From a virus (taxonomy: Duplodnaviria; Caudoviricetes): a stretch of 53,998 nt of DNA. The stretch spans positions 1 to 53,998 of IMG/VR virus record IMGVR_UViG_3300020182_000047. One strand, given 5' to 3'. Every line of letters begins with the position of its first letter. The first letter of the stretch is position 1. Under the pieces are notes generated by a model. That model searched no databases. It saw only the letters and a program-made list of their open reading frames with translations, and was not told the origin of the DNA. The translations under genes were made by a program, and so were the position numbers. This document shows, one piece after another, positions 1 through 53,998 of the stretch.

Positions 1-1
1 A

Positions 2-493
2 GCATTTAGTAATAATGTAACTAACAATCAATTTACAACAACTAGTTTAACGCCTGGAGCTACAATAACAGGTAACCCAGGAGATTCATATCAATTTGTA
101 CACACTATAACTACTGATCCTGGTTATGAATTTACATCAGGGCCAACTTGGGTGGATAATGTAAGTAATAACGGAACTGGTACTATAAACGGAACAATAC
201 CTAATTCAAACACTACAATAACGCAATCAGTTTCAGGTGTTGTAGAATCTTCAGCAACCTGCACATCATTTGCTGCGGGTCCAAATAGTAACCTTAGTGG
301 GGTATGTGAAGCAATTGGATTAAACACTTATTACCATAATGGAGCTGGAAGTTATCCAGTAGCTGGAGATATAGTATACAGTGAATCTGGATGTTCAACG
401 TTCTTAGCAGCAGGATATTACTTAATGTCAAGTGGTAATTATATAAGAGTAGTTGCAGGAGGAGAAGTATTACAAGTGGGTAATTGTGAATAA
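2..493 (+). CDS. Structural/tail-associated protein, C-terminal part (5' truncated by window edge)
   Basis: Frame is open from position 2 to the TAA at 493. It is Thr/Gly/Asn-rich with a Cys-containing C-terminal module (TYYHNG..YPVAGDIVY) and lies just before the tail fibre genes. Confidence 0.6.
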   Translation, partial: AFSNNVTNNQFTTTSLTPGATITGNPGDSYQFVHTITTDPGYEFTSGPTWVDNVSNNGTGTINGTIPNSNTTITQSVSGVVESSATCTSFAAGPNSNLSGVCEAIGLNTYYHNGAGSYPVAGDIVYSESGCSTFLAAGYYLMSSGNYIRVVAGGEVLQVGNCE

Positions 494-526
494 TACAAAA
501 ATTAAAAAACTAACTAAAAATAAAAA

Positions 527-3500
527 ATGGCAATAATATATAGTTATCCAACGGCTACGCCTAAGGCTTCAGACTTACTAATAGGTACTGTTACATATGA
601 CGGTACCTCTAGTGCGCCTGTAGATGGTAATCCAACAAGAACCTTTAATATAGGTGATATAGCTAATTTATTAGGAGGCTATACTTTATCTAGTCAAGCA
701 GCTGGAGTAAATGCAAATATTGTATTAACTAGTAACTTAGGTGCAATAAGCGCTGTAAATCTTTTAAGAGGCAATGGTATATCAATATCTGACAATGGTT
801 CAAATGGTATAACGCTAGGTAACACAGGAGTGTTGTCAATTGTTGCTTCTAATTCGACTTTTGTTAATTCAACACCTGTTTTATCAGCAACCGGCAATGT
901 AACTATATCATCTAGCCTTTCTGCTGTTGGTACACCTGGTTCTTCAAACTATTTAAGAGGTGATAACAGATGGTCTACCCCTGTAACTACAATTACAACT
1001 CAGGATAGCCAATATATAAATTTAACACCTAACTCATCTAGTAACGGCGCTGTAACTATAACAGCTCAATTATCTGCGGCTGGTTCTCCAACATCATCAA
1101 ACTTTTTAAGAGGTGATAACGTGTGGGCTGTACCTGCTGGTGGTGGTACTGTTACTTCTGTAAATGCTGGTACTGGTATTGCTGTTAATAATACTAATCC
1201 ATCCGATCCAGTAGTTAGTAATACTGGTGTGTTGTCTAATATTGCTGGTGTAGGAATATCAATAAACAATGCTACTGGAAATTCGACTATTACAAATACA
1301 GCTCCTGATCAAACTGTTGTTATAACTGGAAGCGGTGATACCACTGTTACAGGTACATACCCTACGTTTAATATATCCTCAGATTCAGGCGTTACTCAAA
1401 TAGTAGCTGGTAATGATATATCAATATCTCCTATTGGAGGAACTGGCATTGTAACAATAAATTCTACTTCGCAAGGGGGTGTTACATCTCTTATAGCTGG
1501 TGATAACATAACATTAAGTCCTATAACTGGATTAGGCGATGTTACAGTAAATGCTCCGGGGTTAATACCTTATGCTGAAACATCTACAGCAAATATACAA
1601 TTTGTTTCAGAAGATGTAGCTTTAGGTGGTGGATCTTCTTCAGATACGGTTGTACCTTCTCAACTAGCAGTTAAAACATATGTAGACAATGCGGTTGTTG
1701 GAGGACTAATATATCAAGGAGCTTATGATGCTTCTACAAATACACCAGTTCTTGATAGCAGAGGTACTCAAATAGCTGTTACTCAAGGTTGGACATATAC
1801 GGTTACAGTGGACGGAACGTTTTATGGTGAAACGGTCAAAGTTGGTGATGTACTTATTGCCGAAACAAATTTAGCTGCCGGTACAGGCGCTTTAACTGAT
1901 TGGACTACGGTTCAAAGTAATATTGATTTAGCTACAGCTGGTACTACAGCTACAGCTATTAGAGGTTTAGCTGGTTTTGATACAGACAACTTTACTGTTG
2001 TTGATGGATTTGTTAACCTAAAAGTAGGTGATATTATACCTTCAAGCATTGTAGAAAGTGTTGTAGCTGGTACAAATATAACTGTAGATAATACAGATCC
2101 AGCCAATCCTATAGTTTCAGCGGATGCTTATCCAACCGTCACTGATAGTAATTTTGTTTTTATAGATGTTAAAAACGAAACTGGTAGTACAATACCTTTG
2201 GGTACTGGCTGTATGGCTGTAGGTACTGATGGTAACTCTGGCCATATATTAATAGCACCTATGATAGCTGATAGTTCGGTTGAGCCTAAGTATTTTATTG
2301 GTGTATTAGAAGAAGAAGTTTTAAACGGTGGCTTTGGTCGTGTTGTAACACAAGGTGAAGTTAATCAAATAAATACTAATGCGTTTTTAGACGGTGATGT
2401 ATTATGGTGTGATCCAGCAAACCCTGGAGGTTTTGTTAAAACAGAGCCATTAGCACCAAATTTAAAAATATCTACGGCAATAGTATTAAACGCCTCTACA
2501 AATGGTAAAATATTTGTAAGGGTTCAAGGTAACGAAGGATTACACGAACTGCATGACGTAGGTATTGTTTCTCAAACAGACAAACAAGTACTTGCTTGGA
2601 ATAATACTGCTGGCTATTGGCAAAATCAAGATAACTTATATTCTTTAACTGCTGGCACAGGTTTAGATGGTGGTACTATAACAACAACAGGTACAATAAG
2701 TCTAGCTAATACAGCGGTAACACCTGGCGCTTATACAAATGCCAATATAACAGTTGACCAACAAGGTAGAATTACTTTAGCATCGGATGGAGCTCCTGGC
2801 GGTGTAACCTCATTAACAGCTTCTAATGGCACTTTCATAACCCTAACGCCTAATACCACGCAATCTGGTGCAGCTACTCTTACAGCTGATCTATCGGCTT
2901 CTGGGACCGCAGATTCAACTACATTCCTTCGTGGAGATAATGCGTGGGTAACTGTAGCCGGTACAACGTATGATTATTCAAGTGCTCAATCTGGTGACGA
3001 TGTTAATTTAAACTTAATACCTTCTACTGGTACAACTGATACAGTTAAACTTGTAGCTGGTTCAGGTATTAGTTTAACAGATGACGGTAGTAACAATGTA
3101 ACTATTGCAGCATCTTCTTCAAGTTCAATTGCTAAAGATGATTTTGTAGGCGATGGTACTACAGTTGCTTTTACTTTATCTGTTCAGCCTTTCTCTACAT
3201 TGTTCACAAGTGTTTATATCGCTGGTGTTTACCAAGAAAAAGAAACGTACTCAATAACTGGTACTACACTTACATTTACTACAGCGCCGCCAAATAATGG
3301 ATCTGTTGAGGTTATGTCAGTGGTTGTTTCAAATGTAACGCCTGGGGCTAATACAATTACAAGAAATGATTTTACTGGAACTGGTAGTCAAACTGATTAT
3401 ACGTTAACGGTTGCACCTTCTAGTATTAACTTTGTGGATGTATATGTAAGTGGTACATACCAAAACAAAGATACATTTACAATTGTAGGTACAACCTTAT

Positions 3501-3859
3501 CTTTTTCTGAAGCCCCGGCTAATAGTGACGAAATAGAGGTGATTATAATATCTAACGTATCACTAGTTCAAAACGAACAAGTAAATTACGGTGTTAATAC
3601 AATATCGGCTAGTACTACAGCAAGCAAGAACAACTTATATGTATTAACTGCTGATTTAACATTAACATTACCAGCGTCGCCTGCAAATGGTGATTCAATT
3701 AAAATAAGTAACTTATCAGGTGTTGCTACTTGTATACTTGGTAGAAACGGTAGTTTGATAATGGGTGCTGCAGCGGATTTAACTTTAGACACACCTTCAG
3801 CTTCGTTTGAGTTGATTTACTCAGGAGCTACAAAAGGATGGGTAATAGTAGGATTATAA
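527..3859 (+). CDS. Long tail fibre-like protein (1110 aa)
   Basis: Contains three (F/Y)LRGDNxW repeats, VTSxxAGxxIxI repeats and YTNANITVDQQGRIT. Two F.G.G...(F/Y)TL beta modules precede a C-terminal LTLPASPANGD..GRNG..IMG module typical of phage fibre/baseplate proteins. Confidence 0.75.
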   Translation: MAIIYSYPTATPKASDLLIGTVTYDGTSSAPVDGNPTRTFNIGDIANLLGGYTLSSQAAGVNANIVLTSNLGAISAVNLLRGNGISISDNGSNGITLGNTGVLSIVASNSTFVNSTPVLSATGNVTISSSLSAVGTPGSSNYLRGDNRWSTPVTTITTQDSQYINLTPNSSSNGAVTITAQLSAAGSPTSSNFLRGDNVWAVPAGGGTVTSVNAGTGIAVNNTNPSDPVVSNTGVLSNIAGVGISINNATGNSTITNTAPDQTVVITGSGDTTVTGTYPTFNISSDSGVTQIVAGNDISISPIGGTGIVTINSTSQGGVTSLIAGDNITLSPITGLGDVTVNAPGLIPYAETSTANIQFVSEDVALGGGSSSDTVVPSQLAVKTYVDNAVVGGLIYQGAYDASTNTPVLDSRGTQIAVTQGWTYTVTVDGTFYGETVKVGDVLIAETNLAAGTGALTDWTTVQSNIDLATAGTTATAIRGLAGFDTDNFTVVDGFVNLKVGDIIPSSIVESVVAGTNITVDNTDPANPIVSADAYPTVTDSNFVFIDVKNETGSTIPLGTGCMAVGTDGNSGHILIAPMIADSSVEPKYFIGVLEEEVLNGGFGRVVTQGEVNQINTNAFLDGDVLWCDPANPGGFVKTEPLAPNLKISTAIVLNASTNGKIFVRVQGNEGLHELHDVGIVSQTDKQVLAWNNTAGYWQNQDNLYSLTAGTGLDGGTITTTGTISLANTAVTPGAYTNANITVDQQGRITLASDGAPGGVTSLTASNGTFITLTPNTTQSGAATLTADLSASGTADSTTFLRGDNAWVTVAGTTYDYSSAQSGDDVNLNLIPSTGTTDTVKLVAGSGISLTDDGSNNVTIAASSSSSIAKDDFVGDGTTVAFTLSVQPFSTLFTSVYIAGVYQEKETYSITGTTLTFTTAPPNNGSVEVMSVVVSNVTPGANTITRNDFTGTGSQTDYTLTVAPSSINFVDVYVSGTYQNKDTFTIVGTTLSFSEAPANSDEIEVIIISNVSLVQNEQVNYGVNTISASTTASKNNLYVLTADLTLTLPASPANGDSIKISNLSGVATCILGRNGSLIMGAAADLTLDTPSASFELIYSGATKGWVIVGL

Positions 3860-3875
3860 AATAATAATATAAGAT

Positions 3876-4406
3876 ATGAGTAATTTAACAGATTTTTTTC
3901 CATCTGGTGGTGGAGGTTTAACACCTAAGTTTGAAGAATTTAATGCTTCGGGAACATTTACACCATCTCAAGCATTAATAGATGCGGGAGGTTACATAGA
4001 GGTTTTTTTAGTCGGAGGAGGAGGAAGAACTGGTACTAGTTATAGCACAGGCGCATCAGGAGGTGAAGTTTTAATGAAAAAAATGTATTTGACCTCTACT
4101 AATTCTTTGCCAGTAGTTATAGGGGCTGGAGGAGCGACAAGCGCTGCAAATGGTGGAAATTCTACTTTTAATGGTATTACTGCTGGGGGTGGGAATGGAA
4201 ATTATACACAATACAATCTCCTCACTGCTGGCTGGGGAAGTAGACAAAATACCGCAGCAGGTAGCGGCACATTGGGTTACGGGGCTGGTGCTACGGCTGA
4301 CGGAGGCGGGAGTGGAATTTCCCAAGCTAAAGCCAATTCTGGCTCCGCTTCATATTACAATTATGACGGTGGTTCAGGTTATTGTTTAATTAAATGGTAC
4401 GAATAA
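3876..4406 (+). CDS. Glycine-rich short tail fibre/receptor-binding-type protein
   Basis: EF.ASGTFTP...VFLVGGGG...GGSGYCLIKW glycine-rich domain pattern, in the tail module. Confidence 0.6.
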   Translation: MSNLTDFFPSGGGGLTPKFEEFNASGTFTPSQALIDAGGYIEVFLVGGGGRTGTSYSTGASGGEVLMKKMYLTSTNSLPVVIGAGGATSAANGGNSTFNGITAGGGNGNYTQYNLLTAGWGSRQNTAAGSGTLGYGAGATADGGGSGISQAKANSGSASYYNYDGGSGYCLIKWYE

Positions 4407-4408
4407 AA

Positions 4409-4756
4409 ATGGAAAACTTAATAGCTATAATAAAAGAAGGTAAAGTAGAAAATATAATAGTAGCCTCTGATGAGTTTGCTGCAACTTTACCAGAAGAAAC
4501 GGTTAACGTAACAGGTAAAGAAGTTGCAATAGGGCACAGCTACGCTAATGGTGTATTCTCTGCCCCTATAAAAACGTTAGAAGAAAAAACTGCTGAAGAA
4601 AAGTTTTGGAGAGATTCAGAATTACAATCAACTGATTTTATCGTTCCATTAACTGACCATCCACAGCACGCTGCTTATATGACTTACAGACAAGAGCTAA
4701 GGGATTACCCAGCTCAACAAGATTTTCCAAACGGCACTAGACCAGTAAAACCTTAA
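4409..4756 (+). CDS. Tail fibre assembly chaperone-like protein
   Basis: WRDSELQSTDF...YRQELRDYP..FP...P motif of tail assembly chaperones. The likely start is the ATG at 4409, just after the upstream stop. Confidence 0.6.
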   Translation: MENLIAIIKEGKVENIIVASDEFAATLPEETVNVTGKEVAIGHSYANGVFSAPIKTLEEKTAEEKFWRDSELQSTDFIVPLTDHPQHAAYMTYRQELRDYPAQQDFPNGTRPVKP

Positions 4757-4762
4757 TAAGAT

Positions 4763-5077
4763 ATGGCACTAACAAAAATAAAATACGGCGTATTAGGCAC
4801 AGAGTTTACAACAGCAGCAGCAGTAGCAGCAGCAAATATAGATTTTTCTGCAGCGGCGGTGTTTAATAAAACCCTAACAGCTGATACAACCTTTACATTT
4901 TCAAATGATGGTATTGGTATGGTTAAAGATTTAGTGCTTACTGGTTCTTTTGTGCCTACGTTTCCTGTTGGGTCAAAAGTGACAAATGGTGCTTATGATG
5001 GTACTGTTGCAAACTTTATACAAATAGCAGTTGTTGCATCAGGTGACTACTGGTTATCAATATCTCAAGCACAATAA
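4763..5077 (+). CDS. Small tail-associated protein with MALTK N-terminus
   Basis: MALTKI N-terminus is shared with 8292 and 9704; beta-rich. Confidence 0.5.
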   Translation: MALTKIKYGVLGTEFTTAAAVAAANIDFSAAAVFNKTLTADTTFTFSNDGIGMVKDLVLTGSFVPTFPVGSKVTNGAYDGTVANFIQIAVVASGDYWLSISQAQ

Positions 5078-5078
5078 T

Positions 5079-5639
5079 ATGAAAGCAATAGAAATAAACG
5101 GTAACATTAAAACATACAGGCGTCTACCATCAACTTGGGAAGACGAAAACGGTTTACACCTTAACTTTACAAAAGTAGCAGATCCAAAAGCATTTGGTTT
5201 CTACGATGTAGTTACACCATCTTATGATAGCCAAACACAGCGTTTGTCAGCTATGTTCTTTGATGCTGCTAAAAAAATCTTTACTCATACAGTTGAGGAT
5301 ATTGATTTTAATGCTGTAACAGAGATTAAAGATGAAAACGATGTTGTTATTGAAACAAAACCTGTTTATGACATTGAAGCTTTAAAGAAATCAAAAATCC
5401 AAGCTGTAAATACTGAAGCTGGTAAATTATTACAAGCAACAGACTGGTATGTTATTAGGAAAGCAGATACAACTGTAGCTATTCCAGATGATGTAGCATA
5501 CGAAAGAGCAGATATAAGAAATAAAGCAAATGATTTTGAAGCTCAAATAATAGCTTTAACATCTTATGTTGAAGTTTTAAAATACACACACACTTTTTTC
5601 TCTCAAGAAAATTTATTAGGTGAACCTATAACAGAGTAA
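5079..5639 (+). CDS. Tail fibre chaperone-like protein
   Basis: LLQATDWYVIRKA...RADIR motif; the ATG at 5079 follows the upstream TAA. Confidence 0.5.
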   Translation: MKAIEINGNIKTYRRLPSTWEDENGLHLNFTKVADPKAFGFYDVVTPSYDSQTQRLSAMFFDAAKKIFTHTVEDIDFNAVTEIKDENDVVIETKPVYDIEALKKSKIQAVNTEAGKLLQATDWYVIRKADTTVAIPDDVAYERADIRNKANDFEAQIIALTSYVEVLKYTHTFFSQENLLGEPITE

Positions 5640-5640
5640 T

Positions 5641-8283
5641 ATGTTTGGTAACAAATTGATTAACACTAACGCTGGTGGTGGTTGCACTAATACAGTAGAT
5701 TTATACAACCCATTTCCAGATGGCGGGGGTGTAGCTTTATATCAATTAAATGGCGATGCTACTGATGTTAGTGGGAACTATGATGGTACTGCTACAGATG
5801 TTACTTATGGTGCGGGAGAGTTTGGTCAAGCAGGTGTTTTTAATGGGAGTAGTAGTTTAATCACACTACCATCTTCAATAAACACAAGTTATATTAATCC
5901 TTCAGGTCAATTTAGTTTTTCTTTATGGGTTAAATTAAATGAGGTTGGAACTAATCAATATAGAATAATTGATTTTGATGTTCCAAACAATATAGAATTA
6001 ACATTAAACGCTAATGGTCAACAAGCTGGTAAAATTATATGGGTTATATATAATACAAGTTATGAATATTTAGTTTCAAATACAACTGTAGTTGCTAATA
6101 CTTGGTATCATATATCTGTGACTTACAATAATGGTTTTTCAGAATTATTTATTAATGGTTCAAGCGAAGGAACTATGAGTAAAACTTTAGTTCAAAGTAG
6201 TCAAAATATCGGCTTGGGAGCAAGGTTTAATAATACTGAAAACACAAACGGCTCAATAGACCAAGTAAGATTTTTCAACAGAGCATTAAGACCTTACGAA
6301 GTAGAGGCTTTATATACAGAAGAATATTGCACACCTACTATTGTACCAAGTGAGCATTTTAATACTGTCTTGTATGAAGGAAATGGTGGTACTTTGCCTA
6401 TTACAGATGTAGGATTCCAACCAGATTTTGTTTGGTTGAAATGCAGAAATGTAGCTAAAGACCATAGGCTTTATGATTCAGTAAGGGGTGTAGCTAATTT
6501 TTTAGAATCAAACAATACAGATGCAGAAGCCGTAGCAGCTACAAGTTTGACTTCGTTTGATACAAATGGATTTACTTTAGGTGCAGCAACTACAACAAAT
6601 TCTAATGGAGACGATTTCGTTGCTTGGAACTTTAAAGCAGGAGGCGCAGCAGTAACAAACACAGACGGTACAATAACAAGTCAAGTATCTGCTAATACAG
6701 AAGCAGGGTTTAGTGTTGTTGGTTATACAAGTTCAGGAAGTGTTGCAACCGTAGGACACGGATTGGGGGTTGCTCCAAATATAATTATAGCTAAAAACAG
6801 AGGTAATTCTGGTGCTTGGAATGTTTATATTTCTGAAATAGGAAACGATAAAAGATTAAGATTAGATGACACTTCTGCAGCTACTTCAAATACTGTTTGG
6901 GGAAACACTAATCCAACTGATAGTGTTTTCACTCAAGATGTAACGGCAGCAACAACTAATATTATAGCCTACTGCTTTGCAGAAGTAGAAGGTTTCTCAA
7001 ACTTTGGTTCGTATGTTGGTACAGGAGCAAGTGGTAATACTGTTGTAACAGGATTTGAGCCTGCTTTTGTTATGATTAAGGGTACAAGCCTTGCAAGTCA
7101 ATGGAATATTCTTGACAATAAAAGAGATACAACAAATCCAGCTACCCATAGATTATTTGCAAACCTATCTAATGCAGAATCAACAGGCATAAATGCTTTG
7201 AGTTTTTTAGAAAATGGTTTTGAAATAAATAATAGTGACGCAGGATTTAATGGAAGTGGACAATCATACATCTATATGGCATTTGCTGCTGACCCTACTA
7301 CAATAGAACCTTCTTTAGAGGACAGTTTTAATATTGTTTTATATACAGGAGATGGAACTTCAAATAGAACTATTAGCGGTTATGGATTTGACCCAGATTT
7401 TCTTTGGATGAAGCCAAGAAATTTTGCTTATTCACATAATCTTTATGATACAGTTAGAGGAGATGGAATTAGATTGGTTACTAATTCAACGGCTGCAGAC
7501 CAAGATATTCAATACCTTAAATTTACAAATGATGGATTTATTGAAGATGCAAGTAGAAATAATGAAAGTGGTGTTGATTATGTTGTTTGGGGTTGGAAAG
7601 GAGCAGAAATACCTGCTATAAACAGTAACGGTAGTATTCCTTCTGTTGTTAGTGCAAATCCTGCTGCTGGTTTTAGTATTGTTAGTTATAATAGTAATGG
7701 AACCGCTGGTTCAACAATAGGTCACGGATTAGAAGCAGAACCTAAAATGATTATTGTTAAAAATAGAGATGACGTAGATAAATGGGCTGTTTATCATAAC
7801 TCTATTGGAGCAACAGATTTTCTAGTTCTAAACGAAACGGCAGCAGCAGTTTCTTCATCTGCTTATTGGAATAATACGAGTCCTAATTCAAACGTGTTTA
7901 CGGTTGGGTCAACATCTCCTGTTAATTCGCCTAATAACGAAAACTACATAGCCTACTGCTTTGCAGAGGTTGCAGGGTTCAGTAAATTTGGTAGTTATAC
8001 AGGGACAGGAAGTGCAAGAACAATATCTTTAGATTTTACCCCTGCTTTTGTTATGATTAAAAGAACAGGTACAACGGGTTCTTGGCAGATATTTGATAAT
8101 AAAAGAAGTACATATAGATTAATTCCTAATAGCACTTCTGCGGAACAACAATCCGCAGGAACTAATGATGAGGTTACTCTTGTAGCAAATGGGTTTACTT
8201 TACCAACTGATGCAGGTAACGGAAATAATAGTGCTTTAGCAGGGAACACCTACATCTATATGGCATTTGCTAATCAATTTTAA
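5641..8283 (+). CDS. Tail/receptor-binding protein: LamG (concanavalin-like) domain plus two tandem beta-rich repeat domains
   Basis: FSFSLWVK..WYHISVTY..GSIDQVRFFNRAL is LamG-like. Two copies of FN.VLY.G.G..PDF.W.K.R...AGFS.V.Y...IAYCFAEV.GFS.FGSY.G...YIYMAFA follow. Confidence 0.7.
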   Translation: MFGNKLINTNAGGGCTNTVDLYNPFPDGGGVALYQLNGDATDVSGNYDGTATDVTYGAGEFGQAGVFNGSSSLITLPSSINTSYINPSGQFSFSLWVKLNEVGTNQYRIIDFDVPNNIELTLNANGQQAGKIIWVIYNTSYEYLVSNTTVVANTWYHISVTYNNGFSELFINGSSEGTMSKTLVQSSQNIGLGARFNNTENTNGSIDQVRFFNRALRPYEVEALYTEEYCTPTIVPSEHFNTVLYEGNGGTLPITDVGFQPDFVWLKCRNVAKDHRLYDSVRGVANFLESNNTDAEAVAATSLTSFDTNGFTLGAATTTNSNGDDFVAWNFKAGGAAVTNTDGTITSQVSANTEAGFSVVGYTSSGSVATVGHGLGVAPNIIIAKNRGNSGAWNVYISEIGNDKRLRLDDTSAATSNTVWGNTNPTDSVFTQDVTAATTNIIAYCFAEVEGFSNFGSYVGTGASGNTVVTGFEPAFVMIKGTSLASQWNILDNKRDTTNPATHRLFANLSNAESTGINALSFLENGFEINNSDAGFNGSGQSYIYMAFAADPTTIEPSLEDSFNIVLYTGDGTSNRTISGYGFDPDFLWMKPRNFAYSHNLYDTVRGDGIRLVTNSTAADQDIQYLKFTNDGFIEDASRNNESGVDYVVWGWKGAEIPAINSNGSIPSVVSANPAAGFSIVSYNSNGTAGSTIGHGLEAEPKMIIVKNRDDVDKWAVYHNSIGATDFLVLNETAAAVSSSAYWNNTSPNSNVFTVGSTSPVNSPNNENYIAYCFAEVAGFSKFGSYTGTGSARTISLDFTPAFVMIKRTGTTGSWQIFDNKRSTYRLIPNSTSAEQQSAGTNDEVTLVANGFTLPTDAGNGNNSALAGNTYIYMAFANQF
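6352..8270 (+). repeat. Internal tandem domain duplication (about 6352-7290 and 7318-8270)
   Basis: Two homologous domains of about 310 aa. DNA is locally near-identical, e.g. atagcctactgctttgcaga and tacatctatatggcatttgct each occur twice. Confidence 0.8.
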
Positions 8284-8291
8284 ATAAAAAA

Positions 8292-9305
8292 ATGGCATTA
8301 ACAAAAGTAACAAACGATTTATTAGCGCTTGGTGAAAGCACCGAAGCGTTAGGTTTACCAAAAGGTACAACCGCTCAAAGACCAACTTCTCCTATTCAAG
8401 GAATGACAAGGCAAAATACCGATGACAATGTTATTGAGTATTACGATGGAACTGAATGGAAGCAGATAACTGCAACAGGACCAGTAGTTGATTACAGTGT
8501 TGATTTTCTTGTTGTTGCTGGTGGTGGTGGTGGAGGTTCTTACATCGCAGGAGGAGGCGGTGCGGGAGGACTTAGAACGTCTTATGGATCGACATCAGGC
8601 GGTGGAGCAGCAGCGGAAGCTCCATTAACGTTACAACCAGCAACCACTTACAATGTAACCATTGGGGCTGGCGGGACAGGAGGTGTAACTCCTGGGACTG
8701 TTAAATCAACAAATGGTCTTGCATCAAGTTTTGCAACAATAACATCTATCGGCGGCGGAGGTGGTGGTGCTACTGATGTTCCAGCTAATGCTAACCTTTT
8801 TTCAGGAGCTAGTGGTGGCTCAGGAGGTGCTAGTCGTTCTTATTGGGGAACTGCTACCCCTCCGAACGGTGTGCCAGGTAGTGGAACCGCTGGTCAAGGA
8901 TATGATGGAGGTCAAGGAACATCAGGGGGTGGTTATGGCGCAGGCGGCGGCGGCGCTGCAGGTCCAGGCACTACAACTTTATCTGGTAACACTGTATTGG
9001 GAGGTCCAGGTCTTGCGGTATCAATAAAAGGAGGTTCATCTTTTACTTATGCAGCTGGAGGTCGTGGTGGTAGAGAAGTATCTCCAAATGATCCAGTACC
9101 ATCAGGCGCTGCAAATACAGGGACTGGTGGAGATGGCAGACAAGATGGTACTAACGCTTCTGGAGGAGCTGGAGGCTCTGGAGTAGTAATACTTAGAATG
9201 CCAACTGTAAAATACAGCGGGACAACTACAGGAAGTCCGACAGTTACAACAGACGGAACAGATACAATATTAACATATACAAGTAGCGGAACATACACCG
9301 CATAA
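8292..9305 (+). CDS. Glycine-rich tail fibre protein, paralog 1
   Basis: PKGTTAQRP..G..R.NT....EYYDGTEW, then LVVAGGGGGG glycine-rich domain, ending GSGVVILR...SGTYTA. Confidence 0.7.
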   Translation: MALTKVTNDLLALGESTEALGLPKGTTAQRPTSPIQGMTRQNTDDNVIEYYDGTEWKQITATGPVVDYSVDFLVVAGGGGGGSYIAGGGGAGGLRTSYGSTSGGGAAAEAPLTLQPATTYNVTIGAGGTGGVTPGTVKSTNGLASSFATITSIGGGGGGATDVPANANLFSGASGGSGGASRSYWGTATPPNGVPGSGTAGQGYDGGQGTSGGGYGAGGGGAAGPGTTTLSGNTVLGGPGLAVSIKGGSSFTYAAGGRGGREVSPNDPVPSGAANTGTGGDGRQDGTNASGGAGGSGVVILRMPTVKYSGTTTGSPTVTTDGTDTILTYTSSGTYTA

Positions 9306-9318
9306 TTAATTTAATACT

Positions 9319-9702
9319 ATGGGACACTTTGCAAAAGTTTCAAACGGAATAGTTACAAGGGTAATTGTAGCTGAAGCAGATTTTTTTAACAACTTCGTAG
9401 ACGATAGTCCAGGAAAGTGGATTCAGACTTCTTATAACACAAGAGGTGGAGTGCATTATCAGCCTAACACTAACGAGCCAAGCGAAGATCAATCTAAAGC
9501 ACTTAGAAAAAACTATGCTGGTATTGGTTACTCTTACGATTCCACAAGAGATGCTTTTATTCCACCTCAACCATTTAACAGCTGGACATTGAACGAAGAC
9601 ACTTGTCTTTGGGATTCTCCAGTACCTTACCCAACAGATGGTAAGTTATACAAATGGAATGAGGAGATACTTAACTGGGAGGAAGTAATTATAGAAGCAT
9701 AG
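9319..9702 (+). CDS. Conserved phage protein accompanying glycine-rich fibres (putative chaperone)
   Basis: MGHFAK..WIQTSYNT..LRKNYAGIGY.YD..RDAFIPPQPF.SW pattern; sits between two fibre paralogs. Confidence 0.55.
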   Translation: MGHFAKVSNGIVTRVIVAEADFFNNFVDDSPGKWIQTSYNTRGGVHYQPNTNEPSEDQSKALRKNYAGIGYSYDSTRDAFIPPQPFNSWTLNEDTCLWDSPVPYPTDGKLYKWNEEILNWEEVIIEA

Positions 9703-9703
9703 T

Positions 9704-10669
9704 ATGGCTACTACAAAAGTAAATCACCCGGATTTATTAGACCTTGCATCTGACACAGGAGCAACTGTATTTCCTAAAGGAACTACTGCAGAACGGCCTG
9801 TAAGTCCAGAAGCTGGATATATACGCTTTAACACTACTGATAATGTTATGGAAACATACGATGGCACAGAGTGGAAGGTTTTAGATACAGTTGTTTCTGA
9901 ATATTCAATTGACTATTTAGTAGTTGCTGGAGGTGGGGGTGGAAATACAGACAACGCTGGCGGTGGCGGAGCGGGGGGCTATTTAGAATTATTAGCAATT
10001 ATTGATAAAAATCAAAGCTATACTATAACTGTTGGCGCAGGGGGGAATGCTGGTACAGCATATAATGCCCCAGGTTTAAACGGGGGAGATAGCAGCATAA
10101 TAGGATCAGCGATAATAACAACATCTTTAGGCGGAGGTAGAGCCGGTAGTAGAAACGGTGTACCGCCTAATTCCGGAGGTTCTGGTGGTGGCGGCGGCGC
10201 AACTGGTCCGCCAAGTGGAACAGGAGCGTCTGGAACAGTTGGGCAAGGCAACGCTGGGTCTGACGGTAACCAATCGCCTTTTTATCAAGGCGGAGGTGGT
10301 GGAGGAGCTGGCGCTAATGCTTCAACACCAAATGGAGGAATTGGATTACAATCATCTATAACAGGATTATCTGTTTATTATGCTGGTGGTGGTGGAGGTG
10401 GTGCAAACAGCAACCCCGGGACAGGGGGAGCTGGTGGTGGGGGTAACGGAACCACAACAGGAACTGCAATTTCCGGAGGCTCTAACACTGGTGGTGGCGG
10501 AGGCAGCAGCAACGCGTCGGGGATTGGTGGATCGGGTGGTTCTGGAGTAGTTATTCTGCGTATGCCAACTGCAAACTATTCTAGCACTACAACAGGTTCA
10601 CCTACTGTAACAACAGATGGAAGCGATACAATACTAACTTATACATCGAGTGGTACATATACTGCTTAA
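9704..10669 (+). CDS. Glycine-rich tail fibre protein, paralog 2
   Basis: Same architecture as 8292-9305, with a nearly identical C-terminal ~40 aa. Confidence 0.7.
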   Translation: MATTKVNHPDLLDLASDTGATVFPKGTTAERPVSPEAGYIRFNTTDNVMETYDGTEWKVLDTVVSEYSIDYLVVAGGGGGNTDNAGGGGAGGYLELLAIIDKNQSYTITVGAGGNAGTAYNAPGLNGGDSSIIGSAIITTSLGGGRAGSRNGVPPNSGGSGGGGGATGPPSGTGASGTVGQGNAGSDGNQSPFYQGGGGGGAGANASTPNGGIGLQSSITGLSVYYAGGGGGGANSNPGTGGAGGGGNGTTTGTAISGGSNTGGGGGSSNASGIGGSGGSGVVILRMPTANYSSTTTGSPTVTTDGSDTILTYTSSGTYTA

Positions 10670-10690
10670 TAATACCACTTAAAAAAACCA

Positions 10691-10709
10691 AAAAACACGT
10701 AATCTTATA
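10691..10709 (+). promoter_or_regulatory. Candidate late promoter motif (AAAAACACGTAATCTTATA)
   Basis: Intergenic; similar GT(A/G)AT-centred motifs occur at 25503, 26410 and 31994. Confidence 0.35.
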
Positions 10710-10733
10710 ACTATTAACAATAAACCAAAACCA

Positions 10734-11024
10734 ATGACACTTTTTTACCGCACTCATTCGTGGAGTAGTGAACCACAAATTACCGATGAAACCAAGAAGT
10801 TATGGAGGCATATAGCCGAAAAAACTAACTGGAGAATCACCCAATTACCAAACGGTTTTTTTCAAACCGAATACCAAGATCTAGAAAAAGAAGATGCTTG
10901 GAACGACGTAACCAGAAGAGAAACAGTCGCTGGTGCTGAAGCTGCTATTGATTCAACAGTAGAGCATTATGCTAAAAAGCTGGAATTCTTAGACGGGCCT
11001 AAAGTCGTTAAAACCTTTAAATAA
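10734..11024 (+). CDS. Hypothetical protein (96 aa)
   Basis: Clean ORF with an A-rich leader, first gene upstream of groEL. Confidence 0.7.
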   Translation: MTLFYRTHSWSSEPQITDETKKLWRHIAEKTNWRITQLPNGFFQTEYQDLEKEDAWNDVTRRETVAGAEAAIDSTVEHYAKKLEFLDGPKVVKTFK

Positions 11025-11049
11025 AATACTACTCAAATCAAATTAAATT

Positions 11050-12609
11050 ATGTCAGACGCAATTGTCAAGAACCTAAGTTTCGGTAACGAAGCTAAGGAC
11101 AAAGTATTTGAAGGTATCACAAAACTCACAAAAGCCGTTAGCTCCACGCTCGGGGCTAGCGGTAAATGTGTGATGCTTGAAGATGGAAATGGAAGACCAA
11201 TTATAACAAAAGACGGTGTAACAGTAGCGGATAGTATTATACTATTAGACCCTGTAGAAAATATGGGGGCTACACTTTTAAAAGAAGCTGCTAGAAAAAC
11301 CGTAAGCGAAGCAGGTGATGGTACAACAACCGCAACTGTATTAGCGCACTCTATACTAACTGAAGCTTACAATGTAGCTGATAAGATTAGTTCAAGGGAT
11401 TTAAAAATAGGTATAGACAATGCCGTAGATAAAGTAGTTAAATACTTAGAATCAATATCAGTTGGTGTTAGCGGCGATATGATAGATCAAATTGCTACTA
11501 TATCAACAAACAATGACGCAGAGCTTGGTAAACTAATCGGTGATGCTTTTAGAGCAGTTGATGAAACAGGTGTGGTTATGATGGAGACATCGTCAGATGG
11601 CACCACAGCAGTAGAAATAGTTGACGGAGTACAATACAACAAAGGGCTAACGAACTCACATTTTGTTACAAGCAAAAGTCAAAGAGTTGCTGAATTAGAA
11701 AACCCTTATGTATTATTAGTTGAATCACCAATTGATAATATTAGACAAATTCAAAGCGTGCTAGAGTTTGTTATAAAAGGTAATAAGTCTTTACTTGTAA
11801 TTGCAGACATAGACCAACCAGTACTTGCAACTTTAGCAATGAATAAAGTTAAAGGTAATTTAAAGATTAATGTTATCAATGCGCCAACATATGGTGTAGC
11901 TAAAAAAGAAACATTAGATGATCTTGCAATGCTAACTGGTGCTACTATTATAAACGAAGACTTAGGAGATGATTTAGATTTAATTAATCCTCAATACCTA
12001 GGTAATTGTATAAAAAGTGTAACTACAGACGAAGAAACAATATTACAAGTTGGAGAAGTTTCAGAAGAGGTTCAAGATACTATAAAAGGTATTAAAGAAA
12101 AACTTGTTACAACTAAAGAGCCTTACGAAATAGTAAAACTTGAAAAAAGATTAGCGAGACTAGCGGCTAAAATAGCTATTGTAAAAGTTGGTGCTAATTC
12201 TGAAATTGAGTTAAAAGAAAAGAAAGATAGGGTAGAAGATGCTATCTGCGCAACTAAAGCCGCAATTAAAGAAGGTATTGTACCTGGGGGTGGTATTGCA
12301 CTACTAAACGCATCGGAAACAGTTAAAGCTAAAACAATAGGTGAAGAAGCTTTATTAGAGGCTATTAAGGCGCCATTTAAGACCATTTTAGAAAATGCAG
12401 GTATAGAGTATCAAGAATCTCTTAGAGGCAAAGGAATTGGTCTAAATGTAATAACTGGTAAAAAAGTTAATATGATCAAACACGGGATTATTGATCCATT
12501 ACTGGTTACTAAAAGTGCGCTTAGAAATGCAGCTTCAGTTGCTACAACTATTTTATCTACGGATTGTGTAATTAATAACTTAAGGGTAACGAATGAAAGC
12601 AATAGGTAG
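11050..12609 (+). CDS. groEL: Phage-encoded group I chaperonin GroEL
   Basis: ITKDGVTVA, AGDGTTTATVLA, KDRVEDA..ATKAA..EGIVPGGG and GIIDP motifs; no GGM tail. Confidence 0.97.
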   Translation: MSDAIVKNLSFGNEAKDKVFEGITKLTKAVSSTLGASGKCVMLEDGNGRPIITKDGVTVADSIILLDPVENMGATLLKEAARKTVSEAGDGTTTATVLAHSILTEAYNVADKISSRDLKIGIDNAVDKVVKYLESISVGVSGDMIDQIATISTNNDAELGKLIGDAFRAVDETGVVMMETSSDGTTAVEIVDGVQYNKGLTNSHFVTSKSQRVAELENPYVLLVESPIDNIRQIQSVLEFVIKGNKSLLVIADIDQPVLATLAMNKVKGNLKINVINAPTYGVAKKETLDDLAMLTGATIINEDLGDDLDLINPQYLGNCIKSVTTDEETILQVGEVSEEVQDTIKGIKEKLVTTKEPYEIVKLEKRLARLAAKIAIVKVGANSEIELKEKKDRVEDAICATKAAIKEGIVPGGGIALLNASETVKAKTIGEEALLEAIKAPFKTILENAGIEYQESLRGKGIGLNVITGKKVNMIKHGIIDPLLVTKSALRNAASVATTILSTDCVINNLRVTNESNR

Positions 12610-12853
12610 AAACTTAATAATAGAAAAAGTAAAAGAAGGTACTACTGAAACAAAAGGTGGTTTACTTCTTGCCGAGAACCAAAGGGAAGACATTAGGTAT
12701 ATTATGGCTAATGTAATTTCTGTAGGTGATGAAACAGCTGGTATAAAAGAAGGTGATCAAATTTATTATGATCGTCATGCCGGACATAAAATAGAGGTAG
12801 AAAAAAATATTTACCATATTATAAAATTACAAGATGTAGTTGTTGTTCTATGA
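12593..12853 (+). CDS. groES: Co-chaperonin GroES
   Basis: MKAIGRNLII..ETKGGLLL..VISVG..IKEGD.I.Y pattern; overlaps the end of groEL. Confidence 0.9.
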   Translation: MKAIGRNLIIEKVKEGTTETKGGLLLAENQREDIRYIMANVISVGDETAGIKEGDQIYYDRHAGHKIEVEKNIYHIIKLQDVVVVL

Positions 12854-13296
12854 AAAGGCTAGAAGCAGGAGATGTTCGAGAACTTAACCTGTTAAAACAT
12901 TATCGAATAATAAGACAATGGGCTAGTAGAAACAACAACTTAAATGATGCGGATTTAGAATTACTGATCTACTTTGATTGCATGGGTTTTTTTACTAAGC
13001 AAGATTATAAAATCGGTACGTATGCTTATAGCTGGGATAACAAGCGCTGGAACAGACTATTGAAAGAAGGGTGGATTACGGTTTGGAGAAAAAGAAACCA
13101 TACCACTCAAAAATATCATATATATAAAGTTTCATTTAAGTGCAAACAGCTTATAAGTAGAATGTATCGTATTATGCTTGGTGAAGAAGATATACCTACA
13201 AGTCACAGAAGAAACAAAATAATGAAGGGTAATACCTATATGGATACGGTTCTTAAGACTGCAATTAATAATGTAAATAAAGATAAAGATAGATAA
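12850..13296 (+). CDS. Putative winged-helix (MarR-like) DNA-binding protein
   Basis: LNDADLELL...RLLKEGWITV.R......Y.VS resembles a wHTH; basic. Confidence 0.4.
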   Translation: MKRLEAGDVRELNLLKHYRIIRQWASRNNNLNDADLELLIYFDCMGFFTKQDYKIGTYAYSWDNKRWNRLLKEGWITVWRKRNHTTQKYHIYKVSFKCKQLISRMYRIMLGEEDIPTSHRRNKIMKGNTYMDTVLKTAINNVNKDKDR

Positions 13297-13297
13297 T

Positions 13298-13573
13298 ATG
13301 TACAATCCAAACGAACAAATGATAGACCCAATGACTGGCATGCCAATGCAGCAAACAGTTGTTCCGCCAGCACCTAGTAATACATTAGGTAATGCAAAAC
13401 CTGTTTTTAACAGTACAGCGCAAACAGCTGCTCAAGGTCTTTACGGTGATGTTGAACAAAGACAAATGTCTTTAGGTAATAGAACACCTTTGTTTTTTAA
13501 AGATCAAACTGGTGATGGTAAAATCACTAGAGCTGATGTTATTAAAGCTAGAACCGAAGGGTATAAAGAATAA
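13298..13573 (+). CDS. Small hypothetical protein with EF-hand-like loop
   Basis: C-terminal DQTGDGKITRADV. Confidence 0.55.
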   Translation: MYNPNEQMIDPMTGMPMQQTVVPPAPSNTLGNAKPVFNSTAQTAAQGLYGDVEQRQMSLGNRTPLFFKDQTGDGKITRADVIKARTEGYKE

Positions 13574-13815
13574 TGATTAAACTAATAAAAAATATTATGA
13601 AAAAAACTATAACACCAGCTGTAAGTAAAATAGAAGCTCATGGCACAACGGGGGCTAATGCTTTATGGGATGGGCCGTTAGATACCACTGGTTTTCCAAT
13701 GGGTAAAGGTTCTAGCAGCGGAAAAAATGGTATGAAAGTTAATATGGCAGATGTTCCTTATTCAGAGGGACCTATTACGTCTAAGACTTATGCTAAGGGA
13801 AATGGCAGGGGCTGA
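13573..13815 (+). CDS. Small hypothetical protein (start may be 13597)
   Basis: Translationally coupled ORF with WDGP..FPMGKGSS.G motif. Confidence 0.6.
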   Translation: MIKLIKNIMKKTITPAVSKIEAHGTTGANALWDGPLDTTGFPMGKGSSSGKNGMKVNMADVPYSEGPITSKTYAKGNGRG

Positions 13816-13954
13816 TATTAAGCTGTACATAATTAACGCAATATCTTTATTAGTTTCTATGACAAGCATCGAGCCTGTATTGAAGATCATGCTATTAGTA
13901 GTTACTATAGGGTATACTGTTAATAAGTGGTATCACTTGTATAAGAAAAAGTAA
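13802..13954 (+). CDS. Putative holin (small membrane protein)
   Basis: 50 aa from the ATG at 13802, with two hydrophobic segments and a basic KKK tail; directly upstream of the endolysin. Confidence 0.55.
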   Translation: MAGADIKLYIINAISLLVSMTSIEPVLKIMLLVVTIGYTVNKWYHLYKKK

Positions 13955-13955
13955 A

Positions 13956-14411
13956 ATGATTAGTAAGCACATATCTGATAAAGAAGGTAATTATTCAAGG
14001 ACCGCTTTAAGACGCGGTATAGATAATACTCCTGAGCCATATCACTTGGTTAATATGCAGGTTATTGCTGAACTAGTTTTTGAACCGCTTAGAGAATGGG
14101 TTAAAGGACCTATTAAGATTAATTCATTTTACAGATGTAAAGAATTAAATTCAGCTATAGGTGGAAGTGTTAAATCTCAACATTGTGAAGGTAGAGCTAT
14201 TGATATTGACGATACATTTGGTTATAAGACTAATGCTCAAATGTTCGAATATATTAAAGATAATTTAGATTTTGATCAATTAATCTGGGAATTTGGAGAC
14301 AATAAAAATCCTGATTGGGTTCATGTTAGTTATGTCTCTATTGATGAAAATAGAAGAAGAATATTAAAAGCTTATAAGCTTAATGGCAAAACAACTTATA
14401 AAATTATATAA
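13956..14411 (+). CDS. Endolysin, peptidase M15A (D-Ala-D-Ala carboxypeptidase-like)
   Basis: INSFYRC..LNSAIGGS..SQHCEGRAIDID...WVHVSY zinc peptidase motifs. Confidence 0.88.
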   Translation: MISKHISDKEGNYSRTALRRGIDNTPEPYHLVNMQVIAELVFEPLREWVKGPIKINSFYRCKELNSAIGGSVKSQHCEGRAIDIDDTFGYKTNAQMFEYIKDNLDFDQLIWEFGDNKNPDWVHVSYVSIDENRRRILKAYKLNGKTTYKII

Positions 14412-14695
14412 TGGCGTATATACAAAACTCTCCTCTTAATAAGCTTAAGAAAACAACTAAAGGCAAAGGAAGACACTTCCTTACTGCCAAAGAAGGCGCT
14501 GGAATGACAGAGGCTGGGCGTAAAGCTTACAACAAAGAAACAGGCGGTGATTTAAAAGCTCCACAGCCAGGAGGGGGTGCTCGTAAAAAAAGCTATTGCG
14601 CTAGATCTAAGGGTCAAATGAATATGCATAATATAGATTGTTCAAAAACACCAGATAAAAGAATTTGTGCCGCTAGGCGTAGATGGAAATGTTAA
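14411..14695 (+). CDS. Small basic Cys-containing phage protein
   Basis: GMTEAGRKAYN..TGGDLKAP..RKKSYCARSKGQ...RRRWKC; N-terminus MAYIQNSPL. Confidence 0.7.
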   Translation: MAYIQNSPLNKLKKTTKGKGRHFLTAKEGAGMTEAGRKAYNKETGGDLKAPQPGGGARKKSYCARSKGQMNMHNIDCSKTPDKRICAARRRWKC

Positions 14696-14716
14696 TTAAT
14701 AAATAAAATAAATATT

Positions 14717-14926
14717 ATGCCAAACATTAGTAAAAAAACAGCTTACGACGTTAAGGAAGCAAGCAACCAATCACTTACTGCATCAGCTAGAAAAAACTAT
14801 GCAAAAGATGCTCAAGCAGGAATGAAAGACGATAGTCCAATGTCTATGTATGGATCACCTGCTAAAATGAACAACTCTCCAATGCAAATGAAAGGTTCTT
14901 GGATGAGTAAGCACTGCTCAAAGTAA
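14717..14926 (+). CDS. Small protein with SPxxM repeats
   Basis: DDSPMSMYGSPAKMNNSPMQMKGSWM. Confidence 0.65.
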   Translation: MPNISKKTAYDVKEASNQSLTASARKNYAKDAQAGMKDDSPMSMYGSPAKMNNSPMQMKGSWMSKHCSK

Positions 14927-15093
14927 TGGAATCCAAAGGTTTAGGTGACACTATAGAAAAGATCACTACAGCAACTGGTATTAAAACCGTAGTTGATAAA
15001 GTGTCAGAGGGTCTTAATATTCCTTGTGGTTGCCAAAAAAGAAAAGAAGCTTTAAATAATATGTTTCCTTATAATGGCGTTCAAACTAAATAA
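14926..15093 (+). CDS. Small CxC protein (55 aa; not in ORF track)
   Basis: TAATG-coupled start; MESKGLGDTIEKITTATGIKTVVDKVSEGLNIPCGCQKRKEALNNMFPYNGVQTK. Confidence 0.7.
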   Translation: MESKGLGDTIEKITTATGIKTVVDKVSEGLNIPCGCQKRKEALNNMFPYNGVQTK

Positions 15094-15394
15094 TCCTCCA
15101 TATTTTATTGATAATACACCAATATACAAAACCGACTTAGGTAATGATATATTAGGTAAAGCTAATAAAAATGGTAGTATATTAGTAAACAAAAATATAA
15201 CAGACGAAAAACAAATAAATGATGTTATAAAACATGAAAAAGTTCATCTTGATCAAATGCAAAGAGGCGACTTAGATTATAACGACAGTGCAGTTTTTTG
15301 GAAAGGTAAAAAATATTCAAGGGCGCAAATGAAAGAAGGCGCTAAAAATCTTCCTTGGGAAAAAGAAGCTTATAATAGATCTAAAACAAAATAA
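15074..15394 (+). CDS. Small zincin-like metallopeptidase
   Basis: HEKVH with downstream PWEKEAY; MAFKL N-terminus. Confidence 0.65.
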   Translation: MAFKLNNPPYFIDNTPIYKTDLGNDILGKANKNGSILVNKNITDEKQINDVIKHEKVHLDQMQRGDLDYNDSAVFWKGKKYSRAQMKEGAKNLPWEKEAYNRSKTK

Positions 15395-15396
15395 CT

Positions 15397-16071
15397 ATGG
15401 CATTTAAATTAAAAAATTCAAGTCCATTTAGTTTGATTAATGAAGGGCCTGGTGATGATACTAAAAAACAAAGCTCACCAAAAGCTAACTCTGAATCAAT
15501 AAATAAAATAAATGAATGGAATAAGTCAAGATTAGCAACTGGAAGATTTAATGACCAATTAGGCGGAGGTAAGTTAAAAAACCAAAGCGATAATATGACT
15601 TCTACAAAAATAGTTAGTAAAGAAAAATATTTGAGAGATATTGATCCCGAGTTAGGACCAGCTTCAGGAGCTTACAGTCCGGAAGATCATACCATGTTCT
15701 CGGAACCTTCTTTAACAGAAAGAGTTATAAATAAATTTACCGGTAGATCCGGAACTAAATTTCACGAAACCGCTCATTCCGCAAGAGCTATTCCGCAAAT
15801 AAATAAAATTAAAGAGGTAATAAAGACTAAAACTGAAGATCCATATTATAACAATCCAGAAGAAACATATTCCAAATTAATGGAATTAAGAATTGACAAT
15901 AATGTTAATCCTAATAAGTTTTGGAGCAAAAAAGATTTACCTGAGTTAAGAAGTATGTCTAAGCGATTTGACAAGCCATTTTTAGAATATTACAGTGACA
16001 ACGAGCTTTTGGATTTAATGAACAAAGTTGCTGTAAACAATAAAAAAACAAATAATAAAAATATAGTATAA
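15397..16071 (+). CDS. Putative zincin-like metallopeptidase
   Basis: GAY...HETAH...PEETYS; N-terminus MAFKLKNSSPF. Confidence 0.55.
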   Translation: MAFKLKNSSPFSLINEGPGDDTKKQSSPKANSESINKINEWNKSRLATGRFNDQLGGGKLKNQSDNMTSTKIVSKEKYLRDIDPELGPASGAYSPEDHTMFSEPSLTERVINKFTGRSGTKFHETAHSARAIPQINKIKEVIKTKTEDPYYNNPEETYSKLMELRIDNNVNPNKFWSKKDLPELRSMSKRFDKPFLEYYSDNELLDLMNKVAVNNKKTNNKNIV

Positions 16072-16083
16072 AACAAAATAATT

Positions 16084-16416
16084 ATGGCGTTTAAAATGAA
16101 ACACAGTAGTCCTTTAAGTATGATTAATAAAGGAAAAAAAGACAACACCAAAGATGGAGGCAGAATGAGTGCTTCTGAAGCGTCTGCGTCTGCAAAGCCG
16201 GATATGGAAGTAACCATTACAGCTAAAAAGAAAACTGTACCTAGAGGATATGCAGCTCCGGCCGGAGATGTTAAAAAAGGTAGAAAAGTTAAAGAGATAA
16301 AAAAAGAAAGAAAATTTGACACAGTATCTTTATCTCAAAAAGAAAAACAAGGCGCAAAAGGTGCTAAATGGGCTAAAACAAAAACTTATAGCGTACAGAA
16401 CGTAAAGTTTAACTAG
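16084..16416 (+). CDS. Basic hypothetical protein with MAFKM..SSP leader
   Basis: Lys-rich; first ~23 aa are homologous to those of 15397. Confidence 0.6.
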   Translation: MAFKMKHSSPLSMINKGKKDNTKDGGRMSASEASASAKPDMEVTITAKKKTVPRGYAAPAGDVKKGRKVKEIKKERKFDTVSLSQKEKQGAKGAKWAKTKTYSVQNVKFN

Positions 16417-16418
16417 TT

Positions 16419-16877
16419 ATGCCTAAAGATAAAAAGCCTTTTAAAGAAACCGGGCTGGGTAAATTTTTACTCGGCGCTGGTTCTACTATTATAGATGTAG
16501 TAGGCGATGTGCTTCCAGATAAAGGTCTTTTAGGCGTAGTAAAAAATTTAATAGATAAAGATCCAGATCTTAGCGATGATCAAAAAGCTGAAGCTCACGA
16601 TAGATTAGTAGAACTTTATAGATTAGAAGTAGAAGATAGGGATTCTGCTAGAAAAAGAGAGGCTGCTATAGTTAAGGCTGGCGGCTCAGACTGGATGATG
16701 TCTTTAACAGGTATTATAGGATTAGCAGCATTTGCTTTTTTAGTTTATACAGTAGTTACTACAGAAGTACCGCAATCGAATAAAGAAATTTTTATACATT
16801 TGCTAGGAATCGTTGAAGGGGTAGCATTGTCAATATTTGGATACTACTTTGGATCAGCTGTTAAAGAAAATAAATAA
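16419..16877 (+). CDS. Membrane protein, holin (3TM/GTA-type)-like
   Basis: DRDSARKRE followed by two TM helices ending GYYFGS. Confidence 0.6.
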   Translation: MPKDKKPFKETGLGKFLLGAGSTIIDVVGDVLPDKGLLGVVKNLIDKDPDLSDDQKAEAHDRLVELYRLEVEDRDSARKREAAIVKAGGSDWMMSLTGIIGLAAFAFLVYTVVTTEVPQSNKEIFIHLLGIVEGVALSIFGYYFGSAVKENK

Positions 16878-16903
16878 CGATTAATTAAATCAAATTAAAT
16901 TAA

Positions 16904-17149
16904 ATGAAAAAAGTACAAGAAATTACAAAAGAGCAATTAACAAAAATCCAAGAACAGCAAAAAAACTTGACTGATATTTTAAAAGATATTGGTTTTGTAG
17001 AAGTTCAAAAGCATGCTTTATTACATAAACAAGCTGGACTAAACGAAGAAATTGAAGCTTTTAAAGCTGAACTTGAGAAAGAGTATGGAGCCATAACTAT
17101 TGATATAGAAACTGGCACTTATACTGAAATAGTTAAAGAAGAAGAGTAA
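16904..17149 (+). CDS. Coiled-coil hypothetical protein
   Basis: Heptad pattern; LEKEYG.I.IDIETG C-terminus. Confidence 0.65.
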   Translation: MKKVQEITKEQLTKIQEQQKNLTDILKDIGFVEVQKHALLHKQAGLNEEIEAFKAELEKEYGAITIDIETGTYTEIVKEEE

Positions 17150-17376
17150 TGGCTTCTGTTATAAGAAAAATAAGTATAGGCTCTGACTACAAGAACGACG
17201 CAATGCATTATGCTGTTGGTCAATCTGTTTATGGTGGTCACGAAATAGCCTATATATTATTCGACGAAGAAGATAGCTCTTATAACATTCACATAAAGAA
17301 AAGCAACGAGGTAATGCCATGGAAGAAGTTTAATTCCAACATGGCAATATCTGTTGAGTATGATCTCGAGTACTAA
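17149..17376 (+). CDS. Hypothetical protein (75 aa)
   Basis: Coupled by TAATG on both sides; IRKISIG.DYK..AMHY.VGQ. Confidence 0.7.
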   Translation: MASVIRKISIGSDYKNDAMHYAVGQSVYGGHEIAYILFDEEDSSYNIHIKKSNEVMPWKKFNSNMAISVEYDLEY

Positions 17377-17981
17377 TGAGAAGTATTTACGACTTCATTG
17401 TGAAGCCAGTTGGGAAGCGCTATGATAATGAGAAAAAAGTAGGGGATAAAACATTAATTACAAACTCATCAATAGAAACATTTAAATCTGTAAATAATTT
17501 TGCAGAAGTTGTAGCTACGCCATTAGCGTATGATACAGGAATAAGTGTTGGTGATATAATTGTAATACACCATAATGTTTTTAGAAGATTCTACGATATG
17601 AAAGGTAATCAAAAAGATAGTAGATCAATGTTTATTGATGGATTATATTTTGTTGCACCAGATCAGATATATTTATATGGAAAACCAAAAAAATGGAAAG
17701 CATTTAACGACAGATGCTTTGTTATTCCAATTAAAAATAAAGACAGCTTCTCTCTTGAAAAAGAGCAAAAGCTTATTGGTATACTTAAATACGGTAATAG
17801 TTCCTTACAAGCGCTAGGAATCAATCCTGGGGACCTTATTGGTTATACTCCAGGCGGGGAATTTGAATTTGTGGTTGATGACAAGAAATTATACTGTATG
17901 AAATCTAATGATATTGTAATTAAATATGAATACCAAGGAAACGAAGAAGAATATAATCCTAGCTGGGCAACGAGCAGTTGA
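17376..17981 (+). CDS. Tandem GroES-like fold protein
   Basis: Two halves each resemble GroES: FIVKP...EVVATP...ISVGDIIVIHH and DRCFVIP...GILKY...INPGDLIGY...LYCMKSNDIV. Confidence 0.5.
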   Translation: MRSIYDFIVKPVGKRYDNEKKVGDKTLITNSSIETFKSVNNFAEVVATPLAYDTGISVGDIIVIHHNVFRRFYDMKGNQKDSRSMFIDGLYFVAPDQIYLYGKPKKWKAFNDRCFVIPIKNKDSFSLEKEQKLIGILKYGNSSLQALGINPGDLIGYTPGGEFEFVVDDKKLYCMKSNDIVIKYEYQGNEEEYNPSWATSS

Positions 17982-18198
17982 GGAATTAATAAAAGTAGCT
18001 AGAGAAAAAATAGTTGACTCGGATGATGATATATCAGCTGATAGATTAAAAAATGCTGCTGCTACAAAAAAATTAGCAATATTTGATGCTTTTGAAATAC
18101 TTTCACGTATTGAACAAGAAGAACAATTGTTAAATGATGAATCTGCTGATACACCACAAAAAAATTTCAGAGGTTTTGCTGAAGGTAGATCTAAGTAA
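17926..18198 (+). CDS. Putative terminase small subunit
   Basis: Small helical protein coupled (TAATG) to terL; assigned by position. Confidence 0.45.
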   Translation: MNTKETKKNIILAGQRAVEELIKVAREKIVDSDDDISADRLKNAAATKKLAIFDAFEILSRIEQEEQLLNDESADTPQKNFRGFAEGRSK

Positions 18199-20423
18199 TG
18201 TACGAGCAAACACTATACAAAATACTGCCTAATCACATTAAGTCTAAAACCATTAAAATACAAAATAGGTATAACAAATGGGAGTATGGATATAACAAAG
18301 AGCACGATGTTGTTGTTATAAGCAAGACTGGAAAGATTGGAGAAATATATGAAATACAAGGATTAAAAATAGCTTTGCCTTACATAGATAAAGCTTATTT
18401 AAGATCTGAAAATAAATTAGATCAGTATTGGGAGTCTCATAAAATTCCAACAGAATTATCAAAGATTAAAACAATTTTTGAATGGGACGCTTATCCTGAT
18501 CACTTTAAAAACAAATGGTATGAGTATATTGATCAAGAGTTTGAATATAGGGAAAAAGGTTTTTCGTTTTACAACAAAGGTGTTCCTACTTATATTACTG
18601 GTAATCACTACATGTACTTGCAGTGGACCAAGATTGATGTTGGACAGCCAGATTTTCGCGAAGCAAATAGGCTTTTCTTCATCTTCTGGGAAGCCTGCAC
18701 AGCAGATAGCAGGTGTTTCGGAATGTGCTACCTTAAGAATAGGAGGTCCGGTTTTAGCTTCATGGCCAGCGGAACAGCAGTTAATATGGCAACAATATCT
18801 TCTGATGCGAGATTCGGGATCTTATCTAAATCAGGAGCAGATGCTAAGAAAATGTTTACAGATAAGGTGGTACCTATATCAATCAACTATCCTTTCTTCT
18901 TCAAACCAATTCAGGACGGAATGGATAGACCGAAGACCGAGCTCGCCTACCGCGTACCCGCGTCTAAAATTACCAGAAAGTCCGTTGATAAGGTTTCCAC
19001 AGCCAAAAACGATTTACAAGGGCTTGACACCACGATCGACTGGAAAAACACAGGGGACAACTCGTACGACGGTGAAAAACTAAAATTATTAGTTCACGAT
19101 GAAAGTGGTAAATGGGAAAGACCAGATAATATATTAAATAACTGGAGGGTAACAAAAACAACATTAAGGTTAGGTAGTAGGATTATAGGCAAATGTATGA
19201 TGGGATCTACTTCTAATGCTTTAGCTAAAGGTGGAGAGAATTTTAAAAGATTATATTATGACTCCGACGTTTCCAAGAGAAACCGCAATGGACAGACTAG
19301 TTCAGGATTATATTCTCTGTTCATACCTATGGAATGGAACTACGAAGGATTCATTGATACTTATGGAATACCTGTATTCGATACTCCAGACAAGCCGGTT
19401 AAAGCAGCAGATGGCTCTTTAATTGAATATGGTGTAATAGAGCATTGGCAAAATGAAGTTGATGGTTTAAAAAACGATCAAGATGGATTAAATGAAATGT
19501 ATCGTCAGTTTCCAAGAACTGAGCAACACGCATTTAGAGATGAGGCTAAGCAATCATTGTTTAACCTTACAAAAATATATCAACAAATAGATTACAATGA
19601 AGACCTTAGAAATACTGCAATTGTAACTACTGGTAGTTTCGCTTGGGAGAATGGGATGCCTGATACAAGAGTAATATTTAATCCCCATAAAGATGGAAGG
19701 TTTAAAATAACTTGGGTTCCAGCTAAACATCTTCAAAACCAAGTGATAATAAAGAATGGTACTAAATGGCCGGGTAATGAACACCTTGGTGCATTTGGTT
19801 GTGATAGTTATGATATATCAGGTACAGTTGACCAAAGAGGATCTAATGGTTCTTTGCATGGTTTAACTAAGTTTTCTATGGAAGATGTACCTCCTAATCA
19901 TTTCTTTTTAGAATATATAGCTAGACCACAAACAGCGGAAATATTTTTTGAAGATGTTTTAATGGCGTGTGTATTTTATAGTATGCCAATACTAGCTGAA
20001 AATAACAAGCCAAGACTTTTATATCATTTTAAAAGAAGAGGCTATAGAGGTTTTTCAATGAATAGACCTGACAAGATTTGGAATAAACTATCTGTTACTG
20101 AAAAAGAAATAGGTGGAATACCAAACTCTAGTGAAGATATTAAGCAAGCACATGCTGCTGCTATAGAAACTTATGTTGAACAATTTATAGGTTTATCAGA
20201 TACTGGTTATGGAGATATGTATTTTCAAAGAACCTTAGAAGATTGGGCTAGATTTAACATAAACAATAGAACAAGTCATGATGCATCTATTAGTTCTGGT
20301 TTAGCTTTAATGGCTTGCAATAGACATAGATACGTTCCTGTTAATAGAATAGAAAGACAGCCTGTTAATCTAGGTTTAAAAAGATACAATAATGATGGTA
20401 GTACCTCAAAAATTATAATATAA
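18198..20423 (+). CDS. terL: Terminase large subunit
   Basis: Walker A-like KNRRSGFS, Walker B LLVHDESGK, motif GSTSN, and nuclease-domain GCDSYD / HDASIS. Confidence 0.9.
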   Translation: MYEQTLYKILPNHIKSKTIKIQNRYNKWEYGYNKEHDVVVISKTGKIGEIYEIQGLKIALPYIDKAYLRSENKLDQYWESHKIPTELSKIKTIFEWDAYPDHFKNKWYEYIDQEFEYREKGFSFYNKGVPTYITGNHYMYLQWTKIDVGQPDFREANRLFFIFWEACTADSRCFGMCYLKNRRSGFSFMASGTAVNMATISSDARFGILSKSGADAKKMFTDKVVPISINYPFFFKPIQDGMDRPKTELAYRVPASKITRKSVDKVSTAKNDLQGLDTTIDWKNTGDNSYDGEKLKLLVHDESGKWERPDNILNNWRVTKTTLRLGSRIIGKCMMGSTSNALAKGGENFKRLYYDSDVSKRNRNGQTSSGLYSLFIPMEWNYEGFIDTYGIPVFDTPDKPVKAADGSLIEYGVIEHWQNEVDGLKNDQDGLNEMYRQFPRTEQHAFRDEAKQSLFNLTKIYQQIDYNEDLRNTAIVTTGSFAWENGMPDTRVIFNPHKDGRFKITWVPAKHLQNQVIIKNGTKWPGNEHLGAFGCDSYDISGTVDQRGSNGSLHGLTKFSMEDVPPNHFFLEYIARPQTAEIFFEDVLMACVFYSMPILAENNKPRLLYHFKRRGYRGFSMNRPDKIWNKLSVTEKEIGGIPNSSEDIKQAHAAAIETYVEQFIGLSDTGYGDMYFQRTLEDWARFNINNRTSHDASISSGLALMACNRHRYVPVNRIERQPVNLGLKRYNNDGSTSKIII

Positions 20424-22835
20424 ATGAACATATACACAAATACCAATAGTTCCTTTCCAAGCCAAGTGGTTAGCGATGCAGAAAAAGCATCATTAGAGTA
20501 TGGTATTCAAGTGGCTAGAGCCATTGAACAGGAATGGTTTGACCAAGGAAGGACTAATGCTAATAGGTATCAAACTAATTATAATAGCTTTCATCAATTA
20601 AGATTATACGCTAGAGGTGAACAATCAATACAAAAGTACAAAGATGAGCTTGCTATTAATGGCGATTTGTCTTATCTTAATTTAGATTGGAAACCAGTAC
20701 CGGTTATATCTAAGTTTGTAGATATTGTAGTTAATGGTATGTCACAAAAGACATATGATATAAAAGCTTTTTCACAAGATCCAGAGTCTTTAAAGAAAAG
20801 AACAAATTATGCATTAGCAGTAATGCGTGATATGTATACTCAAGATTTAATACAAAAGGCTAATCAAATAACTGGTGGTAACTTTGCTAATTCATCTTTA
20901 TCGGCTAATGAATTACCGGAAACAAGAGAAGAGCTTGAATTACATATGCAGCTTAGCTACAAGCAATCTGTTGAAATTGCAGAAGAAGAAGCTATTAATA
21001 ATGTATTAGCAGCAAATAAGTATGATCTAGTAAGAAGAAGATTAAATTATGATCTCACGGTATTAGGTATTGCCGCTGTTAAAACTTCTTTTAATAAAGC
21101 TAACGGCATTGTTGTGGATTATGTTGATCCTGCTTATATGGTTTATTCATATACAGAAGATCCAAACTTTGAAGATATATATTATGTTGGTGAAGTAAAA
21201 GCAATTACTATACCAGAACTTAAAAAGCAATTTCCTAATATAACAGAAGAGGAATTAAAAAATATTCAAAACATGCCCGGCAACAATCAGTATATAACTG
21301 GCTGGGGCAATTATGATGAAAATACTGTTCAAGTTTTATACTTTGAATATAAAACATATTCAAATCAAGTATTTAAAATAAAGCAAACAGAATTTGGATT
21401 AGAAAAAACTATTCAAAAAGATGATAGTTTTAATCCGCCTGAAAATGATAACTTCCAAAAAGTATCCAGAACAATAGAGGTATTATATTCTGGAGCAAAA
21501 GTATTAGGGAATAATACTATGCTAGAATGGAAGCTAGCGGAAAACATGACTAGGCCATATGCTGATACTACTAAAGTAGAAATGAGTTATGCTATTACAG
21601 CTCCTAGAATGTATAAAGGTAGGATTGAATCTATAGTTAGTAAAGTTACAGGCTTTGCTGATATGATTCAATTAACGCATTTAAAGCTACAGCAAGTAAT
21701 GTCAAGAATAGTGCCAGACGGTGTATTCTTAGATATGGATGGTTTAGCTGAAGTTGATCTTGGTAATGGAACAAACTATAATCCAGCGGAAGCATTAAAT
21801 ATGTATTTCCAAACTGGTAGTGTAGTAGGTAGATCGCTTACTCAAGACGGGGATATGAATAGAGGTAAAGTTCCTGTTCAAGAATTATCTTCATCATCTG
21901 GCCAAGGCAAAATAGCTTCACTAATTAATACATACAACTATTATCTACAAATGATAAGAGATGTGACCGGATTAAATGAAGCAAGAGATGGAAGTAATCC
22001 AGATAAAGATGCTTTACTAGGGCTACAAAAGATGGCTGCTAATCAGTCCAATGTTGCCACAAGACATATATTACAGTCAAGTTTATATTTAACTCTTAGG
22101 GCTTGTGAAAACATATCTCTTAGAATTGCTGATTGCTTAGATTTTGAATTAACATCAAACTCATTAGCTAATAGTATATCTACTTTTAATGTTGAAACTT
22201 TAAAAGAAATAAAGAATTTAAATCTGCATGACTTTGGAATTTATTTAGAATTAGAACCTGATGACGAAGAAAAAGCACAGGTAGAACAAAATATTCAAAT
22301 AGCATTACAATCTGGCGGTATTGATTTAGAAGACGCAATAGATATAAGACAAATTAAAAACTTAAAGCTTGCAAATCAATTACTTAAATTAAAAAGAAAA
22401 AAGAAGCAAGCTGCAATGGAAGCTGCGCAACTTGCTAATATACAGGCTCAAGCGCAAGCAAATGCTGAAACCGCTGAAAAAGCTGCGTTTGCTGAAGTTC
22501 AAAAACAACAAGCTCTTACACAAGAAAAAGTTAATGTTGAACAAGCTAAATCTCAATTTGAAATACAAAGAATGCAAACAGAAGCTCAAATTAAAAGAGA
22601 GCTTATGGCAGAAGAATTTAATTATCAAATGCAATTAGCTCAAATAAAAGCTAATGCAGAAGCTGGTAAAATTGCTGAAGTTGAAGATCGCAAAGATAAA
22701 AGAACAAAAATACAAGCAACACAACAGTCTGAATTAATAGATCAAAGAAAAAATGATTTATTACCTAAAGATTTTGAATCACAAGGAAACGACGGCCTTG
22801 GAGGATTTAATCTAGAGCAGTTCACGCCTAGATAA
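20424..22835 (+). CDS. Portal protein
   Basis: 803 aa directly after terL; LDWKPVPVISKFVDIV, IRDVTGLNEARDG and a long C-terminal Gln/Ala coiled coil. Confidence 0.85.
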   Translation: MNIYTNTNSSFPSQVVSDAEKASLEYGIQVARAIEQEWFDQGRTNANRYQTNYNSFHQLRLYARGEQSIQKYKDELAINGDLSYLNLDWKPVPVISKFVDIVVNGMSQKTYDIKAFSQDPESLKKRTNYALAVMRDMYTQDLIQKANQITGGNFANSSLSANELPETREELELHMQLSYKQSVEIAEEEAINNVLAANKYDLVRRRLNYDLTVLGIAAVKTSFNKANGIVVDYVDPAYMVYSYTEDPNFEDIYYVGEVKAITIPELKKQFPNITEEELKNIQNMPGNNQYITGWGNYDENTVQVLYFEYKTYSNQVFKIKQTEFGLEKTIQKDDSFNPPENDNFQKVSRTIEVLYSGAKVLGNNTMLEWKLAENMTRPYADTTKVEMSYAITAPRMYKGRIESIVSKVTGFADMIQLTHLKLQQVMSRIVPDGVFLDMDGLAEVDLGNGTNYNPAEALNMYFQTGSVVGRSLTQDGDMNRGKVPVQELSSSSGQGKIASLINTYNYYLQMIRDVTGLNEARDGSNPDKDALLGLQKMAANQSNVATRHILQSSLYLTLRACENISLRIADCLDFELTSNSLANSISTFNVETLKEIKNLNLHDFGIYLELEPDDEEKAQVEQNIQIALQSGGIDLEDAIDIRQIKNLKLANQLLKLKRKKKQAAMEAAQLANIQAQAQANAETAEKAAFAEVQKQQALTQEKVNVEQAKSQFEIQRMQTEAQIKRELMAEEFNYQMQLAQIKANAEAGKIAEVEDRKDKRTKIQATQQSELIDQRKNDLLPKDFESQGNDGLGGFNLEQFTPR

Positions 22836-22865
22836 AAACACTAATTAATTTTATATTATCATATC

Positions 22866-24044
22866 ATGTCAGAAACAGTAAAACAAGAAGGGGATTTCAA
22901 ATTGCAAAAGAAAAAACCTGCAATGAAAAAACTAAATAGTAATAGCAATGTTACTAAAGTTGATTTAACACCTAAAAAAGAAGAAGATGCCATTCAAGAG
23001 CAAGTCGCAGATGAAAGCGTGTTACGCACAGAACAACCCGAATTGGGATTGCAAGAAGTGGTCGAAGGAAACGAAGAACAAAAAGTCGTTGCCAAAGAGG
23101 TTGTTGAAGAAGAGCCAGTAGTTATTCAAGAAATAACTGATGAAGAAGTTGTTGAAGAAACACAAAAATTAACCGAAGACGTACAGGAAGCAATTGCTGA
23201 ATCAAAAGAAACAGGAAGAGCGTTACCGGAGAACATTGAAAAATTAGTTTCTTTTATGGAAGAGACTGGTGGAACGGTTGAAGACTATGTTAGGTTAAAT
23301 GCTGATTACACAAATGTAGATAACAATACATTACTTAAAGAATACTATAAAAAAACAAGACCTCATTTAGATGCTGAAGAAATACAATTCCTTATGGAAG
23401 ACAACTTTAGCTATGATGAAGAACTTGACGACGAGCGAGATGTAAGAAAAAGAAAACTCGCTTTTAAAGAAGAAGTTGCAAAAGCCAAAGACTATCTGGA
23501 AACTATTAAAGGTAAATATTACGAGGAAATCAAGTTGAGACCTGGTGTTACCCAAGAGCAACAGAAAGCAATGGACTTTTTCAACCGATATAACGAAGAG
23601 CAAAGTATGGCGGCTCAGCAACATGAGAAATTTAAAGCTGATACCCAAAAACTTTTTTCTGATGATTTCAAAGGTTTTGACATCAATGTAGGAGAAAAGA
23701 AATTTAGGTATGGCATTCAAAACGTTGAACGAGTAGCTGAAAACCAATCAAACATCAATAACCTAATTAAGAAGTTCTTAAATGATGATGGTGAAGTTGT
23801 AGATACAAAAGGTTATCACAAAGCTATGTATGCCGCTGAGAACATTGACAAAATAGCAGCACACTTTTATGAGCAAGGAAAATCCGATGCAGTAAAAGAA
23901 GTTGTTACTAATTCTAAAAATCCATCTACAACGCCTAGACAAACAACAGCGGGGGATGTATTTATTAATGGATTAAAAGTTAAAGCAATTAGCGGTCTTG
24001 ATTCTTCAAAACTTAAAATTAAAACAAAGAAATTTAACAATTAA
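22866..24044 (+). CDS. Capsid scaffolding-type protein
   Basis: Very acidic and helical; lies between portal and MCP. Confidence 0.65.
   Translation: MSETVKQEGDFKLQKKKPAMKKLNSNSNVTKVDLTPKKEEDAIQEQVADESVLRTEQPELGLQEVVEGNEEQKVVAKEVVEEEPVVIQEITDEEVVEETQKLTEDVQEAIAESKETGRALPENIEKLVSFMEETGGTVEDYVRLNADYTNVDNNTLLKEYYKKTRPHLDAEEIQFLMEDNFSYDEELDDERDVRKRKLAFKEEVAKAKDYLETIKGKYYEEIKLRPGVTQEQQKAMDFFNRYNEEQSMAAQQHEKFKADTQKLFSDDFKGFDINVGEKKFRYGIQNVERVAENQSNINNLIKKFLNDDGEVVDTKGYHKAMYAAENIDKIAAHFYEQGKSDAVKEVVTNSKNPSTTPRQTTAGDVFINGLKVKAISGLDSSKLKIKTKKFNN
22987..23121 (+). CDS. Overprinted small basic protein (44 aa, +1 frame inside scaffold gene)
   Basis: MPFKSKSQMKACYAQNNPNWDCKKWSKETKNKKSLPKRLLKKSQ; A-rich leader and locally atypical codon usage in the host frame. 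Confidence 0.55.
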   Translation: MPFKSKSQMKACYAQNNPNWDCKKWSKETKNKKSLPKRLLKKSQ

Positions 24045-24055
24045 AAAAATTTATT

Positions 24056-25501
24056 ATGGCAGTAGTCGCACCCGTTTATGGGTCAATTAAACCATCTCAG
24101 AAACAACAACTTCTTGAGAGCAATTATTTAAACTTTACAGACGGATCTGGAAATGATTTCGCACAACAATACTTACCTGAGATTTATGAGGCAGAAGTAG
24201 AGCGCTATGGAAATAGAACTTTATCTGGTTTCTTAAAAATGGTTGGTGCTGAAATGCCAATGTCTTCTGATCAAATCGTATGGTCTGAGCAAAACAGATT
24301 ACATATCGCTTATGATAGCGTTACAAAAGCAACTGATACAACTTTAACATTCGCTTTGAATGCTACAGCTGGCCCAAGCTTTGTACAAAACGTTATCTCT
24401 AAAAACCAAACATTAGTAGTTATTGATCCTGCAACAGGACAAGACTTAAAAGTTTTTGTAACAGATAGCGTTAACACTTCTTCTACATTAGCTACTATTA
24501 CAGTAAAACCTTATACTGCTGCTGATATGGCTGCTTTATCTGGAACTGCTGGAGCGCTTAAAATCTTCGTTTATGGTTCTGAATACAAAAAAGGAACTAC
24601 AGATGCTGATATTAAGTCTGTAACGCCTTCTTTCACTCAGTTCTCTAACTCTCCAATCATTATCAAAGAGAAATATGCTATCTCTGGATCTGATACTGCT
24701 CAAATTGGATGGGTTGAAGTTGCTACTGAAGACGGTGCTTCTGGATACTTATGGTATTTAAAAGCTGAATCTGAAACTCGTTTACGTTTTGAAGATTACT
24801 TAGAAATGTCTGTAGTTGAAGGAGAATTAGTTTCTGGAGCTTCTACACTAGATACTGTTGAAGGTATCAAAGGTACTGAAGGTTTATTCGCAGCTGTACA
24901 ATCAAGAGGTAACGTATTAAACAACTTTACTGCAGCTTCTGGATTAGCTGACTTTGATAGCATCTTGAAAAACTTAGATACTCAAGGAGCAATTGAAGAA
25001 AACATGTTATTCTTAAACAGACAAACTTCTTTAGATTTTGACGATATGCTTGCTGGTTTATCTGCTGGAGCTAATGGAGGTACTGCTTATGGATTGTTTG
25101 AAAACTCTGCTGAAATGGCGTTAAACTTAGGTTTCACTGGATTCAGAAGAGGTTCTTACGATTTCTATAAGACTGACTGGAAATACTTAAACGATGCTTC
25201 CACTCGTGGTGCTTCTAACGGAGCTGGACAAGTAGGATCTGGTATTGATGGTGTATTAGTACCTGCTGGAACTTCTACAGTATACGATCAAATCTTAGGA
25301 ACAAATATCAGAAGACCATTCTTACACGTACGTTATAGAGCTTCTCAAGCTGACGACAGAAGAATGAAATCTTGGATCACTGGTTCTGTAGGTGGAGCTT
25401 ACACTTCTGATCTTGATGCAATGGAAGTACACTTCCTTTCTGAAAGATGTTTAGTAGTTCAAGCAGCTAACAACTTCGTGTTGTTTACTGCATCTGCATA
25501 A
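24056..25501 (+). CDS. Major capsid protein
   Basis: 481 aa with strongly biased codons (gct, act, ttc, aac); follows the scaffold gene and is followed by a terminator hairpin. Confidence 0.85.
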   Translation: MAVVAPVYGSIKPSQKQQLLESNYLNFTDGSGNDFAQQYLPEIYEAEVERYGNRTLSGFLKMVGAEMPMSSDQIVWSEQNRLHIAYDSVTKATDTTLTFALNATAGPSFVQNVISKNQTLVVIDPATGQDLKVFVTDSVNTSSTLATITVKPYTAADMAALSGTAGALKIFVYGSEYKKGTTDADIKSVTPSFTQFSNSPIIIKEKYAISGSDTAQIGWVEVATEDGASGYLWYLKAESETRLRFEDYLEMSVVEGELVSGASTLDTVEGIKGTEGLFAAVQSRGNVLNNFTAASGLADFDSILKNLDTQGAIEENMLFLNRQTSLDFDDMLAGLSAGANGGTAYGLFENSAEMALNLGFTGFRRGSYDFYKTDWKYLNDASTRGASNGAGQVGSGIDGVLVPAGTSTVYDQILGTNIRRPFLHVRYRASQADDRRMKSWITGSVGGAYTSDLDAMEVHFLSERCLVVQAANNFVLFTASA

Positions 25502-25516
25502 CAACAACTTGTAATT

Positions 25517-25555
25517 ATTACCCTCGATGTAACTTCGGGGGTAATTTTTACTTTT
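25517..25555 (+). terminator. Intrinsic terminator after MCP
   Basis: ATTACCCTCGA / TCGGGGGTAAT stem followed by a T-rich tract. Confidence 0.7.
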
Positions 25556-25580
25556 ATAAACTATTTAATCTTATTATATT

Positions 25581-26414
25581 ATGGCTAAAAAAGCTACCGC
25601 TTCTACAGAAGAAGTATTTGAAGAAACTATGGTTGTTGAACAACCCAAAAAAGAAACACCAAAAGCACCTGCTAAGCCTGCTTGGGAAATAAAAGATAGA
25701 ACGTATTATTTAACTGGGGCACACAGCCCTTTAACGTTTACTTTACCATCAAGACATACGTCAAGATACCCATTGCTATGGTTTAACAAAGAAACTGGTG
25801 ATCAAAAAGAAATTAGATTTGCAACTAATCAAAACTCTCCTTTTGTAGACGAACAAAAAGGCGAGGCAACATTAGGGCACATCATGTTTAAAAATGGTAC
25901 TTTATTTGTACCAAAAGAAAAACAAAACTTACAAAAATTATTATCTCTTTACCATCCAGGTTTAAATATTAAGTATGCTGAATTTGATGCTGTTTTAACA
26001 GCTAATAACGAATTAGAAGACTTAGATATTCAAATTGATGCTTTAGTAGCCGCAAGAGAAATAGATATTGATCAAGCTGAAGCTATTTTAAGAGTTGAAA
26101 TTGGATCTGCTGTTTCAGGAATGAGCTCTAAGGAAATTAGAAGAGATTTATTATTATTTGCAAGAAGAAATCCAGGATTGTTTATTGAATTAGCTAACGA
26201 TGAAAACGTACAGCTAAGAAACTTTGCAATTAAAGCATCTGAAGCTGGTATTATAAAATTATCACAAGATCAAAGAACGTTTATGTGGGGTACAAACAAC
26301 GCTAAACTAATGACTGTTCCTTTTGATGAAAACCCATATTCAGCTATGGCTGCTTTCTTTAAGACAGATGAAGGTGTAGAAATCTTCAAGTCTATAGAGA
26401 AAAAATTCAAATAG
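25581..26414 (+). CDS. Hypothetical protein of the head module
   Basis: 277 aa ORF between MCP and the ring/tail genes. Confidence 0.6.
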   Translation: MAKKATASTEEVFEETMVVEQPKKETPKAPAKPAWEIKDRTYYLTGAHSPLTFTLPSRHTSRYPLLWFNKETGDQKEIRFATNQNSPFVDEQKGEATLGHIMFKNGTLFVPKEKQNLQKLLSLYHPGLNIKYAEFDAVLTANNELEDLDIQIDALVAAREIDIDQAEAILRVEIGSAVSGMSSKEIRRDLLLFARRNPGLFIELANDENVQLRNFAIKASEAGIIKLSQDQRTFMWGTNNAKLMTVPFDENPYSAMAAFFKTDEGVEIFKSIEKKFK

Positions 26415-26424
26415 TACGTAATAT

Positions 26425-26459
26425 TAATATATGGGGTGATTAATTTCACCCCTATATTA
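26425..26459 (+). terminator. Hairpin, possible terminator
   Basis: TAATATATGGGGTGA-ttaatt-TCACCCCTATATTA inverted repeat in an intergenic gap. Confidence 0.5.
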
Positions 26460-26473
26460 TAATAAAAAATAAA

Positions 26474-27205
26474 ATGGCAATAAACGTAGATACAGTTTAC
26501 AAAACAGTTCTATTAATACTCAATAAAGAACAAAGGGGTTATGTAACACCTGATGAGTTTAATAAGATAGGTACACAAGTTCAATTAGAAATATTTGAAA
26601 AGTACTTTGAAGATCTTAATCAACAACTACGTGTGCCGCAAGCTGACAGCGAATATGCTGACAGACAAAAAAATATAGATAACAATATCTCCATTTTTAA
26701 AACAATTGGAAATTGTTCATATAATGCTGGTGGATATTTTATGCCACCTAGTAATTTACATAGAATAGGTACTGTAATATATAAAGACGAAAAAGAGCTT
26801 CAGAGAGTGCAAAGAAATGAACTACTGAACATAAACATGTCTAAGCTTACAAAGCCAACTACAACTTATCCTATATATGTATACGAGGACGGGTCTACAA
26901 CAAGTTTACCTCGAATATATGTTTATCCAAAAACTATAACAAATTCTGCTGATATAAGTGTAACTTATGTTAGAAAACCACAAAATGTTACTTGGGCATA
27001 TCAACAATTAGGTGGTGGTACTTGGACTTCTGGTCCTTACATATATAATCCATCTTCTTCTACAAACTTTGAATTAGACGCTGTAGAGCAAACAAACGTA
27101 ATAACAAATATACTTTTATATATGGGTATTGTTATAAACGATCCTCAAGTTATACAAATAGCAGCTCAACAAGCGCAGGCAGAAGAAGTAAATAAAAAAA
27201 GCTAA
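26474..27205 (+). CDS. Head-tail adaptor/ring protein (tail tubular A-like)
   Basis: LNKEQRGY.TP.EFN...Q...F and Y.RKP....W motifs of crAss-related ring proteins; position fits. Confidence 0.6.
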   Translation: MAINVDTVYKTVLLILNKEQRGYVTPDEFNKIGTQVQLEIFEKYFEDLNQQLRVPQADSEYADRQKNIDNNISIFKTIGNCSYNAGGYFMPPSNLHRIGTVIYKDEKELQRVQRNELLNINMSKLTKPTTTYPIYVYEDGSTTSLPRIYVYPKTITNSADISVTYVRKPQNVTWAYQQLGGGTWTSGPYIYNPSSSTNFELDAVEQTNVITNILLYMGIVINDPQVIQIAAQQAQAEEVNKKS

Positions 27206-27211
27206 TAGATT

Positions 27212-28435
27212 ATGTCTAAACCAAATAACGGTTTGATAACCGAAACAAATAGTCAATACTACGCTGGATCACAGAGTTTTACTACTACCGCAGGACAAAC
27301 TTCTTTTGTTTCTACATTTAACACTGATTTAGTTTTTGGTAATTATAGTCCTAATGCTACTGACTATGGTTTAAATAACTTTGTCTTATATTTTAGCACG
27401 AGTGGACTTCCTGGAACTTTTAACGAATACATACAAGCTTACACTGTTGTAGATAACACAATAAATTTAGCTGTAGCTTTACCAGCTGGTAGTTACGTTG
27501 TCATACAGTTAAAAAGTAACGATGGTGGTAATTACGGGGACGAAGATGCTTATGGTGACGCTGTTGAAAATAATTATGGTGGATATGAGTATGTAACTTT
27601 AAATGATATTATAAATAACTTTTTGGTTGCTTACGTTGGTGCAGGTAAGTTAATATCTGATGTTAAAAGAACTGATGTTATATTTCACGCTAAAAGAGGT
27701 TTACAAGAGTTTAGTTACGATACATTAAAAAGTATTAAATCTCAAGAATTAAGTATACCACCTAGTTTAAGTTTGCCTTTACCACAAGATTACGTTAACT
27801 ACGTTAAAGTTTCTTGGGTAGATCAATTAGGTGTAAAACATCAAATATTTCCAACACAACTCACTAGTAATCCATATACTACACCTGTTCAAGATAATAA
27901 CGGTATACCTATTCAGGACAATTACGAAGAAAACTTACAAGGATCTTCTCAAATAGAAGAAAGATGGAGCACAGCAAGTAGTAAGAAAATAAACAATATA
28001 GCTTCATTAGAAGATTATAACGAAGGATTAGATGGTGAAAACTACTGGTGGGACGATGGAAACTTCTTTGGTAGAGCGTATGGTCTTGATCCTCAAAACG
28101 CAAATATAAATGGCTACTTTACATTAAACCCAAGAGAAGGTAAAATATCTTTTTCAAGCGATTTAGTTGGAGCGTTAGTTATATTAGAATATATTTCAGA
28201 TGGTTTAGCTTATGACATGGACACTAAAGTTCCTAAAATGGCCGAGGAAGCTATGTACAAACATCTTATGTATAGCATACTTTCTACTCGCGCTAATCAA
28301 CCAGAATACGTAGTACAAAGATTTAAAAGAGAAAGATCTGCTGAACTTAGAAACACTAAAATAAGATTATCAAATATAAAGCTTAGTGAAGTAATACAGC
28401 AAATGCGAGGTAAGTCTAAGTGGATTAAACATTAA
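27212..28435 (+). CDS. Second ring/tail structural protein
   Basis: AKRGLQEFSYD..LPQDYVNYVK..ILEYISDG..PKMAEEA; position fits. Confidence 0.6.
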   Translation: MSKPNNGLITETNSQYYAGSQSFTTTAGQTSFVSTFNTDLVFGNYSPNATDYGLNNFVLYFSTSGLPGTFNEYIQAYTVVDNTINLAVALPAGSYVVIQLKSNDGGNYGDEDAYGDAVENNYGGYEYVTLNDIINNFLVAYVGAGKLISDVKRTDVIFHAKRGLQEFSYDTLKSIKSQELSIPPSLSLPLPQDYVNYVKVSWVDQLGVKHQIFPTQLTSNPYTTPVQDNNGIPIQDNYEENLQGSSQIEERWSTASSKKINNIASLEDYNEGLDGENYWWDDGNFFGRAYGLDPQNANINGYFTLNPREGKISFSSDLVGALVILEYISDGLAYDMDTKVPKMAEEAMYKHLMYSILSTRANQPEYVVQRFKRERSAELRNTKIRLSNIKLSEVIQQMRGKSKWIKH

Positions 28436-28439
28436 TTAA

Positions 28440-31400
28440 ATGGCTGAAATTAAAAATAATTTTATAAAAGCCAAGATGAACAAGGACCTGGACGACAGAC
28501 TTGTTCCTCCTGGAGAATATAGAAATGCTCAAAATATATCTATAAGTAGATCGGAAGGTTCTGATGTTGGTGCTTTAGAAAATATTTTGGGTAATTCTGT
28601 TATATCTTCTACTGTATTAAATATACCAAATATAGATGTTATAGGTTTTTTAACTGATAACGCTACGAATAATATATACTTGTTTTTAACAGACTATACC
28701 GATACTTCAGTTAGTGGTATATCTAATTTTGCGCCATCAAATGCAAACTGTATCGTATCAAGATACAACACTTCTACAAAAATATACACTAAACTTGTTC
28801 AAGGTAGATTTTTAAACTTTGCTAAAAACAATCCTATAATTGGTGTAAACATACTTGAAGATCTTTTATTCTTTACTGATAATAGAAATCAACCAAGAAA
28901 AATAAATGTTGACTTAGCTAATCCTAACAGTAGCTTAAGTCCAACTTACTATTCTAGTGAAGACACTATTTCTGTAGCAAAACCAGCGCCACTAGAAGCA
29001 ATAAAGCTGGTTAATATAGCTCAAGGATTACCATTAGAATCTACAATGATAAATCCTGCTCAAGAGTTTATGCCTGATGGTACTACACCAAACCCTGATT
29101 ACAATGCTAGCTGGGCTGGTGATCCTAATTTTTTACAAGATAAATTCGTAAGATTTAGTTATAGATATAAGTTTGATGATGGAGAATATTCTTTAATGGC
29201 TCCATTTACACAAACATGTTTTATACCTAAGCAACAAGGTTATTTTTTAGATGGTGATCAAGACGAAGCTTATAGAAGTACTATAGTACAGTTTGTAGAA
29301 AACAACGTAACACAAATAGGTTTAAATATACCTTTTCAAACTGAAAATCCAGAAACTGATTTACATATAAGTGAATTAGAAATAATATACAGAGAATCAG
29401 ATACAACAAATATAAAAGTTGTTGAGTCTATTCCTGTAAACTCTGTAGTTAATAAAATGAAGTCTAATGTAAACAAGAAGGTTTACAATTTTACCTACAT
29501 ATCTACAAAGCCGTATAAGACGCTGCCAGCTGATCAAGGCACTAGAGTTTATGATATAGTACCAGTTAGGGCTTTAGCTCAAGAGGTTTCAGGAAACAGG
29601 GTAATGTATGGTAACTTTTACGATAGAATGTCACCACCTAAGTCCATAGATTATGGCGTTGGTTATTCTTTAAAGCTACAAGACAGTCAAGTAGAATATC
29701 CTAACCACACTACAAAACAAAATAGAAACTATCAAGTTGGTATTGTTTTATCTGATAAATTTGGTAGACAATCTTCTGTTGTTTTATCTTCAAAAGATAC
29801 AGGAGAAAATGAAGAAGGAATACAATACGGTGGGTCAACTATATACTTACCTTATTTTAATGGAAATCTATCAGATATATTAAGTTGGCCAGGTTACGCA
29901 TTAAGAGTTTTATTTAATTCTCCAATACCTTCTAATTTAAATATAGAAGGTTATCCTGGTTTATATAGCGAAACTAATCCATTAGGTTGGTATTCATATA
30001 AAGTAGTTGTTAGACAACAAGAGCAGGATTATTACAATGTGTTTTTGCCTGGTATATTAAACGGTTATCCGAATGGCACTACTAATTTTAACACTGAGGT
30101 TGATCAAACAGCTAACATCGTACTAATAAACGATAATATAAATAAAATTCCAAGGGATTTATCTGAGGTTGGTCCTGATCAAAGGCAATATAGAAGTAGT
30201 GTGCAAATATTTGGTAGAGTAACACCAGATCCTTTGGATTCTACTTTAAACAAACAATACAAACCTGGTATATTATCTGATACTGTAGTTTCAATATCCA
30301 CAGTAAACGATACTAACTATAATGAAACACAAGGAGTAGATTTAGTATATCCTGAATTTTATCAAAGTGAAACTAATCCACTTATAGGTAGAATAAGTAC
30401 GCAGCAATCTATAGGCGTTGTTGGTAGTGCTACATATAATATAACTTTAGGTATCTATGAAACTTCACCTGTTGTTTCATTGCTTGATATATACTGGGAG
30501 ACCAGTACAACTGGTTTAATATCAGAATTAAATCAAGCTATAAACTCTGGATTTGTTGGACCTTATTTTATTAACTTAAATAATGGTTATAATCAAAACG
30601 AAGGTATGGCGTCCGGCACTAAAATAGTTACTGGAGCTTTCACGGAAGACAGCAGTAATGTCCCTATAACAACTCAAGTAAACTTTAGTTTTGCTTCTGT
30701 TATTGATGGCAATGGAGTAAATAGAACTAATGAATTTACATTATCTAAAACACCTAACTCAGCTTATCAATTTGATATAGCTACAAATAGTTTGTTTTAT
30801 TATGGATCTAACTCATCTTATGATTTAAGAAATAGATCTTTTACTTTTACAATTAACTGTCAAGATGTAATAGGCGGAACGACAGAGCAATTACAATTTA
30901 CAGGTTCAGTTCAAAATGTGGCTCCAACAATAACTAACTGTGTGACAGAATTATTAAACAGAGTAGATTTAAACGATCCTTGGACTATTTACACTTTTCA
31001 AGGAAACAATGGTTCTTTAGTGGACTCAACACAAGGATTAACGTGGAGTATATCAAGCGTTAGTTATAACGGAGAAGCTATAGAAAACAATAATTTATTT
31101 GTTATAAATGAAACATCTGGTGTTTTGACAAATCCTAACGGAACAGCAGAACAAGAAGGTAATTATCAAATAACAGTCAATTTAGAAGATGCTGGAGGAT
31201 TAACTTCTGATCCATGCGAATTAAAAGTTACATTTGGCGACTTACAAGTTACAACAAGGTACTTTAACTTAACTACTCCGCATGCTGGAGAGTGGGTGTT
31301 AGAATGGGAACAATTTAATAAATTTTATCAAACACTTCAAGGCCCAGCGCCAAACGGCGTACAGGACACTAGAATTTTTGATGTTCCTGCTAACAACACA

Positions 31401-31985
31401 ATGACAGCAAACGTTATATTGTTAAATAGTAGTTTACTTTACACAACTACATATAAATTTATAGAAGATGATGTTATTTTAGATACACAAACAAAATCTT
31501 CTGGATTTAGCGGAACTGTTTCATATACTTTTAACAACGTTAAAGCACTATCTGATTATAGAGTTTCTGTGGAATACGGCGTTACTGATGTTACTACATA
31601 CTATGGTTTGAAGAAATGTGAAACTGGGCAATCAGGATTTAGATCTACACAAACCACAGCGCAACAACCAGGTTTAGTTGATGATGATCAAGTTTTAGGA
31701 TTAGATGGATTTTACTATACTATAGATGGTCTTGTTACTAACCCAGTTAGTGGAGGTATAGGATTTACTGTTACAGGCGAAAGATATTGTCCTCCAGTAT
31801 ATAACTACTATATATTAAAACCAGCTTGTTATAGTTCATCTCAAGAGTTATATGTTAAATCTTTAGACAACTTAAACAAGGGAGAAAACATTAGAGTCTT
31901 TAGCAATTGCTACGATGTTTACGATATTGATCCTCAAAAAAGAGGTACTCAAGACGTGACTGGCGCAAGCGAATGTAGTTGTTAA
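28440..31985 (+). CDS. Tail stabilization/nozzle protein, N-terminal part with appended Ig-like and Cys-rich domains
   Basis: KMNKDLDDRL.PPGEYRNAQN, LLFFTDN.NQPRKIN and FVRFSYRYKF.DGEYS motifs. Confidence 0.7.
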   Translation: MAEIKNNFIKAKMNKDLDDRLVPPGEYRNAQNISISRSEGSDVGALENILGNSVISSTVLNIPNIDVIGFLTDNATNNIYLFLTDYTDTSVSGISNFAPSNANCIVSRYNTSTKIYTKLVQGRFLNFAKNNPIIGVNILEDLLFFTDNRNQPRKINVDLANPNSSLSPTYYSSEDTISVAKPAPLEAIKLVNIAQGLPLESTMINPAQEFMPDGTTPNPDYNASWAGDPNFLQDKFVRFSYRYKFDDGEYSLMAPFTQTCFIPKQQGYFLDGDQDEAYRSTIVQFVENNVTQIGLNIPFQTENPETDLHISELEIIYRESDTTNIKVVESIPVNSVVNKMKSNVNKKVYNFTYISTKPYKTLPADQGTRVYDIVPVRALAQEVSGNRVMYGNFYDRMSPPKSIDYGVGYSLKLQDSQVEYPNHTTKQNRNYQVGIVLSDKFGRQSSVVLSSKDTGENEEGIQYGGSTIYLPYFNGNLSDILSWPGYALRVLFNSPIPSNLNIEGYPGLYSETNPLGWYSYKVVVRQQEQDYYNVFLPGILNGYPNGTTNFNTEVDQTANIVLINDNINKIPRDLSEVGPDQRQYRSSVQIFGRVTPDPLDSTLNKQYKPGILSDTVVSISTVNDTNYNETQGVDLVYPEFYQSETNPLIGRISTQQSIGVVGSATYNITLGIYETSPVVSLLDIYWETSTTGLISELNQAINSGFVGPYFINLNNGYNQNEGMASGTKIVTGAFTEDSSNVPITTQVNFSFASVIDGNGVNRTNEFTLSKTPNSAYQFDIATNSLFYYGSNSSYDLRNRSFTFTINCQDVIGGTTEQLQFTGSVQNVAPTITNCVTELLNRVDLNDPWTIYTFQGNNGSLVDSTQGLTWSISSVSYNGEAIENNNLFVINETSGVLTNPNGTAEQEGNYQITVNLEDAGGLTSDPCELKVTFGDLQVTTRYFNLTTPHAGEWVLEWEQFNKFYQTLQGPAPNGVQDTRIFDVPANNTMTANVILLNSSLLYTTTYKFIEDDVILDTQTKSSGFSGTVSYTFNNVKALSDYRVSVEYGVTDVTTYYGLKKCETGQSGFRSTQTTAQQPGLVDDDQVLGLDGFYYTIDGLVTNPVSGGIGFTVTGERYCPPVYNYYILKPACYSSSQELYVKSLDNLNKGENIRVFSNCYDVYDIDPQKRGTQDVTGASECSC

Positions 31986-31993
31986 ATATCTAC

Positions 31994-32012
31994 AAAAATA
32001 AGTGATTATAAA
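31994..32012 (+). promoter_or_regulatory. Candidate late promoter motif (AAAAATAAGTGATTATAAA)
   Basis: Intergenic; aligns with the 10691 motif. Confidence 0.35.
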
Positions 32013-32014
32013 TT

Positions 32015-33412
32015 ATGGCAGCATCAATAGAAGTATCATACTTTAATTCGTTTTGGTTAAAACAGGTTCGCAATTCAAGTGGTGGGGTTGTTTGGCCAAA
32101 CGGTTACCCGTATCAAAACGCTTTTCCTGGAACTGCTACAGCTGGAGACAATAACTGGTTTATTGAAGAATCTAGAATTAGAGGTGGTTATAATAATACA
32201 CAAGTAGATTTAGGTGTAAAAGCATACCTAGTTGAAAATGAATCTCAACAACAACATCGTTCTAACGCTTTAATATACTCAGGTATATTTAATTCAAGAA
32301 CTGGTGTTAATAATACAAATCAATTTTCAGTAGGTGAGAGTATAACTAAAGCCACAGATCCAGCTAATGGATCAATACAAAAGCTTTATGCTGAAGATAC
32401 AAACCTAATAGTGTTTCAAGAAAACAAAGTTAGTAGAGCTTTAATAGATAAAGACGCTATATACTCTGCTGAAGGAAATGCGGCCGTAACATCAACGCAG
32501 TTAGTAATAGGACAAATAGTTCCTTACGCTGGTAACTTTGGTATAAGTAGAAACCCAGAAAGTTTTGCTGTATATGGTTATCAAAAGTATTTTGCAGATA
32601 AAGATAGAAACGCTATATTAAGATTATCAGTTGATGGATTAACTGAAATATCTGGATACGGGATGTCTGATTACTTTAGAGACAATTTAAGCAGTGTAGG
32701 TGAGTCAGGTAAAATCATAGGTGGCTATGATATTTACAATAAAAACTACACTTTATCTTTGCAGAAAACACCTGCTTGGCAAGAAAATACTGATAACGCT
32801 TCTAACTATGCAACTTTAACTTTTGATGAGTTAGTGAATGGTTGGAATAGTTTTTATACTTATAAGCCTACAGCTATAGGAAGCCTTAAGAATAAGTTTT
32901 ATAGTTTTAAAAATGGTTCTATATACGAGCATTACACAAACTATAACGGTAATAATAGAGGTTATTTCTATGGTTCTTACGCGCCGTCAAATATAACTTT
33001 TATATTTAACGAAAATTCCTCTGTATCTAAAAACTTCCAAACAGTAAACTATGAAGGTGATAATGGCTGGCAAGTTACAAGTTTTAAGTCAGACGCTCAA
33101 AGATATGATTATGTAAATAATGGCTGGGTTAGCTATGATGATAAGACTGCTCAAGTACCTAGCTATAGTCAAACGTACAACGATGGTGGAGTTGTATATA
33201 GACTTGGATTTGACAGAATAGAAAATAAATACTTTGCAAACTTAATAAACAATAGTACGCCAAGAGATGGTGAAGTTGTTTGGGGTAATGAAATGTCTGG
33301 TATTAAAGGATATTTTGCTACTGTTACTTTTTCAACAGATGCAATAACAGATGTTGGAGGAGCAAAAGAATTATGGAGCGTTGGATCAAAATTTGTAGTA
33401 TCAAGTTATTAA
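32015..33412 (+). CDS. Tail stabilization/nozzle protein, C-terminal-like part
   Basis: GSIQKLYAEDTNL..FQENKV, GISRNPESFA.YG and GW.SFY.Y.P beta-propeller-like motifs. Confidence 0.7.
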   Translation: MAASIEVSYFNSFWLKQVRNSSGGVVWPNGYPYQNAFPGTATAGDNNWFIEESRIRGGYNNTQVDLGVKAYLVENESQQQHRSNALIYSGIFNSRTGVNNTNQFSVGESITKATDPANGSIQKLYAEDTNLIVFQENKVSRALIDKDAIYSAEGNAAVTSTQLVIGQIVPYAGNFGISRNPESFAVYGYQKYFADKDRNAILRLSVDGLTEISGYGMSDYFRDNLSSVGESGKIIGGYDIYNKNYTLSLQKTPAWQENTDNASNYATLTFDELVNGWNSFYTYKPTAIGSLKNKFYSFKNGSIYEHYTNYNGNNRGYFYGSYAPSNITFIFNENSSVSKNFQTVNYEGDNGWQVTSFKSDAQRYDYVNNGWVSYDDKTAQVPSYSQTYNDGGVVYRLGFDRIENKYFANLINNSTPRDGEVVWGNEMSGIKGYFATVTFSTDAITDVGGAKELWSVGSKFVVSSY

Positions 33413-33428
33413 TTAAAAAAATATAAAT

Positions 33429-34271
33429 ATGCCAATTGGAGCACTAGGAGTCGCCGCTATAGGGGCAGGAATAAATCTTATAGGAGGACTTATAGGAGGC
33501 GGAAAAGCCAAAAAACAAGCCAGAGCCGCAACTTATGAAAAGAACAGGTTAAATGCTAAAATAACTGCATTAGAAAAAAATAGACAGCCAATAGTTAATC
33601 CATATGCTGGAGTAACAGATATTAGTGGTATGGCTCAGGATCTTAGTGGTCTTATGAGTAATCCATTTGAAAACTTAGGCGTTGCTACACAAGCTGCTCA
33701 AATACAAATTGAAGAAGCTGATATTGCTTTAGCAAATACACTTGATACCATTAGAGCCACTGGTTCTGGAGCAGGTGGTGCCACCGCATTAGCCCAAGCC
33801 GCTTTACAAAGTAAAAGAGGGGTAGCCGCAAGTATTGAACAACAAGAGTCGCAAAACGAAAAATTAAGAGCTCAAGGGGAAAATCAATTGCAACAAATGA
33901 AAATATCCGAACAGCAAAGGCTTCAAGGTGTTCAAATGAGTGAAGCTCAAAGAATACAACAGTCTGAAGCTGCAGGACAACAATTTATGTTTGGGGCTCA
34001 AGAGCAGAGGGATATGGCTACATTGGATAGATTATCCGGGCAACAATCTCAATCAAGAGCTGATATTGCTCAAGCAAATCAAAATAGAGCTTCTGCTTTT
34101 TCAGGAGCAATGAGTGGCATTGGAAATATAGCTGGTGCTTATTTAGGTTCTGCGGCGGCTGCGCCATCTCCAAGAGCTCCACTAGCAAAAGTTTCTACAG
34201 TTAGCGGTGGTGGTCCAGTAACACAAAGATCAAATACATCAATTACAGCACCAATATTTACAGGTTTTTAA
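33429..34271 (+). CDS. Putative internal virion/ejection protein (small)
   Basis: Gly/Ala-rich hydrophobic N-terminus and Gln-rich coiled coil; first of three genes after the tail genes. Confidence 0.6.
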   Translation: MPIGALGVAAIGAGINLIGGLIGGGKAKKQARAATYEKNRLNAKITALEKNRQPIVNPYAGVTDISGMAQDLSGLMSNPFENLGVATQAAQIQIEEADIALANTLDTIRATGSGAGGATALAQAALQSKRGVAASIEQQESQNEKLRAQGENQLQQMKISEQQRLQGVQMSEAQRIQQSEAAGQQFMFGAQEQRDMATLDRLSGQQSQSRADIAQANQNRASAFSGAMSGIGNIAGAYLGSAAAAPSPRAPLAKVSTVSGGGPVTQRSNTSITAPIFTGF

Positions 34272-34281
34272 TTAAAAAAAA

Positions 34282-35787
34282 ATGAGTTATAAAAGTCCGG
34301 AAATAATCACTGATAGATCAGGAGAAATAATAGCACAAGGCTTTGCATCTTTTGGACAAAGCATTGCTGGTGGTCTTGAAAAGTATGCATCAAACCAAGA
34401 GCGTCTTAGAAAAGAAAGAGACGCAGAAACGGCTCGTATGCAAAAAATGAAAACCGAACTAGAGCTAGAAGCTAATTCTAGAGCGGCTAATTTTAAGGCT
34501 AACATACCTAAAACTACCTTTAACGAAAGATTAAACCCAATTATAGACGAGCGATTAAAAGAAGCTGCAGATGCTAAAATAGCTTTATATCAAGAATCTG
34601 ACCCCGCGGCTAGAGCTGAATTGCTTAAAACAATTTCTAATGTAGATAATTTTTTATTAAGTACAGGTGAATTTGTAAAACAAATACAAGAAGAAGGCTC
34701 TGCATGGTCTGAAATGAAAGTTACAGATATAAATACTACTTTTGGTATTAATGGATCAGATGATGAATCTATTAAAAACAATCAAGGTCTTTTAGGTTTT
34801 ATATCAGGTCAATCAGATGCTGATTATAATCTTGCGTATGATCCTAAAACTAATTCTATAACATTAGATGCTAAAGGAAAAGTTGGAGAGAGCCAGTGGT
34901 CTGTAACAGGCTTTAATTCTGTTGATTACTTAGGATCTGGCGGCGAATTATTATATTCTATACCGCAACTAAAAGAAGAAATAATTAATTCATCTACTAA
35001 GCTTATAACAGATGATAAAGGAAAATTATTACCTGGTATAACTAAAGACATGGAATTTAAAAGAATATCCGCTAATGTAAAAGATGCTACAGGAAAAATT
35101 ATAGGAAAAAAACTAGTAGAAGGCTCTATTGAAGAAATAAATTATTCAGCAATTAATAAATTAATAGATAAAGAAGTTAAAGCAGGTGTAGCTGGGTTTC
35201 AAACATTACCTCCTATGCAACAAAATGCTGTATTTAAAAATCAATTAAATGGCGATCAAGCTAATATAAATGAGTTTATAAAAGCATTCCCTACTGCTGA
35301 TGCTCAAAATGCTGAATTGCAAAGATTGTTTACAAAAGTAGCTTCTGAAGGAATAAACGAACAGTTTGATTCTTATGGTGAAGGCGATAAAAAAGTTTAC
35401 TATGTAGCCACTTCTCCTCTAAAAGAAGTTAAAACTGATAAAGGTGATACTGATACTGATACTGATAACAAAGTTGATCCTACTATAAAAAATGAAATAG
35501 ATGCTTTTATTTTTAATCCATATGCTCTTTTAAAGAAAAATACAAATTTTAAAGAAGCGCTAGCTAGTGTTGATCCTTTAGATAGAGGCAATCCTAAACA
35601 AGTAACAATTACTAAAACCGATGGAAAAGGAAACGCATACCCCTCTGACTTATTTGATCTTACAGATCCCGCGGAAAAAGAAAGACTATTTAATGAATGG
35701 CTAGATAACCAGGGTTACACTGCGGCAAATAAATTAAAAGCTAAAGGTTATTTTTTAAAAAATAATTCTACTTTACCTATCTTTTAA
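34282..35787 (+). CDS. Putative internal virion/ejection protein (medium)
   Basis: Helical 501 aa protein; position fits; N-terminus MSYKSP. Confidence 0.5.
   Translation: MSYKSPEIITDRSGEIIAQGFASFGQSIAGGLEKYASNQERLRKERDAETARMQKMKTELELEANSRAANFKANIPKTTFNERLNPIIDERLKEAADAKIALYQESDPAARAELLKTISNVDNFLLSTGEFVKQIQEEGSAWSEMKVTDINTTFGINGSDDESIKNNQGLLGFISGQSDADYNLAYDPKTNSITLDAKGKVGESQWSVTGFNSVDYLGSGGELLYSIPQLKEEIINSSTKLITDDKGKLLPGITKDMEFKRISANVKDATGKIIGKKLVEGSIEEINYSAINKLIDKEVKAGVAGFQTLPPMQQNAVFKNQLNGDQANINEFIKAFPTADAQNAELQRLFTKVASEGINEQFDSYGEGDKKVYYVATSPLKEVKTDKGDTDTDTDNKVDPTIKNEIDAFIFNPYALLKKNTNFKEALASVDPLDRGNPKQVTITKTDGKGNAYPSDLFDLTDPAEKERLFNEWLDNQGYTAANKLKAKGYFLKNNSTLPIF
35445..35467 (+). repeat. 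In-frame (TGATAC)n microsatellite encoding DTDTDTD
   Basis: tgatactgatactgatactgata. Confidence 0.8.
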
Positions 35788-35809
35788 TAATTAAAAATAA
35801 AATACAATA

Positions 35810-38800
35810 ATGTACGAATATAACGGTCGCCCAATTACTTTGGAGCAAATTCAAAGTGCAGCACAGAAATCAAATTTAAGTGTTGAAGAATATATTGCCA
35901 AAGCCGGCATAGTTACCAAAAGTGAAGAGCCGGGAAAGACAACAAGCCAGGGACAGGGTGCGCCTGTGGCGGGAACTGCAGCACCCGAAGTTCAAGCAGA
36001 AGGTACGGATTCTACATTGGAAGATGGTTCTTTGGAATTAGAAGAAATTAGCTTAGAAGAAAAAAAGAGCTTACCATATTCCGTAAGAAATAGAATATCT
36101 TCTACAAATGGCGACTTTTCAAGAGGCAATGTTAATTCAATATTAAAAACATTAAATCTTAAAAAATTAGATGTTAAAGATTTTGAAACTAAAAAAATAA
36201 ACGAAAACTACGATAAAGAATACGCAATATTTAAAGAAAATCAAGAAGATCCAGCCAGGATGACCGCCTTGAGGGAAGCTAAAATAGATTTATTAGCTCC
36301 TAGAATTGATAAAACAATTTTAAAAAGTAAGTTAAATCAAGCGTTAGTAGATGTTGAAATTACTAGCGACGAAATGCAAGAAACAAAGCGCCAAGAAATT
36401 TATGGCATGGCTATAGCTGCGGATAAATATTTGTCTCAAGACTTGCCTGCAGACATTATTAAGGCTTATTCTAAGGAAATAAATATTAAAAGAGATCAAT
36501 TATCTAATAAGTATGATTTAACCACACAAGAAGGCTTTGATAAGGCTAATAATGAATATAATGCATTTATAGATAACGTAGTTCAGGCAGGGTGGAATTC
36601 AAATCAAACCGCACAAGAAAGAAACGCATTATTATTAAATACTTTAGGAGAAGTTTTATCTCTTAAGGCTACAAATTATACTAGAAAAACAGAGTTAGGA
36701 CTTGGACCTTTAGATGATAATTATACTAAAGGCGAAACTATGGAAGAGGGCCTAAAAAAAGGGGCTAGACAAATAAAAGGCAGTGTAGAAAAATCTATAG
36801 CAGCTGGTATTCTTGAAAATATAAATAATTTACAAGATGAATTAAATAATTTACCTATAAATGAAAACGAAGTTGTTTCGTTTGGGGGCACAGAAATGCC
36901 TAGACAGGGTATTGTTTCTGGAGGCAAAAGCGGCACTGTAAAAGAGGCCAAAAAATTTTATGAAAATAAAATATTAGAATTAAAAAAAGATGCTTTAAGC
37001 AAAGTTGTAAATGTAAAAGAGGAAGAAAAAATTCAGCAAGCATTTAGACAAGCAAGTCTTACTGATGGGAATGTAACTCTCGACGACATTCTTTTGTTAG
37101 CCTCAGAGCAAGCACTGCAGCTTCCTTTAGCAGCGCTTACATATGGGGTTGGTACTTTTGCGCAGGAATTTGGCACGTCGTATTTTGACAACATTGACGC
37201 TTATATTGAAAACAATAAATTAAATCCAGCGTTAAAAGAGCAATTAAAGAAAAAAGAAATTACTCAAGAAGAATATGATTCCGCTTTAAACGCTTTAAGA
37301 ACTCCTGAAAATATTTTAGAAGCTTCTGAAAAAGGGGGAGGAAGTTTTGAAAATGCATTAGCTGTAGGTATAGGAAATTCTGCTTTAGAATATATTGGAG
37401 CAAGCACTATAGCAAAAGGAATATTTGGCAAAGAAGCAGCAAAAAAAGGAATAACAAGCCTTGTAAACGATGGATTTAAAAAATATATAAAATCTAAAAC
37501 CTTGCAGGGAAGCGTTGAAAATATTACAAAATCTGGTTTTGTTGAATTTTTAACAGAATCATTTCAAACCGCTTCAAGTCAATTAGGTAAAGGAGCAAGC
37601 GTTGATGATCCTTTTAAATATATTAATATAGAAGAAATAAAAGAGTCCGCCGTTTCAGGTGGTGTAATTGGAGCATTGTTTCCGTTTGCTGCAGGCGGGT
37701 CTAAAGCAACATTTAGAGAAAGCATAAATACTGCTAAAAAAATAGCAGCTAATTTTAATGAAGAGGCTACTTCAAATTATTTGGATTTAGCAATAAAAGA
37801 AATTAAACAATCTAATGTTTTATCTGCAGTAGAGAAAGAGCAGCAATTGGAAGCAGTTGCTGAAGTTAGAAACGCTAATGTTAAGATTCCTTCATTTATA
37901 AAGGGAGACGCTAAAGTAGAGGCATTAAATCTTATAATAGAAAAAAAATCTTTAGAAAAAATTATTTCTGAAGCGGATCCAAATTTAGTTGTTGAAGAAA
38001 AAGCTAGGGTAGAAGAAATAAATAAAAAAATACAAGACGTTGCTGTAAAATCAAAAATAACTGAGCTTGGAGAAAAAGATATTGCTCAAGCTAAAAAAAT
38101 AACAGAGCAACTACCCGAGTTAAAAACGGTTGTAAAAGATTTTAATACAACAGCGGAACTTGAAGAAGAATTAAAAAATCAAGGTAAATCAGAAGCAGAA
38201 GCAAAAAAACTTTCTGATGACTTTGGATTTATAGTGCAAAAAAAAGATGGCACACAAGAAATATATATAAACAAAGAAATATCTTTTGATTCAGGAGTAG
38301 CTACCACGGCGCAACACGAGGTGCTTCATTCTGTATTAAAAAACCTTATACCAGGAAATATTGCTCTTGGGCAAAACTTAAAAGATTTTGTAGAAGAGAT
38401 TGCTGGAGACGGGTTTATGGGCACTGAGTTTTCAAAAAGATTTGAAAGCTATGAGCTTCAATATGAAGATAAAATAAACCAATTAAATTCGCAACTAGAA
38501 AAAAACGAAATATCTGAAGATGAGTTTTCAACCAAAGCTAAGTCTGCTTTAGAGAACATGTGGGAGGAAACCATGCCGTTATTATCCGAGTCCCTTACAA
38601 GAGGCGATATAGACTCTAAAGCTACAATATTTGAAAAGCTTAAAGATTTCTTTAATAGAATATTTAATACATCAAATATTAAAAACGTAAAATTCAATAC
38701 AGGTGAAGATGTATTTAATTTTATAAAAGACTACAATAAAATATATAAGTCCGGTAGAGGAATTAAAACATTAAAAAATGTAGTTCAAGGACAAGTAGAG

Positions 38801-41800
38801 GGAGAATTAATTTCAAATAAAAAAGCCGAAATTGAAGAGGTTGTAAAATCTTCGTCTAGAGAATTAGCTTCTGACAAAGTTCAAAAAATATACGACGAGC
38901 AAGGCATTGCAGGTATATATGAAATAATGGACGAGTATAAACCAATGGCCAAAAAAATTGCTGAAAAATACAGAGATAGGCCTGGTTTTACGACTTATAA
39001 AGAAGATTTAGTTACAGGCATATTAGACGACCCTACGTATGGGGTTATGGGATTAGCTTTAAAATACAACCCGCAAGAAAACGAAGGCGTGCCATTGGCT
39101 GCATATATAAATAAGTATTTAGCGGCAAGAAGTATAACAATCGCAAACCAGCTTTTAGGCAAAGACGAAGCAAGTACTTTTAAATCTGACGTTGCTGAAG
39201 TTAAAGATGTTACCGCTACAGAAACAGCAGAAGACGCAATATTAGCTTCAGAGGAAATTGCAAAAGAAAAGCCAAAAACAAAAAAGAAGTTAATATCTGA
39301 GCAAATAACTTTTAACAATGAGCTAGACGAGGCTATGAACAATGCCTTAAAAAAAGGTATTGCTCTAAATATTAAAAAGTTTGATATTGAAACTACTAAA
39401 AATAGAACAATAACTCCTTTTATAGCTGATCTTAAAAAGGACTTGTCCGATTTTTTAGAAAAAGATCTTGTTAAATTTATTAAATCAGAAGGGTTAGATA
39501 GCTTTTTAATTAGCAATAGAGAAACTTTACTTGATAATTTAACTACAACATTTTTATCTAAACATCCATTTTTTAGAAAAGGTATACTTAAAAGAGTCAA
39601 TAGAGAATGGGTTGCTCCTACTAAAATTAACACGTATAAATACGATTGGATTGACAGTAAGGGCGATAAACTTAAAATTGATAGAGACAATGCTGCAGGC
39701 CGCGGGATGACTTCTGGTCCTGAGTTTATTAAAAGAAATCCTAAAATAAAAGAAATTGTAAAAGAAAACGAATTTGTAGATTATCATTTTCAAGACGGAG
39801 CATTAAGAAATAAAGCAAAGCAAAATCCAGTAGCATCTATAGCAAGGCAAATAGCCGCTGAAAAAGGGTTTGAAATTCTTAAAGATGATTTATTAAATAA
39901 TGGTGATTTAACTAAAACTATTAAAGAAAGAGCTGATTTATATGGCATAATTATTTCAGAAGTAGAAGGCCAGCAAATTGCTAAAGATATTGATAGAGGT
40001 ATAGTTAAGTTTTCTAAAAAAGTTGAATTTGAAAGCAATAGCGCTAAATTTTCTAAAAAGTTTAACAACGCAAGAAAATTAGTTATAAAAGTTGGCATAG
40101 ATGGTCAAAAATATAATGACTATATAGCTTCACTACCTAAAGAGGAAGGGCGGCTTATTCATGACAGAATTAATGACATGCTAGGCGCAATACAAGAAAT
40201 GTCCGACATAGAAGCCTCAAATCAAGGAATAAAATTTGAAGAAGTTGTTAAAAAAATTATATCTAAAAACCCTGAATTAGAAGGTAAAATATCTATAATT
40301 TATAATCCTAATCAAGGAGGAAGTTCTAATCAAGGACAAGGTGACCTTACTTTAGATATTTTAGGCACCAAAATAAACTTTGAGCTAAAGCTTAATGAAA
40401 ATGCTTTAATGGGTTCTTTTACTGCAAAATTAAAAGAAAATGGCGAAATAGAATTTACAAAAGAATCACCTGTTAATAAAAAAATAGCTGAATATTTAAA
40501 TAAAAATAAAGAAGCTAGATATAATTATATTAAAAGAGCAAAGGAAATTTTAGGTTCAAACGCTAAAAATTACGATTTAAAAGTTTTTCCTCCAAAACTT
40601 CCTGAATATGTTTATTCTCAACTTAGGAACGAAGGTTTACAAAATAAAGTTGGATTTACTATTTCAAATTCTAAAACAGAAATTAATATACCTAATAATT
40701 TAATTTCTGAATTTTACTTAGACAAAGGTGTTGATTATATACAAGTAGGTAATATAGGATTATTCCATACCGGGAACAACCCCCTAAACTTACCAATCCC
40801 TGCATTTAATTTTAATACAAAAATAACGGCTAGAATGACTTCCTCTAGCTCACAAAAGAAAGGCCAAGAAAAATTGTATTCTGGACCAATCAGGATATTT
40901 ATGAAGTTAGACCAAAGTATACCTTTGTCAAATATGTCTCTTGTGTCTAATAGCTCTTTAAAGGCTATTATGGCAATGGCTGAAGAGCAGCTTAATAAAG
41001 ATGAGTCAATAAAGTCAAGCAAAAAAACAATTAGTTCAATGAATACGACTATCAATGAAATGATAGAGCGTAAAAAAGGTATTCTTGCTACTGAAACTAT
41101 TTCTGAAGCTACCGCAAAATTACAAGGAGCTAAGAAAGGTAAAGGTAAGATTTTTGTACCGCCTTCAGCGGATGATCTTGTTGGATTACTTTACAACTTT
41201 TTAGGCACTGGAAAGCAAGGAGATGCTGATATGGCATTTTTTGAAGAAAAGTTATTAAAACCTTTAGCAAGAGCGAACTTTGATTTAAATAAAGAAAGAC
41301 AGTTTGTAAAACAAGGATACCACAACTTAATAAAAGCTAACAAAGGTATTAATAAAAAGCTTAGAAAAGAAAGTGATTATAAATACTACACAAATGATGC
41401 CGCTGTAAGAGTGTTTATGTGGACAAGACTTGGATATGATATACCGGGAATAAACGCGGCAGATAAAAAAGCTTTAATAAATGCTGTTTTAAAAGATAAA
41501 GATTTATTAAAATTTGCAGAAGAACTTATATCTGTTCCAAACAAAAAAGAAAGTTGGCTACAACCTGAGGATGCTTGGACTGCTAGCACTATTGAAATGG
41601 ACTTGCAGGAAATACTGAGTAAAATTGGTAGAGCAAGAATATTTGAAGAATATATTACAAATGCAAATATTATATTTTCAAAAGATAATATAAATAAAAT
41701 TGAAGCAGCTTACGGGCCTAACTTAAGAAATGCTTTAGAGGATATGCTTTATCGCATTGAAAAAGGAAGAGCAAGAGAGATTGGTACTAACAAAATGGCC

Positions 41801-43096
41801 AATACTTATTTGAACTGGGTTAGGGGATCTGTTGCTACAACCATGTTCTTTAACATGCGTTCAGCTTTGCTGCAACAACTCTCTATTGTCAACTTTACAA
41901 ACTGGGAAGACAACAATATTTTTGCTCAAGGAAAGTTTATAGCTACGAAGCCTAAAGAATATGCTAGATACTGGGTTAAGATATTTAACTCTGACTGGAT
42001 GAAGGAGCGTAGACAAGGATTAAAAACAGATATAAACGAGTCTGAGCTTGTTGCTAGGTTAGAAGGCAGCAAAAATAAAAACAAAGCTTTATTAGCTTAT
42101 ATCTTAGAAAAAGGATTTTCACTTACTAAATATGGAGACAACATTGCAATAGCAACAGGTGGAGCGCCATTTTTATATAATAGAGAACAAAAGTATATTA
42201 AAGAGGGAATGACTGAAGCTAAAGCTAAAGAAGAAGCTTTTTTAGACTTTCAAGAATTAGCTGAAAGAACGCAACAGTCTTCAAGACAAGATTTATTATC
42301 TAATCAACAAGTAAGCGTTATTGGAAGAATATTCTTAGCATTCCAAAACACTACTATGCAAATGACCCGCTTGCAAAAGAAAGCTGTTTTAGATATAATA
42401 AACAAAAGGGGTAGTTTTAAAGCAAATGTATCAAGACTTGTTTATTATGGAGCAATTCAAAACAGTATATTTTCATTTTTACAAAGCGCATTATTTGCAG
42501 CATTTTTTACTGATGACGAAGAAGAAAAAGATGAACTAAAAATTGACAACAAAACATTTAGGGCTATTAATACTGTTTTAGATAGTGCCTTAAGAGGTTC
42601 TGGTATTGGTGGTGCGGCTTTGTCTACTCTTAAAAATGCAACAATTGCATGGATGCGTGAAAATGATAAAGGATTTACTGGGCAAAATGGGAAGGTTATT
42701 TTAGAACTGCTAAACATATCGCCAGCTGTTGGAATTAAAGCTCGTAAAATTTACGGGGCAATGGAAAATTACAAGTTCAACAAAAAAATACTTGATAAAA
42801 TAGGTTATGATAATCCAAACCACCCTTATTATGGTATAGCTGGTAACTTAGCTTCTGCAGCTTTTAATATTCCTTTAGATAGAATTGTTACTAAAGCATC
42901 AAATATTAAAGCAATGACGCAGCAAGACGCGGAGGCTTGGCAAAGAACAGCGTTGTTTATGGGTTATAACACTTGGGATTTAGGATTAAAAGATCCGGAA
43001 ATAGAAGCAGCGAAAAATAAATCAAAAAAATCATCCCCTAAAAGAGGGTTGAAAAAGAAAGGATTTGGGTCTGGATTAAAAAAGAAAAAACTTTAA
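35810..43096 (+). CDS. Giant multidomain (polyvalent) internal virion protein, 2428 aa
   Basis: Last gene of the ejection cluster; contains HEVLH, a sigma region-2-like segment, a D-x12-ELK nuclease-like segment and a helical C-terminal region. Confidence 0.65.
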   Translation: MYEYNGRPITLEQIQSAAQKSNLSVEEYIAKAGIVTKSEEPGKTTSQGQGAPVAGTAAPEVQAEGTDSTLEDGSLELEEISLEEKKSLPYSVRNRISSTNGDFSRGNVNSILKTLNLKKLDVKDFETKKINENYDKEYAIFKENQEDPARMTALREAKIDLLAPRIDKTILKSKLNQALVDVEITSDEMQETKRQEIYGMAIAADKYLSQDLPADIIKAYSKEINIKRDQLSNKYDLTTQEGFDKANNEYNAFIDNVVQAGWNSNQTAQERNALLLNTLGEVLSLKATNYTRKTELGLGPLDDNYTKGETMEEGLKKGARQIKGSVEKSIAAGILENINNLQDELNNLPINENEVVSFGGTEMPRQGIVSGGKSGTVKEAKKFYENKILELKKDALSKVVNVKEEEKIQQAFRQASLTDGNVTLDDILLLASEQALQLPLAALTYGVGTFAQEFGTSYFDNIDAYIENNKLNPALKEQLKKKEITQEEYDSALNALRTPENILEASEKGGGSFENALAVGIGNSALEYIGASTIAKGIFGKEAAKKGITSLVNDGFKKYIKSKTLQGSVENITKSGFVEFLTESFQTASSQLGKGASVDDPFKYINIEEIKESAVSGGVIGALFPFAAGGSKATFRESINTAKKIAANFNEEATSNYLDLAIKEIKQSNVLSAVEKEQQLEAVAEVRNANVKIPSFIKGDAKVEALNLIIEKKSLEKIISEADPNLVVEEKARVEEINKKIQDVAVKSKITELGEKDIAQAKKITEQLPELKTVVKDFNTTAELEEELKNQGKSEAEAKKLSDDFGFIVQKKDGTQEIYINKEISFDSGVATTAQHEVLHSVLKNLIPGNIALGQNLKDFVEEIAGDGFMGTEFSKRFESYELQYEDKINQLNSQLEKNEISEDEFSTKAKSALENMWEETMPLLSESLTRGDIDSKATIFEKLKDFFNRIFNTSNIKNVKFNTGEDVFNFIKDYNKIYKSGRGIKTLKNVVQGQVEGELISNKKAEIEEVVKSSSRELASDKVQKIYDEQGIAGIYEIMDEYKPMAKKIAEKYRDRPGFTTYKEDLVTGILDDPTYGVMGLALKYNPQENEGVPLAAYINKYLAARSITIANQLLGKDEASTFKSDVAEVKDVTATETAEDAILASEEIAKEKPKTKKKLISEQITFNNELDEAMNNALKKGIALNIKKFDIETTKNRTITPFIADLKKDLSDFLEKDLVKFIKSEGLDSFLISNRETLLDNLTTTFLSKHPFFRKGILKRVNREWVAPTKINTYKYDWIDSKGDKLKIDRDNAAGRGMTSGPEFIKRNPKIKEIVKENEFVDYHFQDGALRNKAKQNPVASIARQIAAEKGFEILKDDLLNNGDLTKTIKERADLYGIIISEVEGQQIAKDIDRGIVKFSKKVEFESNSAKFSKKFNNARKLVIKVGIDGQKYNDYIASLPKEEGRLIHDRINDMLGAIQEMSDIEASNQGIKFEEVVKKIISKNPELEGKISIIYNPNQGGSSNQGQGDLTLDILGTKINFELKLNENALMGSFTAKLKENGEIEFTKESPVNKKIAEYLNKNKEARYNYIKRAKEILGSNAKNYDLKVFPPKLPEYVYSQLRNEGLQNKVGFTISNSKTEINIPNNLISEFYLDKGVDYIQVGNIGLFHTGNNPLNLPIPAFNFNTKITARMTSSSSQKKGQEKLYSGPIRIFMKLDQSIPLSNMSLVSNSSLKAIMAMAEEQLNKDESIKSSKKTISSMNTTINEMIERKKGILATETISEATAKLQGAKKGKGKIFVPPSADDLVGLLYNFLGTGKQGDADMAFFEEKLLKPLARANFDLNKERQFVKQGYHNLIKANKGINKKLRKESDYKYYTNDAAVRVFMWTRLGYDIPGINAADKKALINAVLKDKDLLKFAEELISVPNKKESWLQPEDAWTASTIEMDLQEILSKIGRARIFEEYITNANIIFSKDNINKIEAAYGPNLRNALEDMLYRIEKGRAREIGTNKMANTYLNWVRGSVATTMFFNMRSALLQQLSIVNFTNWEDNNIFAQGKFIATKPKEYARYWVKIFNSDWMKERRQGLKTDINESELVARLEGSKNKNKALLAYILEKGFSLTKYGDNIAIATGGAPFLYNREQKYIKEGMTEAKAKEEAFLDFQELAERTQQSSRQDLLSNQQVSVIGRIFLAFQNTTMQMTRLQKKAVLDIINKRGSFKANVSRLVYYGAIQNSIFSFLQSALFAAFFTDDEEEKDELKIDNKTFRAINTVLDSALRGSGIGGAALSTLKNATIAWMRENDKGFTGQNGKVILELLNISPAVGIKARKIYGAMENYKFNKKILDKIGYDNPNHPYYGIAGNLASAAFNIPLDRIVTKASNIKAMTQQDAEAWQRTALFMGYNTWDLGLKDPEIEAAKNKSKKSSPKRGLKKKGFGSGLKKKKL
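35932..35986 (+). other. Candidate -1 programmed frameshift signal
   Basis: In-frame G GGA AAG, a 7-nt spacer, then a GC-rich stem-loop/pseudoknot. Confidence 0.5.
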
Positions 43097-43115
43097 TAAA
43101 TAAAAACAACTAACT

Positions 43116-43388
43116 ATGGAACCATTAATTATTATTTTAGGATTATCAATATTATTAAACATTGTATTAGGCTTTATGCACTTAGGCAAAATTAAAGATG
43201 CCGATAAAGACTTTATACCTGATGCTATTGAAGATAAAGCAGCTAAGGTAAAAGAACAAACCATGCATCGTTTAGGAAGAATTAAAGAAGAGTTAGCCGA
43301 TGTAGGTGCTGCTATTAAAGAAGTTGGGAATCAAATTGGCGATTTACCAGATGCAGCAAAAGGTAAAACAAGAAAAGGTAGAAAATAA
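43116..43388 (+). CDS. Small membrane-anchored protein
   Basis: N-terminal TM helix, DADKDFIPD loop, coiled coil and basic tail. Confidence 0.65.
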   Translation: MEPLIIILGLSILLNIVLGFMHLGKIKDADKDFIPDAIEDKAAKVKEQTMHRLGRIKEELADVGAAIKEVGNQIGDLPDAAKGKTRKGRK

Positions 43389-43504
43389 TGAAAAAGAAAA
43401 AAGTAAAAGCTTGCTGGTCAGGATATGAAGCAATAGGTTTTAAAATGAAAGGACAAAAACGTGTACCTAATTGTGTACCTGTTAAAAAGAAAGGAACAAA
43501 ATAA
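43388..43504 (+). CDS. Tiny basic CWxGY...VPNCVP peptide (38 aa; not in ORF track)
   Basis: TAATG-coupled; MKKKKVKACWSGYEAIGFKMKGQKRVPNCVPVKKKGTK. Confidence 0.65.
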   Translation: MKKKKVKACWSGYEAIGFKMKGQKRVPNCVPVKKKGTK

Positions 43505-43537
43505 AATGGGCACCATACCCAATCGTTCCTGTAACCG

Positions 43538-43570
43538 AAAAAGGGGAAGCTTCACGGCCTCCCCTTTTTT
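43538..43570. terminator. Bidirectional intrinsic terminator between convergent blocks
   Basis: AAAAAGGGGAAGC-ttcacg-GCCTCCCCTTTTTT. Confidence 0.85.
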
Positions 43571-43602
43571 AATATAACTAACTAAACTAACTAAGTATTA
43601 TA

Positions 43603-45375
43603 CTACCCGTCGCAGGATAAGCAATCTGGATCCATTGCTTTAGCAGCAACATCTCCTCGTAACACAGATTCTGTTCTTGTGTAGTACAATGTTTTTACTC
43701 CTTTCTTCCATGCTTCAAAGTGAACTTGATTAATCCACTTTGGTGTAGCAATACTTGGGAAGGCAAGATTTAAACTGACCGACTGGTCTATATATTGTTG
43801 GCGTATACCAGCTTGATTAACTAATTCCAACTGATTTATTTCTTTGAACGTTTTAAATACATCTTTAACAGCATCATATCCATTCATCATATCTTGCTCA
43901 GACACATCAGGTAAATATACTAATTTTTTATTAATATATCCCCAATCATCTAAACTATTTATATCTTGAATACTTCCTCCATCTTCAAGTATTTTGTTCC
44001 AGGTTTCCTCTGTATCAATTCCTACTTTCTTTAAAACTTTAATAAGTTCTTTATTCTTTCTAATAAACGTACCTTTTGCAGATTGCTCCGTAAAAACATT
44101 AGCAGCCCAAGGCTCAATACCTGGAGACACATTACCAGATAATTTACTATTTGATACAGTAGGTGCAATAGCCCTAAGGTGAGTATTCCTATATCCAGTA
44201 TCACGACACCAAAGAGGTTCTCCGTATACCTCGGCGAGTGCACGCGAAGCCCTTTCACTTTCGATTTTAATCTGGCTAAATATTCTCCTAGTCTCAAACT
44301 GAGCTTGAAGCCCTTCGAAAGGTATTCCATTTTGCTGGAGGTAAGTGTGCCACCCAAGGACTCCAAGACCAAGCGCTCTTCCTTTTTCCGCAGAACGAAC
44401 TGAGTTTTCAAATCCTTTAAGGCCTTTAGCCTTTTGAATAAACTCTTCAAGTACTCCATCAAGAAACCAAATTGCGTCATAAATAAGGTTAGTATCTTTC
44501 CACTCTTCATATTTTGTAAGATTTAATGAGGACAAGCAACATACAAAACTATGGTTCTCATCCGTGTGCAAAGCTATTTCACTACAGATATTAGTCATAT
44601 GCACTTTTAATCCGTTTTTCTTATACGCTTCGGGGTTGCTCTTGTTTGTATTTCCTTTAAACAAAATGTAAGGTTCTCCTGTAGCTTTTCGTTTTTGCAA
44701 GAGTCTGCTCCATTTTCTTCTAGCTGTTGAATCTCCTTCTTCAAGCTTTCGCATAAATTTATCACCAATAACCGCGCACTGGTGTAAATTAAGGGATTGT
44801 CTATTAACATCACCTTTTGGTTCTCTAATTTCAAGCCATTCTTCGAAATCATCGTGATCAATGTTAATATTAACACTAGCTGCTCCGCGTCTAACTGATC
44901 CCTGATTAGTTGCAAGAATTGTGGAGTCATATATTTTGCAAAAGGGTACGACCCCATCTGATGTGCCATTTCCTGTTATTTTAGCTCCAGCAGGACGAAT
45001 CATATTAATTCCGATACCAACTCCCCCGCCGTGTTTAGCCAATAACATCATCTCTAAATTTTTAGCACCAATTTCTTGTATGCTATCCCCAACATCAATA
45101 CCAAAGCATGATATAGGTAAACCTCTATCTGTGCCCGTGTTAGAGAGCACTGGAGAAGCTAAATTCAACCAGCCCTTCCATATGTACTGAAAGAACTTAT
45201 CTGCCAATTCTGGCTTATATAACCGCTTTGCAACAGTATTTGCTACTCGCATATAAGCGTCTTTTGGCGTTTCGCCAATCATTAAATATCCACCAGATAT
45301 TGTTTTTTTGTATACTTCTGTATTTCCCCACGTAGGGTAATCAACTCCTTTTACCCAATCATTATTCCACGTCAT
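43603..45375 (-). CDS. nrdA: Ribonucleotide reductase class I alpha subunit
   Basis: ISCF, GGGVG, TNICSE, IAPT, GVKTLYY and C-terminal CLSC motifs. Confidence 0.95.
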   Translation of the reverse strand: MTWNNDWVKGVDYPTWGNTEVYKKTISGGYLMIGETPKDAYMRVANTVAKRLYKPELADKFFQYIWKGWLNLASPVLSNTGTDRGLPISCFGIDVGDSIQEIGAKNLEMMLLAKHGGGVGIGINMIRPAGAKITGNGTSDGVVPFCKIYDSTILATNQGSVRRGAASVNINIDHDDFEEWLEIREPKGDVNRQSLNLHQCAVIGDKFMRKLEEGDSTARRKWSRLLQKRKATGEPYILFKGNTNKSNPEAYKKNGLKVHMTNICSEIALHTDENHSFVCCLSSLNLTKYEEWKDTNLIYDAIWFLDGVLEEFIQKAKGLKGFENSVRSAEKGRALGLGVLGWHTYLQQNGIPFEGLQAQFETRRIFSQIKIESERASRALAEVYGEPLWCRDTGYRNTHLRAIAPTVSNSKLSGNVSPGIEPWAANVFTEQSAKGTFIRKNKELIKVLKKVGIDTEETWNKILEDGGSIQDINSLDDWGYINKKLVYLPDVSEQDMMNGYDAVKDVFKTFKEINQLELVNQAGIRQQYIDQSVSLNLAFPSIATPKWINQVHFEAWKKGVKTLYYTRTESVLRGDVAAKAMDPDCLSCDG

Positions 45376-45592
45376 TTCCTAGATCTAATTTAGTTTCTGA
45401 TTCTTCTTTTATCTTTTCTTTTAACTGCTCTATAGCTTCTTCATAACCAGGCATTAATTTAATTGCCTCCAAAGTGCCTACAGATAGATCTTTTAAATAA
45501 GTGTTTTCACTTAATAATTGTTGTACTACATTTATTAATGCTTGTACTTTTTTTTCTAGCAGATCCTGTCTACTTTGTTTTTCACCTTTCAT
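45362..45592 (-). CDS. Hypothetical coiled-coil protein
   Basis: 76 aa ORF between nrdB and nrdA. Confidence 0.65.
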   Translation of the reverse strand: MKGEKQSRQDLLEKKVQALINVVQQLLSENTYLKDLSVGTLEAIKLMPGYEEAIEQLKEKIKEESETKLDLGNDVE

Positions 45593-45607
45593 ATTATTTA
45601 ATTTAAT

Positions 45608-46576
45608 TTACCATATATCTTCAAAATCTTCTCCTTCACCCGCTTTGCTATAATCTGTTGGACGAGTAGCAAAAAAATCAGTGTGAGTAACGCCACCTGT
45701 AAGGTGATAGAACCAGTCGAGGTTTTTTGATCCTTTTTCGTCAAATGCAAAGTAGGACCCAAGGTCGACGTATCCAAGTTCAACGAGCTTTTCGTTAAGT
45801 CTTTTTCTAATAAATTGCTTGAGATCGTAAGCTTTAATTCCTTCAACGTCTCCTGCTTCAAACATTTTGTCAATATAATTTTCTTCAGCGTTTAGCATTG
45901 ATTCCGCCGCAACTACAACATCTTCTCTGCAATTGTTTAATAATTCTTTATCTTCTTCACACATGTGTCTAAATAGCTGACAACCCATTCTGCTGTGTAA
46001 AGACTCATCCCTTACACTCCATTTCATTTGCTGGCCTATACCTTTAAGAAGATTTCTAAGTTGAAAACTATATAGTACAGCAAAAGCAGAGTAAAGAGAA
46101 ACGCCCTCAGCAAAAGCAGAAAATATGGCCAAAGACTTAGCAATACCACGAGTATCATTACCTTCATAAGAAACGAGCGCGTTAAATCTGTCCATTGTAG
46201 CTTCATCTTGTAAAAAAGCTTTAAAATCTTCCAGTCCAAGTGTTTCATTTAAATAAGAATAAGCAACAGCATGAATTGTTTCTTGCGAACCGAATATCAT
46301 TGCCATTTGTTGTATTTCATGTTTAGGGAACCATCCAACCACTTTTTGTGTCCAGTAATCTGACACAGCGCATTCTGTTTGCGCAAAACCTAATAGTATA
46401 TTACCTACTAAACTTTTTTCTTCTAACGTTAACCTTTCGTTCCAATCTTTAACATCACCTGACATACTAATCTCAGTATGCAACCAAAACGCTTGGGCTT
46501 GTTTTAGCCAGCCTTCAGTAAAGTATATTGGATATTCAAAAGGTTTGTATTCAATTCTTGGTGTAAATAATCCCAT
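45608..46576 (-). CDS. nrdB: Ribonucleotide reductase class I beta subunit
   Basis: FWLHTEI, ETIH..AY, EGVSLYSAF and RDESLH diiron motifs. Confidence 0.95.
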   Translation of the reverse strand: MGLFTPRIEYKPFEYPIYFTEGWLKQAQAFWLHTEISMSGDVKDWNERLTLEEKSLVGNILLGFAQTECAVSDYWTQKVVGWFPKHEIQQMAMIFGSQETIHAVAYSYLNETLGLEDFKAFLQDEATMDRFNALVSYEGNDTRGIAKSLAIFSAFAEGVSLYSAFAVLYSFQLRNLLKGIGQQMKWSVRDESLHSRMGCQLFRHMCEEDKELLNNCREDVVVAAESMLNAEENYIDKMFEAGDVEGIKAYDLKQFIRKRLNEKLVELGYVDLGSYFAFDEKGSKNLDWFYHLTGGVTHTDFFATRPTDYSKAGEGEDFEDIW

Positions 46577-46737
46577 TAGTCTTTTGTTATATTTTTAATT
46601 GTTTTTAATGTTGACTCCCACGAGTCTAGATATAAAAGGAGGTCTTTTTTAGTAACCCCCTTATTTTTTATTGCTTTCATTTCTTCAAGCATATCGTCTA
46701 CCCACCATTCAATAGCGGATGATTTATCGTTATTCAT
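46576..46737 (-). CDS. Hypothetical protein (53 aa; not in ORF track)
   Basis: MNNDKSSAIEWWVDDMLEEMKAIKNKGVTKKDLLLYLDSWESTLKTIKNITKD; stop overlaps the nrdB start. Confidence 0.55.
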   Translation of the reverse strand: MNNDKSSAIEWWVDDMLEEMKAIKNKGVTKKDLLLYLDSWESTLKTIKNITKD

Positions 46738-46870
46738 CTTTAAAGATCTCTATACATATATCTATGAATGGTAAATATAAAACATGCAGCGATGATTCAG
46801 GTTGCGGATATGTTCTAATTCCTAACAATACGCCAGGATATAATCCAATAGTTAATTCCCAATTTCCCAT
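46730..46870 (-). CDS. Hypothetical protein (46 aa; not in ORF track)
   Basis: MGNWELTIGLYPGVLLGIRTYPQPESSLHVLYLPFIDICIEIFKDE; coupled to its neighbours. Confidence 0.55.
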   Translation of the reverse strand: MGNWELTIGLYPGVLLGIRTYPQPESSLHVLYLPFIDICIEIFKDE

Positions 46871-47040
46871 TATTCTACTTTTATTTTATATTTATCTTGC
46901 ATTTCAACAAGCTCCCTCCATTTAATTTTACCTTTTATTTCCCAACTCCATTTAACCCATTTGTCAATCTGGCGCTGAGAATATTTTTGCCTAGCTAGCT
47001 TCTTCGCTTTTCCAGGATCAATTGCACCGTTCTGTCGCAT
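46870..47040 (-). CDS. Hypothetical basic protein (56 aa; not in ORF track)
   Basis: MRQNGAIDPGKAKKLARQKYSQRQIDKWVKWSWEIKGKIKWRELVEMQDKYKIKVE; TAATG coupling to the next gene. Confidence 0.5.
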   Translation of the reverse strand: MRQNGAIDPGKAKKLARQKYSQRQIDKWVKWSWEIKGKIKWRELVEMQDKYKIKVE

Positions 47041-47447
47041 TCAGTTTGATTTTGTGGTTTATATAAAGTAATGTTAGGAAATTGTTCTGATACTAATTTT
47101 TTAAACAGCTTCCATCGCATTGGAAATGATTCGTTTGCTCTACCTTTTGTTTCTATTATAAAATCGTCACCTATAAAGTCAGGAGTATATTTAATTGGCA
47201 ATATTCTTTTGCTTCCTCTATTCACATAATCTCCTTTGCTATTTGATTGTCTTTCATAAACTTCGTTTTCAAAATGAAAACCATTTAACAATACAAATGT
47301 TTCTCCTTCATATTTAGATCGTATTTTAGCTTTTTTTAAAGCCATATACATATACTTTTCAAGACCTGATGCAAAATCAATACCATCAAATGATACTTTC
47401 TTTGCTCTTACTGGTCCTCTTTTTTTACTTCTTCTTTTTATTGCCAT
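46995..47447 (-). CDS. PD-(D/E)xK endonuclease (T7 endonuclease I-like resolvase)
   Basis: F.SGLE...YTPDF....IIETKG. Confidence 0.75.
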   Translation of the reverse strand: MAIKRRSKKRGPVRAKKVSFDGIDFASGLEKYMYMALKKAKIRSKYEGETFVLLNGFHFENEVYERQSNSKGDYVNRGSKRILPIKYTPDFIGDDFIIETKGRANESFPMRWKLFKKLVSEQFPNITLYKPQNQTECDRTVQLILEKRRS

Positions 47448-47725
47448 AAGTCATCATTGTCTAACATATGACCGTCATGAGACGCTTCATATTTTTCTAC
47501 AAGTTTATCTTGTAAAACTTCTGTAGTAACACGTTTAAGCTTTTCAATATAATTAACAGCATCCATAAGCTCTTCTTGTAAGTGTGTCATCCAAACATTA
47601 AGATCACCAGGATCTTGATCAAGAGTAACGCCATACTTTTTAAAGCCAACATTAGATCGCTCAACAAACTTATCTACAACGCTTTCTATAACTGGATCGC
47701 GAAATGTAATTTCTTTCTTAGTCAT
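47438..47725 (-). CDS. Small all-alpha nucleotide pyrophosphatase-like protein
   Basis: R...G.KKYG..L......W..HLQEELMDA.NY. Confidence 0.5.
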   Translation of the reverse strand: MTKKEITFRDPVIESVVDKFVERSNVGFKKYGVTLDQDPGDLNVWMTHLQEELMDAVNYIEKLKRVTTEVLQDKLVEKYEASHDGHMLDNDDLWQ

Positions 47726-47726
47726 A

Positions 47727-48488
47727 TTAAGATTCTTTTACAAATGTTCCGTTAATCATTTTGCCTTTTCTATTCTGAATTACATTGTATGCTGATTGTA
47801 CACAATCTTCAATTTTAAGATCTTCAAGCTTAGCTAAGTTTGTAAGAACAACTACGCAATCGCCAATAGCATCAATAATTTCAGGTTTATCTTTTTCAAG
47901 TATAGCTTTAGCTAATTCACCAACCTCTTCTAAAAGCTTTATATATTGCGTTTTACTATCACCCTTAGTATATATTCCCTTTGCAGCAGCCCATAAACGT
48001 ATATCGTCATATATATTAGGCGTGCTTTCTGCAAAATTTTCAGTAAATGCTTCATGAAATGCTTTATTATATACAAAAGAACGTTGTTTGTCATACATTG
48101 AAACTACAGAATTATGTTCAATCCATCTAATTGATTCAGTAGTTAATTGAAATTCTCCAAAAGATGTTTCCCATTTCATTCCAATGTTATCCATTAGATT
48201 GCCTTTTAATTTTTCTTTAGGAAAAGGGAAAGTTGTAGTTTGTTCGGTTACATTAATTTTCATTTGATTTGATTTTTTCTTTATTAAGTCTTTATATAAT
48301 TGTCTGTCCACTTTATATCCATAAGCCTTCTGTAAAGCTATTTCTCTTTTAGACACATAGTGTATATCGTCGGAAGATTCGACAACTTCATATTCGTTGG
48401 AATTGTAACCTTGAGCTTGAGTAACCCTTAATTCAAGATTACGTGTAACTCCGATTTTTTTACCAGGTATGTGATATATATGATACAT
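47727..48488 (-). CDS. MazG-like NTP pyrophosphohydrolase with N-terminal GIY-YIG-like extension
   Basis: C-terminal KLLEEVGELA...DAIGD..VVL; N-terminal YHIYHI..KKIGVT.NL..R. Confidence 0.75.
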   Translation of the reverse strand: MYHIYHIPGKKIGVTRNLELRVTQAQGYNSNEYEVVESSDDIHYVSKREIALQKAYGYKVDRQLYKDLIKKKSNQMKINVTEQTTTFPFPKEKLKGNLMDNIGMKWETSFGEFQLTTESIRWIEHNSVVSMYDKQRSFVYNKAFHEAFTENFAESTPNIYDDIRLWAAAKGIYTKGDSKTQYIKLLEEVGELAKAILEKDKPEIIDAIGDCVVVLTNLAKLEDLKIEDCVQSAYNVIQNRKGKMINGTFVKES

Positions 48489-48500
48489 AACAATTTGTTT

Positions 48501-49316
48501 TTACCCTACCGATAACGGCGCTAAGATTGAGGGGTGTGATTTATAATTATTTAAAGATACAGAATTATGCACAGGCATAAAGATAGCATCATTGTCAAGA
48601 TACAAACCGTGTTCTACTGAAATTGTTGGTAACTCATGCATATATCTTTCTAATTGCTCTGAAGCTTGCTTAATATGGTTGCTATAAAGATGACAATCAC
48701 CTAGTTGTCCAATTAGTGAACCCGCTTTTAATCCGTTGCCTTTAGCTAAAAATTCTAATAGCAATCCATACATTGCAATATCGTAAGGTAAACCTAAAAA
48801 TATATCTACAGAACGCTGTTGCCACATTAAATCTATAACACCATCATTAATATAAACTTGAAAACCATAATGGCAAGGAGGCAATGCCATATCATCCATT
48901 TCAATTGGATTCCATGCGCTAACTATAAGACGTCTTGAATCAGGATTAGACTTGATCTCAGCTAAAAGGTTTTTAAGCTGATCTACGCCTCCAAAATCGC
49001 GCCATTGCTTGCCGTATACAGGGCCTAAAGTATTATCTGTTCTACCTGATCTTTTGTAATCAGCATCCCAATAATGTACTTTATGGTCTTGCAAATAAGT
49101 TATGTCGGTTCTACCTTGTAAAATCCATAGGATTTCTGTTAAAGCAGCATTGAACCAAACTTTTTTTGTAGTAAGCAAAGGAAAGCCTTCGCTCATATCG
49201 TGTCTTATTGTTCTGCCGAATACACTTAGTGTGCCTGTGCCAGTACGATCACTTTTCTTTTTGCCTTGATATAAAACTTCAGACATTAATTTGTTATACT
49301 CTTCTTGGATATTCAT
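48501..49316 (-). CDS. thyA: Thymidylate synthase
   Basis: DRTGTGT, FPLLTTK, LGPVYG.QWR, MALPPCH, QRSVD.FLGLPY and HLY.NH motifs. Confidence 0.97.
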   Translation of the reverse strand: MNIQEEYNKLMSEVLYQGKKKSDRTGTGTLSVFGRTIRHDMSEGFPLLTTKKVWFNAALTEILWILQGRTDITYLQDHKVHYWDADYKRSGRTDNTLGPVYGKQWRDFGGVDQLKNLLAEIKSNPDSRRLIVSAWNPIEMDDMALPPCHYGFQVYINDGVIDLMWQQRSVDIFLGLPYDIAMYGLLLEFLAKGNGLKAGSLIGQLGDCHLYSNHIKQASEQLERYMHELPTISVEHGLYLDNDAIFMPVHNSVSLNNYKSHPSILAPLSVG

Positions 49317-49597
49317 TATTTATTGTGTTTGTTGTAATAATATAAACATGCTTTGTAATACTCTTGCCATACATTGTCTTTTGTATATACACTAGGTGAC
49401 AAATGAAAGGCTTTATAGTTTTCACCTATGCTTATGGCTATCTTCCATTTATCTGGATTTTGCACATAATCAATTGCTTGTAATCCTATTCTTATATTGT
49501 TTTTAAGACACCATTTATATGCAATAGCTTCTTCTTTATTTGCAATATAATTATCAGGCAAATTGTTTTTCTTTTTATTTTTTAATCCGCTACCCAT
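49316..49597 (-). CDS. Hypothetical protein
   Basis: Coupled between primase-helicase and thyA. Confidence 0.65.
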   Translation of the reverse strand: MGSGLKNKKKNNLPDNYIANKEEAIAYKWCLKNNIRIGLQAIDYVQNPDKWKIAISIGENYKAFHLSPSVYTKDNVWQEYYKACLYYYNKHNK

Positions 49598-51318
49598 TAT
49601 ATCTCCCAGGGCATTGCGTCTTTGTCAGCAATAGACTGACTAGGATCTCTTATAGGTAAAAAACAGCCTGACTTGTATTCCCATTTAAAATGAGCTTCAG
49701 CACCATTTTCTCCTAAGTTTTGAAACTTAACTTTAAGAACTTTACATTTAACTGTTTTGTTTTCGTAGTCTCTGTGAACTAATAAGCCGTGATAAGAAGC
49801 ATCATACCATTCACCACCGCCTTTAATGTTATACATTGTAGGCTCTTCAATTTTGCCATTAGCATCTTTATACATTTTAGTTGGATGTGCTACTACAATA
49901 ACTAAAACATCATATTTTTTTGCAAATATTTCAATCTTAGTTAGGTATTCAAGTGTATAAGCATTAACGTCACCAGAATTGCCGTCATAGTCTCTAACCT
50001 TATTAAAAGGATCAATAACTAAACACTTAATTCCTTTACGCTTAACAAGCTCAGCGCCTTTTCTAAGCACTCCTTCTAAGCTATATCTATCCATATCAAT
50101 ATGATAGAAGTTTGAATTGCAGTGATCTGCTACTTGATCCCATTTGCCGCTACCAATATCTTCCTTAGAAGGCATATCTCCCCATACTTTTCTCATTAAT
50201 TTATGGGCGTGCAAATATGTTGGCGCGTTTTCAGGAGAAGCAAAAGCTGTTTTCCAGCCATAATTCATATTATAGCCAACAACCATTTGATCAACAAAAT
50301 CAGACTTTCCACTACTAGGTATGCCAGTAACAGTAATAAACTGACCGGTATAAGTACTAAAAATATCGTCAAAATTTTTAAGGCCAACTTGGTAACCTGG
50401 TTTAAAACCATTTCTAACAAAATCTGTAATCTCATCTTCAATGTCTTTGAAGGTTGTAACTCCTTCGAGTGGAACTGGCTTTGCACCGGTAATACGCTGC
50501 GCCAAACTTTCTTTTCCATGTTTTAATAAATATTCGTTTGAATCTTTGCAGTCATCAAAAGTTGCTATAAAGCAAACTTCAGCCCCGAGTCTTCTAATAA
50601 ACTCGTTTTGCAAGGCCTGACCAGCCTCGTCTCCGTCTAATGCAAGTATTACTTTTTCTTTATCAGTAAAGTAATCTATACAGTTATCTAAATAATCTAA
50701 ATTGTTTGTTCCAAGAGTAGCTCCATTTGGTACAGATACAACATTTGGTATACCAGCTTCATGCAAACTAAGAGCATCCATTTCGCCTTCTACAATCACG
50801 CAATACTCATAACCCACTATTGCATTTATGTTATAAAAAACTTTTTCAGCACCTTTATAAAGCTTAAAGTTTTTGCGTCCATCTCTGTATTTTACATTTA
50901 TAAGCTCATCACCCATAAAATAGTTAAAATGAATAGCATTCTCTTCTTTGCTAGTTTGAGGCATAAATTCTTTGCCTTCAGTAACTTTAAGAGCTTTTAA
51001 TGTATCGTTTGATATTCCTCTACTTTGAAACCATTCTTGAACCTTAGTACTTACTTCTTTAGGTTGTATTGGTTCTGGCTTGATGTAGATCTTTTCAGCG
51101 TTTCCTTTGCGCTGGTATGTGTGTAGTTGAAATGTATTAGAGCAATGATGGCAAGTACCTAGCCCTCTTTCCCAATCATAAGATGCACATTTAGCTTTCT
51201 TATTTTCAGGTTTTCTATGTTCGGAACAAATAGGACAAATACCTTCTGGCTTACCTACTGGTAAATCATATTGGTTAAAATGTTCTATTTGAAATCCGTT
51301 TATCTCCGTTGTTTGCAT
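49597..51318 (-). CDS. Primase-helicase (T7 gp4/Twinkle-like)
   Basis: CPIC..CHHC Zn finger, TOPRIM EGEMDALS and DGDEAG, Walker A GIPSSGKS, and VIDPF. Confidence 0.93.
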   Translation of the reverse strand: MQTTEINGFQIEHFNQYDLPVGKPEGICPICSEHRKPENKKAKCASYDWERGLGTCHHCSNTFQLHTYQRKGNAEKIYIKPEPIQPKEVSTKVQEWFQSRGISNDTLKALKVTEGKEFMPQTSKEENAIHFNYFMGDELINVKYRDGRKNFKLYKGAEKVFYNINAIVGYEYCVIVEGEMDALSLHEAGIPNVVSVPNGATLGTNNLDYLDNCIDYFTDKEKVILALDGDEAGQALQNEFIRRLGAEVCFIATFDDCKDSNEYLLKHGKESLAQRITGAKPVPLEGVTTFKDIEDEITDFVRNGFKPGYQVGLKNFDDIFSTYTGQFITVTGIPSSGKSDFVDQMVVGYNMNYGWKTAFASPENAPTYLHAHKLMRKVWGDMPSKEDIGSGKWDQVADHCNSNFYHIDMDRYSLEGVLRKGAELVKRKGIKCLVIDPFNKVRDYDGNSGDVNAYTLEYLTKIEIFAKKYDVLVIVVAHPTKMYKDANGKIEEPTMYNIKGGGEWYDASYHGLLVHRDYENKTVKCKVLKVKFQNLGENGAEAHFKWEYKSGCFLPIRDPSQSIADKDAMPWEI

Positions 51319-51339
51319 CGGGTAAAAAAGTTAGAAGTT

Positions 51340-51379
51340 AATTAAAATAAAGGGAATGCTCCTCAACACTCCCCTTATT
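51340..51379 (-). terminator. Intrinsic terminator after SSB-like gene
   Basis: Minus strand AATAAGGGGAGTG-loop-CATTCCCTTTATT then TTAATT. Confidence 0.6.
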
Positions 51380-51398
51380 AACACACATTATGAAAGAA

Positions 51399-51722
51399 TT
51401 AAAATGGCAAATCATCCTGTGGCTGTGCAGCTGGTGGAGCTGCTTGAAAACCACCTTGTTGTGCTTGATTTTCTCTTGGCGCTGCGTCTACATTTGTTCC
51501 ATTAGACCAAACAACTTTTACATTTCCAAGATATACTCTATCAGCTTTCGCTTCTCTTTCTTCTTTTGACTGCTCAACAATTACTGGACCTTGATTTCCG
51601 TAATTGTCTACCGCGTCATTTAAAGTAATTGTAATAGGTAAATACTTACCTTTTTTACCTTCGATAATTTTGTCTTTTGGTATCGCGTTTAAGTTGATAC
51701 TCGTTTTAATAATTGATGCCAT
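51399..51722 (-). CDS. Putative single-stranded DNA-binding protein
   Basis: Beta-rich core, Gln/Ala/Pro linker and acidic DDLPF tail; follows the exonuclease and ERF genes. Confidence 0.65.
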   Translation of the reverse strand: MASIIKTSINLNAIPKDKIIEGKKGKYLPITITLNDAVDNYGNQGPVIVEQSKEEREAKADRVYLGNVKVVWSNGTNVDAAPRENQAQQGGFQAAPPAAQPQDDLPF

Positions 51723-51740
51723 AGTTTTAGTTTTAATTAA

Positions 51741-52481
51741 TTAAAGTGTTTTTGATATAAAATAATTCTTAGGATCGAAACTTTGATCCTTGTAGTACAA
51801 TCTGTACTGCTCAGCGGCTTCCTCAACTTTAAACTTACCACGTTCGAGGAACTGAGGGGAACAGTCAAAGATACCAATTTTTTTTGTTTTTTTATCTATT
51901 ACAAGGAAAATAAAATCCATTTTAAAATAACTTGAATATATAAATGCCTGGCTATCATAGTTATAGTTGCGAGCACTTTGTTCAAAACGTGTTATATCTC
52001 CACTTGTTTTAAGATCAACAATAATACCTTGAGTATTATTTTTAATGTCAGTTTTACATTTCCACCATTCACCCGCTAATTCTATAAGGCCTGGAATTTC
52101 GTACTCAACATCTATATCCCTAATTAAGCCATTTGCCGTTTCATTAGCCATTAACGTTTCATTCAAGGCTTGTAGCATATCCGCTTCATGTTGAAGTAAA
52201 CATATTTCAGGATTAGTTAAGGCTTTATATTCATTATTGTTACGGGTTTTTGCATCAATAATTTTATACCTATTCAGTTTTTCTGGTTCCAATACTAATG
52301 TATGGAAGTAAGCTCCTTTTACCAAGTTCGGATTAGCGGGCTGAGGTTGGTGTAACATAAGAGGATCAGTTAAAAGAGTTCCTATGTTAGAGTTAGATAA
52401 AAACTGTTTTCCAAAATCACCGTAATACAGTTCATCTTCTTCTAGCTTTTTTAGTATGTCATTTAACTGAGCCTTTTTCAT
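51741..52481 (-). CDS. PD-(D/E)xK exonuclease (RecE/exonuclease VIII-like)
   Basis: LSNS..., G.YFH...LEP, KCKTD...IVDLKT and Y..QA.IY motifs. Confidence 0.8.
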   Translation of the reverse strand: MKKAQLNDILKKLEEDELYYGDFGKQFLSNSNIGTLLTDPLMLHQPQPANPNLVKGAYFHTLVLEPEKLNRYKIIDAKTRNNNEYKALTNPEICLLQHEADMLQALNETLMANETANGLIRDIDVEYEIPGLIELAGEWWKCKTDIKNNTQGIIVDLKTSGDITRFEQSARNYNYDSQAFIYSSYFKMDFIFLVIDKKTKKIGIFDCSPQFLERGKFKVEEAAEQYRLYYKDQSFDPKNYFISKTL

Positions 52482-53005
52482 TATAGTGTTTTTAAAAGTT
52501 TAGGATCTACTTCGTATTTCTTTTTAATATCTTCTATAGTTCCTTTACCTGATTTAATAAATTCTTTTGCTTTTTCCAGGGCAACGCCTTCTAATTTAGG
52601 TTTAGTTACTGCTCTGCCGTGTTGGTTAGTAGCATCAGAATCAGCAGTATCATCTATTAATAATAGATTTCCAAGAGCATACTTTTTACCGTACGAGGAA
52701 CCGCTGCCGTATTGTTGTGGCACTTGCATACCTTTTTGATTTAAATCAACACCTACTAATGCGGTGGCAGATATTGTATCTGTTCCATCTGATATTGTTG
52801 CAACTGATTTAAACATTGGTACAGGATCTGTAGCGATTAGCTCTTCGTCTATTTTAAAATACACATTGTATTTATCATTAAACGGTTTAAGCCCTTCAAG
52901 TATATCCTCAGCAGATCTGAAGTTGTACTTACCAAATGAATTAAATCTACTTTTTTTCGATTTAAACTCTACTTGGATTTTACTTAGTTTTTCATGTAGT
53001 TTCAT
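52481..53005 (-). CDS. erf: ERF-family ssDNA annealing recombinase
   Basis: FGKYNFRSAEDILE, Q.YGS.SSY.KKYAL..L..IDD..DSD. Confidence 0.85.
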   Translation of the reverse strand: MKLHEKLSKIQVEFKSKKSRFNSFGKYNFRSAEDILEGLKPFNDKYNVYFKIDEELIATDPVPMFKSVATISDGTDTISATALVGVDLNQKGMQVPQQYGSGSSYGKKYALGNLLLIDDTADSDATNQHGRAVTKPKLEGVALEKAKEFIKSGKGTIEDIKKKYEVDPKLLKTL

Positions 53006-53027
53006 ATTAATTTAATTTAGTTATACA

Positions 53028-53789
53028 TCAAAGATAATCAATTACTTGCGAAGAATCTACATTTTCTATTAATTTTTGCACTGCTTGTTTCTTTATTTCA
53101 GAAATTCTTACATATGCACTTGATCCTTCTATATTTAATATTTCTGCTATTTTATTTGCAGAGTGTTTATCACAATTAAGTCCGTAGCTTAATCTTAATA
53201 CTTCAAATTCTCTTTTATCTAAATGCTTTTTTAATAGACTTGTTAAATATATATTAAGTAAAGCTATATTATAAGGTTCAGATTGATCTGGAATTTGATG
53301 CATCATATTTTCATCATCTTCATTAACTTGCTCGTCAATACTTAAGAATATAGAATTAAAAAACATAGCTACCATTGCTTTATCTTTACCTTCATCTTTT
53401 CTAATTTCATTTAGCTTATGCTCTGGTATTCTTATATCGCCTCTATTAATATCAATAGCTCTTCGTATTGACCCTTTTATTCTTTTTGATAGGAATGACT
53501 TTAATGTTTTTTCTGGGTCGTCAGATTCAGTTACTGTCTCCCAAATTATTTTGTCTACTGCTCTTATTAACCCAAGGGTTCCATCTTGAATAAGATCTGT
53601 AATATCCATAACACCTGATGCTTGATCTGAAGTTGAAAACTTCCTAGCAATGTTCTCTACCAATGGCAGGAAAGTAACAATTAGTTCGTCTCGTGTGTAA
53701 TCTTGAAATGCTTTAAACTCAATTAAATTAATTGATGCTTTAACATCATCTTTATACCTCACATAATTGCGAATGTTGTACTTTTTCAT
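53028..53789 (-). CDS. Phage sigma70-family RNA polymerase sigma factor
   Basis: LPLVENIARKF..DLIQDG.LGLIRAVDK (region 2), IRIP, and LDKREFEVLRLSYGL..IAEILNI (region 4). Confidence 0.88.
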   Translation of the reverse strand: MKKYNIRNYVRYKDDVKASINLIEFKAFQDYTRDELIVTFLPLVENIARKFSTSDQASGVMDITDLIQDGTLGLIRAVDKIIWETVTESDDPEKTLKSFLSKRIKGSIRRAIDINRGDIRIPEHKLNEIRKDEGKDKAMVAMFFNSIFLSIDEQVNEDDENMMHQIPDQSEPYNIALLNIYLTSLLKKHLDKREFEVLRLSYGLNCDKHSANKIAEILNIEGSSAYVRISEIKKQAVQKLIENVDSSQVIDYL

Positions 53790-53998
53790 TTTGTTGATTT
53801 AATAATTCTTTTTCATCTTTAAGTTCTTTGGTTATGTTTCGGTGTATGGTTCTAGTTGTGCAGCTTAATAGTTTAGCTATTTTTGTTATTGTTATTTTTT
53901 CGCCATTATCATTTATATAAAGCATCATATCATATATGTCTGCTTCTGTTACTCTTTTTGTTTTACCTATCATTTGGCCTACAATGCTAAGCTTTTCT
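53752..53998 (-). CDS. HTH DNA-binding protein, C-terminal part (5' truncated by window edge)
   Basis: Frame is open to the window end; ITITKIAKLLSCTTRTIHR helix-turn-helix. Confidence 0.65.
   Translation of the reverse strand, partial: EKLSIVGQMIGKTKRVTEADIYDMMLYINDNGEKITITKIAKLLSCTTRTIHRNITKELKDEKELLNQQNEKVQHSQLCEV

What the first reader, a model, noticed from the sequence alone, without database searches (positions are those of the whole stretch)
14411..16416. Shared N-terminal MAFK..SP leader on unrelated small proteins: possible capsid-targeting or processing signal
Seen: MAFKLKNSSPFSLINEGPGDDTK (15397) and MAFKMKHSSPLSMINKGKKDNTK (16084) share about 23 aa and then diverge completely. 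MAFKLNNPPY (15074) and MAYIQNSPLNK (14411) are variants. Gene 14717 carries three internal SPxxM repeats, the putative ejection protein at 34282 starts MSYKSP, and the nested peptide at 22987 starts MPFKSK. The cargo portions differ: two HExxH peptidases, one Lys-rich protein and one Cys/basic protein. Known: T4 internal proteins share a short N-terminal capsid-targeting sequence. Inference: this is a modular leader-plus-variable-cargo system for loading effectors into the head.
Basis: partly seen in the sequence, partly recalled or inferred. Interest (0 to 1): 0.8.

Follow-up and report, generated by a model that had tools for sequence, protein, structure and literature searches.

The report
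Shared N-terminal tag on phage proteins
A group of marine flavobacterial phages puts the same short N-terminal tag (MAFKMKG..SPF) on dozens of unrelated small basic proteins and always carries one tagged mini-metalloprotease, which looks like a protein-sorting system, probably for loading proteins into the virus particle, though that function is untested.

Summary
g15397 and g16084 share 15 of their first 23 residues and nothing else. g15074 shares MAFKL.

These fall into 71 unrelated cargo clusters: small (median 112 aa), Lys-rich and compositionally disordered. 111 of 117 such loci belong to the window's own phage lineage, GroEL-encoding podophages of Flavobacteriia.

The tag is modular both ways. 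One cargo occurs with and without it, and one tag sits on many cargos. Synonymous codon variation shows selection on the peptide.

g15397 is a 600-nt cargo insertion flanked by an 87-nt duplicated leader joint, so cargos are swapped by recombination at the tag.

A single-copy tagged HExxH mini-zincin (g15074 family) is present in 9 of 9 tag-positive contigs that are at least 90% complete, plus the window, G004 and G005. It is absent from every tag-negative relative, including one whose replication module is 95-97% identical to the window's.

The function is inferred, not shown. My best reading (confidence 0.38) is a virion-loading or processing tag, analogous to the T4 capsid-targeting sequence and to eCIS loading sequences. 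No virion data exist, and the co-folding run gave no verdict.

The parts
15397..15465 (+). Leader of g15397: MAFKLKNSSPFSLINEGPGDDTK
   Evidence: 15/23 identical to the g16084 leader. Leader HMM 30.6-32.7 bits. AF2 pLDDT about 30-38 over residues 1-30.
15397..16071 (+). g15397, 224 aa: leader plus an HETAH-containing cargo. The cargo is a 600-nt cassette absent from the closest relatives.
   Evidence: Absent between the g15074 and g16084 orthologues in L005, L006 and L007. 6 of 7 aligned family members (the window's own protein plus 5 database homologues) carry the leader and one (P0058) lacks it. The cargo is homologous to crAss-like cr125_1 gp057, which is encoded between portal and major head protein.
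16084..16152 (+). Leader of g16084: MAFKMKHSSPLSMINKGKKDNTK
   Evidence: 36.2 bits.
16084..16416 (+). g16084, 110 aa: leader plus a Lys-rich cargo with no known family.
   Evidence: 33 homologues at E<=0.01. Of the 15 aligned sequences (window protein included), 8 have this leader on this cargo, 5 have the cargo with another N-terminus, and 2 have the leader with a divergent cargo. No Pfam or PHROG hit.
15074..15394 (+). g15074, 106 aa: MAFKL start plus a minimal HExxH (zincin-like) domain. It is the single-copy family that co-occurs with the tag.
   Evidence: 79/79 family members keep HExxH. Present in 22/26 tag-positive contigs and in 9/9 that are at least 90% complete. Absent from tag-negative relatives. 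AF2 pLDDT 77; the best Foldseek hits are zincins but weak, E>=0.37.
14411..14695 (+). g14411, 94 aa: DUF6321 protein with a degenerate leader-like start, MAYIQNSPLNK.
   Evidence: PF19846 57.1 bits against a cut-off of 28.5. DUF6321-type cargos elsewhere start with MAFKMKG.
14717..14926 (+). g14717, 69 aa, with internal SPxxM repeats and ...MQMKGSW. Possibly related; not a significant match.
   Evidence: Leader HMM E 0.14-0.23. In L014 this position holds a 237-aa MPFKMKGSPLN protein instead.
15382..15468 (+). Left copy of the duplicated 87-nt joint: 15 nt upstream plus 72 nt of leader.
   Evidence: Window 15382-15468 and 16069-16155 both align to the same segment of L005, L006 and L007. 15/20 upstream and 46/69 coding bases are identical between the two copies.
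16069..16155 (+). Right copy of the duplicated joint.
13956..14411 (+). Context: M15 peptidase (endolysin) directly upstream of the cluster.
   Evidence: PF08291 E 9e-14; phrog_894 endolysin E 1e-27.
16419..16877 (+). Context: 152-aa protein with C-terminal hydrophobic segments, directly downstream. Holin-like by architecture only.
   Evidence: Sequence. Only PHROGs of unknown function match. Its homologue follows the HExxH and leader genes in L010, L011 and G004.

Best explanation
The MAFK[ML]K(G)x(S)P[FLM] N-terminus is a lineage-specific peptide tag.

Shown:
- It is a portable, disordered module of about 6-14 residues under selection at the amino-acid level.
- It sits on dozens of unrelated, small, Lys-rich, compositionally disordered accessory proteins.
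- These belong to one clade of GroEL-encoding Flavobacteriia podophages.
- Cargos are exchanged by recombination within the tag.
- The tag co-occurs with one single-copy tagged HExxH mini-zincin, the g15074 family.

Inferred:
- The tag directs these proteins to a common destination, most probably the procapsid or virion interior, as internal or ejected proteins.
- The mini-zincin is the co-targeted enzyme that processes the tag or the cargo.
- In logic this resembles the T4 capsid-targeting sequence with its prohead protease, and eCIS N-terminal loading sequences.
For: Modularity:
- Exact MAFKMKG starts 154 distinct proteins in a capped scan. 149 of the 150 complete ORFs are at least 45 aa.
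- 152 of these proteins fall into 71 cargo clusters, 53 of them singletons.
- A profile search of 1.84 billion representatives returned 15 hits at E<=1e-3. 14 are N-terminal tags on unrelated sequences.
- The same cargo occurs with and without the tag.

Peptide-level selection:
- Synonymous codons vary (GCA/GCG/GCT, TTT/TTC, AGY/TCN Ser, ATG/CTA/TTA).
- 6 of the 15 conserved residues between the two window leaders use different codons.

Lineage restriction:
- 111/117 loci share genes with the window and 88/117 hold a core gene.
- 5/5 tested contigs have the same MCP family at 51-56% identity.

Co-occurrence with the zincin:
- 22/26 contigs, and 9/9 that are at least 90% complete, have exactly one hit. 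The window, G004 and G005 also have it.
- The gene is absent from G006, MW202828 and elemoF, and from the fetched parts of phi38:1 and Panino. These also lack the tag.
- HExxH is kept in 79/79 family members.

Cassette exchange: the 87-nt joint is duplicated around the 600-nt g15397 cargo.

Cargo properties fit proteins that are packed with DNA and pass a narrow channel:
- median pI 9.6 and K+R 22.6%;
- order-promoting residues 20% against 31% in the other window ORFs, Mann-Whitney p 3e-15.

Other points:
- The tag is predicted to be disordered.
- The genes lie in the late block, upstream of terminase, portal and MCP.
- The g15397 cargo has homologues in crAss-like phages that are encoded between portal and major head protein.
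- Analogues in print (passages read): the T4 CTS on diverse internal proteins (PMC3012670), and the AlgoCIS system-specific disordered N-terminal loading sequence with an optional DUF4157 zincin-like domain (bioRxiv 10.64898/2026.05.27.728243).
Against: - No tagged protein has been shown to be in a virion, and I found no cultured tag-positive phage in the phage collection.
- Close relatives with homologous MCP, portal and scaffold-like genes do without both tag and zincin (G006, MW202828, elemoF). The g16084 cargo persists in G006 with another N-terminus. The tag is therefore not needed for assembly, nor necessarily for this cargo.
- A small basic protein family annotated 'structural protein' in phi38:1 (gp080) occurs in tag-positive genomes without the tag.
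- The zincin assignment is weak: no Pfam family above its cut-off, no PDB sequence hit, best Foldseek E 0.37.
- The co-occurrence is partly built in, because the zincin itself bears the tag.
- No cleavage site can be read from the sequences.
- The cluster sits between an endolysin and a holin-like gene, so a role in lysis is not excluded.
Confidence: 0.38

Rival explanations
1. The tag is a docking or substrate motif for a cytoplasmic partner, not for the capsid. In this reading the mini-zincin recognises and cleaves the tag to activate, inactivate or time a set of accessory proteins inside the infected cell. Alternatively, the tag binds a host hub protein of Flavobacteriia.
For: - The single-copy HExxH gene co-occurs strictly with the tag.
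- The motif is not strictly N-terminal. P0046 carries it at both ends, and several proteins have 3-6 residues in front of it. That fits a linear binding motif.
- Relatives assemble capsids without it.
- The top fold matches, though weak, are site-specific regulatory zincins: IrrE/PprI, and CapP at rank 36.
Against: - The cargos are mostly low-complexity basic sequences with no recognisable enzymatic or regulatory domain. 10 of 10 of the largest have no Pfam or PHROG hit.
- The genes lie in the late structural and lysis block, not the early block.
- No partner has been identified.
Confidence: 0.25
2. The tag controls protein stability as an N-terminal degron or protease-recognition signal. Residue 2 is always small (A/G/P/S) and so permissive for Met removal. 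Residue 3 is aromatic (F/Y), and a basic and a hydrophobic residue follow. The tagged proteins would be made and then removed on a schedule.
For: Residues 2-5 follow M-[AGPS]-[FY]-[KR]-[LMI] across families. The resemblance to known bacterial N-terminal recognition signals for AAA+ proteases is recalled from memory and was not tested here.
Against: - The conserved part extends to G-x-S-P-[FLM], beyond a minimal degron.
- Copies occur at a C-terminus and behind N-terminal extensions.
- There is no obvious reason for 3 to more than 10 late proteins, including a protease, to share a degron.
- I did not check whether the hosts have the relevant adaptor or protease.
Confidence: 0.12
3. The peptide has no function of its own. 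The shared 5' end would be a translation-initiation and recombination cassette, spread by duplication and gene conversion among neighbouring genes.
For: - About 15 nt upstream of the ATG are also shared between g15397 and g16084, 15/20 identical.
- g15397 arose by insertion at this joint.
- The starts are A-rich.
Against: - Synonymous sites vary while the amino acids stay the same, including Ser encoded by AGY or TCN and Met/Leu exchanges.
- The motif is kept on 71 cargo clusters, across genomes whose MCPs are only 51-56% identical.
- Upstream sequences differ widely among the 37 leaders listed.
Confidence: 0.08
4. The tagged proteins are lysis accessory factors: cationic membrane- or wall-active proteins released at lysis, with the tag serving that pathway.
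For: - In the window the cluster lies between an M15 endolysin and a holin-like membrane protein.
- The order HExxH gene, tagged gene(s), holin-like gene recurs in L010, L011 and G004.
- The cargos are cationic.
Against: - In G004 and G005 tagged genes are scattered over several genome regions.
- The tagged proteins examined show no signal-peptide- or lipobox-like start.
- Up to ten or more diverse cargos per genome is atypical for lysis genes.
Confidence: 0.05

Closest known systems
T4 capsid-targeting sequence (CTS) of the internal proteins IPI-III/Alt, with the prohead protease
   Same: - A short conserved N-terminal peptide sits on otherwise unrelated, highly diverse, basic proteins, and the diversity is read as an arms-race repertoire (PMC3012670, passages read).
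- Here: one tag on 71 cargo clusters, Lys-rich cargos, cassette exchange at the tag, and a dedicated tagged protease candidate.
   Different: - This is a podovirus lineage with no T4-like core or gp21-type protease.
- The candidate protease is a ~100-140-aa HExxH protein, not a serine protease.
- No cleavage or packaging has been shown.
- Sequence similarity to the T4 CTS was not tested.
- The tag can also sit at a C-terminus.
eCIS cargo loading sequences (AlgoCIS Cgo1/Cgo2, PVC Pdp1/Pnf): disordered N-terminal loading sequence, optional DUF4157 domain, variable C-terminal domain
   Same: - A system-specific, disordered N-terminal sequence is shared by cargos of one system and attached to variable effector parts.
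- Some cargos carry a zincin-like domain right behind it (bioRxiv 10.64898/2026.05.27.728243, passages read).
- Here g15074 is tag plus zincin-like domain, and the tag is predicted to be disordered.
   Different: - The PF13699 (DUF4157/eCIS_core) match is not significant: 1 of 8 members at E 0.069, and none in the window.
- No AAA+ loader gene was found among the window ORFs scanned.
- The tag is much shorter, about 6-14 aa.
- The carrier would be a capsid or short tail, not a contractile tube.
crAss-like phage cargo proteins (PhicrAss001 gp45, gp46 and RNAP subunits stored in capsid and tail)
   Same: - These are related Bacteroidota podophages that carry megadaltons of internal cargo, ejected partly unfolded (PMC10172136, passages read).
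- The window encodes a 2428-aa giant protein behind the tail genes.
- The g15397 cargo has crAss-like homologues next to the portal gene.
   Different: No shared targeting peptide is described for crAss cargo in the passages I read. The crAss homologue of g15397 lacks the tag.
Minimal zincin metallopeptidases (minigluzincins such as selecase and abylysin; IrrE/ImmA M78; SprT-like)
   Same: About 100-aa HExxH proteins. These are the best Foldseek and Atlas neighbours of g15074.
   Different: All matches are below significance. No Pfam family reaches its cut-off and there is no PDB sequence match.

Membership tests
T4-type capsid-targeting-sequence system | One short conserved N-terminal peptide on otherwise unrelated proteins of one phage group | tested here: met
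   154 MAFKMKG proteins, of which the 152 of at least 45 aa form 71 cargo clusters. 111/117 loci belong to one lineage.
T4-type capsid-targeting-sequence system | Tagged proteins are present inside the virion | not testable with these tools
   No virion proteome of a tag-positive phage is available. Supplements are closed, and the Cellulophaga phage proteome paper is not held.
T4-type capsid-targeting-sequence system | The tag is removed by a prohead protease at a defined site | not testable with these tools
   A tagged HExxH candidate co-occurs with the tag. Neither a cleavage site nor activity can be read from the sequence.
T4-type capsid-targeting-sequence system | Cargo genes are exchanged at the conserved leader (hypervariable cassettes) | tested here: met
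   An 87-nt duplicated joint flanks the 600-nt g15397 cargo. A different tagged gene replaces g14717 in L014.
eCIS-type cargo (loading sequence + DUF4157) | Disordered, system-specific N-terminal sequence shared among cargos | tested here: met
   pLDDT below 50 for residues 1-5 of g15074 and 1-30 of g15397. The tag is restricted to one lineage.
eCIS-type cargo (loading sequence + DUF4157) | DUF4157 / PF13699 domain | tested here: not met
   No match in the window at E<=1. 1 of 8 family members matches at E 0.069, below the cut-off.
eCIS-type cargo (loading sequence + DUF4157) | Dedicated AAA+ loader | tested here: inconclusive
   In 20 larger window ORFs scanned with Pfam, the only P-loop/AAA-type hits are in the primase-helicase. 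TerL was named by PHROGs. Small ORFs were not all scanned.
Zincin metallopeptidase (g15074) | HExxH motif conserved | tested here: met
   79/79 distinct family members. H54, E55 and H58 are invariant in A5.
Zincin metallopeptidase (g15074) | Membership of a curated peptidase family, or significant fold similarity | tested here: not met
   Pfam hits to M76, M90 and M91 are all below their cut-offs. Best Foldseek E 0.37, TM 0.36. No PDB sequence hit.
DUF6321 (g14411) | Pfam PF19846 above the gathering score | tested here: met
   57.1 bits against a cut-off of 28.5, E 2.9e-15.
RiPP precursor peptides (conserved leader, variable core) | Short Cys/Ser/Thr-rich core and a neighbouring modifying enzyme | tested here: not met
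   The cargos are 45-431 aa, some with folded domains. No modifying enzyme appears in the Pfam or PHROG scans of the window.

The most novel reading that the evidence does not exclude
A clade of marine Flavobacteriia podophages has a self-contained protein-loading system. It would consist of a 6-14-residue N-terminal address tag and a co-packaged mini-zincin that matures the cargo. With it the phages would fill their capsids with an interchangeable, fast-evolving repertoire of small basic effector proteins, probably anti-defence or DNA-condensing, that are injected with the DNA. New cargos would be captured by recombination at the tag. This would be the first capsid-targeting signal known outside T4-like myoviruses, and a ready-made tag for loading foreign proteins into Bacteroidota phages.
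Probability: 0.33. Interest if true: 0.8.

Novelty: new variant of a known kind. Interest (0 to 1): 0.66.

Why it matters
How podophages select the proteins they carry and inject is unknown, including for crAss-like relatives that store megadaltons of cargo. Here there is a short, portable tag with a defined consensus, at least 71 natural cargo families, natural tag-minus sister genomes, and one invariant enzyme partner. Together these make the question testable by virion mass spectrometry, N-terminomics and tag-reporter fusions.

If the tag is a loading signal, it gives a handle for delivering proteins with Bacteroidota phages. It also points to a large pool of uncharacterised injected effectors in abundant marine viruses.

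If instead it is a protease-recognition or stability tag, it would be a new kind of phage-encoded post-translational control over a whole gene set.

Tried and rejected
- **Co-folding.** I co-folded the 30-residue leader alignment (A3) with the MCP alignment (A6) and the scaffold-like alignment (A7). Score 0.00 against a mark of 0.32, controls not run: 'no answer', which counts neither for nor against binding. Portal (803 aa) and zincin-plus-leader pairs could not be tried because the cap is one job.
- **tblastn against the 50,697-record phage collection.**
  - g16084 gave no match.
  - A tagged HExxH protein of L011 gave no match.
  - An 80-aa tagged protein gave only two chance-level hits.
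  - So I found no cultured tag-positive phage.
- **Profile search of 1.84 billion representatives.** The 30-column leader profile yielded only 15 hits at E<=1e-3, one of them an ankyrin-repeat false positive.
- **AF2 of g15397.** Mean pLDDT 52, too poor to search, so no fold search was run on it.
- **Pfam and PHROGs on ten of the larger tagged proteins (260-431 aa).** 0 of 10 had any hit.
- **Candidate partners rejected.**
  - g10734 (96 aa) is also present in tag-negative G006.
  - Phage GroEL/GroES is also present in tag-negative relatives.
- **An alternative shared leader in tag-negative genomes.** None was found in G006 or MW202828. The MSYKMNPGSKEK-type start of some g16084 orthologues is therefore just another N-terminus.
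- **34282 (MSYKSP) and 22987 (MPFKSK).** Not matched by the leader HMM, so dropped.
- **RiPP-precursor reading.** Rejected (see the membership test).
- **Literature.** The strings MAFKMKG, FKMKGSP, AFKMKG and MPFKMKG occur in 0 papers of the held library. The Cellulophaga phage proteome paper could not be opened under the two ids I tried.
Full report
**What the window is.** The 53,998-base window is a whole contig. IMG/VR classes it as linear and CheckV puts it at about 84% complete. It is a podophage of Flavobacteriia.
- Its MCP (24056..25501) matches Caudoviricetes sp. MW202828 (52%), Maribacter phage Panino (48%), Flavobacterium elemo phages (43%) and Cellulophaga phi38:1/Calle (37%).
- A long plus-strand late block carries tail fibres, GroES/GroEL, an M15 endolysin, TerL, portal, a scaffold-like gene, MCP and a 2428-aa giant protein.
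- A minus-strand block carries replication and nucleotide-metabolism genes.
- No prohead protease family was detected.

**The observation.**
- g15397 and g16084 share 15 of 23 N-terminal residues (E 4e-8) and nothing else.
- Among 1653 ORF pairs of the window this pair has 14 identities at positions 2-23; the runner-up has 8.
- Only three of 439 ATG-ORFs start MAFK, and they are neighbours.
- The two leaders differ at 23 of 69 coding bases, and 6 of the 15 conserved residues use different codons. This is not a fresh DNA duplicate.

**The leader is modular.**
- One cargo with different N-termini. Of 33 database homologues of g16084 I aligned 14 with the window protein.
  - 8 of the 15 sequences carry MAFKMK(H/Y)SSP.. 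on this cargo.
  - 5 carry the same cargo behind an unrelated start (MSYKMNPGSKEK..).
  - 2 carry an almost identical leader on a cargo only 33-36% identical overall.
- In the seven-sequence g15397 alignment (window protein plus 6 of the 7 database hits), 6 carry the leader and one (46% identical) has an 18-residue deletion in its place.
- The g15397 cargo also occurs, untagged and TAG-recoded, in crAss-like phages between portal and major head protein.
- The HExxH domain of g15074 occurs untagged in Xanthomonas phage XacN1 and Methylophilales phage Melnitz.
- One leader with many cargos. A degenerate DNA pattern for MAFK[LMI]Kx[ST][ST]P[LF] found 16 viral-contig loci.
- These give 154 distinct proteins. 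150 are complete ORFs and 149 of those are at least 45 aa, with median 112 and maximum 431. One 11-aa ORF looks like chance.
- After removing the first 14 residues, 152 proteins fall into 71 single-linkage clusters, 53 of them singletons.
- The larger clusters are a 27-member family of unknown function, the HExxH family (18) and DUF6321-type proteins (7).
- A 30-column profile search of 1.84 billion representatives gave 15 hits at E<=1e-3. 14 are N-terminal tags on unrelated sequences and one is an ankyrin false positive. One protein, P0046, carries the motif at both its N- and C-terminus.
- These sets are biased to the exact MAFKMKG variant and are lower bounds.

**Consensus and level of selection.**
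- The core is M-[AGPS]-F-K-[ML]-K-G, followed by [FSW]-[PS]-[FLMY]. A further S/T-P-x-K-Q-like motif often follows.
- Synonymous codons vary freely across 37 distinct leaders, and the upstream sequences differ. Selection therefore acts on the peptide.
- AF2 gives pLDDT below 50 for the tag in both models made.

**Cargo properties.**
- Median pI is 9.6, 68% of cargos have pI above 9, and K+R is 22.6%.
- Order-promoting residues make up 20% against 31% in the other window ORFs. Lys is 17% against 9%.
- 0 of 10 of the larger cargos (260-431 aa) hit Pfam or PHROGs.

**Restriction to one lineage.**
- 111 of 117 MAFKMKG loci share at least one gene with the window.
- 88 of 117 contain GroEL, g12850, g17149, g17376, TerL, portal, MCP or g10734 within the 14 kb or less that was fetched.
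- 5 of 5 contigs tested whole have the same MCP family at 51-56% identity.
- Complete genomes hold several tagged genes at several places. My scans found at least 6 in G004, at least 7 in G005 and at least 10 in L010. The window has 3, plus g14411 and g14717 as doubtful variants.

**Tag-negative relatives and the mini-zincin.**
- An HMM of the leader run over 4320 ATG-ORFs found nothing in MW202828, elemoF, or the fetched parts of phi38:1 and Panino.
- G006 is the contig of L008 and is 96% complete. Its replication module is 95-97% identical to the window's and its structural module 51-73%.
- G006 has no M[AP]FK start, no other shared N-terminus set and no g15074 homologue.
- Conversely, the HExxH family is in 22 of 26 MAFKMKG contigs of at least 40 kb. 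It is in 9 of 9 that are at least 90% complete, always as one hit; the four misses are 65-80% complete. It is also in the window, G004 and G005, and in 70 of 117 loci.
- All 79 distinct family members keep HExxH and most start M[AG]FK[LM].
- The AF2 model (pLDDT 77) has a zincin-like helix with the motif. The top Foldseek hits are IrrE/PprI, selecase and abylysin, with the SprT-type protease and CapP further down the list. All are weak: E>=0.37, TM about 0.36.
- No Pfam family reaches its cut-off. The weak hits are to M76, M90, M91 and, for 1 of 8 members, PF13699. No PDB sequence matches. The Atlas neighbours are viral only.
- I therefore call it a probable minimal zincin, not a member of any named family.
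- The co-occurrence is partly circular, because the zincin is itself tagged. The informative point is that it is the only cargo that is universal and single-copy.

**Cassette exchange.** Window 14001-15468 and 16069-17499 align to L007 753-2220 and 2134-3562, and likewise to L005 and L006. One 87-nt segment of the relatives (15 nt upstream plus 72 nt of leader) is therefore present twice in the window, flanking the 600-nt g15397 cargo. In L014 a 237-aa MPFKMKGSPLN gene stands where g14717 is. New cargos thus enter by recombination in the leader.

**Interpretation.**
- Shown: a portable, disordered, peptide-selected tag; its many cargos; its lineage restriction; its link to one HExxH gene; and exchange of cargos at the tag.
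- Inferred: what the tag does.
- I favour (0.38) loading of the tagged proteins into the procapsid or virion, with the mini-zincin as a co-targeted processing enzyme.
  - The architecture reproduces the T4 CTS system: diverse basic internal proteins with only the CTS conserved (PMC3012670, passages).
  - It also reproduces eCIS cargo loading: a system-specific disordered N-terminal loading sequence, an optional DUF4157 zincin-like domain and a variable C-terminal domain (bioRxiv 10.64898/2026.05.27.728243, passages).
  - The cargos look like proteins that could be packed with DNA and pass a tail channel.
  - Related Bacteroidota podophages carry much internal cargo (PMC10172136, passages).
- Against this reading:
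  - There are no virion data.
  - Sister genomes do without the system.
  - The g16084 cargo survives untagged in G006.
  - A small basic family annotated as structural in phi38:1 (gp080) is untagged in tag-positive genomes. The experimental basis of that annotation is recalled, not checked.
- Rivals, detailed in their own section: a cytoplasmic docking or substrate motif for the zincin or a host hub (0.25); an N-terminal stability tag (0.12); a mere recombination and translation cassette (0.08); and lysis accessory proteins (0.05).

**Novelty.** The motif strings occur in none of the roughly 8.4 million held papers. The families involved have no annotation. I rate the finding a new variant of a known kind, a targeting-tag system with variable cargo. 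Its function is still to be shown.

Noticed in passing
window 22987..23121 (+), inside g22866 (22866..24044); L001 35959..36090: A 44-aa ORF (MPFKSKSQMKACYAQNNPNWDCKKW...) lies in another frame of the scaffold-like gene. A close copy of it lies inside the giant virion gene of MW202828. In the main frame the two host proteins share DESVLRTEQPxLGLQEV (29/67 identical, E 3e-11). A segment of about 200 nt is thus shared between a scaffold-like gene and a giant internal protein. Which frame is under selection is unresolved.
   Followed up: partly
L029 3851..4963 (crAss-like phage cr125_1 gp057): The homologue of the g15397 cargo in crAss-like phages is a ~370-aa protein encoded between portal and major head protein. 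Under table 11 it is full of in-frame TAG codons, consistent with TAG recoding in that phage.
   Followed up: partly
G006 (L155-L158) versus the window: Strong mosaicism. The replication and nucleotide-metabolism genes (window 43603..52481, minus strand) are 93-100% identical to G006, whereas the structural genes are only 30-73% identical. The tail-fibre and lysis genes are also rearranged.
   Followed up: no
window 43388..43504 (+): A 38-aa ORF, MKKKKVKACWSGYEAIGFKMKGQKRVPNCVPVKKKGTK, contains an internal FKMKG and a CWxGY...VPNCVP motif. That motif also appears behind MAFKMKG in L129 and L079.
   Followed up: no
L025 6493..6798 (phi38:1 gp080) and homologues in L016/L030, L041, L087, L123, L143, L008 and L026: A family of ~80-100-aa very basic proteins (…GKDYDH…NRG…) is annotated 'structural protein' in phi38:1. 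It is conserved across both tag-positive and tag-negative relatives and never carries the tag. No match was found in the window.
   Followed up: partly
protein P0046 (210 aa, metagenomic): It carries the tag at the N-terminus (MAFKMKGFPK..) and again at the extreme C-terminus (..GAFKMKGWSPFTKNKIK).
   Followed up: no
window 10734..12853 (+): The phage encodes GroEL (11050..12609) and a GroES-like gene (12593..12853). They are preceded by a conserved 96-aa gene (10734..11024) that is found in tag-positive genomes and in G006, but not in MW202828, elemoF, or the fetched parts of phi38:1 and Panino.
   Followed up: partly
window 5641..8283 (+): An 880-aa tail-fibre-region protein with DUF7483 (E 1e-200) and a concanavalin/laminin-G-like lectin domain.
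   Followed up: no
window 35810..43096 (+): A 2428-aa giant protein at the end of the late block. It is 65% identical over 1422 aa to G006, and 44% and 31% identical (best segment) to G004 and G005. No similarity at E 1e-4 to the giant proteins of MW202828, or to the fetched parts of elemoF and phi38:1 (elemoF's giant gene is only partly held).
   Followed up: no

Follow-up and report, generated by a model that had tools for sequence, protein, structure and literature searches.

Programmed -1 ribosomal frameshifts that give two proteins with a common N-terminus are known from several systems. In lambda, a long-tailed phage, the heptamer G_GGA_AAG of the G/GT frameshift stands close to the 3' end of a small gene situated between those for the tail tube and the tape measure, and shifting gives the longer of the two products. 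In E. coli dnaX (tau/gamma) the -1 frame ends after a single codon, and an upstream Shine-Dalgarno-like element helps the shift. The orfA-orfB shifts of the IS3 family (IS911, IS150) and the CGA_AAG shift of B. subtilis cdd make fusion proteins that run on into a second long ORF, in genes that are not virion genes. In alphavirus TF and cardiovirus 2B*, a -1 shift yields a short product that has the N-terminus of a large protein and a distinct C-terminal peptide.

The locus described here lies in the window, by which is meant the whole 53,998-nucleotide stretch of viral DNA that was analysed (IMG/VR record IMGVR_UViG_3300020182_000047); all features below are on its + strand. It resembles lambda G/GT in its heptamer, in having two products with a common N-terminus and different C-termini, and in belonging to a late structural operon, but here the heptamer stands at codon 42 out of 2428 in a gene of a crAss-like phage and the shifted product is the shorter. 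The parallel with lambda drawn in the initial annotation held for the heptamer only. A lambda-type G/GT tail assembly chaperone was considered and rejected: the site is in the last, giant gene, the shifted product is the shorter one, and no gpG/gpGT family was matched in Pfam or PHROG. With dnaX the locus shares a truncating -1 shift within a long ORF, a downstream stem and, in 7 of 110 relatives, the heptamer A_AAA_AAG; the difference is that here 37 conserved -1 codons make a domain. The IS3-family and cdd sites, with A_AAA_AAG or a minimal NNA_AAG lysine slip and a downstream hairpin or pseudoknot, cover the same range as the sites found here, but differ in the fusions that they produce. 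The alphavirus and cardiovirus cases share the layout of the short product, but they come from RNA viruses of eukaryotes and show no sequence relationship.

No description of a frameshift in a crAss-like giant gene was found in the literature searched. A 2026 preprint on a Segatella crassvirus mentions frameshifting in general terms only, and the word 'crAss' does not occur in those sections of the PRFect paper (PMC10885494) that bear on the matter, supplements aside. The proposed mechanism is canonical; within the literature searched, the gene, the product and the phage group are new for it.

The probable slip site and the -1 reading frame

The slippery heptamer G_GGA_AAG occupies positions 35932 to 35938, in phase with codons 41-43 (CCG GGA AAG) of the giant gene. 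It is followed by a 7 nt spacer of A and C (35939 to 35945). The -1 frame is closed by a TGA two codons ahead of the heptamer (35923 to 35925), and between this TGA and the -1 stop it contains no start codon. The -1 ORF that a slip would enter (35932 to 36051) has 39 codons counted from the heptamer and then a TAG (36049 to 36051), giving a shifted product of 80 aa. The initial annotation had placed a phased G GGA AAG here, with a -1 peptide whose stop ends at 36051, and both claims held. For its two products, of 2428 and 80 aa with the first 43 aa in common, the coordinates held and the existence of the products is inferred from comparison.

We consider it very likely that programmed -1 ribosomal frameshifting at this heptamer yields the 80-aa protein in the window phage, which is marine and crAss-like, and in about a hundred relatives, on grounds that include no RNA, proteomic or reporter evidence. 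In the proposed mechanism, translation would start at the ATG at 35810 and a fraction of the ribosomes would slip back by one base at 35932-35938, aided by a GC-rich structure 7 nt downstream that is probably an H-type pseudoknot. The slipped ribosomes would terminate at 36051 after 37 more codons of the -1 frame, so that the 80-aa product would consist of 43 N-terminal residues, a Cys cluster and a basic and aromatic β-hairpin tail; ribosomes that did not slip would make the 2428-aa protein. This reading is adopted because the site is conserved, no route but a shift leads into the -1 frame, purifying selection passes from one frame to the other at the site, and a downstream stem covaries across the family. 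That slipping occurs, and at what rate, is inferred from comparison with relatives, in the absence of expression data.

The heptamer by itself is common, as the giant gene contains 30 in-phase heptamers of the form X_XXY_YYZ. What exceeds chance is the conservation of the heptamer, the long -1 run and the selection specific to the -1 frame, not the heptamer alone.

Conservation and selection by reading frame

A query taken from the middle of the gene, and thus blind to the 5' end, gave 20 loci which, together with the window, comprised 16 distinct 5' ends. G_GGA_AAG was in phase in all 16, at codon 40-46. The codon preceding it was of six kinds, encoding six amino acids (CCG, ACG, GCG, GTG, GAG and AAG), and always ended in G. 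The -1 frame opened 0-8 codons upstream of the heptamer and remained open for 38-44 codons. In the 14 genes not cut by a contig end this run was among the one to four longest of 305-371 runs per gene, the median run being 4-5 codons; the two truncated genes had 167 and 283 runs in total. Only 0.15-2.4% of in-phase positions were equally open. The phased heptamer, the open -1 frame and a tail resembling YGxxIGRWFFG were all kept in the homologues, so that the refutation test set beforehand on these features was passed. The sequences are related, so these counts are not independent.

A wider set was made up of 149 fetched loci and the window, with L072-L151 picked by the tail motif. In these 2.3 Mb the motif occurred 135 times on the + strand and never on the - strand, once in each locus that had it, and it gave 110 distinct tail copies, every one of which falls within a long ORF and is read in its -1 frame. 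The likely slip sites of these copies varied among known types and included GGGAAAG (55), AAAAAAA (14), AAAAAAG (7) and G_GAA_AAG (12). In all, 81 of the 110 had GGGAAAG, AAAAAAA, AAAAAAG, GGGAAAN or GGGTTTT, another 4 had different canonical heptamers, and the remaining 25 had no canonical heptamer, only sites resembling NNA_AAG. The tail motif was missing from 15 of 49 giant-gene loci picked by a C-terminal block, 10 of these having intact 5' ends.

One alternative is that the -1 peptide comes from a separate gene that overlaps the giant one and has a start of its own, and overlapping genes are indeed known in phages. Against this, ATG, GTG and TTG are all absent from the -1 frame in 13 of the 16 homologues, and a TTG at codon 31 is the only candidate in the remaining three. 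In the wide set a start of any kind at least 10 codons upstream of the tail was found in just 6 of the 110 copies (an ATG in 3), and the median distance from the opening of the -1 frame to the site is 4 codons. In addition, five small database proteins (58-100 aa) have the N-terminal domain, Cys cluster and tail joined in one frame. Independent initiation is thus very unlikely.

Such single-frame proteins raise a second possibility, namely that the small protein is made by indels and not by the ribosome, through RNA polymerase slippage or through genome subpopulations with an extra base. In its favour, 21 of the 110 sites are A-runs of 6-7 bases, and the database entries P0014, P0016 and P0018-P0021 read in one frame, with P0020 and P0021 each appearing, in a comparison made by eye, to be one base longer than L074 and L072, respectively. 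Against it, efficient polymerase slippage needs a longer run than G3A3, the apparent insertions in P0020 and P0021 are at different places that are not homopolymers, and all 110 distinct contig copies require a shift. The single-frame small proteins are singletons apart from one cluster with two members, and P0020 and P0021 may result from assembly errors. A search of sequencing runs gave 20 matching DNA data sets in 14 studies and none from RNA. Contigs assembled from four runs listed no indel; coverage was thin, as these were mostly short pieces of relatives and none spanned the stretch. We regard an origin of the small protein in indels as highly improbable.

The frameshift reading was examined further through the ratio pN/pS in each frame. 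In the overlap, pN/pS for the -1 frame was 0.70 with 16 sequences and 0.52 with the 13 that were gap-free, against 1.13-1.14 for the 0 frame. In the tail region the values were 0.37-0.50 for the -1 frame and 1.02-1.28 for the 0 frame, and codon periodicity there follows the -1 frame. Upstream of the site the order was the opposite, with 0.47 for the 0 frame and 1.15 for the -1 frame (5 homologues of the same class), and a mid-gene control gave 0.29 for the 0 frame and 1.63 for the -1 frame, the order being inverted in none of 49 control windows. In L013 and L005 the tail peptide is retained although neither the nucleotides nor the 0-frame peptide show any relationship. Purifying selection therefore changes frame at the heptamer, acting on the 0 frame before it and on the -1 frame in the overlap, with the reservation that the tests were not tree-aware.

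These results also bear on the suggestion that the frameshift is real but serves only to lower the output of the giant protein, the peptide being functionless. Truncating frameshifts can set expression level, as in the logic of dnaX. An early stop after the site would suffice for this, however, whereas the -1 tail is under purifying selection and the length of the -1 part is steady among the 110 copies, at 24-51 codons (median 37). Output control alone can hardly be the explanation and is considered very unlikely.

RNA structure downstream of the heptamer

The initial annotation had described a GC-rich island after the spacer, a stem of the type GCC../..GGC, and a pairing of GGGTGC with GCACCC compatible with a pseudoknot. 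The island held, GC content being 0.65 at 35930-35989 and about 0.3 nearby, and both pairings are present in the window. Stem 1 is formed by GCCAGGG (35946 to 35952) and CTGTGGC (35964 to 35970), with 6 pairs and one central mismatch. The 5' arm of stem 2, GGGTGC (35956 to 35961), sits within the loop of stem 1, and its pairing with GCACCC (35981 to 35986) would make an H-type pseudoknot. In fold energy the window alone was indistinguishable from shuffles (z -0.01), and single-sequence z was about 0 for L003, L012 and L013 as well, so that structural support emerged only after the family had been widened. In the clade of the window, 78% of stem 1 cells were paired and the centre pair was formed in none of 13 sequences; RNAalifold applied to this clade only recovered stem 2 alone, with no compensatory pairs.

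In the wide family, the 60 nt past the site had a mean z of -1.29, and five offsets used as controls gave values between -0.24 and +0.09. Of 103 sequences, 73 had a stem 1 of at least 8 pairs and 66 a stem 2 of at least 6; among shuffles the corresponding figures were 85 of 1030 and 3.1%. Stem 1 begins 6 nt past the site in 50 of 96 sequences. When arms were swapped between sequences, stem 1 fell from 8.7 to 4.9 pairs; stem 2 still paired in 52% of cases. Alignment A6 showed compensatory changes at 9 of 10 pairs, and the observed value was reached by none of 500 shuffles on four of five measures and by 5 of 500 on the fifth. The sequences of alignments A6 and A7 had been selected by our own stem finder and by regular expression. 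For stem 2, all 162 cells were paired in 27 sequences, these having been preselected by regular expression for both arms, and the compensatory evidence is thin, consisting of one pair in three sequences. No Rfam family was matched.

Stem 1 thus has good covariation support at the level of the family, though it is degenerate in the window; stem 2 is conserved, its pairing and its crossing of stem 1 having weaker support. The pseudoknot of the initial annotation therefore held in part. As for a canonical -1 frameshift signal, the conserved in-phase heptamer is present, the covarying structure 5-9 nt downstream is present for the family and weaker in the window, and the -1 ORF is reachable only by a shift and under purifying selection.

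It could be argued that there is no recoding at all and that the region is a nucleic-acid element in a tolerant linker, either an RNA that paces translation or a recombination joint for the N-terminal domains, with the open -1 frame as a by-product. Several observations favour this: phages with differing flanks agree closely in nucleotide sequence over the stretch that runs from the heptamer to stem 2, the N-terminal domains are modular, matches to contigs of other runs are confined to about 35931-35994, and the Cys codons coincide with the stems. The tail, however, lies 3' of the stems and still shows the -1 periodicity and low -1 pN/pS given above, and its peptide is kept in the two loci where the nucleotides are not. 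Furthermore, none of the 110 distinct copies is outside the -1 frame, and a slip site is found where this frame opens. An element without recoding is accordingly very unlikely.

The predicted small product, the giant gene and the phage

Under the frameshift reading, the domain common to both products (35810 to 35931) is predicted by AF2 to have a small β-β-α-α fold; among relatives it belongs to at least five unrelated classes. The Cys cluster of the -1 product, CxCxxxC, is encoded at 35959 to 35979, and the basic and aromatic tail at 35998 to 36045. The tail is predicted by the model to be a β-hairpin of residues 23-29 and 32-38 of the -1 part (pLDDT 75-78). The initial annotation had claimed a CxCGGxC-type cluster and a non-random tail. 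The tail is conserved as a peptide; the cluster is frequent but not universal, the Cys count being zero in 6 of the 110 copies, and because the cluster overlaps the stems its conservation may in part reflect selection at the RNA level.

Searches of the N-terminal domain and the -1 peptide against Pfam and PHROGs gave nothing at E ≤ 1 beyond the chance level, and those with the small database proteins gave only hits under threshold. For P0018, the top Protein Atlas score was 0.80, to zinc-ribbon clusters, which is under the level that counts. An alignment of the -1 peptide found no homologue among proteins of 91-2000 aa, and the best Foldseek hit of the N-terminal domain model to the PDB had an E of 1.4. 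The metal-binding or membrane-interacting role claimed earlier, and a product ratio set by frameshifting, are not established, and there are no expression data.

The N-terminal domain varies while the frameshift cassette is constant, and we therefore suggest, as an inferred possibility, that this domain is a shared address and the small product an adaptor or anchor that helps the giant virion protein to be packaged, placed or released. A bolder reading, equally no more than possible, is that slip site, pseudoknot, Cys cluster and hairpin tail form a portable recoding cassette of a large marine crAss-like clade, by which an exchangeable address domain would be attached either to giant virion cargo or to a small anchor. 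The small product would then be a stoichiometric adaptor for loading, positioning or releasing the giant protein, and a chaperone logic like that of lambda G/GT would have been reinvented in short-tailed phages without a tape measure.

If the frameshift is real, it adds to phage biology a new and widespread recoding family, represented in public viral contigs by 110 distinct copies and having a covarying stem as well as a likely pseudoknot, and it reveals a small protein invisible to gene callers in abundant uncultured marine crAss-like phages. An address domain common to a small and a giant structural protein would offer a handle on how giant proteins are packaged and delivered. The frameshift would also account for a strikingly conserved nucleotide island amid otherwise mosaic sequence.

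The giant gene (0 frame, 2428 aa, 35810 to 43096) ends the + strand structural module as its last gene. Its protein gave only sub-threshold matches in Pfam and PHROGs, and sequence and profile searches of the PDB found no chain below E 0.9. The virion RNA polymerase of crAss-like phages (phi14:2 gp66 type) was tried as a candidate and rejected, as no similarity was found at the sequence and profile level, folds not having been compared. The label 'ejection protein' given in the initial annotation is supported only by the position of the gene in a crAss-like structural module and is not established. The 5' region, the mid-gene block and the C-terminal block had no DNA or protein match in the Phage GenBank collection, the genome contigs collection gave no match, and no cultured relative was found in the databases searched.

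In the same module, the portal matched phrog_6547 (1.3e-146) and TerL matched phrog_6681 (4.2e-165), with further crAss-like matches to phrog_13704, phrog_14478 and Pfam crAss_MUZ_C (4.6e-10). With crAss-type portal, TerL, capsid and muzzle proteins together in one module, the phage meets the test for Crassvirales by profile matches, no placement tree having been made. Within the 2428-aa protein the 0-frame part of the overlap is a linker rich in Gly, Ala, Pro and Thr and nothing else, and a conserved HExxH motif is encoded at 38315-38329.

The proposed slip site and its conservation in homologues

The giant gene is an ORF on the + strand (35810..43096, 2428 aa). Its codons 41-43 read CCG GGA AAG, which places the heptamer G_GGA_AAG (35932-35938) in X_XXY_YYZ phase, and the -1 frame counted from the heptamer has 39 open codons followed by TAG at 36049-36051. 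The initial annotation had claimed a phased heptamer, a -1 frame open to 36051 and an 80-aa product, and all three held when the sequence was read again. The GC content is 0.65 at 35930-35989 and about 0.3 in the surroundings. Taken alone, the heptamer and open frame of the window mean little: the giant gene contains 30 in-phase heptamers of X_XXY_YYZ form, and the predicted fold of the 62 nt 3' of the site (-18.2 kcal/mol, z -0.01) does not surpass that of shuffles. The support for a frameshift is comparative throughout; it comes from related sequences, in part from selected sets, and the pN/pS values and counts take no account of the tree.

Homologues were picked blind to the 5' end, a conserved stretch in the middle of the gene (window 39365-39901) being used to fetch 20 loci; together with the window, these gave 16 distinct 5' ends. 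An in-phase G_GGA_AAG was present at codon 40-46 in all 16. The preceding codon was CCG, ACG, GCG, GTG, GAG or AAG, representing six amino acids but always ending in G, a base that is needed by the heptamer and not by the protein. The -1 frame was closed 0-8 codons 5' of the heptamer in 16/16 and contained no ATG, GTG or TTG in 13/16, the single option in the other three being TTG at codon 31. From the heptamer the -1 frame ran for 38-44 open codons, where the median -1 run in these genes is 4-5 codons. In the 14 uncut genes this run was among the one to four longest of 305-371 (the genes of loci L007 and L010, shortened by the contig end, have 167 and 283 -1 runs), and only 0.15-2.4% of in-phase positions were equally open.

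Selection on the -1 frame and spread through the family

In the overlap of the two frames, pN/pS for the -1 frame was 0.70 (all 16 sequences) and 0.52 (the 13 aligning gap-free), against 1.13-1.14 for the 0 frame in the same sets, and variation clustered at third codon positions of the -1 frame. For the tail, the basic and aromatic C-terminal end of the -1 peptide (35998..36045), the -1 frame gave 0.50 and 0.37, against 0-frame values of 1.28 and 1.02. A control stretch in the middle of these genes behaved in the opposite way to the overlap (0 frame 0.29, -1 frame 1.63), with 0/49 windows of 108 nt inverted. Upstream of the site (five homologues sharing one class of N-domain, the part common to both products) pN/pS was 0.47 for the 0 frame, against 1.15 for the -1 frame. 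With 0-frame constraint upstream and -1-frame constraint in the overlap, selection therefore switches frame at the heptamer. In loci L013, L014, L016 and L005 the 0-frame peptide is unrelated, yet the aromatic motif is again found at the end of the -1 peptide.

A search with an alignment of the C-terminal block of the giant protein retrieved 49 viral loci (33-95% identity). In 31 of these the tail motif was in the -1 frame and no further than 900 nt from where the same ORF starts, and in 34 it was anywhere upstream on the + strand. The 15 loci without it comprised four lacking the 5' end, one with an unclear start and ten with intact 5' ends; the feature is therefore common, but not universal, in the gene family. 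Scanning IMG/VR for the tail pattern, whatever its frame, yielded 103 relatives, 80 of which were retained. Loci picked by the tail itself (L072-L151) can inform on frame, site and RNA but not on tail conservation. All 135 occurrences of the motif across 2.3 Mb (149 loci and the window) were on the + strand and none on the - strand, each locus with the motif having a single one.

Each of the 110 distinct tail copies fell in the -1 frame relative to a long ORF; the 76 complete ORFs were 339-3353 aa long (median 2452). The likely site lay a median of 4 codons after the opening of the -1 frame, and no more than 10 codons after it in 94/110. The likely sites were GGGAAAG (55), AAAAAAA (14), AAAAAAG (7), GGGTTTT (2), GGGAAAA/C/T (3) and other canonical heptamers (4); the other 25 copies had near-canonical sites only, chiefly G_GAA_AAG (12) and xGT_AAA_G (5). 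Exchange between known slippery words is the pattern expected of a genuine recoding site.

In two loci of a distant branch, L036 and L037, the giant ORF (ORF start 1562) has an in-phase GGGAAAG at codon 76. The -1 frame that follows is open for 62 codons and lacks the aromatic tail motif, conceivably encoding another trans-frame product. Contigs of other metagenome runs matched only an island of about 60 nt (window 35931-35994), with unrelated flanks, as might be found if the cassette of slip site, stems, Cys cluster and tail were shared among mosaic genomes.

RNA structure downstream of the site

Family-wide, the 60 nt 3' of the site had a GC content of 0.54 (0.33 elsewhere), an MFE of -16.5 kcal/mol (about -7 elsewhere) and a mean z of -1.29, compared with -0.24 to +0.09 at five control offsets. 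A simple stem finder was applied to 103 distinct sequences, with dinucleotide shuffles as the comparison. Stem 1 (35946..35952 with 35964..35970 in the window) reached at least 8 pairs in 73/103 sequences and 85/1030 shuffles, and started 6 nt 3' of the site in 50/96. Stem 2, in which the loop of stem 1 pairs with downstream sequence (35956..35961 with 35981..35986), reached at least 6 pairs in 66/103 and in 3.1% of shuffles. When arms were exchanged among sequences, stem 1 fell from 8.7 to 4.9 pairs; stem 2 still paired in 52% of swaps, because its main variants are compatible via G-U pairs.

In alignment A6 (38 sequences in one register, picked by this same stem finder and not including the window) 91.9% of cells were paired, compared with 72.7% in shuffles and 34-52% with the partner slid, and both sides had changed in 9/10 pairs. 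On four of five measures no shuffle of 500 reached the observed value; on the fifth, the number of pairs with changes in both arms, 5/500 did. Alignment A7 (27 sequences including the window, picked by a regex requiring both arms) had 162/162 cells of stem 2 paired; at one pair, three sequences have A-U in exchange for G-C. Within the window's own clade, 78% of stem 1 cells were paired, the centre pair never forming, and 94.9% of those of stem 2; RNAalifold on this clade alone found GGGUGC/GCACCC as the sole pairing, without compensatory pairs. A stimulatory stem is thus well supported family-wide. The pseudoknot is less firmly shown but remains likely; in the window stem 1 is weakened and stem 2 intact. 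No family in Rfam matched the element.

The giant protein, the proposed small product and their genomic setting

The mechanism inferred is an ordinary tandem-slippage -1 frameshift, in which tRNA-Gly and tRNA-Lys would re-pair from GGA_AAG to GGG_AAA over the structured block; that the slip occurs is inferred from comparison. At least five mutually unrelated classes of N-domain (29 to 245 aa) precede a constant region 3' of the site. For the window's class a small beta-beta-alpha-alpha unit is predicted by a confident model (pLDDT 84.5), for which a structure search gave no significant match. The tail is predicted with moderate confidence to be a beta-hairpin, and the Cys part is poorly modelled. 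The -1 part has 2-4 Cys in 99/110 copies and none in 6; as the Cys codons overlap the stems, RNA constraint may add to their conservation. In L089, 245 aa precede the slip site and include a lysozyme-like stretch, judged by eye only, which both products of that phage would therefore carry.

A profile of the -1 peptide gave seven matches among 1.84 billion proteins. Five are proteins of 58-100 aa with N-domain, Cys cluster and tail in a single frame; their clusters are singletons, except for one pair, and two, when their printed sequences are compared by eye with those of near relatives, seem to have one base too many, not at the same place in both. These records show the architecture to be that of a plausible protein, but they may be assembly errors.

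Constant tail and giant body would be alternative continuations of an exchangeable N-domain, and the N-domain is therefore suggested as a common address and the small protein as an adaptor or anchor linked to its giant counterpart, a role that is inferred and no more than possible. The lambda G/GT frameshift uses the same heptamer, but it differs in position, in the direction of size change, in gene context and in sequence family. The logic of a truncating shift is similar to that of dnaX, except that in the giant gene a conserved domain is encoded by the -1 frame. RNA viruses make small trans-frame proteins, and these are the nearest analogy in outcome. No description of this frameshift was found in the literature searched, which leaves out most subscription journals.

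The window's record is an IMG/VR-type virus of 53,998 bases (completeness estimate 84%). Its + strand carries a crAss-like structural module that comprises tail fibre proteins, a GroEL-like gene, TerL, portal, capsid and virion proteins, a muzzle protein (Pfam crAss_MUZ_C) and, as its last gene, the giant gene; the - strand carries genes for replication and nucleotide metabolism. The giant protein had no match in Pfam, PHROG or PDB. Its labels of virion protein and, in the initial annotation, ejection protein are inferences from gene position only, as the gene sits last in this module.

An HExxH motif (window 38315-38329), near-invariant in 12 homologues, tentatively hints at a zincin-like peptidase domain in the giant protein, though no family model matches. 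In L041, L046 and L069 the giant gene is broken up, and its C-terminal block is in a different ORF from the 5' part with the cassette. The 90-aa ORF immediately following the giant gene (43116-43388) starts with a hydrophobic helix-like stretch and could be a membrane or lysis protein. Adjoining ORFs at 28440-31985 and 32015-33412, the second carrying crAss_MUZ_C, match the N- and C-terminal parts of one PHROG (14478), so the muzzle protein seems divided between two genes. Upstream of the packaging genes is the phage-encoded GroEL-like chaperonin (11050-12609; phrog_5725, E 6.9e-134), and a sigma-factor-like gene (53028-53789, - strand; phrog_351, E 4.4e-23) lies within the replication module.
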